Origin: Amphiscolops sp. MND2022 | Lineage: Eukaryota | Direction: 5' to 3' | Assembly: GCA_964187785.1 (NCBI GenBank) | Contig: OZ076415.1 | Coordinates: forward strand, 24,056,001 to 24,120,000 | DNA length: 64,000 bases | Part shown: positions 1 through 64,000 of the stretch, one piece after another | Position numbering within the stretch: the first letter of the stretch is position 1 | Layout of the letters: every line of letters begins with the position of its first letter | Position numbers and translations under genes: made by a program | Notes under the pieces: model-generated | The model's input: the letters and a program-made list of their open reading frames with translations, nothing else | The model's database searches: none | Told to the model about the DNA's origin: nothing

Positions 1-296
1 GATTTTGACACGGCCGTCTATTCTGTCTATGCCATCTATGGTCATCATGTTGACCTCTAACTGGTTGAAAGGGTTGTTACCACTTCCGCTTCTAGCACCC
101 CCACTTGACCCCTTTCTGACCCCTCTGACACCTGATTGCGCACTTCTAGGGCCCCGAGACTCGTCAACTTTTTTCTCGTCTATCCGCAAGTCAAGAATGT
201 AACACGATGGAGGTACAGTGGTTGGTCGCTGGGTTGACCTTTGACCTAATACGGGTGATGACTGGGGGTCTTCTGTTTTCAGATATGAAGGGTCAG
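1..296 (-). CDS. Next coding exon of the same gene (ADPSYLKTEDPQSSPVLG...GVRGVRKGSSGGARSGSGNNPFNQLEVNMM...), open to the window edge
   Basis: Acceptor TTTCATTTCAG at 297-307, an uninterrupted frame to position 1, and phase compatible with exon 733-646. No domain recognised. Confidence 0.65.
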
Positions 297-645
297 CTGA
301 AATGAAAGGTCAAGGCTAACATCAACATTCTAGTGTTGAAAATACCCTAGTGTTGAAGTGGTCCTTTTGGATTTTTCGACCCTTGCAATGGAGTTCAACC
401 TTATCACGACCGGTCAATTACACGCCGGAGCTTTGGCTATTTTGTTTTTCTTTAGTTCCCTGTCAGTTTGAGTTATTTTTGATGAATGATGTGATATAAA
501 ATTAAAATTATTACTGCAAAAACACAGAAAAATGTGAAACGCAACATTTTTCTAGCAAAGTGTGTTCTGCTATGTTGTCAAATTCCTAAAACTAGTATTC
601 CGGAAAACAGTATGGGAAAACAACCACCTTTCCTGAAAAACTTAC

Positions 646-733
646 CCGGAAAATCCGGCTCCAAATCAGTCCTGATGGCATCTATCTCTTGTAGGGAATA
701 AAAAGTATCCTCCATGCTCGAACAGTGGTCCAT
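646..733 (-). CDS. Coding exon of an unidentified minus-strand gene (MDHCSSMEDTFYSLQEIDAIRTDLEPDFP); start codon tentative
   Basis: 88 nt (29 codons + 1) ending at donor CCGG|GTAAGT; the phase-1 junction joins in frame to exon 296-1 (G|CT = Ala). There is an in-frame TGA just upstream of the ATG at 733. An acceptor TTTACAG lies near 916. Confidence 0.6.
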
Positions 734-2836
734 GACTCATCAAGCCCAGTTAGAAGGAACCAATCAGATTTCTTCACTCGTAAGGCCCGGTCCTCTAGTC
801 CCGAAACGGATATGTCGGAGTTGGTGTCTGAGTTTTCCGTAGTTTCTCTCCTTCAAAATAAGTTGAGTTATAATCAAAAGGTGTCTTTGCTACAAAAGAT
901 CAAGATTCATCAAACTGTAAATGTCAACTAATTAAAATGCATGACGACATATTTCGACACAGGGAGTTTGCTCATGTTATAGCTTTTTGCGTAGTCCACT
1001 TGTTCTACTAATTTTGTAAAAATGCTCATTTGTTCACATCTAACCAATTTCAGGTGAAAACTTGTTTATCAACTTCAACTGGTGAACGTTCGAACAACAA
1101 TTTGCTCTTTCAAGGCTACAAGTTTTGGCTGATTTTCAAAATTTGAATCAAATTTACAACAACAGAGTTGAGTTTCTCATAAGTCATATGACGTCATGGT
1201 TTGTTGTATCCTAGAAATAAATTGAAAGACGGTAAGTTTAGAGTAAACCGAATCGAAAAATCATGTCAGCAAATTTTGAAAACAGAAAAAAAACTATATT
1301 GAAGATCAAAATAATAAATATCAATGGTAATAATCAGAGCAGCAGTTTTCGGAAAGTTTTCAAAGAGTTAGTCTTTTTTTTAATTTTGAAAAAAAAATGT
1401 CTTAGATATAATATACATTTGTAAAAATGAACGTACCTACAAACAATGATTCAAGTAGGAACTTTAATTTCAAGACGAAAAGTTAACACCTATGACGCAT
1501 AAATGGCGCCTTGTCTTAGCCAAGATGAATGAAAACTCCCAAAAAAGTGAACTAACACGGTGAGGCGTAACCCGGGATCTTTTCATCTTGTAAAAATCAC
1601 ACAGGTTCAAACTACAAGCGAGGGGTGAATATACATTTATATAAAACTACAAGCCATTAATGTTGGTGGTAGAAGGCGGACTTGCCGCAGGAAAGGGGAA
1701 CAGAAAAAGGAAATTGGAAATTTTATCTACCCCCTTTGGGTGCAAATAGCAAAATAGTCGCAATCACAACTATTGCGACCAATGATTTTTGTGATTGTAA
1801 CTCTGCAGTGTAGTTGCAATGCGGGTAATTTATGAGGGTAACAAAAGTTATTATAAGCATCCTATAACCAACTCTGTATACGAACACTTATATTATACAC
1901 ACTGAATAGAGTACTGTAGGTATATACATGTATGTTGAAAGTATACGAAATATATTTTGCATAAATTCGTACCTAAGGGGTTAGCTGATAAGTGTTCCAG
2001 TTTTCTGAGCAAATTTTCACCGTAGGGAGAAAAAATGAAGTGAGGTATGTATGTAAGTTAGCTGCTTACTCCTTTTTAGGGCATTGACTCCATGCTCCTG
2101 CGTATCCAGTCGCTCACTTCTGCGCCTTTGAAATTAGTTGCCAATTTTTCCAGCCAGAAGTATGAATGGTTTCTTTATCCGGTCAATATAACCCCTTATT
2201 TTGTGGAAAGATATCGACCGAATATAAAATTCAGATAAGATACAAGAGATAAAGCTATGTGGAATAAATTGAAAAATTATCAACCAATATAATCCAAAAT
2301 TTCAATTTTCGTGGCAGGGAAAGATGGAAATAGATACGGGTTTAGTTTTCTTGGGTGGAAAAGAGTCAAAGAATAAATGGAAAAGATAGCGCAATTTTGG
2401 GGAAAATATTTCGCCAAGTTTATGAAATCATGAATTGTCATGGACATTCCCGCCAATGAAGGGGGGTTATGAATTGCCGTTTTTGTGTGTCATTCAACAA
2501 AGGACGGTGCAATTTAATTAAAATAATCGCCTTTTTTCACGAAAGGAAGAGAAACAAAATTGGACTCAGCTGATAAAAATTTGAGCCGTAATCACAAGTG
2601 CAGTGCCTTCGACCGAGACAGGTAATTATAGTTAGTACTAGTAATAATAAAAATGGATGGATGAAGGGATATTAAAAATTAGTAATTTGCTGGCCGATTC
2701 TAAATTACTTTTATTCAGTCTCTCGGGTAAGCTTATGACAGGGAGAAAGCCGGTCAAAAATTCAAGAAAGATTACAAAGACGGATGATGGTCAATACGAG
2801 CGAGCAGAGGCGAATGAGGAAGAAATAGCAAAGAAA

Positions 2837-2844
<8 letters not shown>

Positions 2845-2872
<28 letters not shown>
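2845..2872. repeat. (AG)n microsatellite after an A-run
   Basis: Directly visible. Confidence 0.95.
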
Positions 2873-2877
<5 letters not shown>

Positions 2878-4189
2878 CAAGATGAGATGAGTTGAATTAT
2901 AAATTGGATTCCGTTCTTCTTTTGTGACGATGGATGGTGCTTCTTGCTCTATTTCTGACGTAATAACTTAGATACCAGTTGCTAGTAGCTTCTACAGTTA
3001 CGCAGATAGAAGATTGGATGTTATTTTTTCAATTGAAAGCTTGAGAGCCAATCGGCGACGTCGTCTGTCCAATATACCCAGTGGGGAGGGGGTCTGAATA
3101 AATTTGCAGAAAGATGGATGGATATAAAAAGAAAACATCAATATACTGAACTGGAAATGCAGTTACGAAGAGTATACTTTTTATGTACACCTGTAGGATA
3201 AGACTTGTGGAATACAAGCAAGACCGGTGCGTATAATATAAATAATTTTATAATATTGTAGCAATTTTGTCCGAGTGCAAAAACAAAAAGGTTGAATTAA
3301 AAATTCATCACTTCAGAAAAGACGAAATATTTTCTCACTCAGTGCTGAAGAATTCTGGCAGCATAAACTATATAAGACTCTGGTTGCATTCATCATATAC
3401 GCCTGTAATTATACACGTCTAACTGTGACGTACCTTTTCCAGTATTTTTTATTTCTTGGCTACTTTCCCGGTTGGGGATTTTAAAATGTGAACAACAAAC
3501 TATCACAGTTCTTAGGTGATGAAAAAAGCTGACAAATGGTGGCGACGGAACGACTGAAGGAATAACAAGTGAACGAGTTGTTGGACAACAAGTCGGCAGA
3601 TACCTGTTCACACATTTAGAATTTTGTTCACAGTTGTTGTGTTCAGTTCTGCAGCCGCCAAAATCGAAACGCGCCAGTTTGCAGATGAAGAAAAGTGAAT
3701 GATGATGAACAAAATATGAACAACAAGCTGAAGACGAATTATGATTGGCTCGTTGTCTTGGCAACGAAACGGAACCGCGCTGAACAAAATAAGGAGAAAA
3801 GAGCCAGGTGGAATTTGCAAGGAACGATGGTGGAAACTGTGGATAAAAGCGCAACAAGCTTCACTTCATGCTGTTGATCCAAAGCTGAAGGTAGAGCTCC
3901 TATGTTATAATAATTGCACGAGCGTTCTTCCCAATTTTATGTGCAAATTAATAGGTGCCACTTTTGTTGCATAAATGTTCAGTTTTTTCTTCGCAAGTGA
4001 AATTTTGTCAAGAAAAATTGTGAAAGCAACTAGCGCTAAACTCATGTCCATGATCTATCAATAAAATGATATCAAAGCCCGCAACCCTTTGGAAAAGTCA
4101 ATAACCTGCCCAGTAAATGCATGTTTTTTGTCATTCAGCTTTTGCATACCGTGTACGTGAAGTGTCCATTCGTAACTTACATAGCTAAC

Positions 4190-4428
4190 ACAATGGATGT
4201 CATAAAATCCCAGAGGGTCCCCCCTTTTACATTTTTCGGCACTGTGACACTGTTCAAAAATCTCATTTTTATTTTTTTTCGGATATTTTTAAAAATCTCT
4301 CAAGGGTGCCCCTTTAATTTTTTTTTCATATTTTGCAACCAACTGGAGTTTCACAAAGCCCAAAGGATGCCCCCTTTACAATGTTGAGCCTTAGATATAG
4401 CGCCGAATTTGGCCGTACCCGGCTTATT
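4190..4428 (-). mobile_element. Copy of the ACAAG-headed modular interspersed repeat (HINE/Helentron-like, tentative)
   Basis: Reverse complement of the head A(C/T)AAGCCGGG..CGGCC..A.TCGGCGC...AAGGCTCAA at 4385-4428, plus the body motif CACAGTGCCGAAAAATGTAAAAGGGGGGACCC at ~4200-4240. Confidence 0.55.
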
Positions 4429-4477
4429 TAATTTTTGCTTTATTGGGTTATTTTTGCCATGAATATACCACTAAGGT

Positions 4478-4674
4478 TGTTGAAGCTCGAGACTTTACTA
4501 GACTTGTCGAATGAAAACAATTTATCGATTGATGCAACTGTATTTCATAGTATAACCATATGGCAATGGATTCTTCCTTTCGACTTCTTTTCTATGATTG
4601 TGTTAGTAACAACCTGCCATTTTGACATTCGAATTCAGTGAGGTTATGCAAGTGACGGATTGCGCTCTGTCACA
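4478..4674 (-). repeat. 3' LTR of element A
   Basis: Matches 9695-9892; adjacent to the PPT. Confidence 0.9.
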
Positions 4675-4917
4675 TCCCCCACATTAAAGAAAAGAACTAT
4701 CTGGTCTCTATAAATTTACACAATCGATTTTACAACAGTTTCCTTTTATATTGTAGGTATTAATCTCAAGTTAAGTGAACGTATATAAGATTACTAATAA
4801 CACAAATTCGGGTTCTGTTATATGACCTTGAAGTTTTGGAGTTTGTTTGTTTTTGGGTTTAGAACTCATGTGATTGTTCTCTCCTCTTTTCGTTACTGTT
4901 TTTGATTTGTGATATCA

Positions 4918-7900
4918 TCACATTCTGGACAAGGAAATTTGGCTTGCCTCTTTGTCGTTGTCCTCGTTTTGTTGTGGGTGCTTGGTTTCGTTCCCTTTCG
5001 GGGTTTTTCTCCTCGGTTGATCTGCTTCTTGTTCCCCTTCGAGGTTTTTCCCCTTCTGTTCTATTTCTGTCTTTTCGCTTCGGTTTGGCTCTATTTCCTC
5101 TTCTTCTTCTTTTTCATCTTCTTCTTCTGATTCTATTGTTCCGAGTTGCTTGTTATCCCTCTCCACTTTATCCTGTTCTCGTTTTTTTGACTTGTTGTTT
5201 TTGGTTCGCTGTTCTTTCATCTTCTGTTTTAGGTTTCTTATTGCCGATTGTGGTCTTTCTGCATCTTTTGTTTTTCCCGCCAATTTAGTTGGTTCTGTTT
5301 TTGCTTCGTTCTGATTGGCTGTACGATTTGCCAGCTGGCTCGATTGTGGCAACTCGCCCTCATTGGTTGTTTCGCTCGTCTTTGTTCTCTCGCTTTCAGT
5401 CAGTGGTAATTTTCTCCTCCATTTGGAACAGCACGGTCGGTTGTTCGCTATGCCCGATGTCTCTTTTGGAGATGAGTGTTTTCGTTGTTCTTCCTGCAGG
5501 CAAGAAGGTAATCGTATGGTTGCTTTGCTTTAGCAATACTCCCTTTCTTTTCTGGTAGTTCCCCTCCAGCTTCGATCCACGAGATCTTTCTCTTACGAGA
5601 ATTGTTGAATCCTGCCTTGATTCAAAGTCGTCGTCGGTGAGAGGAAACTCAGGTTTTTCTGAAATGCACTTTGGTTTGTTAGTTATAATTCTTTTTATTG
5701 TATTCAGTTCTCGGCCCGTGTTTTGCTCGTATGGTGATTTATTCTTTGCCGATGGATTCATTCTTAATGCGAAACGAATTTCTGATTGTCGGGAAATATC
5801 TTTTCGGACTTTTATTTCCGTATTCGCACGTAATCGTTCGTTTATTGTACGAATTAGTCTTTCTATTTTTCCAATACCCTTATAGTCTCTTATGGGACAT
5901 TCTACATTCTTAATGTACCTCTTCTTGCAGAATTCCTTAAAGCGCTTGCTTCTAAAAATAATGGCTGAGTCCGTCCATATTGTTTGCGGAATTCCATGTC
6001 TTTCGATACATTCTTTTGAAAAAGCTAATACCTTATCTGTATCTGGCTTCCATAGGAACTTTGCCTCCGGCCATCCTCTAAAGTGGTCGATGGATACTAT
6101 CAGATACTTATTAGCCTTATTTGGGTTCTGAAATGGTCCTGCAAAATCTATTACAATTGTTTGGATCTTTTTGACACATTTTGGCAACTTTCCTATTTGA
6201 TTTTTTCTTAGGAGTGGTTTTATGTTCTTACCGGCTACTTGGAATTGCTGACTTGCTTTTGCTATCCCTACCTCTCTATGAAGGCGCGGCCACCACACAT
6301 TTGACAGTGTGGCAAGCATACTGTCACGTCCTGTGTGTCCAAAATGCAAGCTTCTCTTAATGATGGGGCGTAAGAAATTTGGGATGACCAATCTCTCGTC
6401 CATGTACAGGTAATTGTTTGAATCTAAACTTTAGCATCTCAACTTTCCTCTCCATGGTGCGGGTAACCGGTTGATTTTAGTTGAATCAGGCTTTTTTAGT
6501 AGTCCAATTATTTTTCGTAGGAACTCGTCTGATTCGAAATGTGCAGCGAAAGTAAAAATCACTAATGTCTGCAGATGTTCAACCTCATTGACCGAATAAA
6601 ATATCGGTGTTTTGAGCGGTGGCTTGTTCACAAATTCAATTGTGCTGGCGTTGCCAGAGTCACTATCTGAGAAACTTTCCATTTCACTGCTGCTAGCTGT
6701 TAATTCAGAAGTGGCAAATATTTTCTTTATGGTTTGATTGTTTGTTTGTTTGTTCATGCGAGTTCAGATTTGCCACTTGCGTCGCGTCAGCTAGCTCGCT
6801 TGTTTCTGTCAACTCGTTTCTGATTGGTTAGCTCGCGGTATTGCGTCCGTTCTTCTCATCTAAAACAGGCTTATTATGGTTAATTTCATTTACAGCAATC
6901 CAGTTGTTCCATAGTTCCTCGGCTTTTAGATGATTTTCTCTCTTGCTATCTAAAGAGTGCCTTGACAAATAGTCGGCCATTCCTAATGTTCGCCCGGGGC
7001 CGTTCGTTTTTGTAAATTGAAACGGTAGTAACCTGTCTACCCACCTGGTAAGCTTACTTGAAAAAGTTTGTTCGCTCTATTTCCCTTCAAAATGGACGTT
7101 AAGGCCTTATGAAACTACTTCAAACTCTGTACCGGATAAGTAGTTTCTAATATTTTCTATGGTCCACAGGACTGCCAGTAGTTCTAGTTCAATAATAAAT
7201 TTTTTTTTCATTGGTTGGTAAAAATCCCGACGCGAATGGGACTCGTCTCCCACCTTCATCTGTCTTCTGCTGGAGTACTGCTCCCAATCTTTCACGGCTT
7301 GCATCACACACAATTCTCATTGGTTGGGTTTTCTTGAAGTGTTTTTATCTCAGTTATTTGTTGTATTGACATCTTTATCCTTGGAACGCTTCTTCGTTTT
7401 CTGCCGTCCATTCCGACGTCTTTTCGTTACTTAGTAGTTGGCCTAATGGTGCACAAAGCTGCACCAGATTTGGAATAAATCTGTTTAGCTGATTTATAGC
7501 TCGCATGAATGACTGCAGTTCCTTCAGGTTCGTCGGCTTCAGTTTGTTGGTGATTGCTTGAATTTTTCTTCAATTAGTAGTGTGCTGTTTTCTGACAATT
7601 TGAAACCTAGCCATTCAGTACTTGTTTGTGCGAGTTGGCATTTCTCTATTTTCATGCGAATCCCTGCTTCGTCTAATGTTCTGAGTATGTTCTGTGATGT
7701 TCTTCATTACCTTTCGTCACTATATTAGAATGTCATCAATAAAGGCGAAGGTGTTTGAATGTTGTGCAATATTTTATCCATAATGTTTTGGAATTCTGGT
7801 GGCATTATCGCTATCCCCTATAATCCAGTTTTGAATGCGTACGTTCTGGTTGCTCTTCCTCCGATTACTTAAAAATTGCAGTGTCTAGCTGTTTTCGGGT

Positions 7901-9690
7901 GTAGCTCTATTTGCCCATATGCGTATAGCATATCCAATGACGTAAATCTGACTGTCCCGTCATCCTTACTGTTGATTATTTCTGCGACTTCCTCCATCAG
8001 ATTCTCCAAGTTTGGCTTCTGGTACATTTACTTCTGGATGGCATTGTTGAGCGACCTGGCATCTAATGCGATTTAGACAAACTTGTCTCGTTTGACAGTG
8101 ATTACCACTGGCTGTATGGAAACTTCGTCGTTGTTTCTTTCCACGCGTCGAATGTACCCATCTGCTAACTATTTATCTATTTCTTGCTCAACAGCCTCTT
8201 GGAGTTGTAGTGGTACTCGTCCCCTTTTTCTGTTGAGTGATTTTTGCGTTTTCCCTAAAGGCTATTTTTATCGTGTGTCCCTTTATTTTTCCTTTTCTGG
8301 TGAACAATTGTTTGAATTTATTTTTCAAAGTTTTGCTCTCTGATGTTTTTATATGGCCGACAACGTTATTATACTCACTATTACTGTTTGCTTCGCCCAA
8401 GTGATAGTTTAGTTGTTCCAACCAGTCTCTCCCGAATAATGATCTTTTCCCATCTCGCGTTATGACGATTGTTGCGTTCTTGATTTTACGTTTGCCCACT
8501 TGTACTTCCACATTGATAAATCCAACAAGATTTAGTGGTTGACTATTGTAATCCACGTATCTTTCATTCTTTGGTAATGGTCAGGCGAATATCACGTCTC
8601 TCCTTAGAAGTTTCCTCAGACTTGCTTGGTTGAAGATTGAGATTGGTGAGCCCGAATCAATCATGGTTGTGAAAGGCTGTTTGTTAAAATTTCCTTTCAT
8701 TACAAACAGTGGGTGTCCTCGTTTACCTTCTGTAAACTGAAGAACTCCATTATCTCCTTGCGTCTCACTGCTTGAATCTGATTGGTCGTCATCTCGGCCA
8801 ATTAGGTTCACTCTTCTCATTCCGGCTTGATGATTATTTCTGCCGCGACCTCTGAAGTTGCCAGGTTTCGGTTTTTTACACATTCTGGTGAAATGGCCAA
8901 TTAACGCACAGTTTCTACAACGTTCGTTTTTTGCCTTGCTTTCTGCTAAATGCCCATTGTTAAGCTCCAAGCCACATCTTTTGCACGGGTTCTTTCTCTC
9001 GTTTACCGCAAAGACTGGTTCTTGTTTAATTTCCTTAATGATGTTTCTTTCTTCGTATGTCTTATGTCGGTTTACCCTTCTTCGTAAGCCCCTGCAAACC
9101 GAAAAGCATCTTGTGGGTCGTTCTTTGGTTCTGTGCAGAGTCGTTCTTGCACAGTGTTTTTGTTCATATTTTGCATGAACGTGTTCATCACTAAACTCAC
9201 TAAACTCTCCGTTTGGTCACCAAACTGACATTTTGCAGCTAATCCTGTTAGCGTATGCCAAAAATTTCTCAGCGTTTTTTTCTTTTTGTTTTCTCGAAAA
9301 GAACTTGAATCTTTCCAATGTTCTGTTTCTCGGCTTGCTAAATGCTTCGTCGAATTGGTTCGCAATTTTTTTAGTGTCACCGTTGCGACTCTCATCTCTT
9401 GAAATTTGTCCGTTACACACTTTCTTCCAGCTGTTCCCAACGATAGGAAAAGGACACTGATTACTTTCCTCTCTGCTGTCTGCTCATTGAGGTTAATTAT
9501 TAGGGCCAAGATCCTTGGTGCTTGTTCTGTGGCTATCCTCAATAACGCGTTGACTGACAATGAGTATTTGGCATTGACCGCCACTGTGAAGAGGTCCCAC
9601 CAATCCTCCCAATCTGTTCCGATGCACATGCACACCGCCGATGCACTTCCTGACTTCGCCACTTCTCCACAGTTTGCTGATTCTCGCAGC
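4918..9690 (-). pseudogene. Frameshifted gag-pol of element A
   Basis: ORF fragments 9072-9869, 8581-8970, 8188-8556, 7107-7313, 6431-6757, 5396-6403 and 4918-5352 are collinear with the better-preserved element B proteins. Confidence 0.88.
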
Positions 9691-9694
9691 GCCA

Positions 9695-9892
9695 TGTTGT
9701 AGATCGAGATTTTACTAGACTTGTCGGATGAAAACATTTTATAGATTGATGCCACTGTATTGCATAGTAAGACCATATGGCAATTGATTCTTTCTTTTGA
9801 CTTCTTTTCTTGTGATTGTGTTAGTACCAACCTGCCATTTTGATGTTCGAATTTCGTGAGGTTATGCATGTGACGGCTTGCGCTCTGTCACA
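9695..9892 (-). repeat. 5' LTR of element A
   Basis: Matches 4478-4674; followed by the PBS on the minus strand. Confidence 0.9.
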
Positions 9893-10258
9893 AAAGTAGT
9901 AATGAAGGACTTGCTCAATGCCCAGGATTTGAAGATTGAGATTCAAACTTGTCAGTGCCCCATTACCAGTCGAATGCTCTGCACTAACTACTACATCATG
10001 TTTACCCTCCAAACTTTTGTTGGTGAACACAGTTAGGAGCGGAAGATATCCCTCTGCTTAGCGGGCGTCTATTTCAGAGAACTCTCTTGTTAGAAAATAC
10101 GTAGGATGTAAAGTCGATCAGACAATTAATTTTGAAGTCAAGAAGTTACAATTCAGCTCAGCTGGCTAAAAAAGGCATAGGAGATATCCTTCACAGGGCT
10201 GACCTGCCATATTGTTGATGAATTTTTCAATATATGGAAACTAGTTGCAATAAATGAA

Positions 10259-10500
10259 ACAAGCCGGAATCGGCCAAAATCGGCGCCACGCTTAAGGCTC
10301 AAAAATGCAGTTTTTTATTCTTGAACAACGTATAATTTCACCTTCTCCTTTCACTTTATAGGAAAACACTGTTTGTTTGTTACAAAAACGTTCCACTATT
10401 AACCGTTTTCTGTGGTATAGGCTGAAGGTGGAACTTGGGATGACGCGATGTCGACCTTCGGTATCGAAACGAATAAATTGAAACACTTTGAATACGCGAA
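10259..10500 (+). mobile_element. ACAAG-headed repeat copy (truncated)
   Basis: ACAAGCCGGAATCGGCCAAAATCGGCGCCACGCTTAAGGCTCAAAAAT at 10259; right boundary approximate. Confidence 0.55.
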
Positions 10501-11276
10501 TATATTAAAAACTTTGAACACATCGAGATTTTTTATAACCTACTAGATTTTTTCAACTACTTTTCAGATTGACATTAAATTTGTATTACAACAACTATAC
10601 GCCTTTTCTTTTACACATTTCCCCATTCGCAATCAATCAAACATAAATCAAAAGTCGATGCAAAAAAACTCAAGGTGAGACGTGAAGTTTCCCGGACCTC
10701 ACTAAAAATAGCAAAAAAAAGAATATTGTTTCGAATTCCAATCAAAAACAGGAAACTGTTAAAACAGTAGTCTGAGGAAATTGCACAATTTCGAATTTCA
10801 TAATTTTGGAATCCAAATATTAGCTGCGCAGTTACTAGTACCTACACTTTAGTCTCTGCGTGTACATTGGTTCGAATCTCTCGCTAAATTAAAATTTGTA
10901 TGCTTGCAGATGAAAGATCGAAGTGCCATTTACTTTCTGAAAAAATCGTCCCATTTTGCTTTTTTCGGCCCTGTGTGACTTTTTTTACTATTTTTTTCAA
11001 GAGCTGCTTCAGTTTCTTAAATGATTTTTTGCTCTTTTAGCCTAAAGGCCACATTTTTTGGTAATTTCGGCCCTGTGCGATTTTTTGGGCAAATTTTCCC
11101 GGGGAAAAGCACAAATTCGAGTCAAGAATAGTTTTTTTCTACCTAAAAGCCCTGCCTGGAAATGTTCTGATGTAAGAGTATAAGTAAACAAGCCGGGAAC
11201 GGCCCAAGTCGGCGCCATATCTGAGGCTCAAAAATAGCAAAAGGACTTCAAAGTGTCAAGTATTCTCTTCTACAGT

Positions 11277-11460
11277 TGTTAAAGGGTATAATTGCGAAGC
11301 AAGAAGAAGTGGAGAGTTATGAATGAATTTCCTACTAAACTCCAAGGCAACAGCAAATGATTGATCGTAATTTATCTGGCTCTAGCATTTTGGCAGGTGT
11401 TTGTAAATAGTAGTATTTCAGTTCATTGTTATTCTAACTGCTCTTTTCACATCTACTACA
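11277..11460 (-). repeat. 3' LTR of element B
   Basis: TGTT...TACA; matches 16384-16572. Confidence 0.95.
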
Positions 11461-11638
11461 CTCCCCGTTTTAATATAACACCTGGGGTTGTGCCTGGTTA
11501 TTTGACTTCAGTAGCATTAGTAGAATAACATACTACGATATGTTTTTGTCTCAACAAACGACTAAAATGTTCAGGTTAATGTTATTTATTTCAGATTACA
11601 TCACTTCTCAATGTTTTTTTTTCAGATGACTTATGTTT

Positions 11639-14600
11639 TTAGTTTTCAGTTTCAGCTTGTTCTTCGGTCTCGTTCATGATGACATCAATGCCATATCTCT
11701 CCGTTGGTCTTCTTTTGCGAGGTTCTCTCAGCTTGACATTTGACCACTCTACCGAGGCCTGTACTACTTTCTTTCTTGGTGACCTCTCTTCATTAGTTGC
11801 TCCTTCTGCTGCAGAGCCCGTTTCCTGTATTTTGATCATTTCCGGGGGATTTGCCTTTTCCGCGGGTTGAGCTTCTTCTTGGTTTTCAACCGTTTCCATC
11901 GTGGCGGTTGTTTCCATCTCCTCTGACGTATTGTCCGTTGCCACTGTTTCTTCGTCTTCAGTATCTTCCTGTTCCCGGGGCCTATACGTTTCATCATCAG
12001 AAGATTTTTCTAGCTCTCCCGTCTCGTTATCAATTTTCGAGCACCCCGCCTTTTGTTCTTCTGCTAGTTTAGTCTCACTTGCTTTAGCCACGTCTCTTTT
12101 TGCGTACACAACTTCTTTCTTACTATTTTTTGGTAAAAATGTGATTTTGTGAGCGCTTTCTTTTATCACTTTTCCGGTCTTTCTTTTGTACTGTCCTTCT
12201 AGTTTCGAGCCTTTAGTACGTTCCCTCACTAGGATTGTTGCGTCTGCTTCTTCCTCGAAGTCTGACTGTGTAAACTCAACCTTCGGATCGTTTTCTGAAA
12301 CAATTTCGATTTTGTTTATTATGTTTTTTTTTCACGGTATTTGGTTCCCGTCCGTATAGCTTTTCGAATGGTGATTTTCCGTCCGCTTTTTTTCCCATTC
12401 TTAGCGCGTATAGAATTTCCGACAAACCTGATTTATCTCTTTTCAAGATAATATTTCTATTCGTCCTTAATCTCTCGTTGAGAGTTCGGACTAGTCGTTC
12501 TATTTTACCGTTTCCCCGGTGATCACGTACCGGGCAAGTTACGTGTTTTATTTGGAACTGTTTACAAAATGTTTTAAATTCTTCACTAGTGAAAACTGAA
12601 CCAGGGTCTGATTTGATTTGCTTTGGTATACCGTACTGTGCCACGTAGTTTTTTAAAAGTTTGATAACTTTCTCGGTTGTAGGTTTATGTAAAAATGGGG
12701 CGTCAGGCCACGCGGAATAATTCTCTATCGCGACTAACAAATATTTTTTTCCATGTTCCTCATTTTGAAAGGGGCCCGCAAAATCAAGCGCAATTTCCTC
12801 AATTGGTTCTTTTGATTTTGGTATTTCCCCAAATTGTGACTGTTTTAATAGATTTTAGCAGCGTTTTTACCTTCTTTACTGCACTGCTCGCAACATTTTG
12901 CGGTATTTATCAGCTCGCGGTGAATCTTCGGCGACCAGATATCGGCCACGTACCGTAAAATGGTATCTCTTCCTGGATGACCATAATGAATAGAACTCAC
13001 AATTGACGAGCGAAGATTTGCAGGAATTACTAGGCGTTGGTCCATGTATAAATAATTTCTATGATCTACACTAAGGGCGTTAAGTTTCTCTCTCCATGGA
13101 GCAGGTAATCGAGAAGTTTTAGAGCCTTCCCTGGTTTTAACCAGTTGAATTACTTTTTGTAAAACTTTATCTGCTTCGTAATTACCCGGTAAGTACGCTT
13201 GATTTGTTTTATCAATTATTTCAGATGCGCTGGTTTGCATGATTTTGCTTTCTCGCTGTTTACTTACGCTAGCCAATTTATTGTCCGCACTGATTATGTG
13301 TTCGTTTTCGTTCGCTTTATTTTCGCGCAATTTGATTGGTTGCTTACCTTCTCGCTGTTTTGCTTTCGTCGCCTGTCTGTCCTCTTGATCATTCTTTACT
13401 CGTAATACCGAGTCAGGCGCGCGCGTCAGCTTCCTCTCTCTTGGTACATCCTGCGGATTTGTCTCATTCTCTGGAATGACATTAATTCTCGTGATTGTAT
13501 TTACCGTGAACCAATCGTTCCATAATTTTTCGGCTTTTACTGCTGTTCCTTTCACTTTGGTAGGGTGCCGGGATAAGTAATCCGCAAAACCTAGTACTTT
13601 GCCCGGCGCAATTAATAACTCGAACTCAAATGGTAATAGCCCATCCACCCATTTAGTTAGGCAGCTTGAAAACGTTTTATTTCCTCTGTTTGGTCGTAGT
13701 ACTGAAGCGAGCGCTTTATGATCTGGAATAACTTGAAATTTTACTCCATAAACATAATTTCGGAAATGTTCTATCGCCCATACTACAGCTAGCAGCTCTA
13801 GTTCATTTATCGAATATTTAGCTTCGAAATTCGTTAAAAATCTTGACGCAGATGACACCGGTTTCCATTCTTGGTTATCTTGCTGTTTTTGGAGCATGGC
13901 TCCGAGCCCTTGTTTGCTTGCATCGCAAATAATTCTTAGTTTCTTGTTTCTTTTAAAATGGGTCAATTCCGTTATCGATTTTATTTCTTGGTTTATTTTT
14001 AAAAAGGCTTCTTCATGCTCCTTTGTCCATTTCCATTCTGCTTCTTTCTTTAGGATCGATCTAAACGGTGCACAAATACTTGCGAGGTCGGGAACGAATT
14101 TATTCAATTGGTTGACCACCCCCAGGAAGGATCTCAATTCCTTCAAGTTGTTCGGTCTTAGCATTTCGCTAATTCCTTGGATTTTGCCATTTATCGGGGC
14201 TACGCCTTCACCTGATAATTTGTATCCCAACCATTCAATTTTTGTGCACGCTATTTTACATTCATCGGCTTTCAATTTCAAGTTGGCTTTGTCTAACACT
14301 TCTAATACTTCCCGAACTGTTTGCATATGTACACTTTTTTCACCTTTTGTAAAAATTAAAATATCATCTATATATACAAATGTACCATCCATATTTATAA
14401 GTGTTAAGTCCATTACTTTCTGAAAATCGGTCGGCATTTTTGTTAGTCCGTAATGCCCCGTTACAAATCTGTATGTTACCGTTGATTTTCCGCCTATTAT
14501 TTGGAAGTTACAGTGTTTTGCCGTACTTTCATCTAGCGGAATTTGTCCGTATGCATACTTCATATCTACAGACGGATAGAAAACTTGACCCTCTTTTCCG

Positions 14601-16370
14601 TCAGTTTTTTCCGCGACCATATCCATCAGATTTTCTAGATTTGGCATCTGGTACTTATCTTTTGCAATCGAGTCATTCAGCGCTCTTGCATCTAAAGCTA
14701 TTTTTACAGATCGATCTTTCTTTACCGTTATTACTACTGGTTGTATGAAAACATCATCTTTTATCGTTTCTACTCTTTCGATATGTCCTTGATCTAATAA
14801 ATTTGTTATTTCGCTATCAACTTGGTCTTGTAATTGGATTGGAATTCTACGTCTTTTCTGCTGTGTAATTCGCGTGCCGTCTTTCATTTCAGTTTTGATT
14901 TTATAATTGTTTACTCTGCCGCGTCGTTTAAATAGATTTGGGAACTCTTGAACTAATTACTGCGCGTCCCGGCTTAGCTTATTTTCTGATTCGTCGCTTT
15001 CGCGGGAAATGCTATTTTCTGCGTTCTCACATTTTGTGATTGGTGGTTCAATTCTGTGTTTCAGCGCTGTCAGCCATTCACATCCGCTGATCGATTTAGC
15101 TCCTTTCTTTGCCACCAGCACCCTTGCTTTTGACATTCTTGTTTTTCCTACTTGGATGCTGACAAACATATATCCCAATAACGGAAGCGTGCGTCGATTG
15201 AAGTCGACATCTCTTGCCATTTATCATATCTCTGACGACTACCCACCGTCTTCCAATTATTCTTCTCAATTCGCCTATCGCAAATATCGAGACAGGCGAC
15301 CCCGTATCGATTATGGCTCTGAATTTATTGCCGCACATCAAGCCTTCTATCTCGAACGGTTTCACTCCCGTCCCGTCAACCTGCAGGACCATTTCGTCTT
15401 CATCCAGTTCTTCTTCTGAATCTTCGGATATGTAATATACCCCGGAAAATCCTTTTCTGCGGTTTCGCATCCTCTGCTTCATTTGCCTTTTTCTCTCCGG
15501 ATACTTTTGATTGCAACACTTTTCCAGATGGCCTGTTATGTTGCAGAACTCGCATTTATGGTTTGTTGCTGGACATTTCTTTATGTAGTCGGTTGTAAAA
15601 TTGCCTGCCCCACACCGAAAGCATTCTCTGTTGTTCATCTTGTCCACAGCCTGAGCGCATACCGGTTCGGTCTTTATTGTTGGTTTTGAGCCTTCTGCCA
15701 CTCCTATCCCCATAGACCTTTGTCTTTTTATGCCTTCTTCATCTGATATGGCATATCGAAGGGCTTCTTGGGGGTCGTTAAGTGGTTCCACACACAGCTT
15801 CTCCTGCACTTTCTTATTGTTCATATTTAAAATGAAGACATCGTGCACTAGTGTTTGGGTGATTTCCCCTAATTCGCATTTCGAGGCCAAGCCGTTAAGC
15901 GCATGCCAAAACTGTTGTAGCGATTTGTTTGCTTGCTGCTTTTTGGATAGAAACTTGTGTCAATCTAACGTTCTGTTTCTTGCTATGTAGAAGCAATTCT
16001 CACATCTTTGCAGCATCTCTCTGTCTGTAATGTCCACACTGACAACTCTGGATATTTATCCTTGAAGAGTTTTCGTGCCGGTTCGCCAACTGACAGGAAT
16101 AGCCAAGTTACGACTTTCTTCTCAGTCGCTTCTTCTGGCATATCCCCTATTAGCGCTTTTACCCTAGGGTGACCCTCATCCACAGTTCTTGTCAGTTCAT
16201 CTATCGATATCGAATGTTTGGCCATCACAGCCACAGCAAATAAATCTATCCATCGTTCCCATTCCATCGCAGGGGGTTTGTCTGCGTGCGGTCAGAACAG
16301 TGGTAATCCCGGAAGTAATGAAGGAATTTCGTCCTTCTGCGAGGTAGTAGAGGTATTTGGCGAATTTGAT
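11639..16370 (-). pseudogene. gag-pol of element B, broken into ORFs 15983-16267, 15096-15890, 14957-15220, 12845-14887, 12276-12740 and 11639-12229
   Basis: Canonical gypsy domain order gag-PR-RT-RH-INT with frameshifts between the fragments. Confidence 0.92.
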
Positions 16371-16383
16371 GCTCGCAGCGCCA

Positions 16384-16572
16384 TGTTAAAGGGTATAATT
16401 GCGAAGCAAGAAGAAGTGGAGAATTAAGAATGAATTTCGTACTAAACTCCATACAAAGGCAACAGCAAATGATTGATCGTAATTTATCTGGCTCTAGCAT
16501 TTTAGCAGGTGTTTGTAAATAGTAGTATTTCAGTTCATTGTTATTCTAACTGCTCTTTTCACATCTACTACA
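16384..16572 (-). repeat. 5' LTR of element B
   Basis: Matches 11277-11460; adjacent to the PBS. Confidence 0.95.
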
Positions 16573-16789
16573 ACAGTACCCGCATGAAGAAAAAATTTTT
16601 TTTTAATTCAAAATTTGAAAAAAAAAATTTTTTGGTCCCCGGTAAGTCGCATAGTGCCGAAAAATGTAAAAGGGGACCTCAAAAAGCCTAATTAACCTCT
16701 GTCTCAAGTGCCAGTAGAAGTAGTGTGGCATTTGGTGTTAGTTCAAATCAGCTTATAAAGCTTATAAAATCTGTCACTTCGTTGGTCTT

Positions 16790-17110
16790 AGAAAAAAAAG
16801 AAAAGTCACTACTATAGTTTGCGTTTTTCTACGAAGAGCGCCGACTAAAAACGCAGTGCCACTGCGCCTCTTTTTTCTCGGTTTCAGGGACTTGTTCAAT
16901 GTTAGCTTTTCACCGTTTTTTTGTTTGTAAAATTTTCGATTTCTCAACTGTTTGACGGCCGTATTTGATTTTAAATGGTTCAAAAGTGACAGTTGGTCTC
17001 TGCTACTCAACCGTGTTTCAACAAGGGATGAAGTTGCACGACAGTTTTTGGTCGGCGCTTTATTGAAAAGAATAAGCGCTACTATTATAGTGGCTTTTCG
17101 TTGTTTTTCA
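16790..17110. mobile_element. Old MITE-like inverted-repeat element (GCGCCGACTAAAAA arms)
   Basis: GAGCGCCGACTAAAAAC at ~16836 and TTTTTGGTCGGCGCTTT at ~17045 lie within longer imperfect inverted arms. The same motif occurs at ~21345, ~25765 and ~59680. Confidence 0.55.
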
Positions 17111-18498
17111 AAAAAAATCAATTTAGATGGACTGACCAAATGAGTTCTACAAAATATCTACAAAATCTTAAAATCGTGAAATGTAACATTTGGCCCAGCA
17201 CGCTATATCCGTACTTTTGGGTGTTATTTGGGAAGTAAATCGCGTTTCATTAAGGAGGAAGCGGAGGTTCGAAATTATTGCGCTATATCCGATTTTTGTC
17301 GTTATATCCGAAGGGCTTGCAAGCCTTCAAGTCGTTTTCCGGCACTGTGAGTTTGAGAACTTTTCCAAGAACAATATTGGCGTTTTGAAGTACTTTGCAT
17401 TTTTTGAGCCTTAAGCGGAGCGCTAACTTATGACATTCCTGTCTGGTTGTAACTAGAAATGTTAACGAATACTAAAGAGTAATCCATTGATCAAATTGAA
17501 GTAGTTCGATGTTTATTTTTTTTCACCACGAAAATTTTTTTGTGGGCCATATTGACGAAAGAATTTTTGAATATTCACGAAAGACTGAGAGACTAAGACA
17601 ACCTACGAAAGTAAATGATAGACCTTCTCCAAAAACGGAACTTTTTATAATTATTTGTGAAAATTAACACATCTTTTCATCTCTCCTACAGATTCCGCTT
17701 GCCTTCAACCTCCAGTGGAGTTGTTGATTGAATTCTTGGTACGGCAACGGTGGCCGTAAAATACACGGCAGGGAAAGAAAGAGTCACAAACAGTAGAATT
17801 TGAGAAAAAGTGTGACTACTAATTTAATGTTTATTGACAAATGGCGGAAAAAGCCGGAGGCCAAGTCAATTGGAAATCAACTATTCATGAATTAATCCAT
17901 CTCCTAATGAGATTCTTCTTCCTTTTTTCCTTTCCCGGCCCGGGGCGCAGTCGAAAGAAGAAAGATTGAGCTATCAACAGTGTTCGTCATTGGGAGGAGA
18001 AACAGCCACTAGTTGCGTCATTTGCGCGGGAAAATCAATCATCGAGGAGAGCTTACTTTCCCGCACTACAAGTGACGGGAGATTATTAATCAAGAGGTGA
18101 GAGACACGCAAAATAAGGGAGAAGTATAGCGAAGAAGGGTGACTACAGCAAACCAGGATGGGTAAAAAGGGCATGGGTGTCAAAACTGATTTCGAATAGG
18201 GGGGGGGGGGCTGTGGAAAAAAGACTTGAAAATTAAGATGCACTGGGATGGAAAAGTAGATTGAGAAAAGTGAAAAATGGGAAAAGATGGAATAAATTAG
18301 AGGCATGGGAGCGTAACGGGTGTCTTAATTGAACAGAAGGTATACTTTAACACACTCGAGTAAATTTCTCTGCGATTGAGAAGCTCTTAATGCAGTCGAA
18401 TGAATCAATCTTTTTCGCAATGAGTGGAGAAAGAAATGGATTGAAGGAGGGATGCAAATTTTCATAGCACCAAGAGAAGAGTGTACTTCGCTACTCAC

Positions 18499-18537
18499 TT
18501 CCCCTTTTCCCCAATTTGCAGTTTCTGACACAGTTCC
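18499..18537 (-). CDS. Candidate 39-nt microexon (GTVSETANWGKGE in phase 0)
   Basis: Acceptor CATCTCAG, donor GAA|GTGAGT, length a multiple of 3. Confidence 0.4.
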
Positions 18538-19219
18538 CTGAGATGGCACGCGGCACAAATTGGGCCAAATGAAGCGATTAAACTGGGATTTATTGGCGAA
18601 ATTGATTGGGAAGTAACGAAAGAGGGGGAAATTGAACCGTAATTGAAAATGTTATGTTTGGATAAGGGGTTAAGTTAATCCTTTCGTGATTCATTGTCTA
18701 ATTAAATTTTGCGTTTGTTTCTGCGTTTAAGGCGAACAAAGTATTGAAAAGAGAAGTCCAATTTAGCTATTCAAAAATGGTCTGTGAAACTTGGAAGTTT
18801 TTAGGACAACGGTTGTGATTATATTGAGTTTTAGAGAATTGAAAAAAAAGCAAACGTAAAAATTTTTCAGTACTCAAATAAGTCATGAAAATTTTGTGCG
18901 AAACTAAATTGGTCAATATCTGAAAATTAAACCGGTGAGAATTAGTTTACAATAGCTGAATTTACAATTTTTACCGCTTTTTCCGGTACTCTTGCGAAAC
19001 TTGGTGAGCAGATTTGATTTAAAAAATTGGAAAAAAAACTGAGATATCGATTTTGTAATCATACGAGAGCAACACCCAGCCATTTTGACTGCTAACGCTT
19101 TTCCAGAAAAATATGTGTATAGTAAAATTTTAACGTCGAATAATCTTCGAAAGTTCCATACTTCACGTTCAATTTTGAGAACAGAAACGATGATTTTATT
19201 GATAGGGCGTCAAGACGAA

Positions 19220-19580
19220 ATACCAGAAGGAAGTACCAGAGGACCAAATACAAGAAGACAAAACACCATGTAGTAAAAAAACTATGAGAACAAAATATCA
19301 CAGACACAAAGTTATGAGTGAAGTTAATTTCTTAAAGTGACTTAAATACAGGAGCGGAGCAGCGGCTTTTTCATCCTTGTCCAAGATTTTGACGAAGGCC
19401 GACCTGGGGGGACGCGAAGCTCCATAGTTAACTTTCCTTGGATGTTTCAGTCTGTTATGTCAAACAGCTAATTTCACGCATAAATATTCACGTCTGGTTA
19501 TTTGGCTTCATGGCATTAATACCAAAATTTTGACTGTATGGTATTTTGTCTTCTGATATTTTGTCCTCTGGTGATATTAT
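19220..19580. repeat. Imperfect ~55-bp inverted repeat pair (MITE-like remnant)
   Basis: CCAGAGGACCAAATACAAGAAGACAAAACACCATG (~19235) versus ATGGTATTTTGTCTTCTGATATTTTGTCCTCTGG (~19540). Confidence 0.55.
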
Positions 19581-19994
19581 CCAAATTGGAGTTTTTATCA
19601 CAAGTCAAAGGATGAGTTGATTAACAATTTATGATTGTAACCTAAGTTGGCCTACTGGACTCAGTGCAAACTTATCATTACAACCATTTAAACATCGCCC
19701 GATACTCAAGAACCTTATTTGTTTCGTGTGGAATCAAAACATTTAACTGTACTGCTTTTCGTGTTTTGAAAGTATAAATTGGAATATAAATTGATCATAA
19801 ATGTCCGTCGAAATGATTTGCTTCATTTAATTAAAATTTCCTTCGCCAAAAGATCTTAATATAAAATTTAACAAGCCGGGAACGGCCCAAGTCTGTGCCC
19901 ACGCAAGGTTCCAAAAGAGCAAAATGTTTTGAATGTGCGAAGGGTTACTATAATGAAAATTTTCATCAAAATTAGTTCGCATGAGTCTCCAAAC

Positions 19995-20736
19995 GGTTTA
20001 GTATCATTTCACCCCACGTTCATTTCACCCCATATCATTTCACCCTATGTCATTTCACCCCACATTCATTTCACCCCACATTCATTTCACCCCAGGTTCA
20101 CTTCACCCCAGATTCATTTCACCCCACGTTCATTTCACCCCACGTTCATTTCACCCCACATTTAAATTATCAAATGCGTCTCAGATTAATTACTGAAGCC
20201 GCCCAATTTCAATCTTAGCGCTAATAGAAAAGGGTCTTGAATCTAATTACCAATTAGATAAGTAAACGATGCTTTCTATGTGAACCACAAATTCGAAACC
20301 GAATAGTTTCATTTATCGGAATTGTAATACTTTTGAAAAAGGCGCTGAAAAAAAATTTCTTCTGTCAATCAAAATTTACAATTATGGATGTTGCGAATCT
20401 TCAGCGAAAAATTTCTTATTCGGTGTTTCTACGACAAAAAAATCCTACAGATCAGAAACTGACAATCAAATCAAAGCTGACTCAAAGACAGTAGGCATCA
20501 AAGTTTAATTGCTAATTGGTTAATTAAGGCGAGACGCTTTTGTATAATTACAATATGGTGTGAAGTGAAAATGAGGTGAAATGAACGTGGGGTGAAATGA
20601 TTGTGGGGTGAAATGATTGTGGGGTGAAATGAATGTGGGGTGAAATGAATATGGGGTGAAATGAACGTGGGGTGAAATGAATGTGGGGTGAAGTGATATG
20701 GGGTGAAATGATTTTGGGGTGAAATGAACGCACACC
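19995..20736. mobile_element. Foldback element with 15-bp tandem-repeat TIRs (TTCATTTCACCCCAC)n and 8-bp TSD
   Basis: About 10-11 units at 20003-20160 and an inverted array at 20557-20730; GG...CC ends; TSD CTCCAAAC at 19987-19994 and 20737-20744. Inserted in an ACAAG repeat that starts at 19871. Confidence 0.88.
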
Positions 20737-21159
20737 CTCCAAACTCGCTTCTACCTTATCTCGAAATATCAAAAAACCTATTTTAAGAAAAGCCGAAAAA
20801 TTTTTCTGTCCAGAAAAGTCTCTCAGTGCCGAAAAACTCAAAAGGGGATCCTCTAAATTAGCAAAACGCTTTTTTCCAAACCAAAAACGTTTTTGAAATG
20901 AAGGGTGTACTCTCTGACCAAATGAAACTTCTTTTTTAAAAATGTCGCACATTGCTGAAAAAACCGTAGGTCTTTTCCACGACATTGATATAACACTCAT
21001 CAGTCCCGCGGGAACTGAAACTAACCAAAGATTTCACCCTTAGGACTCAGAAAACGGATTTCCTTAACAAAAAGGCCGAATAGTGCCGAAAAACACGAAG
21101 GGGACCTTCTATGCGCGCAAAATGTTTTGTTTGTTCTAAAAATTGAAGGGACTTCAAGT

Positions 21160-21255
21160 TTCTTGCGGGACTCGAAGCCAGGTATTCTTGCTTCTCAGGC
21201 CCCGTAACCAGGTCTGTAAATCCGCGTTAACCATTGGGCCAAACGACGGTTCCAC
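21160..21255 (-). mobile_element. tRNA-derived SINE-like head
   Basis: Minus strand shows an A-box (TGGCCCAATGG) and a B-box-like GGCTTCGAGTCCC. Spacing is too long for a tRNA and no clean cloverleaf is visible. Confidence 0.55.
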
Positions 21256-21969
21256 TACTTATAAATACAATTTATAGCCCTTTCAAAATTTATAGGAGTG
21301 GACTTTTCACGGTGACCAAAGAACAAGTTTGCTATTTTCAAAAATCGCCGACTAAAATTAATTGAAACCAATATTTAGTTACATGACTCGGCGTTCTTCC
21401 TCCTGGCGAGCTTTCCGAACTTTCCAAGTAAAATTACTTTGCTCCATGGCGATTTACTCCTGGCTTAAGAGCACTATCAGTAATTGAACGTCTCAATATA
21501 CGATTCTATAACTTCGGATATTTGTCGTAGTAGAGGTTTGGCGTGTTAACTTCAGAGATTTTCACTTAGAAATATTCAACAAAGGACATGTAAACTTGGT
21601 AGATTTCAACCCGACACCCCGCAAATAACGATAGTTTAGCTGGTAGTGCTAACAGTAACAAGGTGATCGAAAACAAAAAAAATGTTTTCTGACGGTACTT
21701 GATATGACTCTTATAATAAAGATTCCTAGCATTCCTCTTTCGAAATTCAAGAGGTTTGTGTGAATGAGAATAAAAGGGGGGAGGACCTTTTCAGGGATTT
21801 CAAGAGTGAATGGGAATATGCAAGAATATGCAAGGTTTTGACAAACGTTTCAAGATCTTTTGCGCTGGGTGGTGCTTCATTATAAAATTTATCTTTGCTT
21901 GAAATTAAAAAAATACTTTTGAAAGTTTAGGTAAAAACCAATTTTCATGTTGAATAAGCATTTTCTTAC

Positions 21970-21993
21970 CTGGTGCAGAATATTGTTTACAAG
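21970..21993 (-). CDS. Candidate 24-nt microexon (LVNNILHQ in phase 0)
   Basis: Strong acceptor TTTTTTTACAG and donor CAG|GTAAGA; length a multiple of 3. Confidence 0.5.
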
Positions 21994-24189
21994 CTGTAAA
22001 AAAATTCTATTTGGGAGATGAACAGTAATTTACGAAAACTCTATGTAATTAGTTTATAACTTATAGTTTGATGAAGAAGTAAATTTAAAAATAAAACGGG
22101 AAACGTTTTATAAGTTGCTGCAAGTTGTGATCGCAAGGTTGAAGAATTCACGCAACAAACGACATGTTGCGAAATCAAAAAGCAAACACACTTGAGTTTA
22201 TCAGTTATAATAACTTGTAAAATCGGGTTAATATAAACCTGAACGGTTGGGTGCAATCAGAACACTTCGCGGCAATTCAAACAGGATGGAGGGTCAGATC
22301 AACATGTGTTCAACCGACTTATTAGAAAGTTACAACTTGTAATTCTTTGTATAAATTGAAACTTGTAACCTAGTTGCAAAATCCACCAATGTACTGATAA
22401 GTTCGTTCAGTTCAATTCGTTATAAGTTTCAGTGAAAAACATCTTAGTATCTTGCTTATCTGTTGCGGTGAAAAAAGAGACTCGAAACCAGCAGACCAGC
22501 AAAAATAAGACAATGAAAAGCAAAGTTCATCAGATAAAAGAGAAAATAATTACTAAAATGACATCATTGGCGCATCAAGACCTTTGCATTGAGAAAAGCC
22601 GAAAGCAGCAACAGACGACAAAGTTTGAACAGAACTTGACAAAAGTATTGATTCGGTCAAAAAGAACGACCTTTACACTTCACTTTTTAATATCCGCTGA
22701 AATGATGCTTAGAACAGACAAAAACCTGAAACGAACCCTCTGTAGAAGTCTTTCAATTTTTTTATTGTCATAAAAATCCCATAATGTATTTTTTCAACTT
22801 CAAATGTTCATGTGAGCAGAACCGAAATTATTGGCTAATGTATTTCGAATGTACATCATACTTTTTTTGTCCTCAAAGACGTAAAACCTGACAGTTCTTT
22901 TGTTTTCTTTTCAGTTTTGAATTTGTCTCATATATGATCAGTCACTTACCTAACCGCTCATTTTGTATGTTCAAGCCGATAGTTTGGTTGACTATATATT
23001 TTTTCGGGACAATGATGTAAATCTTTCACTACAGGAGATCTTATTTCGATATTTTCCAGATATTCCACAGTTGAAAATTGGGTTGGTTTTACGTCAGGTT
23101 CTATCTTCGTGGAACTGATAATTTCGCAATTGATTCTTCAAAAGGTAAAATTTATTGGGAGGTTTTCACTGATCACGATGCCACAGTTCACTAAAGCGCT
23201 ACTACAGGAGAACCCTCAAAACCGTTTTCCTCATTGGATCAACCTAAATTACCAAAAAAGGCAACCTGTGAAGAAAACTATGTCCTCAAACAAGGTAACA
23301 TGCCAGTTCAGAATTGCAGAGATGATATGCAAATAAAGCCCCAACTGTTAGGTAGTCCATAAAATGAGAGCAGTTGGTATACAGCGAGGTTCACCCAATA
23401 ACGAACATTGTTTTCAAGCGGAAGCAGGTATTTCGAAATTTCAAAGTTTATATCAGAACAAGTTTACGTAGCAAGCTTGGACACCTGTCCGACTTTTTAC
23501 ATTTGCAAATCATTTTCATGTTCTTGGATTTTATTTTGTTCACATTGATTTGATCTTGGTTGGTTTGGGAAAATTAAGGTGTCTTGGCAAGCTCTTGATT
23601 TTTATCATGAGTATCGCGCGACAAATTTTGCTCTCTTGAAAATCGTGACATAACCATAAATGTTGGATATCTTAGAAGATTTTGCAAGACTTCACAAGTC
23701 CTTTGTGAAATCGTGAAGATATCAGTGACTCGTTGAGAGCAAGTAAATGCTGAAATGAACCTATCGGGTAAAATAAGCCAGCAAAACCATTTGTCGCGAG
23801 GTAAAGGGGAGGACGCATTCTTTTCTTCAAAATGAACTTTTTTTTTCATAAATTATTAATTCCAGTTTCATCTTTAGACAGTTACAAATGAAAAAGTGTA
23901 TAAGTTACATAGTGCCATATAAGGTCCAGAGAACGATCAGCTGGTCACAAAACCCGGGGTACTATTACAGTGAAAGGGTGATTGGCAGTTCTAACTTTTA
24001 TAACTGCACCTGTCCAAAATGAAGACAGCTTGATTGTAATTCTTTTCGTTTGGACTCTAAAAACTATACCTTTTTTCAATTGCACCAATTCTTTCGTTAT
24101 TGCATGTAATTGCATATAAAGATGAAACGATGAGATTTGCTAGTAACCAAACTTATTGACATTTGCACGAAAACTCATCAGTTGCGCTT

Positions 24190-24790
24190 TAGAAATCTGG
24201 ACTGCGATTTAATCTTGTTCTCGAATGCCAGAATGAACTCAATCCTAAAAACAGGTTTTGTAAAGTTTTGAAGCAATTGGCAGCGATTTGCGATTCCAGC
24301 AATATCACTGCAACCTTGGTACATGACAAATTCCTTTTACCCATGACCAACAAAAAGGTTCGAAAAAACTTTGCATTGAGCCGCAGGAGAACCCAAAAAG
24401 AAGCTGTACAATTTGCATTAGGCAAGGATTGTGATACAAAAACGACAACTGACCCAAGATTTCTCAAAAAATGCAACAGAGAACGAACTAAGTGTCTAAG
24501 TTTGCAGTGGCCCTAGTCGAATCCACTCAAAGTTTACCATACCGCATACATGAAAGAAAGCTTTTTTAAAATAAAACACGGAAACTGCAGGGACCCTGTA
24601 AGGCAAGATTTTGCTAAACAAATAAAAGGCTCAAAACGTATCCATGCACTTTAAAAGAACTTCCAAGCAGTTCACAGAATTTCTCGGAAAAGGAAGCAAA
24701 AACGCAGAAACTCCGAGCGATGTTAAATCTCCAAACAGTTTGAAAAAGTTTGTCTTTATGATAAATCCTAGTATCCTTCATCGAAAATTT
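24190..24790 (+). pseudogene. Decayed gypsy gag fragment
   Basis: LAAICDSSNITATLVHDKFLLPMTNKKV resembles element B gag (ASKCELGEITQTLVHDVFILNMNNKKV). An inverted homolog lies at 52150-52745. Confidence 0.75.
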
Positions 24791-24918
24791 GGGCAAAAAT
24801 CTATTGCTTCAAAACCAGAACAGTCAAACAGACACAAAAAGACAGTTCGGAAGTCTCCAAAGACTTTTTTATTCTTTAGTTGAAGTTCTCCAGGCCAAGA
24901 GTGCTTTATCGGCCTTAC

Positions 24919-25032
24919 CTTCAGGTAGAACTGCTGCCACGTCTGGAACACTCCAACTGCAAGGATAACGAGACCCGAAAACCACCACAGTTTTAGCGTT
25001 TGGAACAGAGGAGTGTCTTGGACATTTGATTC
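24919..25032 (-). CDS. Candidate 114-nt internal exon encoding a transmembrane-like segment (ESNVQDTPLFQTLKLWWFSGLVILAVGVFQTWQQFYLK)
   Basis: Acceptor GTCTTTCTCTGTAACCAG, donor AAG|GTAAGG, stop-free, phase 0-0, and not similar to the flanking TE debris. Confidence 0.6.
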
Positions 25033-28000
25033 CTGGTTACAGAGAAAGACAATAAGCAGGATAGGAGTCAAACATGTCCTCAACTTTTTTCTATGTATTA
25101 GTGCTGTTATACAGCTCATCTGTCTTAACCTCTACCGAATTTCGGTCAACCCTACCAGAAAGGAGTTGATAAAAAAACTTGAATGAAAACTCCATGTTAA
25201 TTTTTGAAGTATAGTTTTGATACAATCCCGTTACATAAAAAAGACTTGTTGCAGTTTGCTTCTAATGCGAAGCATTAATGTATGATTGACACAGTTAGGA
25301 TCGTTACAAACAATCAGAGCGAGGCAGAACACGACGAGAACGTCTAAAGTCGGCGCTTTATCTAGGGCTCAAAAAGCGCAAAACATTTTTTTTTGGAAAA
25401 AAACTTGAAATTTTCGAACACTTTTCTCTTTCGGAAAATGTCACAGAGTGCCGAAAAATGTAAAACGGGGAACCTTTTTGATTTATAAACATGCATTCTG
25501 TTGGAAAACAACAAAAAACTCAAAGGGGGACCCTTTGGGACATTAAAAAAAATTTTCAAAAAAAGTAGCACAGTGCCGAAAAATTTTGAAAGGTGTGACC
25601 CTTAAGTCTCGGCCGGTTCTGTAGGTTACAATAAAAATGGACTAACTGGAAGAAGGGACCCTTTGCACTATCCTAAATGCGCTGCCAGTATTTCGTTCGT
25701 CGCTTCGAGTCCGTCTTTAAAAAAAACGAGTGACTGTAATAGTAGGGATCTTTTATTAACAAAAGCGCCGACTAAAAATTTCCGCACCGAACCTAGAACA
25801 AGACAGATGTTGGAAAGATTCCGAAAGTTCACAAAACGCAAAAAAACTGGATATAACAACTGTTTAAATAGATGACGTCTCGGAAACCGGTGAACTGGAA
25901 AAAACAAGCATTTTAAGAACACTGTTTTCGTGCAGTGTGACTTGTTCTACCAAATAATGAGAACCAAACACAAAACGGAACCCGTCAGTATTTGACAGGC
26001 TTTCCGGCAGAACAGAACGTAGACGAAACACCTGAAGAGTTCTGGCGATGACTGAATGAAATCGAGAAAAAATGTAACTTTGATACAATGTCTGCAGAAG
26101 AAGTAATAATTACGTGACGGCAATTCCCAATAAAAAACCACGAGACAAAACTATGATGGAAAAACGTTGAACATGAAATAGAAACGTGGTTGATTAGTTG
26201 GTAAGAACACCTACGAAACGAAAAACAAAAGGAATACAAAACCGAAAGCGCCAGTCTCAGCGGGAGAAAAGCACGTAGTGGAAAACAGAACCGATACAAT
26301 GAAAACTCAATTCGGGAGAAGAGAACTTTTGGTAACTGATCATGGTGGTTTTGTAACGATCCAAACTGTACAATCATACGTTAATGCTTCGCATTAGAAG
26401 CAAACTGCAACAAATGCAGAGTGGCAAGCCACAACGCAAAAGCTTGCAGCACAGAAATCAACAACAACTATACATGTAGAAAACAAATCGAAGGAGAACT
26501 GAATGATACGAAAAGATCATCAAAGGAGTAAGACGAAAGCAAACATCACATGTAAGAAATAAATACCGGCGAAGAAAAGAACAAACACCAGATGGAAATT
26601 ATCATGCCACAAAAAATCGATATAACGGAAATGAATGGTGTGGAGTGGATGGAAGCTTCCAATTCCACGAACAGAAACACATAGAGGACTGAAAACAACC
26701 AATCAGAAGAAGAGAAAGTTTTAAAAAAAATTTCCAGATCTATTCCAGGACAACATTAAAAAAATACCGAAAAAAATAACCATCCCAAGCTGGGACGTTA
26801 CCTGCTTAAACAGAAACTTGATTCGTAGCAATACATCAACAACAAGCTCTGGGACGGGATAACGAGAAGTAATTACAGCCCAACATTTGAATATGACAAA
26901 TGACGTTGACAAAGACGGTTTTGTGTCTCAGGTGGTAATCACAGTAGACAGCGTGATAATAGCTCTGGACCCACGGAAATTGAAAGAGAGCTCTATGGAA
27001 AGGAAATCCAATACGCCAAATATAAGGGACTAGCGAACAATATTTCGGTTAAAATCACCCCTGCTGACAAGTACATCCATTTCTTTGAAAAATTGACTTG
27101 GATTACCCATAAGGACAAGTGAAATTATCCTAAGAAACAAGCCGACAATGTGTGTATGCACTGACCGGGGGTACATTCAGCGAGTACCCGAGGTACAAAA
27201 AAGGGTTCTTCGGACTTCAAATTTACCAACAATGTTTCCACAAAAACATGAACAAACACTCGAATACTGAACCCCTGCCTGTCTAGACGATATATCTATG
27301 GTAATCCGTGGAATCAACAGAAGCACGCGACAACGGTTTTTCAATTTTCCACGTAATCCTAACAATGGCATATATAGAGCAGGTTGGAACAAAATCCGAA
27401 ACTTTCATGAATCAAGCAAAGTGGCTGGGACTTCTACGAAGAAAATATCAACCCGATGCTTTCGGAACGAGCGGATCGGCGTAAAAGATCACTCAATCTT
27501 AGTGAACCATGAAAATAACCATATAAAACAAATTTTCACTAAAAGACCATGTCTAGCACACTAGACACAATCGAAAGAAAACATGGTAACTACCGATGAT
27601 AGCACAACCGAAACGGAAAAACACTTTGACAAAAACAAGATGACGGAGTTATAAAACCAATTGCATCCGAAAGTAGACGTTTGAACGACACTGAAAGAAC
27701 TATATGTACATTTGAAACATCTGGAGAGAACTATTCAATCGATGAATTGGAACAATTAGCAGTTGTATCTGGAGTACCAAAAATTCCGATTTCTTTTCAA
27801 CGGGAAAAAATTACCTAAAAACGGGACACCGAACTTTAGAGCCACTGACAAAAAGAAACCGATGTAAAAAACATAGGCGCGACGGCATGTCGCGCTTGGG
27901 CACGAGCAGAAACGTTCAATGGTCTGCAGAAGGTGCTAGAAAATGTGTATATCCCAGATTCCAAAACCTAGTGAACTTATCTAGTCTCAGATCAAGAAAA

Positions 28001-29745
28001 TTTAGATGAAAGAACTAAAAAGAAAGGTGAGAAATTGAAGTTTGAGAAAAATGAAAATTGTAATTTTAGCAGAAAAACGCAGGCGTCATACTTGATGACG
28101 GAAAGTTTGATAGTACAAGAACTAGCCTACATCTTTGCATAACTCTGTGAGGGAAAATGGTTTTCGTATCTACTTTCACTTCTGAGAAAAATCAGTTACA
28201 ATTTGGGAAAAAATGGAAATTTTTCGAATTTTTTCTTCTTCCATTTATTTGCCCAATAATACCAGAGCGAGAAAAAGTCGACGTCATTTTTACCTTTACA
28301 CATAGCCTACTGAACCCTCGTACAAATTACGAAACCATGGACTCCGTATTCGTTCTCGGTCCTGATATACAGGATACAGATATACAAGCTCGAGTAAAAA
28401 AGAAATGAGAATTTTTTTCAAAAAAATCAAGTATTTTTTAGCAGAAAAACGAAGGCGTCATACTTGATGATGAAAACTTGATTAGTACAAAAAAGCCCAC
28501 ATCCTTGCTATTTGTCTTGAGGAAGAATGGTTTCTCTATCTGGTCTCGGTTTTGAGAAATAAGGGAAGAAAGATGAAACACTCTAAAAAATTTGCGTTTT
28601 TTCAAAACTTTTTTCAAAAAAAACCAGGAAGCCGAATTCTTTTTGAAAAATTTCTTCAACGAAAAGGTAGCCAAGGATTCTACCCAACTTTTGGCTAGGA
28701 CAAAGGTTTTTCGTATCTCTTTTCAGTTCTGAGGAAAATCCATTACAAGTTATGAAAAAATGGGAAATTTTTCGAATTTTTTCTTCATCCCTTTATTTGC
28801 CCAAAAAAACCGGAGCAAAAAATTTTGACGTCATTATTGGTTTTAAACGCAGCCTACTGAGCCCTAGTACAAATTACGAAACCATGGACTGCGTATTTGT
28901 TCTCGGTCTTGAGATATAGGGGCTCAAGTATAAAATAAATAGGAAAATTTTTCAAAAAAAAACAAGTATTTTTAGCAGAAAAACGAACGCGTCATACGTG
29001 ATGACGGAAACTATGTTGGTACAAAACCTAACTTACATCCTTGCTGTTTATCTTGAGGGAGAATGGTTTCTGTATCTTTCGTCAGTTTTGAGAAATATGA
29101 GCTACAAATGAAAAAAAATTTTCGAAATTTTTTTAAATCCCTTTTTCTGCCCAAAAAGCGAAGTCGAAAAAAATTTTTTGACGCCATTTTTAGGTGAAAA
29201 TGTAATCTATGAAACGCTTGTATATTATACGAAACCATGAACTCTGTATCTGGTCTCGGTTCTGAGAAATAGGGGATGGAAGATGAAAAACAGTCAAAAA
29301 TAGCGTTTTTTTTTCAAAATTTCTTTTCAAAAAAAACCATAAAGCCGAATTTTTCTTGCAAATTGTTTTAACGCAATTGTAGCCGAGGATCCTGCGCAAC
29401 TTTTAGCTAGGATAAAGGTTTTTCGTATCTCTTTTCAGTTCTGAGAAAAATCAGTTACAAATTTTGAAAAAATGGGAAATTTTTGAAATTTCTTCTTCAT
29501 CCCTTTATTTGCCCAGAAAAACCAGAGCGAAAAAAATTCGACGTCATTCACTGCTTTAAACGCAGACTACTGAGCCCTAGAACAAATTATGAAACCATGG
29601 ACTGCGTATTTGTTCTCGGTCTTGAGATATAGGGGCTCAAGTATAAAATAATTAGGAAAATTTTTCAAAAAAAAATAAGTATTTTTAGCAGAAAAACGAA
29701 CGCGTCATACGTGATGACGGAAACTTTGTTGGTACAACAACTAGC

Positions 29746-30255
29746 GGGAACAAGACGTTTCGGCACAAGACGTTTCGGCAACAAGATGGCGGAAGACGTT
29801 TCGGCAACAAAATGTTGCCGAAACGTCTTTCACCTGCTGTGAAGACGTTTCGGCACCAAAGACGTTTCGGCAACAAGAAGAATAATCTGTAGTTTTCTTT
29901 AGTATGAAACGTGCCCCATATATGTCCCCATTTCCTCTAGTGCCCCGCGGCCCCTTGGGGCCGCTTATATTCCCATCTTGCTAAGCGAGGTCGAACAGGA
30001 GCAAAGACCTAGCGGAAACGGAGATCGCGAAGCGATCGTAGTGGGAGCTGGTCTTTGCGACGGTGAGGGCGAGCGTGCATACACCGAATATGCCCCCACA
30101 TTAGAAGGGGAAAGTACTGAAAATTTGTTGCCGAAACGTCTTTCACCTGCTGTGAAGACTTTTCGGCACCAAAGACGTTTCGGCAACAAAAAGTTGCCGA
30201 AACGTCTTCCGCCATCTTGTTGCCGAAACGTCTTGTGCCGAAACGTCCGGAACCC
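29746..30255. mobile_element. Foldback element with (GACGTTTCGGCA..)n tandem TIRs and 8-bp TSD
   Basis: GGG...CCC ends; TSD CAACTAGC at 29738-29745 and 30256-30263. The uninterrupted host sequence is visible at ~29015-29045. Confidence 0.85.
29907..30120 (-). mobile_element. ~200-bp hairpin+CTAG element (Helitron-like non-autonomous, tentative), copy 1 of 5
   Basis: Perfect 8-bp stem GCGGCCCC-TT-GGGGCCGC (29947-29964) 6 nt from CTAG (29937-29940). Other copies at 45365-45546, 46795-46989, 47408-47620 and split 48280-48358/49824-49948. Confidence 0.65.
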
Positions 30256-32811
30256 CAACTAGCTTACATCCTTGCTGTTTGTCTTGAGGGGGAATGGTTT
30301 CTGTATCTTTCGTCAGTTTGGAGAAATATGAGCTACAAATGAGAAAAAATTTTTCGACATTTTTTTTCATCCCTTTTTTTGCCCAAAAAACCAAGTGTGA
30401 AAAAAATTTTGACGCCATTTTTGAGCGAAAATGCAGCCTATGAAACGCTTGTAAATAACACGGAACCATGGACCCTGTATTTGGTCCTGGTTCTGAGAAA
30501 TGGGGGATCAAACATAAAAAACAGTCAAAAATAGCGTTTTTTCAAAACTTTTTTAAAAAAACCATGAAGCCGATTTTTTTTCGAAAATTTTTTTCGGCGA
30601 AAATGTAGCCCAGGAACCTGCGCAACTTTTAGTGGAAACATGGTGTCCGTATCTGTTATGGGTTTTAAGAAATTTGCCTCTTTTAAGAAAACGTCACCAT
30701 ATGGGCAATCTCGCTCCGCTCGTGCCCCAAACACTAAAGTTCGAGACTAATCCGGTGGCTCGACCAGTTGACACACTTCAATATCGAAGGAAAACACAAT
30801 GTTTGAAGTTTATTGATTCCCCCGCTGAAAACCTCATCGAGACGGGAAGCTGCGACGAAAGACAATTTTCATGAAGATAACGTAATCAAACTAACAATCG
30901 AACAAGGGAAATTAAAAATTAAACTCGAAACGGCTTTCGCGGACTAATCACAAAACAGCAAAGGCAAATGCGGTGCAAGAAAGAGTACCTCCGAACCACA
31001 AACTGGGCAAGAAACAATTACACTAGAATACAATAAACAAGAACTGAAACGGCGCGAACAAAGACAACAAACAAACGACATGTGTCGCGGAAGTCCAAAG
31101 CCAACTACCACGTAAAAATACGTAAGAAATCCAAGTAAAACACACAAACGAAAAAAAAATGAATATAAAAGCTACTGACACGAATTGAAAAACATTTATA
31201 ATTGGGGTCCAACCTGGAAAAACATCGACATTATCCGTCAACGCAGCCTAGAAAGCCGAAGATTAGTGAAACAAAAGCCCGCTCCATCCAACCCAGACAC
31301 CTTGATACGCCTGACATGGCCCGCAAACGCAGAGAACAGTGTTTACGACATCCCTGCTAGACAAAGACAGTCGATGCAAGACTGCCAAAACTAATACAAG
31401 GCTACTAAAACAAGCGACACCACTAGAAGGTCACTATCGAGAAGCCGATGAAGAAGAGTCCGGAAGAAAGACAAGTTGAGCCTGATCCGGCTGATACAGA
31501 AGAAGACATTGTCTTGCTCCAAGGAGGGAGCTCACTCATCGTAGAATGGAACAAATTCATACTGAAGGGACAAAAATCAGTCTCTCTAATCAAATTAACC
31601 AGTTCTCTGAGAGAGTGAAGAAAATCGAAGATAATTTCAAGAAAGCAGGATTTGAGTTACGATGGTCCTTAAAGAGCCTCATATCCAAAACTGCAATCGA
31701 GCTAGAACTCACACGAGTCAGGCGTAGCGTGAGACGAGAGGAAAAGAGATGACCCCAGAAGGGTAGAAGCCTGTTATCGAGAAAGACTCAATCCGGTGGA
31801 ATTTAGTAATTGTAACTGACAAAACGTTGGTCCCGTTCGCGGTTCCTGGATATACTACATTTAGGTCACGCCGGTTCGACAAAGTTGACAGTGGCAGAAA
31901 TTGTCTTCAAGCTGGAGGTCAAAGAAATAGTAAAAGACTGTACAGCATGTCTCGCAACATGTAATTTTTTACAAATCAATATCCGAACAAACATTATCGA
32001 GGGCTAACAAGTTGGCTGAACATGCAATACATATTGATTTTTACTATGAAACTTCACATCAAAAATGGACACAGAAATACTTATCACAAAAAAGTGGGGC
32101 CTCACAGAAAATTTTGATTTAGACAAACGAGGGTCGTTCATTTTAGAAATGTAAAAAATGAACCCAACAATAGTGGTCAAACACTGGTCACTCTCAATGC
32201 ACATGAGAAACAGTACTGCGGAAAGAGCAATCCAAACACTGAAGATTCAATGCTAGTGAACATGGGAGACGGAAATTACCTAACCGGAAGTTTTTACAAA
32301 CACTTCCGAACCAGCCAATATTGTTGATGGTGGTAAAATGAAATTATCACATTGTTCAGAAATATCAATTTCAAGGTCAAACAAGCGAATTTTTATAATC
32401 TCTAAGGGCTATGTTGCGGAAGCAGACTTAGGTAATTAAGTGGTCTTGGCTAGCACCAAAGCAGATTCGGTTAGCTACCCCGTTAGACATGAACCATACC
32501 GACACTGAGGAAACGACCACGACGAAAATGGAACGCTGGTAGAAACCGGATATCATGTCTATTATACCTCGGAACAAAACAGACGATGCGCGTCAATTCG
32601 GACGAACGCGGAAAACGAGGTTTTACAGATCTATACAGACAGTGAGAATCCACAGGGTGGGACTCCTGAACCTAATATACAGCGATTAAGCCGAAGTGCC
32701 AAAAGTACGATCAGGCACGGTAGCATATCTTAGTTAGGCTTAAATCGGATACGATCTCTTATGTCAAAATTGGCCCAATGTGGGACAAAACAAAACATGT
32801 AAAAAAGTTTC

Positions 32812-32846
32812 ATATATATATATATGTATATACATGTATATATATA
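32812..32846. repeat. (AT)n-rich microsatellite at the 3' end of the CRE-like element
   Basis: CATATATATATATATGTATATACATGTATATATATA. Confidence 0.9.
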
Positions 32847-32849
32847 ACG

Positions 32850-35300
32850 ATAACGATCAGGAGTCAGGCAAACCTCAGTTCGCTCTGACGTATGAACCAA
32901 AATGAGCGTATGGCTCGTATCTCTTGTCGCTGATCAAGCTAGCGAGTCGTTTCATCGCTTTTGTCACTGATGTCCCTGTGGCCCCGGTGCGTGAAGAAAT
33001 CAGCGGAGAGAACGTGCTCTTCTCCACATTGACGACGCGTTCTTCATTTGTACTTTTTTTGATTGGATTGTGGTCTTTGTATGGGTCTCCGATGCTGTTG
33101 GGGCACAATTTAGTATGCGGGTTGAAAACTATGACGTCGAAAAACGTTCTGGGATATCTTGACCCGAAAAGTCCATTTGTTTTGATGTCCAGTCAAGCCT
33201 CATTATCAGGGGTTGTCAATATGTTGTCGAATCTTTCACTTTGTAGCATACCTCGTGCATCAGTTCTGCCCTTTCGTCTCTGATTTGATTTTGCATGATG
33301 TGAGTGTACCCACCTTCGGGACAATGCATCACATGCGAAACGGTAAGTTATTCACAGCACGTATAGTAGGAAGGTATTCTCTTGGTGTCCCATCTGTACC
33401 TGAGAATTTTTCCATCTCTGAATTCATACTTAGTTGTATGTCAAAGTTATCATGTTGCAACGGTTGGGCTTGAATCCAACTTGACGATTCCTTTTTTGAG
33501 GCAAGTTGGAGTGAAAATTTTTGTTTCTCAGCCAATTCATCAATCAGATGACTTCGTTTCGTTTTCAACAAATTTCTTTTTTTTTTCGAATTGAATCAGC
33601 TATGGCAACTTGACCTCCTACTGATAATGTTTTGGCTTTCGTTTTGAGCGGTCGATTTCAGGTGTTCGCTCATCAGGCATCAAAGTATTTAGACGAGTGT
33701 CTTTGTTTGGTAGTGAAAACACTTTTCGGAGATTCTGATCGATATCGTTTTTGCCAACCATGTTCGGTAACAATTAGTCGCTGATTGCAGTTTCTGTCTC
33801 CTGCAGTAGATACTCGCCATCCGGCGTGATCCTTGTGATAAATATCATCTAATGCTGAAATCTTTGTGATTAGGCTTTGTAAAGGGATTGTGGAGGTCCT
33901 TTGGGAACTATCAGCCTGTTTTTGGATCACTTTAACGATTTCATTTGCTTTGTCGACTTCGAAGGAAGCACACTACCAATGATCGAGCCGAGCACTCTCC
34001 GTGTGTGTGTTCATCCAATACTATACTCGGAGATTAATGTCTTCATTAGCAAAAGCTTCCAGTGTATTTTTGCTTTGTCATTTCGAAGAATCAGATGGCA
34101 TTGCATTAAGTGGTATGCAGAACAGGTCCATGAAATTTAAGATTGTTGTATAGTCTTCTCAGCGTTCCAAAGTCTTCAGAAACATTTCCCTCATCCACGT
34201 ACCACTTCTGATATGCTTTGTAATGAGGTGCAATTTTATTCGGTGGTAAGATCGCAATTCCGTACAAACCCATGGCCAGTGGATCTCTCCTTGCAGGTGT
34301 TATATGGTGTCGTGTAACATTGGTCGATTTCAGTGGTTGCAATTTTTTGCGGCGAGTGGTGCTATTTTCTACATATTCCGACTGAGGTGTTTTTGAGGAC
34401 AGTCACGATTCTGTACCATTCACAGGTCTACCTTCACGGCTGATAGGCCATGTGATCCATTTGTTTTCATAGCGGAGCGTTTGCTTGGACTGAAGTTTAT
34501 GTTGTCAAAAATTACGGGAAAGTGTGAGAGCGTTTCGTCAAAAGAGTTTCTCTGGAAATTGACTCGTGGCTTGTTTGGGATTTGGGAGTTTCTGTTCAAG
34601 TTTGTTCATCACGGATTGGCCTTGACTATGTGCTTTTGTGAGAAAGGACCCCCCTTTCGTCCATCCGTCAGGCATCCAATGGCATTGAATATCTTGCCTT
34701 TTGATATGTGATTGTCAAATTCTTTGAATTCGTTGAGTGTTCTCGTTCTGGATAATTTAATTAGCCTTTGCTACAACGCACTCGCTTCCGTCGTTTGTTG
34801 CAATTGCAACCAACTGACATCTATTGAACATATCTGGTGACTGAGTTATTTTTGGGTGCTTTGGTTCGAGGTAATGTTAAGTGTGACAGAATCAAGGCCA
34901 GTTTGAATGCGTATTTTGATTCATCTAGATTTGTTGGGATTGTGGATGCGAGCAACGTGTTAAAGATATCCACGAATCAATATCCCTTTTTGGTCTTTAG
35001 TAGGATATTGAAAACAAGTTTCCCCGGTACCAAGTTGAGGTAAATTCTTCCAAAGGTCAAGTAGTGCTGGTGATTCAGGTGCTGCCATATGTCTTCCGGT
35101 GTCGACGTCGATTGATTTGCATAATGATGTCCTCGAATTTGTTTTTCCAGTCTTGCGTTGGCAGTTTTTGCAGACAAAACCAGGGATTTCACAGCCGCTG
35201 CATTTCAAATGCATGTAATAGTGACATTCATAACAATACACTCCACCACCATCGTTCTTGTAAAGCGATGGGTTTGATACGCAAGTAAGAGAAGCGATGA
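32850..35300 (-). mobile_element. Decayed CRE-clade (restriction-like endonuclease) non-LTR retrotransposon
   Basis: Fragments match motifs I recognise from CRE-like ORFs: LASKKESSSWIQAQPL (cf. ASEKGASSWL..LPL), NVEKSTFSPLISSRTG...MKRLASLISDKRYEPY (RLE C-terminus), DPLAMGLYGIAILP...QKWYVD (RT). N-terminal Cys/His cluster at ~35150-35290. Confidence 0.8.
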
Positions 35301-36192
35301 AAGGGCTATGAAAACATCTTGATAAGATTTAGAAGTATTTTGGAACAAAGTACATTACCAATTCCAGAAAAATGAATACCATCTCTGGAGGCACTTTTTT
35401 GCTGGTATACAATTTACTGCGGAAATATTATTTGGTCCAAGGTGTAATGTATTGTACAAATGTATTTTGTGTAGATTGAAAGTTTCACACTTCATATGAC
35501 ATACGTTGCTATTAAAAGAGAGGTCTCACACGGGAGAGATGTTTTTCGGGGCTATTCGGCCTGATTTAGTATGGGATCAAGTCAGTCAGGATGCGGTCGT
35601 TCTCTTTGAACAAAGCAAGGGGATGCAATGATCGTTGAAACCGGCGACTAAAAAAATTTTTTGCAGATCAAGTCATGCGTATATCGCTACAACCAATGTC
35701 AAATCCCCGATGGTTGCTCCGGCATGAGTTGCCTAAATTGTCTCAAATTGTAGATACTTGGTCGCGGATGTTCTAAAAACCAATTGTCTCTCGTTCCAAA
35801 TAAAAGTCCCCGCTGTGAAATGTCAGTGCATTTTCCGCTCACCTACAGCTGAGGTGGTGTGTCTTCGTGAGTACCATGGAAGTCCAGAATCAGCGCGCAT
35901 ATGATATGAAACAGCAAAGATTGTGATTGAGAAGGAGAAACATACTATATAATAAATTTAAAACATCAAATACGGTTTGCGTTCTCATGTATCATTGACA
36001 TGTTATCCCATCGTCGTCCTCCTCAGTGTCGGTAGGTTCTTGTTTGACATGATATTTAACTGATCTGCTTTGGTGCTCGCCGTGACCACACAATTAATTT
36101 TCCCCTTCTGCACCACAGTGCTTAGAGATTATAATGTTTTGCTTGTTTGATACTGAAATGGATATTTCAGAACAATGTGATAAATATATATT

Positions 36193-36945
36193 TGTAACGT
36201 CCGGCTAGCGACGCACATCTAGGAAGAGGGACAATGCCTAGGATGCTTAAACAGGAGACCGTTGTCTTACTACATACCTAGACACTAGTTTTTGATCCCA
36301 AAATGGTCTCCAAGGGGGACTTTTCTAACGTCTAAGGAGGCTCCTCTAGTTAGAGCTCCGAGGCGACGTGCCGGCACTCTCAAAGTCCGGACACGCCCCA
36401 CAAGCCTGTAAAAACAAATCCTAAGGTTTTTAGCGCGTTCCTGCCATCTCCTACATACTTCCGAGGTCCAAAAAGGTGTCTAGCTGAAATACATTATATT
36501 GGTGAATAAGGACTAAAATGAGGCCCTAGTAGGTCAAACATTATCCAAATACGCTATAAACAGTCAAAGTAGGTGGGGATAGGCCCCAATAAAGTATACA
36601 GTTACAGTTCGGTGGCGATCATCGGCTTCCTGCCTCTGGCATCATTCCTCATCTTCGGGGCACAATGGTCTCATTTGGCACTTTTCTGCCAAAACCCTGT
36701 CTTTTTGCTGTCAGATGGCCGAATTCCTGATTCTCACGCCTTCTGGGTGATGACATCTCGGACATTCTCGTTCCTGGGTGGTGGGTTGGGTCTTTCTGGG
36801 CGTGTTTTGCCTTTTTTTTGCTTCCTCTACGGTTTTCGTACCTGCCGGGTCGGCCATCTTGAATGTGCTTGTTTGATGTCGCACATTTCGAATTTTTGAT
36901 CGAAATTTTCAAAAACTTCTGCAACGCCGACTGCCGGACGTTACA
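36193..36945 (-). repeat. 3' LTR of the LARD-like element
   Basis: Near-identical to 40566-41318; adjacent to the PPT. Confidence 0.95.
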
Positions 36946-39900
36946 TCCTCCCCGGGCCGTAGTTTGTCGTCCTCGACAAACGAGAGAGGACGTTCACATC
37001 TTGGTTGCCACCATCCAGTGATCCAGTGATACTGTTGTAACATGGTACTTCAGGAATCTAAATGGAAGTCGTTGCCCAAAAACACGTTATTGCCCAAAAA
37101 CATGAGTTTTTGCCAGCCTAGCAGGTTTCCTTGGATTCCACACCAACAACGGGTTCTTGCACTGGAAAAATATTAGCAACTTTAGACACTTAGCCTTATA
37201 TTCAAAACAAATTCAAACTTTTAATTTCGCACCAAGATTTCAAAATTTCTAGCACCTTATTGCATCTGCATAAAAAGCACTCATCACAATAGGTTTGGCA
37301 CTGACCTGGGGTCCGCCTGATAGGTTAGGTTTTATAAAAAGCACGATAGCACTTGAAAAGCGAAAAATAAAAGTAACAGCTGTGGTCTTGCAAAGTTCAT
37401 GGCCAACAGAAACTGCACAATAACTAGCACCAATGGTGAAACAGGCCTCAAAAAATCAAAAATATCACCAAAAGTGAGGAACTATTCAATCTATTGTGTC
37501 AGCAGTGTACGCCCAGTTAAAGTTATTGCCTAGGTAGTACAAGCACCAGTGTATATGCAAGAGATGGAAACAAACTACTTCTCAAGAGGGGACAATGTCA
37601 CTAACGATGATAGAGCAGAACCAATAAAAGTCAAAAATCAGGCATGATAGATCATGAAAACAGTCTTCGGCATTAAAAACAAGTTCCAGAGCAATCATTC
37701 GGGTTCTAAAAGCACGGCCGCTGGCCAAGCAATTCTCAGAGCTTCGAAGCTCTAGGTGTTTCATCAAGCTTGGTGTTGACTCCTCTCGGGTGAGTACGGG
37801 TACTCCCCGGGCCAATCTCTGGTCCGGTGTTTTCACATCGACATGGTTCACGCAACTGTGGTACCGAGCACCAAAGTACGCCATAGGCATGAATTGAGCA
37901 ACGAACACTGATTATTTGAGAAGTCTGCTTGGCTACAGATGTTAGATTGTCTGAAATGTCCGCTTGTCACTCATGTTGCCATGTTTCTGGAGAGCATAAG
38001 TGATAACAAAAATGTAATTAGGGACTACGGGTAGACCTTGGGGGTGAGTAGGAGGAGAGACACTGAGTTTGAAGTGGTTTTTTGCCTTACGATCGTAGTA
38101 CGATTAGAAAAAGCGTTCTTTTTCCACTATGGCAGTCATCAGTGTACTTGTTGTTCTGTTTTGAGACGCACTGCGTACAAAGTCTAAACTTCTAAAAGTG
38201 CCTATAAACGCGCTCCAGCACCTGTAGGGCCCATGGGGCACTGAGTATGCGTAATCTCAATGAACAGATTGCACTCAAGTGACTTTGATAGCAGCCGGGA
38301 GGCGAATTTCCATTTTCGGTTTTTCACCTCCATGTCTCATAGATCGGTTTTCTCAGAGACCCGAGATCTTAGGGTCAGCTTAGCACTAATCAAAGTGATT
38401 CAAGAAGACGTCCTGAGGGCGCCAGATATGCTAATGGGCTCGCCTTGGCCCTCACTGGCACGTACATTGACAAAAACTATGTGATTTTTTGCAAAAATGA
38501 CCAAAATCAACAATTTTTTCGTCAACATGCACCTCCGGGGAAGGTGAAAATCACTTGTAGCGCTGCTAGCGACTTGAAAATTTCACACCGTCTAATACAC
38601 TGGTTGAATCGTGGGGAATGAACCTCCGATTGCGTCAAAATTGACCCTGTGGGTGTCAGGGCCACTTAACAATGTTCACTGAAAATTTGACTATGTCGTG
38701 AAATTCACAAAAAGTGGTCAGACTCGCCTTCGAGGCGTCCCAGCCACCTGAAATTTTGCATGCGAGCGTAACTTTTGCCTACGTAACAGAAAAACAGAGG
38801 GGCGAGGTGCCTTGATCAACATCTGGCGATATGAAGTGACAAAACCTTGATGTACCAGAGGTACCACTTTTTCGGGTCAAAAATCGCAAAAATGTCAATT
38901 TCTCAGCTTTGGCTAGTAGCCAGCTGCTCAAATTGCACAAATCGTCGTGATCCAGTGCCGTGTGCACGAAAATGCAAGAATTTTAGTGTTGGGGTACCTG
39001 CGAGGTATTGCACTATGCTCAACTAAAATTCAATTTTTTCGACATTTTCGGATCATTTTTGAGCAAAACTGCGGCTAAGATTTCTCAATCACTAGTAATG
39101 GTAGCGCTATGAAAATTACACCACCAACGTAACTTTTTATGGTCTCCACGATGGTGCAATCCGTTTTGGGCTACTCCTGCTAGGAGAGATTTCGACCTGT
39201 ACTGGAAGCACTACTCTGGTGTTCCGAAAATGTCACAAAAATAACACGTTTTTGGCTATTTCTCGGCAACCACTGGTTGGAATCACTCGCGGTTTTCGGC
39301 GTTGGTAGTCTAGTACTCTCTACTAACAGAAAGTAGGCGAGCGAAACCTGGTAGGTTCCAGCTAGGGTCTCTCAATATTGGTTTTAGGTCACACCTTGGA
39401 CACTCTGGGAACACCTATGAAAAACACTTATTTTCCCTAGGAACTTGTTATTCTTCGGTTCCCAGAGGTCAACGGTGGTTTCAACGGTACTGTAGGAAGG
39501 TGTAACTGCTTTATTCAGGGGAGTGGGGTTCTTTCAATTATTATTTTTGATGTTATAGCTCTCAGGTCTATGGGGTCCTCTACTCAGGTCTATTTTAATG
39601 AAAGAAAAGTGATGTTAAAACTTCAATTTATATTGGGGATGTTCAAAAACCGTCTTGGTAGTAGTATTGCGTACTACCAAGCACAACAACAAAAATTTTG
39701 GGCCTTTCAAGAGGCTTGGGAGCAAACACCCAAGGCTTCGCCCTCGTCAAAATTGGTCAAAATGGCCAATTTTGCCTATTTTTGAACAAAAATTGCTGAA
39801 ATTTTCAGGTTTTCTAGAAAAACAGCCCAACAAAATTATTTGTTCTCGACCTGGTAGGTCCGACAGAACGTTTTTCAGGTATTCCCTCAGGCCGTAGACA

Positions 39901-40565
39901 GTTCTATAAAATTTTGGCTCTCAAAACGGGAAATTTCGATATTTGAGCTGTTTTTACTGTCTTTTTTGGCGTTTTCGAGCTCAAGTTCTTGAAATAACTG
40001 ATGTAAATACCCTGTGGGTATTATTCACAGTTAATTTATGCAAAAACAGGCCTGGGAATACTAATTTGGGGCTAGAAAACGTAAGGGGAACGAAATAACC
40101 CAGCTATCTTCGGTGAATTGGCATCAAGTGGGGAGGAAGAGGCTATGACGTGAAGCACCTGCAGCCCTGCACTCAGCTAGTTCGGGTCTTCACCAATCGT
40201 CCTCGCAGTCCCTGTACATTGCTAATTAGCTGAAAAGAAGCTGGAAAACCCGTTAAAACACGTTCCGGATAAGCCGGAATAGCTTTTTTAATGAGTACAG
40301 ATAAGGCACAAGGGGGTACACTGTTTCAAACTGTCTTTTTCAGGCTGGGAACCTCGGAAACATGCAGGAAACGCAGGAAAAACACTAATACGAGGCCCAA
40401 AGGGCTAGAACAAAGCAATAAAAACAATCTAGGACTCTCCTAAAAGCTTCTCCTAGATCCGGACCTTTCAGGGCCGGAAAGCAGGAGTTGCTCCTCGCAG
40501 GACGCGGTAAGGAAAATTATCCTTGAAAAATATCCCTCTGTGGTCGCCATAAAAACTATTCCAGA

Positions 40566-41318
40566 TGTAACGTCCGGCTAGCGACGCACATCTAGGAAGA
40601 GGGACAATGCCTAGGATGCTTAAACAGGAGACCGTTGTCTTACTACATACCTAGACACTAGTTTTTGATCCCAAAATGGTCTCCAAGGGGGACTTTTCTA
40701 ACGTCTAAGGAGGCTCCTCTAGTTAGAGCTCCGAGGCGACGTGCCGGCACTCTCAAAGTCCGGACACGCCCCACAAGCCTGTAAAAACAAATCCTAAGGT
40801 TTTTAGCGCGTTCCTGCCATCTCCTACATACTTCCGAGGTCCAAAAAGGTGTCTAGCTGAAATACATTATATTGGTGAATAAGGACTAAAATGAGGCCCT
40901 AGTAGGTCAAACATTATCCAAATACGCTATAAACAGTCAAAGTAGGTGGGGATAGGCCCCAATAAAGTATACAGTTACAGTTCGGTGGCGATCATCGGCT
41001 TCCTGCCTCTGGCATCATTCCTCATCTTCGGGGCACAATGGTCTCATTTGGCACTTTTCTGCCAAAACCCTGTCTTTTTGCTGTCAGATGGCCGAATTCC
41101 TGATTCTCACGCCTTCTGGGTGATGACATCTCGGACATTTTCGTTCCTGGGTGGTGGGTTGGGTCTTTCTGGGCGTGTTTTGCCTTTTTTTTGCTTCCTC
41201 TACGGTTTTCGTACCTGCCGGGTCGGCCATCTTGAATGTGCTTGTTTGATGTCGCACATTTCGAATTTTTGATCGAAATTTTCAAAAACTTCTGCAACGC
41301 CGACTGCCGGACGTTACA
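40566..41318 (-). repeat. 5' LTR of the LARD-like element
   Basis: Near-identical to 36193-36945; PBS 16 nt inside. Confidence 0.95.
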
Positions 41319-44300
41319 ATTACGACCTTAAACAAAATTGGCTGATTCGTGGTTTGGTTCTCCATCGTTACGTATTTCGATTGGTGTAGTTTTTTGTGCA
41401 GTGTTTCTAGTGAATCACAGTACTCGAAGTGTTTGATAAAAACTTCCGGTAAGGCCATTTCCGTTTCCCATGTTCATTAACTTTGAAATCTTCAAAGTTT
41501 AGATTGCTGTTTCTACCGTACCGTTTCTCATCTGCATTGGGAGTGACCAGTGTTTGACCTCTATTGTTCGGTTGATTTTTAAACTCTTCTTAAATGAACG
41601 CCTTCGTTTGTCTATTATATTATGTTCCGTAAGGCCCCACAGTTAGGGGTATTTGTTAAGAAAATAACATTTTCCGTGGATTTCGACCTTTTAACTTCTT
41701 TCAATGTCGCGACAGTTTCTGAAACATTTTATACTGATTAGTGTTTGTGTGTCCCGTTTTTTTGTTGTGAAGTTTCCTTGTAAAGTCAAGTTTTTGTATT
41801 TCCTGTTCACCTATATTTTAGTTCTCCGTAGTGTTGGTTCGGTGATTGGTTCGTAATTGTTTACCTGTTGCGATCATGCTGTACAGTTTATTATTATTTT
41901 TTCGAGACTTTTGTTGACCTCCAGCCTGCAGAAAAGTTTTGCCTTGATGATTGTCGTAACGGTGTGACCAAAATATAGTATATCTTCGAAGCGTCTTCTG
42001 AGATCAAACGGGACAAACGTTTTGTCACTGGCAATTTCTAAACTCCACCGGATTGGCATTTCTCGAATGCAGGCTTCTACTCTTCTGGGGTCATCTCGTC
42101 ACATGCTCTGCCTGACTCGTGTGAGGTCTGGCACGATTGCAAATTGCGATATGGCGCTCTTTAGGACCACCGTAAATCGTGTCCGGTTTTTCTGAGAAAA
42201 TTTCCGATATTCTTGTTAGTACAGAACTTGCCAAAAATTAAGTTAATTTGAATAGAGTGTAATTTTGCCCTTCAGTATGAGTTTCTTCCATTATACGTTG
42301 GAAGAGCTCTCTTCCCGCAGCAAAACAATGTCTTCTTCTGTATCAGCCGGATCAGGTTCAACTTGACTCTCTTCCGAGCTCTTCTTCATCGGCTTCTCGA
42401 TGGTGACCCGAACGACAGTTGTGTCGCTTATTTTAGTAGCCTTGCATCAGTTATGCCAATCTCGCATCAACTGCTAAACGTTCGAACCCATCGATTGAAT
42501 AGATCTTTTCAGATGTTTCAGATATACATATAGTTCTTTCAGTATCATTCGGATATCTACTTTCGGAAACAAATGAGTTGGTAACTTCGTCATCTTGTTT
42601 TTGTCAAAATGTTTTTACGAGAAAACGTTTGTCCCCTGCTGTCGTTGATTCCACGGATTACAATGGATAGATCGTCTAGACATGCAGTGGTTCAGGATTC
42701 GAGTGTTCGTTCATGTTTTTGTGCAAACAATGTAGGTAATTTTGCAAGTCCGAAGAACCCTTTTTTGTACCACTGGTACTCGCTGAATGTACCCCTGGTC
42801 AGTGCATACACACATTGTCGGCTTGTTTCTTAGGATAATTTCACTTGTCCGTATGGGTAATCCAAGTCAATTTTTGAAACATGTGGATGTACTGTTCAAC
42901 AGGGGTTGTTTTTTACCGAAATCGGGTTGGCAACTCCCCCATATTCGGCATATAAGGTTTCGTTTTTGTATAGCTGTCATTCAATATCCTTGAGTTCTAC
43001 TTTCACAGAGTGATATTTTCACGTGTGTGGTATTTTCACGTGAGTGCAATTTTCACTGATTCAACGCTGTTAAGAGTGATTACCATCTGAGACAAGAAAC
43101 AGTCTTCGTCAACGTCATTTATCATATTCAAATTCAAATGCTGGGCTATTATAACTTCTCTAAATACCGTCCCAGAACTTCTTGTAAATGTAGTTGTACC
43201 AATCTAGTATGGTTTTAGCAAGTAACGTCCCAGCTTGAGCTTGATAATCCTTTCGGTATCCATTATTGTATCGATGTCCTCGAATAGGTCTGGAAAATTA
43301 CTGAAGACGATCTTTTTTTCTTGTTGGACCCTTTTTAGCCGTTCATGTGCCTCCGTTTGTGAGTTTGAAAATTTCCATCCATGCCACAACAGGTAGTGAC
43401 CTGTTATCGCTTTTCTTTGTGTTATGATAGTTTTCAATAGTGTTTTTTCTTCGCTTGTATTTATTTCTTTTATGTGATGTTTGCATTTGTCTGACTCATC
43501 TGATGATTCTTTCGGTTCATTCATTTCTTCTTTTCTTAGTTTTCATACTGTTCCATTGTTGTTGAACCATCTTCTGTGGCCTGCATATCTGCATTTGTTC
43601 TAGTTTTCTTCCAGTGAAAAGCTTTGGTACATCGGTGTGCAATTCGGATCGTTACAAAACCTCCATGGTCAGTTATCCAAAAATTTTGTTCTTCCGAATT
43701 GTTTTTTTTGTTGTAACGATTCTGTTTTTCATTTTTTCATCGATTGTAATCAAGGCTTCCTGATTTGGTTTCCTCTCGTTTTTCTTTCTGTGTTTACTCG
43801 TCAGGTGTTCTAGTCAACAAGTTCGATTGTCTTCTTCAGTTCAAACGATTTTTCTATAATTTTTAGGTCGTGGTTTTCATTGGTATTTGCTGTCATTTAC
43901 GTAATCAGTAACTTTTCATCAGAGATTCAAATAAAATTACTTTTTTCATTTCATTCCGTCTTCAGGTGTTTCGTCCACGTCCTGTTTTGCCCAAAAATTC
44001 TCTTCTCTTACGGTAAGTATATCGTTTTGGAAGGTTGCAATGGTTTTCGTTTTCTGTTTGGCTCTCGTTATCTGATAGATTCTTTCGGGTTCTACTGAAC
44101 AAATAAAACGTTCTTAGAATCCTTTTTTTCCATACCAACAGTTTTCGGTACGTCTTCCCATTCATTACTGGTTATAGCTATTTTATTTTGCGTTTTATGA
44201 ACTGCCGGAATGTTTCCAACCACTGTCTTGTTGTAAGTACAGAGTTCACCTCCAACAGTTTGCCCCAGGTTCGATACGGCTTTTTTCTGCCATTCTCCGG

Positions 44301-44629
44301 TCATTCAGTAGTTTGATTTAATGATTTAATGTAAAAATCGGTTGACTACGCTATGTTTTTATTCTAGAGCTAGGTAAAGCAATCACATTGTACCTAAAAA
44401 AGAACCCTTTTTATGTAACTGGTTTGTTACCATGTACAAACAACTTGGATTTTTCATTCAAACTTCCCAACCGTCTTTTTTCAGTTTTTTTTAAATAAAA
44501 CTGTTTGTTTAGGAATGAAGAACTAAAATGAGAATGATCAGTTACTTCCAGACTTGTCTCATGTATTTACAATTGCAATCGATGGTAGAAGTAGTTCAGC
44601 ACCGGAAATATATAGCAATGTGACCCGTA

Positions 44630-46525
44630 CCTGTCAGTCATCAAAAATGTGCGGTATCAAGTGTTGCGTGTTGCATCGCACAAGCAGGTACTTGAATATG
44701 CAGCGTCAAAAGTTGTATATGCGATGTCATCTGGTGGGTACTTGAACTTAAGGGGCCTGTGGCTGATCATTCGATCAGTCGCGCCTGCGAGGTGGATGGC
44801 AAACCTTGACACCCCCATACTGTCGAGAGCCAACCATGGTGATCTTGCATCTTCGTCTCACCCAGTCACTTCGTGAAACTGTCAGCGCAAGTGTCGCGAC
44901 TGGCAATGACCATGAGATAAATCGACCGATTCTTTAGTGTCTCCTGCACATAAGACACCCGAATTGCAAAGTGTTTCGTCTTTGCGCTGCTAACATATCT
45001 GGTCGCTATTGCTAAGCACGATTGACTGTCCATGAACAAAGTCGTCGCTATTGATTTTCCAAGTCCATCCAGAGTCTCCCGCAAATGCACCGTTTCCTTG
45101 ACGGCGTCGCTCAAGGCATGAGGTTCTCCCTCGGTGGTTGAAGTTGCTACACATATTTGTCGTCTTAGATCGCTCTGGATCTTGTTTCTACTTTTTGCGC
45201 TTTGCCGAAGCAACAAGAGAGTGGGGTATTTTGAGTTCGAAGGTTTATGTGAGCGAAAAGCGAGATATAAAATAGATTGAAAAATATGAATCGAATTGTT
45301 CTGTTTTTCTATTTTTTGCCCCTGCAAAGTGTTTAACAGCGTTTATAATATTGTAGGTATTTTTCTCCACCTAATATGGGTCATATACGGTGTATGCACG
45401 CTCGCCCTCACCGTCGCAAAAACCAGCTCCCACTAAGATCGCTACCCGATCTCCGTTCCCGCTAGGTCTTTGCTCCTGTTCGACCTCACCTAGCAAGAAA
45501 AGAACATATGCAGCCGCGGGGCACCAGAGGAAATAGGGACATATCCGAAGGCTGGAAAAATTGTTGATTGAAAACGCAAGGTATTTGAAAACATTGATTC
45601 GTTCTCGTTTTTTTGACCATTTTACTTCGGTCTCAGTGACAGATTGCATTCTCGGGCAAATTGATTCCATCGAAATTTTCACGGCCAACAAGACCTCTAT
45701 ACATGTCCGACTGCCACCACAGCACCACAAGAGAAACGTTTTATCGAAGAAAAACTTCCGTTGAATTTTTCACTTCAATTACGATACCAATTATTTGATA
45801 ATTTATTTCAAATTAATCGACAATTCAAAGTTGCCAATTGCCTGAATATCATAGCCTTGTTCAGTTTTTTCTCACAATTATGGTTATTTTTAATATTTGC
45901 CATCAACTAGAAAGATATAGTTCTGAATTAAATATATATTTAAAAAAAAGAAAAATGAACGTCTAATTCAAAATTCGAATTCAGTTTAAGTTCAAATAAA
46001 TTAAATATAGAAATTTCGTTGTAATTCAAGCCAAAATTGAATTTTTTGAGGAAGAACCCTGGAAAATTGCAAAATTGCACCAAATGTCGCACTAATTGCT
46101 AATTGCCCTCAGAGTTTTTGATAATTGCTAATTGAATTTGCATGCCTCAGAGTCGCAATTAATTGCAATTGCATGCAATTAATTGCTTTTGAAATTGCAA
46201 TCCCTGTTGGAATCTAAATGAACCAAATAGCATTATTGATTAAATAACGAAAATTCGATTACCATTATTTGTGAAGCGCTTACTTGCAATCCTTACTCGT
46301 CTGACATGTACACATTGAAGCAAAAATCGATGATGCTTCGTCTATCGTCCTTGCAGCTGATATAGTCTAAGTCCTGTAACATCGCACGTCACTTATTGAA
46401 AGTGATGCCCACGTCAGCTCTGCCTCTGAGGTAGCGTAACACGTGATTCGATGCTTGCCAGAGAGCAAATCCAGAGTTGCTGAGGAATTGATACCGTAGT
46501 TGGGCCAGGAATGCCTGGTCAGATC
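44630..46525 (-). pseudogene. Ty1/copia remnant (RT C-terminus 46290-46525, RNaseH 44866-45190, PPT and start of 3' LTR at 44811), interrupted by insertions
   Basis: ALWQASNHVLRYLRG...DDRRS (RT end); QICVATSTTEGEPHALSDAVKE...MDSQS...KTKHFAIR...ADSFTK (copia RNaseH); GGGGG|TGTCAAGG at 44816-44804. Left boundary approximate. Confidence 0.85.
46060..46206 (-). mobile_element. Orphan hAT-like terminus with AATTGC subterminal repeats
   Basis: Ends TTGCAATCCCTG (reverse complement CAGGGATTGCAA), similar to the TIR of the intact hAT (CAGGG(G/C)TTTGCAA). The partner end was not found. Confidence 0.45.
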
Positions 46526-47084
46526 CAGTGGGTATGGAACCAGTTTGTAGAAAACAAGTTTGTAGAATCCAGTTTGTAGAAAGTGAGATTCAGTTTGTAG
46601 AATTTTCTTCTACAAAGTGGACCATGGTACTATTTTGAATGGGTGGCTGTAAATAGGTCGAATTTTTCTGGTCGAAAGGACAGAGGTCGAGATTTTTGAT
46701 AGAATTGCAGGGATCGAACGGAATGCGGTCGAAATGGATCGAAGTCTTCGAGTCGAAAACGTTCTTTTTTGGCCTCAAGTCGATTGAGTATAATAATGTG
46801 GGGCATATGTTGTGTATGCACGCTCGCGCTCATCGTCGCAAAGACCAGTTCCCACTAAGATCACTTCGCGATCTCCGTTCCCGCTAGGTCTCTGCTCCTG
46901 CTCGACCTCGCTTAACAAGATGGGAACATAAGTGGCCCCAAGGGGCCGCGGGGCACTAGAGGAAATGGGGACATATCCGAGACACGTTTTATACTTTTCT
47001 AGAAAATTCTATCTGCGGCAAATCGATTTGTTTCCCAAAAGTCAAAATTTCGATCCGAGTTGTTTCGATCCTATTCGAAAATTC

Positions 47085-48114
47085 GGGGGAACGGAATAAG
47101 ACCTAAGGAATAGGACCTAAATCGAAAACGGGAATAAGACCTAAAGTAGAAGTCATTTTTCAGGAATTAGACCTAAAAATTTAGGTCCTATTCCTACTTC
47201 TTGGAAGAAGACCTATTAGCGAAATAAGACCTAAAAACGACAAACAAGACCTAAAAAAGTGGGAATTAGACCTAAAAACGACAAACAAGACCTAAAAAAG
47301 TGGTAATTAGACCTAAAAACGGGAATAGGACCTAAATGCGAAATGAGACCCATGGGGAGAACAGAATAGTCTTTAAAGGAATAATATCTGAAGTTTTTTA
47401 AAGTATCAAACGTGCCTCTGATATTTCCCCATTTCCTCTAGTGCCCCGCGGCCCCTTGGGGCCGCTTATAACCCCATCTTGCTAAGCGAGGTCGAACAGG
47501 AGCAAAGACTTAGCGGAAACGGAGATCGCGAAGCGATCGTAGTGGGAGCTGGTCTTTGCGACGGTGAGGGCGAGCGTGCATACACCAGATATGCCCCCAC
47601 ATTAGAAGGAGAAAGTACTGATAATTTTGTGAGACATTTACGAAAGGTGATATTTTTTTCCTGAATAAAATGATTTGAGATCTGACTATTTGATAAAATC
47701 AATGGGAGGAAAGAAATAATGATGAAAAATTTGTTATTTAGTGGTTTTTTTTGTGTTGATTGCCTCAATTTCATCTGCTGGAGGTTTTTTTTCTTTTCAC
47801 GTTTTGCAATATTTTTCGATGCCTATTGGTTATCTGTGATGATTGCCTCAATCCCCAGATTCTGGAATAAATTTTGGCCTTAAATGTTTTTTTTTAAAAT
47901 AGTTTTTTAGGTCTTGTTCCCTATTTTATGCCTAATTCCCTGTTTTAGACCTTATTCCTTAATTTAGGCCTTATTCCCGTTCCTATTTTAGGTCTTATTC
48001 CCGTTTTTTGGTGGGCCTTATTACGCATTTTAGGTCTTATTCCTGTTTTTTTAGGTCTTATTCCACTACTTTTGAGTTTTAGGTCTTATTCCTTAGGTCT
48101 TATTCCCGGTCCCC
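47085..48114. mobile_element. Foldback element with (AATAAGACCTAAAAA)n tandem TIRs and 8-bp TSD
   Basis: GGGG...CCCC ends; arrays at 47090-47345 and inverted at 47905-48110; TSD GAAAATTC/AAAAATTC. An empty-site paralog lies at ~49107-49180. Confidence 0.87.
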
Positions 48115-48358
48115 AAAAATTCGGTAAGTCGACCCGAGGACTAACTCTGATTTAGTTCCTCCGACCTATTTCTGCCCACCCATTTTGACTTAGGTCCTGT
48201 TTGTAGAATACCAGTTTGTGAAATTAACAAAGTCAGGAGAAAAACAATTAGACCAATATTGTAGGGATGATGCAAAGTAAAAACGTGCCTCTGATATGCC
48301 CCCATTTCCTCTAGAGCCCCGCGGCCCATTGGGGCCGCTTATGTTCCCATCTTGCTAA

Positions 48359-49823
48359 GGGGTCAGGGACATTTCGTCACCAGCCATTTGGGCGACAATA
48401 TGGCGTCGGTCACATGGTCGACCAAATGGGTTGATCAAATTGATCAATTAACTGATGTATTTTAAGAGGTTAGCATATTTGTTGTAAGGCTCGGTCGCTT
48501 CGCTCCCTTCGCCAAGTAGCAACATTGAGGCATGGCCATATGGCACGTCGCTCCGCTTCGCTCCTGCATTCAGGGCACTAGGGGTATGTGAACATAGCTG
48601 ACGACGTAATATTAAAAATCCGACAAACTAATCAGGGACCACACTTATAAAATAGGGACAACACTTAGTAAAGAGAAATCGCTTGGGATCACACTTAGTC
48701 AGGAGTACCGTAGAACTCTTTGCTTGTGGGTCATTCTAGGATTTTATCGATGCTTGTTTAACATTCATCTCCATAGTGCGATTTTTTTGTCCCAAATACA
48801 TGCAGTCTAGTCATCATATTCAACTAAATATCTTGACAAGATTACATGAAGAGCTTTCGCCCGGGTGGCTGTAAATAGGTCGAATTTTTCTGGTCGAAAG
48901 GACAGATGTCGAACCTTTTGATCGAATTGCAGGGATCGAAAGGAATGCGGTCGAATTTTAACGTATTTGTTGTATGGCTCGGTCGCTTCGCTCCCTTCGC
49001 CAAGTAGCAACATTGAGGCATGGCCATATGGCACGTCGCTCCGCTTTGCTTCACTCCTGCATTCAGGGCACTAGGGGTATGTGAACATATCTGACTTCGT
49101 TATAAAAATTTCGATCCGAGTTGTTTCGATCCCATTCAAAAAATTTGGTATGTCGACCTGAGGACTAACTCTGATTTTCGATCCCGTTCCTTCGACCTAC
49201 TTCCGCCCACCCCTTTCGCCCCGCCAGTGTGGACCCGGAGCGTTTGTTTTCATTATGCACGTACTCTAAAAAGTATTTGCAATGCCGACTTACAGCGGAC
49301 AACCACAGTCGTAATGTTTTTATCACTAAAAACGAACCGTTTTTACATTTGTGCTGAATTTGTGAATTTAAAATTGCGAATAAAACTTGTTTTAATGCGA
49401 AATACGTTACCAAAACGAAGAACTATTTTAAAATTAGGCCTTAGTTAGATTAGAACAAGTGAAATTACCAGTGACGAACAGATTACACCAAAAGCGAAAT
49501 TGGACAACACCTGGAGAAATTTGAAATACGAAATGACGATGGAAGGGGAACAGCAATGAGCCAATCACCAAAGGCTTCGGCTCATCTATTCTATTCTATT
49601 CTAACATCATATTAAGTTATGCGAAACTGTGCAAAAACATAAATAGACCCCCCGAAAAAATATGGGATCAATACCAAAATTGATTATTGGTATTGACCCA
49701 ATACCAATACCTGACTTAGGGGTATGTGAACATATTTGACGGGACATTTGGGCGACATTATTGTCGCCGAAATGGCAGAAATTTTTGTCGCCCAAATGGC
49801 TGGTGACGAAATGTCCCTGCCCC
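48359..49823. mobile_element. Non-autonomous TIR element (~40-bp TIRs GGGG(T)CAGGGACATTTCGTCACCAGCCATTTGGGCGACAA), 8-bp TSD
   Basis: TSD CTTGCTAA at 48351-48358 and 49824-49831, splitting a hairpin+CTAG element. An internal ~115-bp direct repeat lies at ~48485-48600 and ~48970-49090. Confidence 0.88.
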
Positions 49824-50189
49824 CTTGCTAAGCGAGGTCGAACAGGAGCAAGGACCTAGCGGGAACGGAGATCGCGAAGCGATCTTACTGGGAGCTGGTA
49901 TTTGCGACGGTGAGGGCGAGCGTGCATACACCGGATATGCCCCACATTTCAGTTTTTAGATCCTATACCTTCAGGTCTTAGGGGGCGGAGCTTCCAGGAT
50001 CTTGGGTGAAGGGTGTCCAGTTCATACAATTCAATGATCCAGTTTAGAAAAAAATTACAAATTGGACCACCTAGAATTCTACAAACGACCTATTCGTCGA
50101 GAGGACACAGAGGTAAGCAATGCTTCCCACTAGGCCTCTGTAGTCATCTAACATTTGTTGCTCATCCGATCCGTCTTCTGGCATCTGAT

Positions 50190-52057
50190 CAGGGGTTTGC
50201 AATAATTAATTGGTCTTCCAATAATTGCAATAATAATTGCCAATATTATTGATTGGGCACTTTTCCAATAACCAATTAATTGGAAATCGTTTTGCCAATT
50301 ATTGGTTTCATTGGTTTTCAAATTGAAAGCTCTTTTTCAGGTTTGAAATGAGTTCGAACAGAGATTTTAAAACCATATGCAAGAAGTATTTCACACCAAT
50401 GGAAAATGACATTTTCAAATGCAAATGTGGCAAAATTTTGAAGCAAAAAAAAGGTACCGGTTGGTCTAATTTGATGGTGCATATTCGAACACAACACGAA
50501 ACAACTCCATCCGGTCCCCAAAATACTTTGGACTTTATGCAATGTAAGAAGTCTCAAACCATCCATGATTGGATCGAATGGATATGCATGGAGCTTCGAC
50601 CTTTTAGCTTTGTGGAAAGCGAGTATGTGAAGAAAAATGTCAAGCTTGAAGCAATTTCAAAGAATACTTTGCAAAAGTATATGCATCTCCTCACCAAGAA
50701 AGTGGAACAAGAAATCATCAAAGCAATGCCAGAAAAAATTGCTTTGATAGTTGATGGATGGACATCTGGTAGCACCCACTACTTGGGCGTAATGGCATCG
50801 TTCTGCGACATGGATCAAAATGTTGAAGTTCCGTTGTTAGCTTTTTCGCCGCTCATAGATGAGACTTCACAAAGTGCTGCTCAGCAATATGTATTTTTGG
50901 AGATGACACTCAGCCAGTATGGCAAGTCGATGGAAGACAATGTGGTTGCTTTAATCGCTGATAATTGCGAGACCAATAAGGCTCTCGCTGATATCTGCAA
51001 CGTTCCACTAGTTGGATGTCACTCTCACCGTCTGGCACTAGCAGTGAAAGAATACTTGACCAACAAAGACGAACTCATTCAAAAAGTGAACACTTTAATG
51101 GGAAAGTTGAAGGCACCGAAGACTGCCGCAGAGCTGAGAAATTTCACGAATTTAAAACCAGTGCAGTATTGTGTCACGCGATGGTTGAGTGTTATGCAAA
51201 TGCTAAAGCGCTTCACTGAAATAAAGGATACGATAAGAAAAATACCTGCAGTCATTGACTTCTTGCTATCACCTAAAGAAGAACTCGAAATTGAGCAACT
51301 GGTGAAGATTCTGGAACCAATGAAATCAGTCACTATTGCTCTGCAAAGAAGTGATATGGATATGGACTCTGCTCGGACCTTGTTCGACGAGTTATTGAAA
51401 ACTGTCGAGAATTTTGATCGGAACAAGAAATATATCCATAAGAATTGTGCCATTGCCAAAAACAATTCGTTTGAAAACGCTATTGTTAAGCTACAGTCTG
51501 GTGATGAATGTGCTCTCAACGTAAATGAAAATCTAGCGTGCAAAAAATTGAGAAGAACTTCTGATATCGAGTGCGAATTTCCACAGACGGATGACTTCGC
51601 GGGAAACGTTTTGGCGAAAAAGAAGAAAGATACCAAACAGATGAAATACATTCCCTGCTCATTCATTTTGCCGACATCTAATCATTTGGAACGGTTTTTT
51701 AGCGCAGCTGGTTTCGCTTCGAATGACTACCGAAAATCAATTTTGCCGATGAATTTAGAAGAGCAACTGTTCCTTCGATTTAACAAAAAGCACTGGGATT
51801 TGAATTTAGTAAATCAAATTGTGAGTGCCTCTGAGTGAGATATTCATTTGAGTGTGCATGCCGCTGAGTGAGCTGTTTTATAATGCGTCTTTTCGATGAT
51901 TTTTGTAATTTAATCACTCTGAAACAGCTGTTTTTTAAAGTGCCCAATTATTGCACTTATTGCAATAATTTATTGGTCAAGGGTCCAATAATCAATTAAT
52001 TGGTTTTCAGAAGTTTTGGGACCAATAATTATTGCAATTATTTATTGCAAAGCCCTG
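50190..52057 (+). mobile_element. Intact, apparently autonomous hAT DNA transposon (1868 bp)
   Basis: 16-bp TIRs CAGGG(G/C)TTTGCAATAA with 1 mismatch; perfect TSD CATCTGAT (50182-50189, 52058-52065); repeated CCAATAATT subterminal motifs; single ORF. Confidence 0.96.
50348..51838 (+). CDS. hAT-family transposase, 496 aa, intronless
   Basis: BED-like finger (CKCG...NLMVHIRTQH), catalytic D in VDGWTS, D in IADNCETN, CxxH (CHSH), TRW motif, and E in SNHLERFFSAAG. Confidence 0.95.
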   Translation: MSSNRDFKTICKKYFTPMENDIFKCKCGKILKQKKGTGWSNLMVHIRTQHETTPSGPQNTLDFMQCKKSQTIHDWIEWICMELRPFSFVESEYVKKNVKLEAISKNTLQKYMHLLTKKVEQEIIKAMPEKIALIVDGWTSGSTHYLGVMASFCDMDQNVEVPLLAFSPLIDETSQSAAQQYVFLEMTLSQYGKSMEDNVVALIADNCETNKALADICNVPLVGCHSHRLALAVKEYLTNKDELIQKVNTLMGKLKAPKTAAELRNFTNLKPVQYCVTRWLSVMQMLKRFTEIKDTIRKIPAVIDFLLSPKEELEIEQLVKILEPMKSVTIALQRSDMDMDSARTLFDELLKTVENFDRNKKYIHKNCAIAKNNSFENAIVKLQSGDECALNVNENLACKKLRRTSDIECEFPQTDDFAGNVLAKKKKDTKQMKYIPCSFILPTSNHLERFFSAAGFASNDYRKSILPMNLEEQLFLRFNKKHWDLNLVNQIVSASE

Positions 52058-52149
52058 CATCTGATCCTTCGTCAGCTCCAGCTTGTTCGACTGCTCTGCT
52101 TTTGAAGCGGTTGATTTTCACCCAAATTTTTGATGGAAAATAGTAGGAT

Positions 52150-52745
52150 TTATGATGACAAAAGCGTTTGAAATGTGTTTCAAATTTTTTGGAGGTTCAA
52201 CATCGCTCGGGGTTTTTGTTTTCTTGCCTCTTTTTTCCGAGTCATTATGTGAACTGCTTGGAAGTTCTTTTAAAGTGCATGGATACGTTTTGAGCCTTTT
52301 ATTTGTTTTGCAACTTCTTGCCTTACAGTGTCCCTGCAGTTTCCCTGTTTCATTTTAAAGCTTTCATTCATGTATGCGGCATGGAAAACTTCAAGTGGAT
52401 TCGACTAGGGCCACTGTAAATTTAGTTCACTCTTTATTGCCTTTTTGTAAAATTTTGGGTCAGTTGTCGTTTTTGTATCACAAGCCTTGCCTAATGCTAA
52501 TTGAATTGTACAGCTTCCTTTGGGTTCTCCTGCGGCTCAATACAATGTTTTTTTCGAACGTTTTTGTTGGTCATGGGTGAAAGGAATTTGTACCAAGGTT
52601 GCAGTGATATTGCTGGAGTCGCAAACCGCTGCCAAGTGCTTCAAAATTTTACAAAACCTGTTTCTAGGGTTGAGTTCATTCTGGCATTCGAGAACAAAAA
52701 ATTATCGCAGTCCAGATTTCTAATGCACAGCTGATGAAAGTTTTC
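52150..52745 (-). pseudogene. Decayed gypsy gag fragment, inverted homolog of 24190-24790
   Basis: For example GAGTTCATTCTGGCATTCGAGAACAA at ~52672 is the reverse complement of ~24215-24240. Confidence 0.75.
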
Positions 52746-52820
52746 TTGAGATTGGGATAATAAGTTTGGGAAGGGTTATACATTTGTTGGATATCGAAGT
52801 TTGCTTTTAGATAAATAAAA

Positions 52821-54008
52821 ATGCCGGAAGCATCCTTTTCACTCAATAACTTGCTGGATCTTCAAAATAAAATCAAGAGAGACCCTACTGGATATCACGA
52901 TGACTTTGTTCAAGCTCATTTATATTTCAAAACCTGCATTGACTTATTTGAGCTTGAGCCAGCTCAGCCACACAAGCATTTACAACAGCTCATATTGTTC
53001 ATGGCATATATAACACCTTGTTACCGGCAGGAGCTGAGTCAACTTTCGTCTTTATTCCGTGGAATTCTCCTACGTCATAAAAACAATTTACATCCACATC
53101 TTCGATTATCGTTTTGTAAAGCTCTGACTTTCTACAGGAATCGTGATATAGTCACTCCAGTTTTTATTCTCGAAACCTTTTTCGAGCTGTGCTCCTGTCA
53201 GGATAAACAACTGCGTAGTTTCATCAAGAACTTTATGAAGAACGACTTGCGGAAGATAAATGAGAAAAATTACGACAAAAAGTTAAACTCGCAATTACAA
53301 ATTCTTGTTTTTACAAAGCTCAAAGTTTCCAATGTCAGCATAGCAAAAGTAGCATTGATGCTTCTGTGTGATATGTTTAGAAAACGAATATGGACTGATT
53401 CGAAAGTAGTTAATGCTATTTCGAATTGTCTTTTCTCAACTCAACCTGTAATTCTTGTGAAAGCCCTGGCATTTTTCGTAAAGCGAGATGAATCAGGTGA
53501 AATAGAAATTGCCGACAGCGACAGTGAAAAATCCGATGAGGGAGAAAGGAAAAATAAGTACGAGCAACAACTGAAGAGTTTACTGCAAGCTAAGGTCGTC
53601 ACAAAGAAAACAAAACGGAAAGCAAGGAAACTCGATAGAGCTAAAAAGCTGCTCAAGAAAGAACAAAAAGAAGAGAAAATTGTCGATAACCTGTCTGCTC
53701 TTGATCTGATTTATGATGCACAGTCCTTGGGGGAACGCCTTCTGAAATATTTATCTAAGTACAACGGCAAATTACATGTAAAACTCATGATGATGGATTT
53801 AATATCTCGTTTGATTGGCGTTCATAAATTGACCATCCTGAATTTTTTCCCATTTATTCAGAGATACTTGCACGTCAATCAACGCGAGGTTACTAAAGTG
53901 CTCCTGTTTGCAGCTCAAGCTGTCCATGATGAGATTCCAGACGATGTTATTGAGAAGCTTGTTTTATTCATTTGTTACAATTTCATCTCCGATCAGAATG
54001 CTGACGAG
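52821..54008 (+). CDS. SDAD1: SDA1 homolog (60S ribosome biogenesis/export factor), exon 1 (396 codons)
   Basis: NLLDLQNKIKRDPTGYHDDF, LHPHLRLSFCKAL...RNRD, FFELCSCQDKQLR, KRIWTDSKVVNAI, NFFPFIQRYL...QREVTKVL..AAQAVH are typical SDA1 motifs. Donor GAG|GTTTGT. Confidence 0.93.
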
Positions 54009-54237
54009 GTTTGTAAATTATGCTCTCGTCGAAAACTGTTAAACGGTCTGCAATTGTTTAACAGTATGTCGTCAAACGAGTTGCGGTGGCTTAAATATGT
54101 TGGGCAAGCAAGAATCAAATGAAGTACTTTAATTTTTGATTTCAAGGACATTTGTTGTTTCTTATTGAAGTGCGTTTTTGGACTTGGATTCAAATGATAG
54201 CTCTTTCTTTTCATCTTCGAAACTTTGAGTGTTTTAG

Positions 54238-55374
54238 GTGATGGCAGTTGGTTTGAACACAGTCCGTGAAATTATCCACAGACATCCGAAAGCTCTGGCG
54301 TGTAATCCTGATCTTGTTGACGACCTTGTGGAATACAAGAAACATAGAAACCGCGGTGTAGTAACAGCCGCTCGATCCGTCATTCAAACCTTGAAGGAAG
54401 TCAACCCTCAGTTGCTGAAGAGCAAACATCGAGGCAAACCCACTGCACATTTGACGGAAGTCTTACAAGGTACTCAAAGCATAATTCCAGGAGCTGAAGT
54501 TTTGAATACAGAGGAGAACCAGCAATCAGGAGAATCTGCATCTGAGAGTGAAGACGAAGCTGGACCTTCACAAGCGAAACGTCGTAAAACTGATAACAAC
54601 GACTTGCAAGAAATTGAAGAGTTAGATGCGGGAAGCGAAGATAGTGATGAATATGAAGATGTCGACGATGATGAAGAAGAGGTAGATTCCGATGACGAGG
54701 AAGAAAGTAATTCAGAAGATGAAGATCTCTCAATAGGATCTGAATCCAAAACAGAAAATAATGAGGAAGAAAAGCTTACAAATCAAACTCAATCTTCAAC
54801 TGCGGGTACAATAGAAAGCTCTAAAACAAGTAAAGTTGTAACCACTAATGAGTTTCTAGCCTCTCGAATTCTTACTGATGAAGACTTCAAGAAAATCAAA
54901 ATCGAGAACTTGCGCAAAAAGATTGAATCTACAAGTCGGGATCGCAAACGCAAGCTTGCTGCTACGAAATTGAATGACTGGTCGAAGCGAAAGAAGAAAA
55001 AGGTCAAAGAAATAGATCCTAATGACCTTGAGGAGATGCCACAAGAAATCGATTCTGAAGACCTCGAGAATGAATCGAGTGATGGCGAAATCAATAATTT
55101 GCCGAGGTTTGAATCAATTGCGAAAGTAAACATTAGAAAGAGACACGACAAAGAATCCAAAATGGCGACCATGTTAGCCGGCCGAGAAGACAGAGAAAAG
55201 TTTGGGAGACCCAACAAGAGACAGAACCCAATGGCCAGCACTACAAATGCAGAGAAGAGCAAAAAGAAGAACTTCATCATGATGCGACAGAAACGCAAGA
55301 CGCAAAAGACCAAGTCTTTCAAAGAAAGACAGCTGCAATTGAAAAACTCTTTAAAGCGAAGATATCCCAAATAG
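54238..55374 (+). CDS. SDAD1: SDA1 homolog exon 2 (378 aa + stop); total 774 aa, one 229-bp intron (54009-54237)
   Basis: Acceptor GTTTTAG|GTG joins NADE|VMAVGLNTVREI (cf. human NSGEVMTVGINAIKEI). KHRGKPT, an acidic tract, SRILTDEDFKKI, AGREDREKFG and STTNAEKSKKKNFIMMR follow. Confidence 0.93.
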   Translation: MMAVGLNTVREIIHRHPKALACNPDLVDDLVEYKKHRNRGVVTAARSVIQTLKEVNPQLLKSKHRGKPTAHLTEVLQGTQSIIPGAEVLNTEENQQSGESASESEDEAGPSQAKRRKTDNNDLQEIEELDAGSEDSDEYEDVDDDEEEVDSDDEEESNSEDEDLSIGSESKTENNEEEKLTNQTQSSTAGTIESSKTSKVVTTNEFLASRILTDEDFKKIKIENLRKKIESTSRDRKRKLAATKLNDWSKRKKKKVKEIDPNDLEEMPQEIDSEDLENESSDGEINNLPRFESIAKVNIRKRHDKESKMATMLAGREDREKFGRPNKRQNPMASTTNAEKSKKKNFIMMRQKRKTQKTKSFKERQLQLKNSLKRRYPK

Positions 55375-56224
55375 AAGTTGTAATGTTGGTTGGAATTGGA
55401 GTAAATGTATTTATTTTCGGATCGTTCTTGTTTGAGCCATCTCAATACCACACTTAGTTAAGTGGTGCAACTTTGAGTGAGTCTTGAAAATCAAAAACTT
55501 GATGGAGAGTGGAAGAATTCACAGCCCCTTGTTGCTTGGGAAAGAAGGCCTAAAAATGTGTTCTGTTGTAGTTTCTTTGAAGTTCAATACTGTTTCGTTT
55601 TTGTTAAAGTTTTCTTTTTCAGATTACAATGTGATGAATTTTGTGTGTGTTGAAGTGAGTGGAAATTTGTTTGAAGGATGAATTGATTGACAGATGAACA
55701 GTGATTTGAAACCATGATATCGAAATAACGCCCTTGGTGCCATACCCAGTAGCTCTTCTGTGTCATCTTGAACAGAAGCTTCTGTTTTTATCGAAAGACT
55801 TTGCAACCTGAGGTCCTGTTATTTGAAAACTACTGGTAAACAGCGATGTCCAACTTTGCAGCGAAGACGCTTTCAGATTTCTCAACTGATTTTTACGATT
55901 TGTTTGTTCGACGATGCAATTTTTTTTGTCACAGTCAGGAAAGAATTAATTGAGCAAGAAACTTCCAGTGAAACATAGTGAGATCTTTTTTGTCGGTTCT
56001 GAAAAATGGTTCACGGGATCTATTCGAAATTGGAATAATGAAACATTCACGTTTTGACTGTCGATTAGTTTCCGCCTAAAAGTTCCCAAAAAACTGACAA
56101 ATTAGTTGATCAATCAACTTGGTTGGGTACTTGACGTTAAGGTATAGGTGCTTACAGTTAAGTTGGGCATCTCCATTGTTATCATGAAAAGAAGGAAGAT
56201 AATAGTCATAGTTCAGTGAGAATA

Positions 56225-56386
56225 ATGGGTCTGTTGTCGCGACTGTTTCTGGCGTGCAATGCAAACGTGGAAGTGATAGACAAGAGCAGGACGAACATCG
56301 CAGCCATTCCACCTGAGATTATGCGATATGCTAAGACACTGCTTGAGCTCAATCTGGAAGTCAACAACATACCATCTATACCACTG
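56225..56386 (+). CDS. scrib: Scribble/LAP-family LRR protein, coding exon 1 (54 codons)
   Basis: MGLLSRLFLACNANVEVIDKSRTNIAAIPPEIMRYAKTLLELNLEVNNIPSIPL aligns with the SCRIB N-terminus ([44 protein letters not shown]). The donor is inferred as GC (TG|GCTAGT). Exact LAP paralog uncertain. Confidence 0.8.
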
Positions 56387-56704
56387 GCTAGTATCCGAAC
56401 AGTTTCGCCTACTTTCTCCAAATACCTCCTTTTGAATACAGTCAAACATTGATGGTAGAAATTAGTCGATAGAGAGTTTCGAAGCGTTCGACGAGCGTTC
56501 AGTCTCTTTGGGTTTTTGGCACTAAGAGACTTTTTTATCAAAGTTTTGGATTTTTGAAACAATGGCCTTTTTGTAGGTTCCAGTTGAAAAAAAGCTATTT
56601 TCGAGTCTCGAGGGTACCCCCATTGGATAGACTTTGGCACTGTATGATAATTGAAAAGTTTCAAAATAGTTGTTTCTTAATATTTCCAACACTTTGCTCA
56701 TTTT

Positions 56705-56746
56705 GAACCTTGAGCGGGCCCCGACTTGGGCCGTTACCGGCTTGTT
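56705..56746 (-). mobile_element. ACAAG-headed repeat terminus in the scribble intron
   Basis: The reverse complement reads AACAAGCCGGTAACGGCCCAAGTCGGGGCCCGCTCAAGGTTCAA. Confidence 0.6.
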
Positions 56747-57029
56747 ATAAGTGCAAATCTTTAGAATATGCTCGGGGATAATAATTGATAAACCTCATCA
56801 ATCTCAGTCCTGTAAAATACGGAAAGGACATCCTTAAGATTCCAAAAAACGTCGGACAGCGCCGGAAAATCTATGCGGGCTCCCCAGATTCGCAAATCGG
56901 TTTTTCTTACTAAAAGCACCATAAGGGGATCACTCTGATAAAATGGATTCTCGGTTACAGTCACACAGTGCCGATAAAAACCAAAGGGGCTTCTTTGACT
57001 TAGTCTAGCTTTGTGAAAGTTTAAAAAAT

Positions 57030-57135
57030 TTCGTTCTGCGAGGGATTCGAACGTACGTCTGTGGTCCTACTCATCTGTCACTGTCCACCTACGGACACTC
57101 ATATTAACCCCTGGGCAATTAGTGGCGTGACAACG
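57030..57135 (-). mobile_element. tRNA-derived SINE-like head
   Basis: Minus strand: TTGCCCAGGGGTTAA (A-box-like)...CGTTCGAATCCC (B-box) followed by GCAGAACGAAATTTTT. Confidence 0.5.
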
Positions 57136-57339
57136 AATACGTTATTTTCCGCCCATATTTCATATGGGAAAGGAAAATATTTAAATCAAACGGTTTTTTT
57201 TTTACAAAATTTGCCGAGCACGAATTTTGTATTCACCTTAAAGGGCGTTACCCATAGAATTCAACTCACGTAAATTTAGCTTCGTGCGATATGTATTTGT
57301 AGAGATTTTTGAACTTTTTTGGGAATGACGAAAATGACC

Positions 57340-57960
57340 CGAAAATGACAAAAATTCAAAAATTTCCCAATTTTCAAAGTTTTTATGCATCTTTGTCATT
57401 TTTTCGATAGACATCGTGGATAAGTATGTTAAAAACGTTCAAAGAGGCACGAATTCATTGTCCAATTAAAATCTATGAAAAGATAAATGCGGTTTTATGA
57501 ATGAAAATTACCCCAAAATGACAAATTCCAAAACTTTTCAATTTTTAACGTTTTTATGCAATTTTTGTCAAATTTTCGATAGACTTCGTCGATTAGAATG
57601 TTGAAAATGCTCAACATGGCAGGAATTCGTTGTCCAGTATGACAAAAAACCCAAAGTTTACCAAGTTTTTATGCAATTTTTCTCAAATTTTCGACAGACT
57701 TCGTAGATTGGAATGTTGAAAAGAGTCAACAAGGAACGAGTTTGTTGTCCAGTAGTCTTTTATGAAGAGATGATTGCGGATTTCAAGAAAAGTATCTCAA
57801 ATTGGCACCGAAATAGACAAAAAACCAACATTTTCAAACTTTCAAAGTTTTTATGCATTTTTTGTCAAATTTATGACAAACAGAAAAAACCCAAATTTTC
57901 AATGTTTTTATTCAATTTTTGTCAATTTATCGATAGACTTCGTGGACCAGAATGGTAAAA
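57340..57960. repeat. Degenerate tandem minisatellite (~120-180-bp units)
   Basis: AAAGTTTTTATGCA..TTT.GTCAAATTTTCGATAGACTTCGT recurs at ~57375, 57545, 57660 and 57845/57920. Confidence 0.8.
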
Positions 57961-60900
57961 CCCCCTGAGCAATGGAAGTACTCCTCGTTACGGTGAGCTT
58001 TCGTTGAGAGATAAATACAATTTGTTATAAAAAATACCACAAATTGACTCAGAAAATGTCGTTAAGTTTTTGTGTCGTTTTGATGTAGTTTCTGTACAAT
58101 TTCCGAGAGCTTTCGTTATAAGTTCTAACCGAGTCAAAACGAAAAAAGGAAAGCTATGCAGTACATCATTTGAAGAGTACTTTACATCGTTTTGCTTCAA
58201 AAACACTCCAGAATGACTCGAAATGAATCGAAACATCGAGAAGTTCAACAACTTTTCGTTTTTATGCAGCTTATATGTACTTTTTGAATCGTTTTGGAGT
58301 CAGAATGTTGGCAAACATTCAACAATGATTGGACTTATAATCCAGCAGGCTCTTGAGGGAAATTTTGTAGACTTCGGTTGGAAAATGTTCAAAAGTGACC
58401 GCAAAAAGTCGGCATTTTGCCTATTTTTGACATTTCCAATGAATTTTTATTTGAGACTAGACAACATTGACATTGGAAAATTAATAGGATAAATACATCC
58501 AAAAGCTTAAGATGATGAAATTAGGTCCACAGCAGCACGTTTTGTGAAGATAAATTTGCATATTTTATGGCTGAAAGTTTCCTTAGAATAACCCAAATAA
58601 TGCCAAAACTGAAAATTTTGAATTTTATGCACTTTGTACAACTTTTAAGCTACTTCCTTGCATAAAGAAGTTTTAAAAAATCAGAACTGACTAATCCTGG
58701 TATCCTGTAAGCATTTTTGAAGTTATAACTGCAATATTTTTGGAATTGGCCTAAAAAAACCCAAAATCAAACTTCAAAAAAAGCACGTTTTTTGACAAAT
58801 CAATCCAAATTTTTGTTCAAACCACCAAAGTTTTTTGGAATAGGAATTCCATTCACCTGAACGTTGAAACAATAAGGTTTTCAAAACGCAATTTGGGAAG
58901 GAAAGTACGATGAAGTTCTTCGAGTTTACAACAAAAGTGTCAGCAATTTTGGAGTTTTTCCGAAAATTTACTTCAATCAGAAACGCCATAGGCTCAGGAT
59001 TGAAACGTGTAGCTGCCGATAGTGTTTCGGAAAGATATCAGACAAGTTTTTGTGCACAATTTTCAAATATATATATGAAAACGTAAAACTCCTTTCCGAC
59101 CTTTTTCGTGAAATATTTAATATTCAAAAAGCTCCAAGCAAAATCACTAGATTTGGATAAACCTTCAAAGGGAAAATGTTTTTGCAGTTTCCCACGTAGG
59201 AAGAAAACCGGAGAATGACCCAAAAACAAAAATGAAAAGAGGTATTTTCCACAATCATCAAGAAAACTCATCTGTTCCAAAGTATCAAAAGTAACTTAAG
59301 AGGTCACACCCAAGACTCGGGAAACTTATTTCCTTTACAGAAAACCTCAAAAACTAAAATTTGTGGAAAATGTTTTTCGAAAATTGTCTTCGAGAAGTTT
59401 CTCTTCACGCGGTAAGTCACATAGTGCCCAAAATACAAAAAGTGGGCAGCTATTGCAGAAATAATAAATTAGGTGTTGCCTTAAAAATGGACTAATGAAT
59501 CAAAGCTTTTTTCTTCGAACTTTTTTCACAGTGCATTGGCTATTCTTGAGCCTCAAATTTATATAGTTGTAGAACTGTTATGGGCTGAAACTATCTCGCT
59601 GCTCAACGGGCGTCGTTCTAAAATCTGCCAGTTCGAGTGATCATTAGAAAAGGGACTACTATAGTCTGCATTTTCCACCGAAAGCGTTGACTAAAAGGCT
59701 CGAAATAAAAAAAATCAGATAAAATAGATTCAGGAGTAAATTTTATACTTCAATCTTGGGCCATATAATGATGATCGTTGACAAAGAAGCAAACCGAACC
59801 TCGCTCAATCTCAAACGAAACAACGCACAAACAAAAATTGCCTCGAAATGATATAAAAACGATACAGCAACTAGCGTTGACCTGTTCAAGTCTCAGTATA
59901 AACTGCATTTTGAACAGAAGTTTAAAGGAATTGCGTTCAGTGTTAACCAGCACATTTTGAATGGAAGTTTAATATTGAATAATTTGAACATCATTTTTCT
60001 TCAGTGAAGATGGTTTTTCCCGTGAATTCTGGAATTCTGACCGATCCAATAAGACAAGTAAAAAAAACTTTCTAGGACTTTAACCCTATTTTTAATGGTA
60101 TACGAGTTGAATTCAGTCTAAACGCTGCTTCTTCAATTTAAGCTCTGGAAGAAAAATGTTTGGCAAGTTTTTCGTTCCAATTTAGCCCGAAATAGTTTCA
60201 TCGAACAACACTGAATGCAACCTGAGCCTCGGCTCGTAGAGTTGATTTTAACGGAGTTTAGGCGTTGTCTAGTTGTCCACGCAAATTAAATTAAATTTCC
60301 GCAAGACAAATATTTCATACTTAGAAAAATTTACATTTATACAACCTATATAATTACACACATAAGCTATTGGAACATAAGGCTGTCTACTTAGGGTCAG
60401 TCACTTGCTCAATGCCCTACTACACTTCCCCTATTTTGATACATCTTTGAGGAGGTTCAGTTTGCGTAGGACTTGAAAGTGTCTTTGGCATCAAAAAATA
60501 ATTGCACCTTTTTCGAAGGCTTTTTGACAGCTAATCAGTTTGCCAGTTTTCTGCAGTTTTGAAGGTCCATTGTTATCACAGCCTTGAAAAGTGTTTTTTT
60601 TTAAAACATAAAAACACTTATTATTAGTGCAACTGCCGACAATCTTAACAGGCTTGTTGTTGTAATCTGGGGAAGAAAACCAATATGTTCGTTATTATAA
60701 TTGATCAATTTGTCAAATTTTGAGCCAAGTTTTTTGCACATTCTTCGTGCATTCAAACGTGATGCTTCTTCATATTTAAGTATCTTTTTCCTGAAGTACT
60801 TGCAAGGAGGTTCACAGATATGTAAATTTGAAGCTGGCTTATTTTGGAACTTATAAAGTGACAAGTTTTACATTAAAATGGCCGTAAAATTGACAAGGTC

Positions 60901-61184
60901 TCATCTGCATTTAAAAAGAGCTATTGCATATTAAAACTTGCAAAACTTCATGACTTCGAACTGCCGTCGAACTTTAGGATGCATCTTTTATGCAGTTCGA
61001 TAAAATTCATTTAAAACAAAGTTCCATACATGAAAGTTTACGTGAGAGTTCTATAAAATCATATAAATTTGTTGACAACCTACAAAATCTTGCTAAAAGT
61101 TCAAGCAGTTTCAATTAGCGTTCCCTCATCTACGTTATATGAAAAAGCGCTCTTATTAATTGTATTTCAATTCAAAAGCATGAA

Positions 61185-61290
61185 ACGTTTTTGTCCTGTG
61201 CGAGATTCGAACCCAAATCAGTCGGTATCCCAGTTCAACACTCCAATCGCTGGACCAATTTACCGTTCTGTCCCGCTGTTCTCGGCCGCA
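61185..61290 (-). mobile_element. tRNA-derived SINE-like head
   Basis: Minus strand: TTGGTCCAGCGATTGG...GGGTTCGAATCTC...GGACAAAAACGTTT. Confidence 0.5.
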
Positions 61291-61553
61291 CATTGGTAGT
61301 CTTTCGCCTCCCTGACACCTTTGTGGTAGAAATTGTCGCAAAAATAAGACCCGCACTGAAACTAACATTTTTCATTTTCTCGAGAAAACTGCAAAACACG
61401 AAACAGCAATTTCAATTCAAAGTTCTTAGTATTAATTCCAATGAAAACATTCATGGTAAATGATGGAAAATTCTTTCATTTACAATTTTTTGAATATAAA
61501 TAAACAAAATTGAACGACTTTAAATATGAAAATTGTTTTTTTTTTACTTGCAG

Positions 61554-61846
61554 GAATTCTGGAAACTGACCCGCCTGCGTCACCTGAACATATCAGACAA
61601 CCGCATCTCGCAGCTGCCCCCTCAGATAGGCAACTTCACTCTGCTAACCCACCTGGACATATCTCGAAACGACATCCGCAGCCTCCCTGAGGAACTGGGT
61701 CACCTGGCGAACCTCGCCTTCCTCGACATCAGTGGCAACCCCCTGAGCAACAGAATGCTGCCCGATGCCATCTGGAAGCTACACAACCTCAGGAAGCTCT
61801 CCGCCAATGACGTGTGTCTGTGCGAGCTGCCTGAAGACATTTGCAA
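61554..61846 (+). CDS. scrib: Scribble/LAP-family LRR protein, coding exon 2; the gene continues beyond the window
   Basis: Acceptor TTTTTACTTGCAG, donor AA|GTTAGT. EFWKLTRLRHLNISDNRISQLPPQIGNFTLLTHLDISRNDI...ISGNPL...ANDVCLCELPEDIC follows SCRIB LRRs in register. Confidence 0.88.
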
Positions 61847-63939
61847 GTTAGTGCTCTTACTTAATTCGGGTACCGTTCGTCTCTGTTCATTTTTTGTCAG
61901 TTTTTTTTCGGGAAAAAATTTCAAATCCAGCATATCATTGATTTGTTTCGTTGCGAAAAGGTTACTTTCAGCCACAAAATTTGATCCCGCGGTGTACTTT
62001 CGGCATTGCAAGATAGAAGATCAGTTTCTTGAAGGATACCTTTTGTTGATACTTTGAGGCAGGGTTATTTCCATACGCACAATAAAAGCCCACTTTCGTT
62101 TGCTCATTGATGACCTGATTAATACTTGAACGGTTCCAAATTCTAGGTGATTTTAAAGTTGACAGCCGAAATCTTTGAAGCTTTCATCTTTTGCTCCCTA
62201 TGTATTTGTATTCTATAGGATTGCTTGTCTCCAGATTTCTATTTGAAAACAGCTGATTGAAAGTCGTAAAACATCAATCAAACTCAATTGTGGTACGGTT
62301 TTGTTTTCGTGTTTCAAAATCGCAGTTTTACTGAACGGTGAAATTATTTCATGTTCGGTCGTGATATATTTCGCATTGCACATTTGAATGAAAAGCCAGA
62401 TTTTCGGATCAACTTTTTTCACTTGAAATTTCGTGTTTTATTCAATTTTGTATTCCAATTTTGCTGAATAATTTGACAAGATAATTTTTTTCTAGTTAGT
62501 TTCAGTCTTTTTTTAGAAAAGTTCAATGTATGTGTAGCTTTGTTTGCTTGGTCTCTCAAGTGTTTGAATGAGTATTGTTGATTTTCAGTTGAAGTTGATG
62601 AAGCTGAAAACTAGCTCTATAAAAGTTTAATTCATGGCTAAGAAAAGCAAACACATTACGTGTCATGAATAAAACACAAATTTCTCAAGATTAAGTCAGT
62701 TTTGGAATTTTTGCTTGATTCGAAAAGTTGTGGCCTGCTCTCAACTTAATATCTGCCAAATTCAAAATATAAAAGTTGCTAGCTAGTGCGCATGAATGTA
62801 CACTAGGGTATCGAAAAGTTAAATACACGTTTTTGCTGATGAAAAATTTCAAATCACTAAGTTTTTAAATAATCAATTGACTGAAAAGTCCAAGAGCAAA
62901 ATTTTCTCAAATTTTGATTGAAATTACTGTGGTATTCTTGTTTTGATATGAAACAAAAATCACAAGTTATAACACTCAGTTTCTTTTGGCTTTCGGCAAT
63001 TTTCAAAATTTATTATGCAATATCTCGAAAACCGCTGTTCGGAACGAAAAATGTCTCAAATTTTGTACCTTCGATTCTGATCTCATTTAACACTTTTTCT
63101 GAAATTGTCAAAGATTTTCACCGCAAAATGATCATAAATTGCGAATTTTCAAATCTTACTTCTGAAAATGACTGTTTCGACGGAATTACAACTGTTTTCT
63201 GAACTTTCAGAAAGAGTTAACCATGAAAATTAAAGCATTGTCAAAGCTACCAGAATAATCAAGGGAGATTTTCCTTCTGACTGCTAGTTTCTGAGATATG
63301 GCGTTGGAAAAATTCCCGAAGTTCTTCAAAATATCATGTCATAACTAAACTTTCATTCGATTTCAAAGAAATGTTGTAATTGCTTTTTGAACTTTTTTGT
63401 CGAATGCATTTCTAAAAAAGGCGTTTTTCGCGTGTAATTTCAACGGTCTTTAGCTTTTTGGTACCATAGTGTCTGTTCATGAATAGGAATACTGATTGTT
63501 CCGCGGATACTGGTTCGAGATTACATGTACATTGTTCTTCTTGTCCAAAAAGCAGACAGATGAAATTTGATCGTTGTTGGAAAAGACAATGTGTTTTTAT
63601 ATGGCATCTGGAACTAGAGAAACAGCTTTTCTGAGTGCGCAATATGGTTCCAAGGACTGATTTTGTCATACGAAAGAAACTATGTAGTTTGAAACACTTT
63701 TTTCAGTGAAAGCATGAAAAGGCAAAGTTTGCTTGTTAACCCTAAACGATCCACCGGTACTTTGAAGTCACATACCTTTTTTTCAATTTCTAATCCGTTT
63801 TGCACAAAAAATTGTTATTTTTTTTCTAAATTTCAGTTTTTGGCGAAATCCAGTTTTCTCAAAAAAATCTTGTCCCATAGCAAAAACCAACCCCATACAA
63901 GTTCTTACGTAACAAATCCCAATAATATTCTGTTGCTAC

Positions 63940-64000
63940 TACAAGCCCTCGCGCAGCGGGCCGCACGAAGTGCGGAACTGCCGCAAAGCGGTGGTACCGG
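63940..64000 (+). repeat. Start of a GC-rich, hairpin-forming ACAAG-headed repeat at the window edge
   Basis: ACAAGCCCTCGCGCAGCGGGCCGCACGAAGTGCGG contains the stem CCGCAC-GAA-GTGCGG; truncated by the window. Confidence 0.35.

What the first reader, a model, noticed from the sequence alone, without database searches (positions are those of the whole stretch)
36193..41318. Very young 5.1-kb LTR element with long LTRs and no coding capacity (LARD-like parasite of an unseen autonomous partner)
Seen: two 753-bp LTRs in which I found only one difference (C at ~36767 vs T at ~41140), a PBS and a PPT, and a 3.6-kb interior with no gag/pol trace. It is inserted into decayed gypsy D, whose sequence continues on both sides. 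Knowledge: LARDs are described mainly from plants and are mobilised in trans. Inference: an actively spreading non-autonomous family in an animal, with an interior that may carry conserved RNA structure for packaging.
Basis: partly seen in the sequence, partly recalled or inferred. Interest (0 to 1): 0.7.

Follow-up and report, generated by a model that had tools for sequence, protein, structure and literature searches.

The report
Parasite of odd-cutting giant retrotransposons
This is one of about 300 non-coding copies of a jumping gene that likely hitch-hikes on a 19-kb gypsy retrotransposon found in the same genome; both leave a 3-base footprint and carry their priming site 16 bases from the element's end, two features that my searches did not find described for gypsy elements and that likely reflect an unusual insertion enzyme.

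Summary
The structure is real: two 753-bp LTRs with one mismatch, on the minus strand, in a decayed gypsy. At least 294 copies exist. The 'unseen' partner is in the genome: a 19.1-kb gypsy (family A; gag-pol with C-terminal macro fold, second ORF with SGNH-like fold) sharing the R-U5 half of the LTR, primer site, 2 kb of leader and PPT. The interior is a stripped helper: leader, a 90-bp pol remnant holding a second PPT copy, and the 3' PPT, so 'no pol trace' is slightly wrong. Two features were missed. Target duplications are 3 bp (35 of 36 parasite, 34 of 38 helper-type insertions, confirmed at empty sites), although the ends are TG..CA and the proteins are gypsy-like, not Troyka. And the exact 18-nt tRNA-Arg primer site lies 16 nt inside the terminal CA, a spacing kept across families that switched primer. 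A three-LTR chimaera within one duplication and mosaic leaders point to co-packaging. Packaging RNA structure is unproven. Verdict: LARD-like parasite with an identified helper; new variant of a known kind.

The parts
36190..36192 (.). Left copy of the 3-bp target-site duplication (ATT)
   Evidence: empty homologue L109 gives an overlap of 3
36193..36945 (-). 3' LTR (753 bp, TG..CA). 36193-~36490 (inferred R-U5) is 90-97% like helper A; the rest (inferred U3) is family-specific, 54-62% like the helpers
36946..36986 (-). Polypurine tract (GGCCCGGGGAGGA next to the LTR) and 41 nt shared with helper A (40 of 41)
36990..37780 (-). Unassigned ~800 bp; weak likeness to helper 3' UTRs (z 3.5-4.7 in 3 of 7 families, <=2.3 in 4)
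37784..37877 (-). Remnant of the post-integrase part of helper pol (67-74% DNA identity; 71% aa over 24 aa to P0033), containing at 37803-37816 a 14-nt motif invariant in 6 of 6 helper families aligned, which repeats the 3' PPT core: candidate central PPT
   Evidence: intact in 35 of 36 parasite copies
37955..38513 (-). Old part of the helper leader, 63-64% like families B2/C/D; sense-strand ATG depletion lost (9 vs 8.7 expected)
38514..40531 (-). Leader (5' UTR) shared with helper A at about 90%; block mosaic between copies; ATG-depleted on the sense strand; 10-bp AA/TT periodicity
40532..40549 (-). Primer-binding site, 18 of 18 complementary to the 3' end (with CCA) of this genome's tRNA-Arg(TCG)
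40550..40565 (-). 16-nt spacer between the LTR's terminal CA and the PBS; its first part (with the CA) is predicted to pair with U5 at 40587-40598
40566..41318 (-). 5' LTR (753 bp), one mismatch to the 3' LTR
41319..41321 (.). Right copy of the 3-bp target-site duplication (ATT)
41322..44240 (-). Host: decayed small gypsy element, RT traces at 42626-43134; continues left of the insertion at about 36020-36189

Best explanation
The element is a non-coding, multi-copy LTR retroelement built from the end signals and leader of a 19-kb gypsy lineage present in the same genome, and it is likely copied and inserted in trans by that lineage's proteins, whose integrase is inferred to cut the target with a 3-bp stagger and to trim 16 nt from the U5 end. 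Steps: (1) transcription from its own U3 on the minus strand (inferred; direction supported by PBS/PPT and ATG depletion); (2) co-packaging with helper RNA through the shared 2-kb leader (inferred from mosaic leaders and a three-LTR chimaera); (3) priming by tRNA-Arg(TCG) at 40549 (complementarity shown), which would leave 16 bp beyond the CA on the U5 end of the cDNA (follows from standard reverse transcription); (4) plus-strand priming at the 3' PPT and probably at the retained internal copy (conservation shown, use inferred); (5) processing back to CA and joining with a 3-bp stagger (outcome shown by the junctions, enzyme inferred). The family is an old deletion derivative whose PBS-proximal leader and R-U5 are refreshed by template switching with current helpers, mostly family A, sometimes B2.
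For: Copy number >=294, dispersed, LTR pairs with 0-1 substitutions in 31 of 35. Helper A: 19.1 kb, 10 copies read end to end, 4 of 10 with both frames unbroken, LTR pairs 0-3 differences; same termini, PBS, spacer, 2-kb leader, PPT. Same 3-bp duplication in parasite (35 of 36; control 2.8%) and helper-type insertions (34 of 38); empty-site homologues give overlap 3 for 5 of 5 insertions that had one and for this site. Chimaera on C3: helper-type LTR / parasite interior / parasite-type LTR / helper body / helper-type LTR, outer LTRs 99.4% alike, one TAT duplication around 21.8 kb. L019 carries a block 96-98% like family B2; L070 has a helper-type 5' LTR. Spacer is 16 nt in A, Av, B, B2, C, D and 15 nt in E, kept across an Arg-to-Lys-type primer switch.
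Against: No expression or particle data. Copies were chosen as the best matches to this copy, so youth is overstated for the family. Mosaics and the chimaera could also come from genomic recombination or read-through. Exceptions: two 4-bp duplications (L064; one family C copy), three imperfect or absent ones in family E, one mismatch among five parasite loci the script could not score (L071). The internal PPT copy is absent in family E within the stretch examined. Covariation in the leader is weak and patchy; the U5-spacer stem has only one double-sided change and E does not fit the same register. How the 16 nt are removed was not tested.
Confidence: 0.8

Rival explanations
1. It is a Troyka-type element, the only LTR group my searches found described with 3-bp duplications.
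For: 3-bp duplications; non-autonomous Troyka elements are reported (PMC12440569).
Against: TG..CA instead of CG..CG termini; 700-750 bp LTRs instead of 100-400; helper knuckles CX2CX4HX4C, not CX2CX8-10HX4C; GPY/F-like WRGPH motif present; best solved relatives are Ty3 RT (E 3e-73) and Ty3 IN (E 1e-28).
Confidence: 0.03
2. The parasite and helper are as described, but the 16-nt spacer is removed without special integrase chemistry (plus-strand synthesis stops early, or a host or RT nuclease trims it), and the spacer is kept only for the U5-spacer RNA hairpin that sets up priming.
For: Spacer pairs with U5 in 9 of 9 non-E sequences at 9 positions, with one compensatory and three wobble changes. 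Longer-than-usual spacers have precedent: 4 nt in ta-TRIM (PMC4558846); about 9 nt in Tf1 (recalled, not verified).
Against: Junctions are precise at CA in nearly all copies, which fits integrase cleavage; spacer length is fixed at 15-16 nt while its sequence varies.
Confidence: 0.35
3. The true parent and main mobiliser is another coding family, not yet fetched, that has the parasite's own U3 and 3' interior.
For: U3 and 1.4 kb of interior are far from every helper fetched; the 5.47-kb variant has leader blocks <=82% like any fetched family; only 100 of 472 other 3' ends were listed.
Against: 97 of the 100 listed 3' ends are of the helper types A-D; all 40 best LTR matches traced were parasite copies or the chimaera; R-U5, PBS, leader and PPT are closest to family A.
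Confidence: 0.12
4. The copies spread by DNA-level duplication or are an assembly artefact.
For: Some head-to-tail tandems share an LTR (L009, L074x).
Against: Each copy has its own flanks and its own target duplication, on at least 13 large contigs; empty sites exist.
Confidence: 0.01

Closest known systems
LARDs; the Dasheng-RIRE2 pair of rice (as described in PMC4558846, passages; the primary LARD paper was not held)
   Same: Non-coding, >4 kb, LTRs + PBS + PPT, many copies, extensive sequence similarity to an identified autonomous partner.
   Different: Animal host; interior is demonstrably helper leader plus a central-PPT-like pol remnant; recombines with several helper families; 3-bp duplication. 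A LARD-like element in an animal has been noted before (chaetognath, one copy; PMC2997562, passages).
Troyka (= Kuafuorterviruses) (PMC12440569, parts 1-4 of 5 read; PMC11673190, part 1 of 3 and passages)
   Same: 3-bp target duplication; aquatic-animal type LTR element; non-autonomous members.
   Different: Termini, LTR length, zinc knuckle, GPY/F motif and size all differ; so the 3-bp stagger would be convergent.
Ty3/gypsy (Metaviridae), Ty3 as nearest solved relative
   Same: Gag-PR-RT-RH-IN order, CCHC knuckle, D(35)E core, TG..CA ends, tRNA priming, PPT.
   Different: Duplication 3 bp against 4-6 bp (PMC12440569 abstract; 13,566 plant elements all 4-6 bp, though found by a tool that presupposes this, PMC6317226 passages); PBS 15-16 nt from the LTR against 'immediately downstream' (PMC4558846); 19 kb with a 3.1-kb leader.
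Burro/GYPSM1 giant gypsy of planarians (PMC6431247, passages) and rotifer Vesta with GDSL/SGNH ORF3 (PMC5408684, passages)
   Same: Large gypsy with accessory domains; SGNH-type extra ORF.
   Different: Smaller (19 vs >30 kb), different domain set (TARG1/DarG-like macro fold after IN; SGNH-like fold in a 1400-aa ORF2); their duplication lengths were not given in the passages I saw.
ta-TRIM and lennie of taeniid cestodes (PMC4558846, section 17 and passages)
   Same: Animal non-autonomous LTR element paired with a candidate helper by termini, PBS, PBS distance and TSD length.
   Different: 1 kb, 4-5 bp TSD, 4-nt spacer, no intact helper and no shared interior.

Membership tests
LARD | Two LTRs, PBS and PPT, total length >4 kb | tested here: met
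   5126 bp
LARD | No coding capacity in the interior | tested here: met
   Longest frame 114 codons; only a 90-bp pol remnant
LARD | Conserved multi-copy family, not one-off deletions | tested here: met
   >=294 copies; two size classes, 5.1 and 5.47 kb
LARD | Conserved RNA secondary structure in the interior (recalled from the LARD description; paper not held) | tested here: inconclusive
   4 of 30 scorable leader windows with mean z <= -2, few double-sided changes, no formal covariation statistic
LARD | Mobilised in trans by an autonomous element | not testable with these tools
   Indirect only: shared signals, mosaics, chimaera
Troyka | 3-bp TSD | tested here: met
   35 of 36 and 34 of 38
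Troyka | 5'-CG..CG-3' termini | tested here: not met
   TGTAAC..GTTACA in all families read
Troyka | Gag knuckle CX2CX8-10HX4C | tested here: not met
   Two CX2CX4HX4C knuckles in helper A
Troyka | No GPF/Y motif; LTR 100-400 bp; interior <=7.7 kb | tested here: not met
   WRGPH aligns to Ty3 YVGPF; LTR 703-757 bp; helper interior 17.7 kb
Troyka | RT groups with Troyka in a tree | not tested
   No Troyka reference sequences were available to the tools; my tree (quick method) had unnamed rows only
Ty3/gypsy (helper) | Gag-PR-RT-RH-IN order with gypsy-type RT/RH/IN | tested here: met
   Pfam zf-CCHC, Asp_protease_2, RVT_1, RT_RNaseH, Integrase_H2C2, rve in this order; Ty3 best PDB hit
Ty3/gypsy (helper) | 4-6 bp TSD (general rule, not a strict definition) | tested here: not met
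   3 bp; only 2 of 74 scored insertions are unambiguously 4 bp
Ty3/gypsy (helper) | Placement in a named clade | not tested
   No labelled reference set

The most novel reading that the evidence does not exclude
An undescribed lineage of giant gypsy retrotransposons has an integrase with altered geometry: it makes a 3-bp staggered cut, independently of Troyka, and cleaves the U5 end 15-16 nt inside the cDNA end instead of 0-3; the 5.1-kb parasite is a natural minimal vector that maps every cis signal needed (leader, displaced PBS, central PPT, PPT) and is packaged by several helper families with different primers.
Probability: 0.45. Interest if true: 0.75.

Novelty: new variant of a known kind. 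Interest (0 to 1): 0.62.

Why it matters
A recent survey treats the 3-bp duplication as a mark of Troyka and gives 4-6 bp for other LTR elements; a TG..CA gypsy lineage with 3 bp breaks that rule and offers a second, independent case for asking what in an integrase sets the stagger. A fixed 15-16 nt gap between att end and primer site makes a testable prediction about cDNA end processing. LTR finders that demand 4-6 bp duplications and a PBS next to the LTR may mis-annotate a lineage that here covers well over a thousand copies (inference). Few LARDs have an identified helper; this pair comes with fossil chimaeras that bear on co-packaging and template switching, and shows that a parasite can keep a central-PPT-like signal while losing the gene around it.

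Tried and rejected
Troyka: rejected on termini, knuckle, GPY/F, size. Mis-set termini as the cause of a short TSD: rejected, the inner LTR borders give the same TG..CA ends and empty sites overlap by 3. The TGG right after the LTR as PBS: rejected, it is TAG in families B-D and the exact tRNA match lies 16 nt further. Foreign or host origin of the interior: rejected for 2.7 of 3.6 kb; 800 bp remain unassigned. Rfam on the element: nothing at E<=1. RNA runs: none was listed, no evidence either way. ESM Atlas on ORF2: only scores <0.9; Pfam on ORF2 and 15 relatives: nothing meaningful; Foldseek on the ORF2 model: no hit at E<=0.001, but nearly all top rows are SGNH/GDSL folds. Metagenome relatives (34 loci): too short to hold both ends, no informative junction, so the features are shown in this one genome only. 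P0071-type sister lineage is not in G000. Tree: quick method, unnamed rows, no clade name. Literature: ten searches found no 3-bp gypsy, no long-spacer survey and no central PPT in a non-autonomous element; exact-phrase searching is narrow, Repbase Reports and subscription journals are not covered, two wanted papers were not held, and supplements were not opened (the Troyka alignments could bear on placement). Earlier scan notes: nothing by sequence or by words.
Full report
OBSERVATION. The two LTRs are 753 bp, 36193-36945 and 40566-41318, with the single C/T difference reported. The purine tract abuts 36945 on the minus strand and the primer site lies at the other end, so the element reads right to left. 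The interior has no frame over 114 codons and no Rfam match. The flanks are ATT on both sides, a 3-bp duplication; an uninterrupted homologue of the host gypsy (L109) aligns to both flanks with an overlap of 3 when the local alignments are extended to the junction.

FAMILY. The LTR finds 3472 candidates in the 1.07-Gb genome; the 40 scored are 98-100% alike. An exact pattern for the parasite's 3' junction occurs 294 times. I examined 41 loci, chosen as best matches, so they lean young. The script scored 36: lengths 5.09-5.15 kb or 5.46-5.49 kb and one tandem; 31 of 35 single copies have 0-1 LTR substitutions. Flanks match over 3 bp in 35 of 36 (mismatched-pair control 2.8%), over 4 bp in 3 (two are T runs, L064 is a true 4-bp case), over 6 in none. 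Of the 5 unscored loci one matches at 3 bp by eye, one has a mismatch, three have clipped or tandem ends. For 5 insertions an empty homologue was among the fetched DNA; all 8 pairings give overlap 3.

THE HELPER. One unpaired LTR led to a long coding element. Ten more copies were read end to end: 19.1 kb (one 20.0), LTR 709-713 bp with 0-3 differences, a single gag-pol frame of about 3240 codons and a second frame of about 1400; 4 of 10 have both unbroken. Domain order is knuckle, protease, RT, RNase H, integrase; nearest solved relatives are Ty3 RT and IN. The end of pol folds like TARG1/DarG macrodomains (Foldseek E 8.5e-6); part of ORF2 folds like SGNH hydrolases (E 0.005-0.09). Earlier scan notes report the same pair of domains in this genome (I did not check that they concern the same family). 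The parasite shares with this family A the R-U5 half of the LTR (90-97%), the spacer and PBS, 2.05 kb of leader (about 90%) and 41 nt at the PPT. Another 472 3' ends of the lineage exist, and a sister family E (63% aa over RT-IN) gives over 150 matches.

ANATOMY OF THE INTERIOR. From the 5' LTR: 16-nt spacer; PBS; leader like A down to 38514; older leader, 63-64% like families B2/C/D, down to about 37955; a 90-bp piece of post-integrase pol at 37784-37877; 800 bp with at most weak likeness to helper 3' UTRs; PPT. The pol piece scores 32-38 bits against a best of 25 in 30 shuffles. It holds ATTGGCCCGGGGAG, the longest invariant run in a 1350-nt alignment of six helper families where third positions are otherwise 12% invariant, and an exact repeat of the PPT core; 35 of 36 parasite copies keep it. 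I read it as a central PPT (inference); it was not seen in family E. Helper leaders are 3.1 kb and poor in sense-strand ATG (9-15 against 37-48 expected); the parasite's older part has lost this bias, which fits long relaxation. So the insertion is young and the family old.

TWO ODDITIES OF THE LINEAGE. (1) Target duplication. Family A 10 of 10 (one with a clipped end) and the chimaera; B 9 of 9 scorable; C 3 of 4 (one 4 bp); B2 1 of 1; A-variants 2 of 2; D 1 of 1; E 7 of 10 (two with one mismatch, one none): 34 of 38; three further pairs could not be scored. Kojima (PMC12440569, parts 1-4 of 5 read) gives 4-6 bp and TG..CA for other LTR elements and 3 bp with CG..CG for Troyka; this lineage fails Troyka's termini, knuckle, GPY/F and size criteria. 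(2) Primer site. The PBS is an 18-of-18 complement of a tRNA-Arg(TCG) present in 255 pattern matches, yet lies 16 nt from the CA. Families B, B2, C and D use a different PBS (Lys-type, name recalled) at the same 16 nt; E keeps the Arg site at 15 nt. By standard reverse transcription the cDNA would carry these bases beyond the U5 CA, and they are absent at the host junctions. The spacer can pair with U5 and bury the CA: 91% of 90 cells paired against 27-57% for slid controls, one double-sided change, E not in register; the structure was derived from these sequences, so the test leans in its favour.

EVIDENCE FOR CO-PACKAGING. On C3 a 21.8-kb unit runs helper-type LTR, parasite interior, parasite-type LTR, five spacer bases, helper body, helper-type LTR, with outer LTRs 99.4% alike and one TAT duplication. 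This is what a minus-strand jump from helper RNA to parasite RNA would give (inference); read-through of a recombined locus is the alternative. Parasite leaders are block mosaics; most carry a block nearer to B2/C than to A, L019 a block 96-98% like B2, and L070 a helper-type 5' LTR.

PACKAGING STRUCTURE. In 120-column windows over eight diverged leaders only a few reach mean z of -2 to -3, with few double-sided changes. The leader shows a 10-bp AA/TT periodicity (z 8.5; unassigned part 1.2; pol -0.6), so DNA-level constraint is as plausible. Inconclusive.

VERDICT. A real LARD-like parasite with an identified helper lineage. It works like Dasheng on RIRE2; as a LARD it meets the structural criteria, with structure and trans-mobilisation unproven. 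The novelty lies in the lineage: 3-bp duplications with TG..CA ends and a 15-16 nt displaced PBS, not found in ten literature searches of an incomplete library, shown in one genome only, and without a labelled tree. New variant of a known kind; interest 0.62.

Noticed in passing
G000:C3:14179128-14200901 (L029, L027, L028): Three-LTR parasite-helper chimaera of 21.8 kb inside one TAT duplication; its junction lies 17 nt from the point where the parasite leaves the helper A leader, a possible switching hot spot.
   Followed up: yes
helper A, L035:8078-8620 and L035:3652-7860: TARG1/DarG-like macro fold at the end of pol and an SGNH-like fold in a 1400-aa second ORF with 371 relatives at E<=0.001.
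   Followed up: partly
G000:C9:57537000-57577000 and beyond (L085-L087): Tandem array of some 250 tRNA-Arg(TCG) genes at about 174-bp spacing, the primer tRNA of families A and E.
   Followed up: partly
window 38514-40565; also 28000-30500 and 57300-57960: 10-bp phased A/T tracts in the leader (z 8.5); similar-looking phased repeats elsewhere in the window, not tested.
   Followed up: partly
   Followed up: no
L009, L074/L083, L099, L124: Head-to-tail tandems that share one LTR, in the parasite and in families B and B2; L074x has one CAA duplication around two units.
   Followed up: partly
window 20004-20159 and 20552-20728: Two inverted arrays of a 16-bp unit about 400 bp apart, like the ends of a foldback or MITE-type element.
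   Followed up: no
window 50327-51838 and 52815-55374: An unbroken 503-aa hAT-like transposase frame, and two long frames that look like an SDA1-like gene (names recalled from the sequences).
   Followed up: no
window 25791-32511 vs 41426-44238: An inverted, 70-82% alike paralogue of the host gypsy lies in the same window; two further ~5.2-kb gypsy elements with ~117-bp LTRs lie at 4478-9810 and 11344-16572.
   Followed up: partly

What the first reader, a model, noticed from the sequence alone, without database searches (positions are those of the whole stretch)
50190..52057. Intact, unusually compact hAT transposon that may be a horizontal acquisition
Seen: perfect 8-bp TSD, 15/16 TIR match and an uninterrupted intronless 496-aa ORF, in a neighbourhood where nearly every other coding TE is frameshifted, so the insertion is recent. 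Knowledge: hAT transposases are usually about 600-800 aa. Inference from memory, not from a search: the motif set (ELRPFSFVE, ISKNTLQKYM, LLAFSPLIDET, LIADNCETNKALAD, LVGCHSHRLALAVK, ILPTSNHLERFFS) recalls short hATs abundant in oomycetes, other stramenopiles and early-diverging fungi rather than animal Ac/Buster/Tip elements. That would suggest horizontal transfer into an animal genome.
Basis: partly seen in the sequence, partly recalled or inferred. Interest (0 to 1): 0.75.

Follow-up and report, generated by a model that had tools for sequence, protein, structure and literature searches.

The report
Young active compact hAT transposon
This is a complete, very recently active cut-and-paste (hAT) jumping gene with an unusually small enzyme, but it belongs to a large group of such elements already living in this marine animal's genome, and nothing shows that it recently arrived from an oomycete or other distant organism.

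Summary
Window 50190-52057 is an 1868-bp element with a perfect 8-bp target duplication (CATCTGAT), 23-nt inverted ends and one uninterrupted 496-codon ORF.

The protein is a genuine hAT transposase. It has a BED finger, D136/D205/E448, a CxxH motif and W279. A family profile matches Hermes at E 1e-11, and the predicted fold also matches Hermes.

The family is young and small. There are 7 full copies, 0.42% apart, each with its own target duplication, and about 95 termini genome-wide. Most other copies are internal-deletion derivatives.

The horizontal-transfer reading is not supported:
- The nearest relatives (57% and 54% amino-acid identity) are other intact 1.8-2.0 kb hAT lineages in the same genome, which holds at least 13 such lineages.
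- Decayed copies of this same family, 85-89% identical, are also present.
- Base composition matches the host gene next door.
- A named Phytophthora protein belongs to the same compact clade but is only 31% identical and lies in another subclade. An AU test rejects grouping it with this element (p 3e-7).

The compactness is a property of the whole clade, which has at least 150 clusters at 50% identity in public data.

The scan had not reported this family before.

The parts
50182..50189 (.). Left copy of the 8-bp target-site duplication (CATCTGAT)
   Evidence: Paralogous uninterrupted repeat copies carry it only once.
50190..50212 (+). 5' terminal inverted repeat, beginning CAGGGG
   Evidence: pair I1 (23 nt, 91%). 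The same terminus occurs on 95 sites genome-wide.
50190..50347 (+). 5' subterminal region and leader, carrying repeated CAATWATT motifs; these are inferred transposase-binding sites
   Evidence: 12 motif copies in the 290 bp of the two end regions, 0 in the interior, 23 in the whole 64-kb window.
50348..51838 (+). Intronless transposase gene, 496 aa
50381..50497 (+). BED zinc finger (aa 12-50), DNA-binding domain
   Evidence: Pfam PF02892, E 1e-4, above the gathering score. 14 of 24 clade members match it.
50753..51691 (+). Catalytic core: D136 (50753-50755), D205 (50960-50962), C224/H227 CxxH motif, W279 (51182-51184), E448 (51689-51691). The all-helical insertion domain lies between W279 and E448.
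   Evidence: These columns are invariant or nearly invariant in A1. They align to the Hermes DDE, CxxH and W positions. The fold matches Hermes.
51741..51741 (+). The only private substitution of this copy: T here, C in the other six full copies and in run contigs (Thr465 to Ile, a variable column)
51839..52057 (+). 3' subterminal region with CAATWATT motifs
52035..52057 (-). 3' terminal inverted repeat, ending CCCTG
   Evidence: pair I1.
52058..52065 (.). Right copy of the 8-bp target-site duplication
50096..50189 (.). Left part of the ~122-nt host interspersed repeat that the element split; its right part is 52066-52086
52821..55374 (+). Neighbouring host gene SDA1 (two long ORF blocks). The transposon lies 764 bp upstream of its first ATG.

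Best explanation
This is an autonomous, probably still active DNA transposon of the hAT superfamily. It belongs to a compact clade with ~1.8-2.0 kb elements, ~490-530 aa transposases and CAGGG termini.

Inferred mechanism, by analogy with Hermes and Ac:
- The BED finger and the N-terminal region bind the CAATWATT arrays in both subterminal regions.
- The D136/D205/E448 centre cuts at the CAG...CTG ends, with hairpin formation on the flanking DNA.
- The element reinserts with an 8-bp staggered cut at sites biased to nTnnnnAn.
- Interrupted gap repair yields the many internally deleted non-autonomous copies.

The copy in the window is one product of a very recent burst. The lineage has lived in this bilaterian marine animal's genome for much longer and has diversified there alongside at least a dozen sister lineages. 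It was not freshly acquired from an oomycete-like donor.
For: Shown:
- Anatomy of the element.
- hAT membership: profile match to Hermes at E 1.3e-11, covering the D, CxxH, TRW and SxERxFS motifs. hhalign against canonical hATs gives 99.96% probability, E 6.5e-39, over residues 7-490. The AlphaFold model (pLDDT 87.6) matches Hermes at E 8e-14.
- Recent activity: 7 full copies with different TSDs, mean pairwise difference 0.42%, in a star-like pattern, 5 of 7 with an intact ORF. At least 13 deletion derivatives have distinct breakpoints and perfect TSDs. There are 95 termini genome-wide.
- Target bias: T at position 2 and A at position 7.
- Subterminal motif arrays.
- Long residence: decayed copies at 89% and 85% nt identity, the 89% one still with its TSD. 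At least 13 sister lineages of 38-58% aa identity exist, 12 of them with 8-bp TSDs, CAGGG ends and 487-530 aa ORFs.
- Trees: the element groups with two own-genome lineages (support 99-100), inside a clade made mostly of own-genome lineages.
- Composition: GC3 is 0.44 against 0.40 for the adjacent SDA1 gene.
- Possible transcription: seawater metatranscriptome contigs hold up to 96% of the element's sampled words.

Inferred: the binding sites, the hairpin chemistry and present-day activity.
Against: - There is no direct evidence of transposition or of transcription in the host. Two raw RNA runs gave no reads anywhere on the stretch, not even on the SDA1 exon, so they are no test.
- What first looked like an empty-site allele turned out to be paralogous repeat copies. 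Insertion polymorphism is therefore not shown.
- The window protein itself does not reach Pfam's hAT dimerisation model. The clade lacks the first half of that domain, so oligomerisation may differ from Hermes.
- Most relatives come from unnamed metagenome contigs. Host ranges, and hence older transfers, cannot be judged.
Confidence: 0.85

Rival explanations
1. One reading: the element, or its immediate family, entered this animal genome recently by horizontal transfer from an oomycete, another stramenopile or an early fungus.
For: - The nearest named Atlas clusters, by features and by shape, are oomycete-dominated compact BED proteins.
- A Phytophthora megakarya protein of 500 aa aligns over its full length.
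- The family is young and low in copy number.
- Its closest outside relatives are scattered in marine metagenomes.
Against: - Identity to the Phytophthora protein is only 31%. That protein sits in a different 27-row subclade, and forcing the two together costs 144 log-likelihood units (AU p 3.5e-7).
- The nearest relatives are in the same genome, at 57% and 54%.
- Copies of the same family at 85-89% nt identity show residence 25-50 times older than the burst.
- The outside relatives whose contigs were read are AT-rich (GC3 0.24-0.37), unlike what I recall of Phytophthora genomes.
- The element's composition equals the host's.
- The best non-own cluster representative among 1.84 billion proteins is 42% identical. 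The best outside protein found at all, P0002, is about 45%.
Confidence: 0.04
2. The compact clade as a whole owes its patchy spread to older, repeated horizontal transfers among aquatic eukaryotes. It is seen in a marine bilaterian, in oomycetes, in an alveolate-labelled transcriptome and in many unnamed plankton contigs. On this view the host's dozen lineages include several independent arrivals.
For: - Own-genome lineages are interleaved with environmental sequences. At least 3 separate own-genome groups are forced by well-supported branches. For example, own lineage L044 pairs with P0005 at 56% but is only 41% identical to the window element.
- Named members come from very distant groups.
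- hAT elements are known from the literature to transfer horizontally.
Against: - Interleaving is equally expected if the lineages are old paralogues inherited vertically and the unnamed contigs come from related animals.
- No pair of sequences from different organisms is closer than about 56%.
- Taxon labels are missing for nearly all relatives.
- The Siedleckia transcript may be contamination from its animal host.
Confidence: 0.3
3. The locus is a dead relic or an assembly duplicate rather than a live element.
For: No RNA reads were laid. Two of the seven full copies share a frameshifting 1-bp insertion.
Against: - Each copy has different flanks and a different TSD.
- Five ORFs are intact.
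- All catalytic residues are present.
- Independent assemblies and runs hold the element.
Confidence: 0.05

Closest known systems
Hermes transposase of Musca domestica (hAT superfamily; PDB 2bw3, 4d1q, 6dww, 8edg)
   Same: - BED finger.
- RNase-H-like DDE core split by an all-helical insertion domain.
- CxxH and TRW motifs, and the C-terminal SxERxFS with the catalytic E.
- 8-bp TSD and ends beginning CAG.

   Different: - 496 aa against 612 aa.
- The distance from the conserved W to the catalytic E is 169 residues, against 253 in Hermes (W319 to E572, Hermes numbering from my own knowledge). The N-terminal part is also shorter.
- Only 16-18% identity in the structural alignments.
- The element is 1.87 kb, against about 2.7 kb for Hermes.
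Ac/Ds of maize and the Ac group of hAT elements
   Same: - Termini beginning CAGGG. Several sister lineages begin CAGGGAT, as Ac does (from my own knowledge).
- Target bias nTnnnnAn. The consensus for the Ac group is recalled from Arensburger et al. 2011.
- Subterminal short-motif arrays.
- A swarm of internally deleted non-autonomous derivatives.
   Different: - Ac is 4.6 kb, has introns and encodes 807 aa. This element is intronless and far smaller.
- No tree with named Ac, Buster or Tip references was made here.
Compact BED-type hAT-like proteins of oomycetes (e.g. Phytophthora megakarya OWY97050.1; Atlas clusters of 412-513 aa)
   Same: - Same length class.
- Same weak Pfam signature (BED only, or weak ZBED1 helical).
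- Same fold: TM 0.86 over 464 residues.
- Same large clade in the exhaustive profile search.
   Different: - 31% identity.
- A different subclade; grouping is rejected.
- GC-rich amino-acid make-up, against an AT-rich one here.
Canonical ~600-800 aa animal and plant hATs, ZBED1-like (with PF05699 and PF27041)
   Same: Homologous over the whole length (hhalign 99.96%).
   Different: - The compact clade lacks about 110 residues. These are chiefly the stretch before the catalytic E that carries the conserved W and the YP.L motif of the Pfam dimerisation domain.
- That is why Pfam PF05699 does not reach the window protein.

Membership tests
hAT superfamily of DNA transposons | 8-bp target-site duplication | tested here: met
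   This copy and 20 independent insertions of the family. 12 of the sampled sister lineages also have one.
hAT superfamily of DNA transposons | Short terminal inverted repeats beginning (C/T)A(G/A) | tested here: met
   23-nt TIR beginning CAGGGG. All sister lineages with a recognised TIR begin CAGGG.
hAT superfamily of DNA transposons | DDE RNase-H-like core interrupted by an all-alpha insertion domain, with the CxxH motif and the conserved W | tested here: met
   D136, D205, C224, H227, W279 and E448 are conserved in A1 and align to Hermes. The fold match to Hermes is E 8e-14, TM 0.57-0.59.
hAT superfamily of DNA transposons | C-terminal hAT dimerisation domain (Pfam PF05699) | tested here: inconclusive
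   There is no Pfam hit for this protein, and 2 of 24 clade members hit weakly. The second half, with SxERxFS, aligns to Hermes and to canonical hATs. The first half is absent.
hAT superfamily of DNA transposons | N-terminal BED zinc finger | tested here: met
   PF02892 at 22.7 bits, above the 20.6 cut-off.
hAT superfamily of DNA transposons | Demonstrated excision and integration, with a hairpin on the flanking DNA | not testable with these tools
   Supported only indirectly, by the near-identical dispersed copies and the deletion derivatives.
Ac group within hAT (as against Buster or Tip) | Target consensus nTnnnnAn | tested here: met
   T at position 2 in 24/37 and A at position 7 in 26/37, counted on both strands. 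The published consensus is recalled, not looked up.
Ac group within hAT (as against Buster or Tip) | Phylogenetic placement with named Ac-group transposases | not tested
   No named Ac, Buster or Tip sequences were available by reference.
Horizontally transferred transposon | Similarity to an element in a distant taxon far above that of host genes | tested here: not met
   The best non-own cluster representative is 42% aa identical and the best outside protein found, P0002, about 45%. Phytophthora is at 31%. The host SDA1 gene is 39-42% identical to named animals.
Horizontally transferred transposon | Tree placement next to the donor lineage and away from resident elements | tested here: not met
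   The element is nested among own-genome lineages. An AU test rejects the Phytophthora grouping.
Horizontally transferred transposon | Absence from sister species of the host | not testable with these tools
   One 13-kb locus of a relative (SDA1 89% aa identical) was reached. Its upstream DNA does not align. That relative's genome could not be searched.

The most novel reading that the evidence does not exclude
The ~500-aa, CAGGG-ended elements form a distinct and so far uncharacterised minimal branch of hAT. It has a truncated dimerisation domain and has spread among aquatic eukaryotes (a marine bilaterian, oomycetes, alveolate-associated samples and many plankton contigs), partly by old horizontal transfers. 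This family would be a live, naturally minimal hAT transposase, usable as a small gene-transfer tool. It might also be an autonomous partner of the hAT MITEs that earlier notes of this scan saw forming introns in the same genome.
Probability: 0.3. Interest if true: 0.5.

Novelty: new member of a known kind. Interest (0 to 1): 0.3.

Why it matters
The finding gives a clean example of a transposon family caught in the middle of a burst. It has a few intact masters and a swarm of fresh deletion derivatives, and the boundaries of this copy can be checked exactly against uninterrupted paralogues of the repeat it split.

It also shows that a compact hAT branch, which Pfam's dimerisation model largely misses, is abundant in public data and richly diversified in one animal genome.

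It does not provide a case of cross-kingdom transfer. For practical use, a 496-aa hAT transposase with 1.9-kb ends-in architecture could be of interest as a small transposition tool if shown to be active.

Tried and rejected
1. Empty-site allele. Contigs of run X6 seemed to read the site without the element. Genome searches showed that both flanks are repeats, and that paralogous copies of a ~122-nt repeat read across the site and end 21 nt beyond it, exactly where those contigs diverge. I withdrew the polymorphism claim.

2. Expression. Two raw RNA runs of the labelled species gave no reads at all, even on the SDA1 exon, so they are no test.

3. Taxon labels. The word-index searches returned only unnamed metagenome and ENA proteins. 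Of 30 clusters looked up, only two carried names: Phytophthora megakarya and a Siedleckia nematoides transcriptome. A paper search for assembly GCA_041443065 found nothing. Literature searches on oomycete hATs and on marine introners gave nothing specific.

4. Orthologous site in a related species. Only the SDA1 coding DNA aligns (78.6% nt); the upstream DNA does not.

5. NCBIfam gave only noise.

6. The careful IQ-TREE run did not finish in time. The quick IQ-TREE trees and the FastTree tree were used instead, and they agree.

7. Findings search by sequence: blank.

Full report
**1. Observation**

The element spans window 50190-52057 (1868 bp).
- CATCTGAT stands immediately before it (50182-50189) and after it (52058-52065).
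- The ends are inverted repeats of 23 nt at 91% complementarity; the first 16 nt match 15/16 (pair I1).
- One ORF, 50348-51838 on the + strand, encodes 496 aa without interruption.
- The boundaries are confirmed independently. The element sits inside a ~122-nt interspersed repeat with at least 339 first-look candidates in the genome. Uninterrupted paralogues of that repeat read through the site with a single CATCTGAT.

**2. What the protein is**

- Pfam sees only a BED finger, at residues 12-50.
- An alignment of 24 relatives (A1) has invariant or nearly invariant D136 (DGW), D205 (DN), C224-x-x-H227-R228, T277-R278-W279 and E448-R449-x-F451-S452.
- A profile of A1 finds the Hermes transposase at E 1.3e-11. 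The DxW, CxSH, TRW and SxERxFS motifs align to the Hermes catalytic positions.
- Profile-profile comparison with six canonical hAT proteins of ~530-810 aa gives 99.96% probability, E 6.5e-39, over residues 7-490.
- An AlphaFold model built on A1 (mean pLDDT 87.6, pTM 0.77) matches Hermes structures first: Foldseek E 8e-14, TM 0.57-0.59. P-element and ISCth4 transposases follow far behind.

The protein is therefore a hAT-superfamily transposase.

Its small size has two causes:
- a shorter helical insertion domain, 169 residues from the conserved W to the catalytic E, against 253 in Hermes by my recollection of Hermes numbering;
- loss of the first half of the Pfam dimerisation domain.

The second point explains why PF05699 misses the window protein and matches only 2 of 24 clade members weakly.

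**3. Family in this genome**

The window is contig C7:24056001-24120000 of a 1.07-Gb assembly.
- A DNA search finds 7 full-length copies, plus many copies in which both ends are joined across different internal deletions.
- The 7 full copies have 7 different TSDs. They differ pairwise by 4-12 positions (mean 0.42%), almost all singletons. The window copy has a single private change, at 51741: Thr465 to Ile, in a variable column.
- Five of the seven keep the 496-aa ORF. Two share a 1-bp insertion.
- Twenty independent insertions, 7 full and 13 deleted, all have perfect 8-bp TSDs. T is favoured at position 2 and A at position 7.
- The 23-nt terminus occurs 95 times in the genome against 0 for the control. 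That means roughly 45-50 elements, the smallest 331 bp.
- The motif CAATWATT occurs 12 times in the 290 bp of subterminal DNA and never in the interior. These 12 are half of all its occurrences in the 64-kb window.

This is the pattern of an autonomous element with fresh non-autonomous derivatives, as in Ac/Ds.

**4. Is it a newcomer?**

Three lines of evidence say no.

*Older copies of the same family exist.* One is 89% identical over the full length and still has a TSD but a broken ORF. Another is 85% identical, and there are fragments at 83-90%. The lineage has been here for 25-50 times longer than the age of the burst.

*The genome holds a large radiation of the same compact kind.* A protein search gives 4240 first-look candidates. 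Intact ORFs of 487-536 aa appear at 58, 54, 49, 47, 46, 43, 41, 39 and 38% identity, several in multiple identical copies. Of the lineages I cut out, 12 proved to be 1.8-2.5 kb elements (most 1.8-2.0 kb) with CAGGG(G/A) ends and perfect 8-bp TSDs.

*The trees place the element among own-genome lineages.*
- In the IQ-TREE tree (35 rows, SH-aLRT) and the FastTree tree (150 rows), the window protein groups with two own-genome lineages (support 99-100). That group sits inside a 6-row clade of five own-genome lineages plus one metagenome sequence (97-98).
- Long-contig ENA proteins that looked like outside relatives are the same species. Assembly ERZ25074608 carries this element at 99.8% identity and the sister lineages at 86-100%.

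*Composition agrees.* The element is 38% GC and the window 39%. ORF GC3 is 0.44, against 0.40 for the adjacent host gene.

**5. The oomycete lead**

- The ESM Atlas, by language-model features and by shape, puts oomycete-dominated compact BED-type clusters first: 513 aa at TM 0.86/0.84, then 412 aa at TM 0.76/0.91.
- The exhaustive profile search finds 2389 cluster representatives at E 1e-30 or better. The top 150 are all at E 1e-114 or better, and most are full-length proteins of ~500 aa.
- One of them is Phytophthora megakarya OWY97050.1. Another is a transcript filed under the alveolate Siedleckia nematoides.

But likeness is not kinship at the level needed for transfer.
- The Phytophthora protein is 31% identical to the window protein.
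- It lies with other GC-rich-looking sequences in a 27-row subclade. That subclade is separate from the 92-row clade (support 98) holding every own-genome lineage.
- Forcing it together with the window trio lowers the log-likelihood by 144 (AU p 3.5e-7).
- The nearest non-own cluster representative in 1.84 billion is 42% identical. The best outside protein found at all, P0002 from the word search, is about 45%.
- The outside relatives whose contigs I could read are AT-rich (GC 0.29-0.39, GC3 0.24-0.37). Several end in CAGGG/CCCTG at about 1.87 kb. Some come from marine cruise samples.

There is thus no candidate donor and no excess similarity.

**6. Host**

- The neighbouring gene is SDA1.
- Its best named relatives are echinoderms, molluscs and vertebrates at 39-42% identity. 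Unnamed marine relatives reach 67-89%.
- The host is therefore a bilaterian animal from a group with no close named genome in the collection.
- Runs that hold the element are two coded organism labels plus marine metagenomes and a seawater metatranscriptome.
- Contigs of 'organism B' match 779 nt of the right flank and the start of SDA1 without a difference. That label covers the same or a nearly identical genome, not a second host.

**7. What could not be shown**

- Transcription in the host: the two raw RNA runs laid nothing, not even on SDA1, so they are no test.
- Insertion polymorphism: withdrawn.
- Presence in sister species: the one orthologous locus reached aligns only in coding DNA.
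- Older transfers of the clade among aquatic eukaryotes remain possible. Own-genome lineages interleave with environmental sequences. Without organism names this cannot be told apart from old paralogy.

**8. Verdict**

- The element is a young, probably active, autonomous member of a compact hAT clade that is resident and diversified in this genome.
- The claim of recent horizontal acquisition is not supported.
- It is a new member of a known kind, of modest interest.

Noticed in passing
window 50096-50189 and 52066-52086: A ~122-nt interspersed repeat, split by the hAT insertion. It has at least 339 first-look copies genome-wide at 86-90% identity. A second, unrelated repeat family begins at about 52127.
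   Followed up: partly
window 49706-49963: Summed contig depth in run X6 jumps to 1e5-6e5, against about 54 for single-copy DNA, with many small rearranged joints. This is a very high-copy or satellite-like stretch just upstream of the element.
   Followed up: no
G000:C1675:23516-30437 (loci L002, L009, L010): On an unplaced contig, one full copy and two copies truncated at the same point (element positions 618-1868) follow each other at a ~2.5-kb period. This looks like a tandem duplication that includes part of the element.
   Followed up: no
G000:C9:12714974-12731869: Four 3' termini of the family lie in the same orientation, 4.8-6.1 kb apart (mostly about 6 kb). This is probably a tandemly duplicated segment containing an element end.
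   Followed up: no
G000:C10:45083938-45084268: The smallest derivative with both ends is 331 bp. It is a MITE-sized product of this young family.
   Followed up: no
window 52821-55374: The host SDA1 gene is read in only two long ORF blocks (433 and 378 codons), so it has very few introns. A related species (assembly ERZ26859043) has it at 89% aa and 78.6% nt identity, with unalignable upstream DNA.
   Followed up: partly
window 12845-14887 (- strand) and 5396-6403 (- strand): A 680-aa Ty3/gypsy-type pol ORF (RT, RNase H, integrase zinc domain) and a separate integrase-core fragment.
   Followed up: no
runs X5-X8: Runs filed under a second organism label hold the element, and they hold this locus's single-copy flank without a difference. 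The label may be a synonym, a very close relative or a mixed sample.
   Followed up: partly
L064:2119-4068 (JGI metagenome contig): A distant relative of the transposase lies next to a DUF4371/ZBED5-like hAT-type gene on the same 5.8-kb contig of an unknown eukaryote.
   Followed up: no
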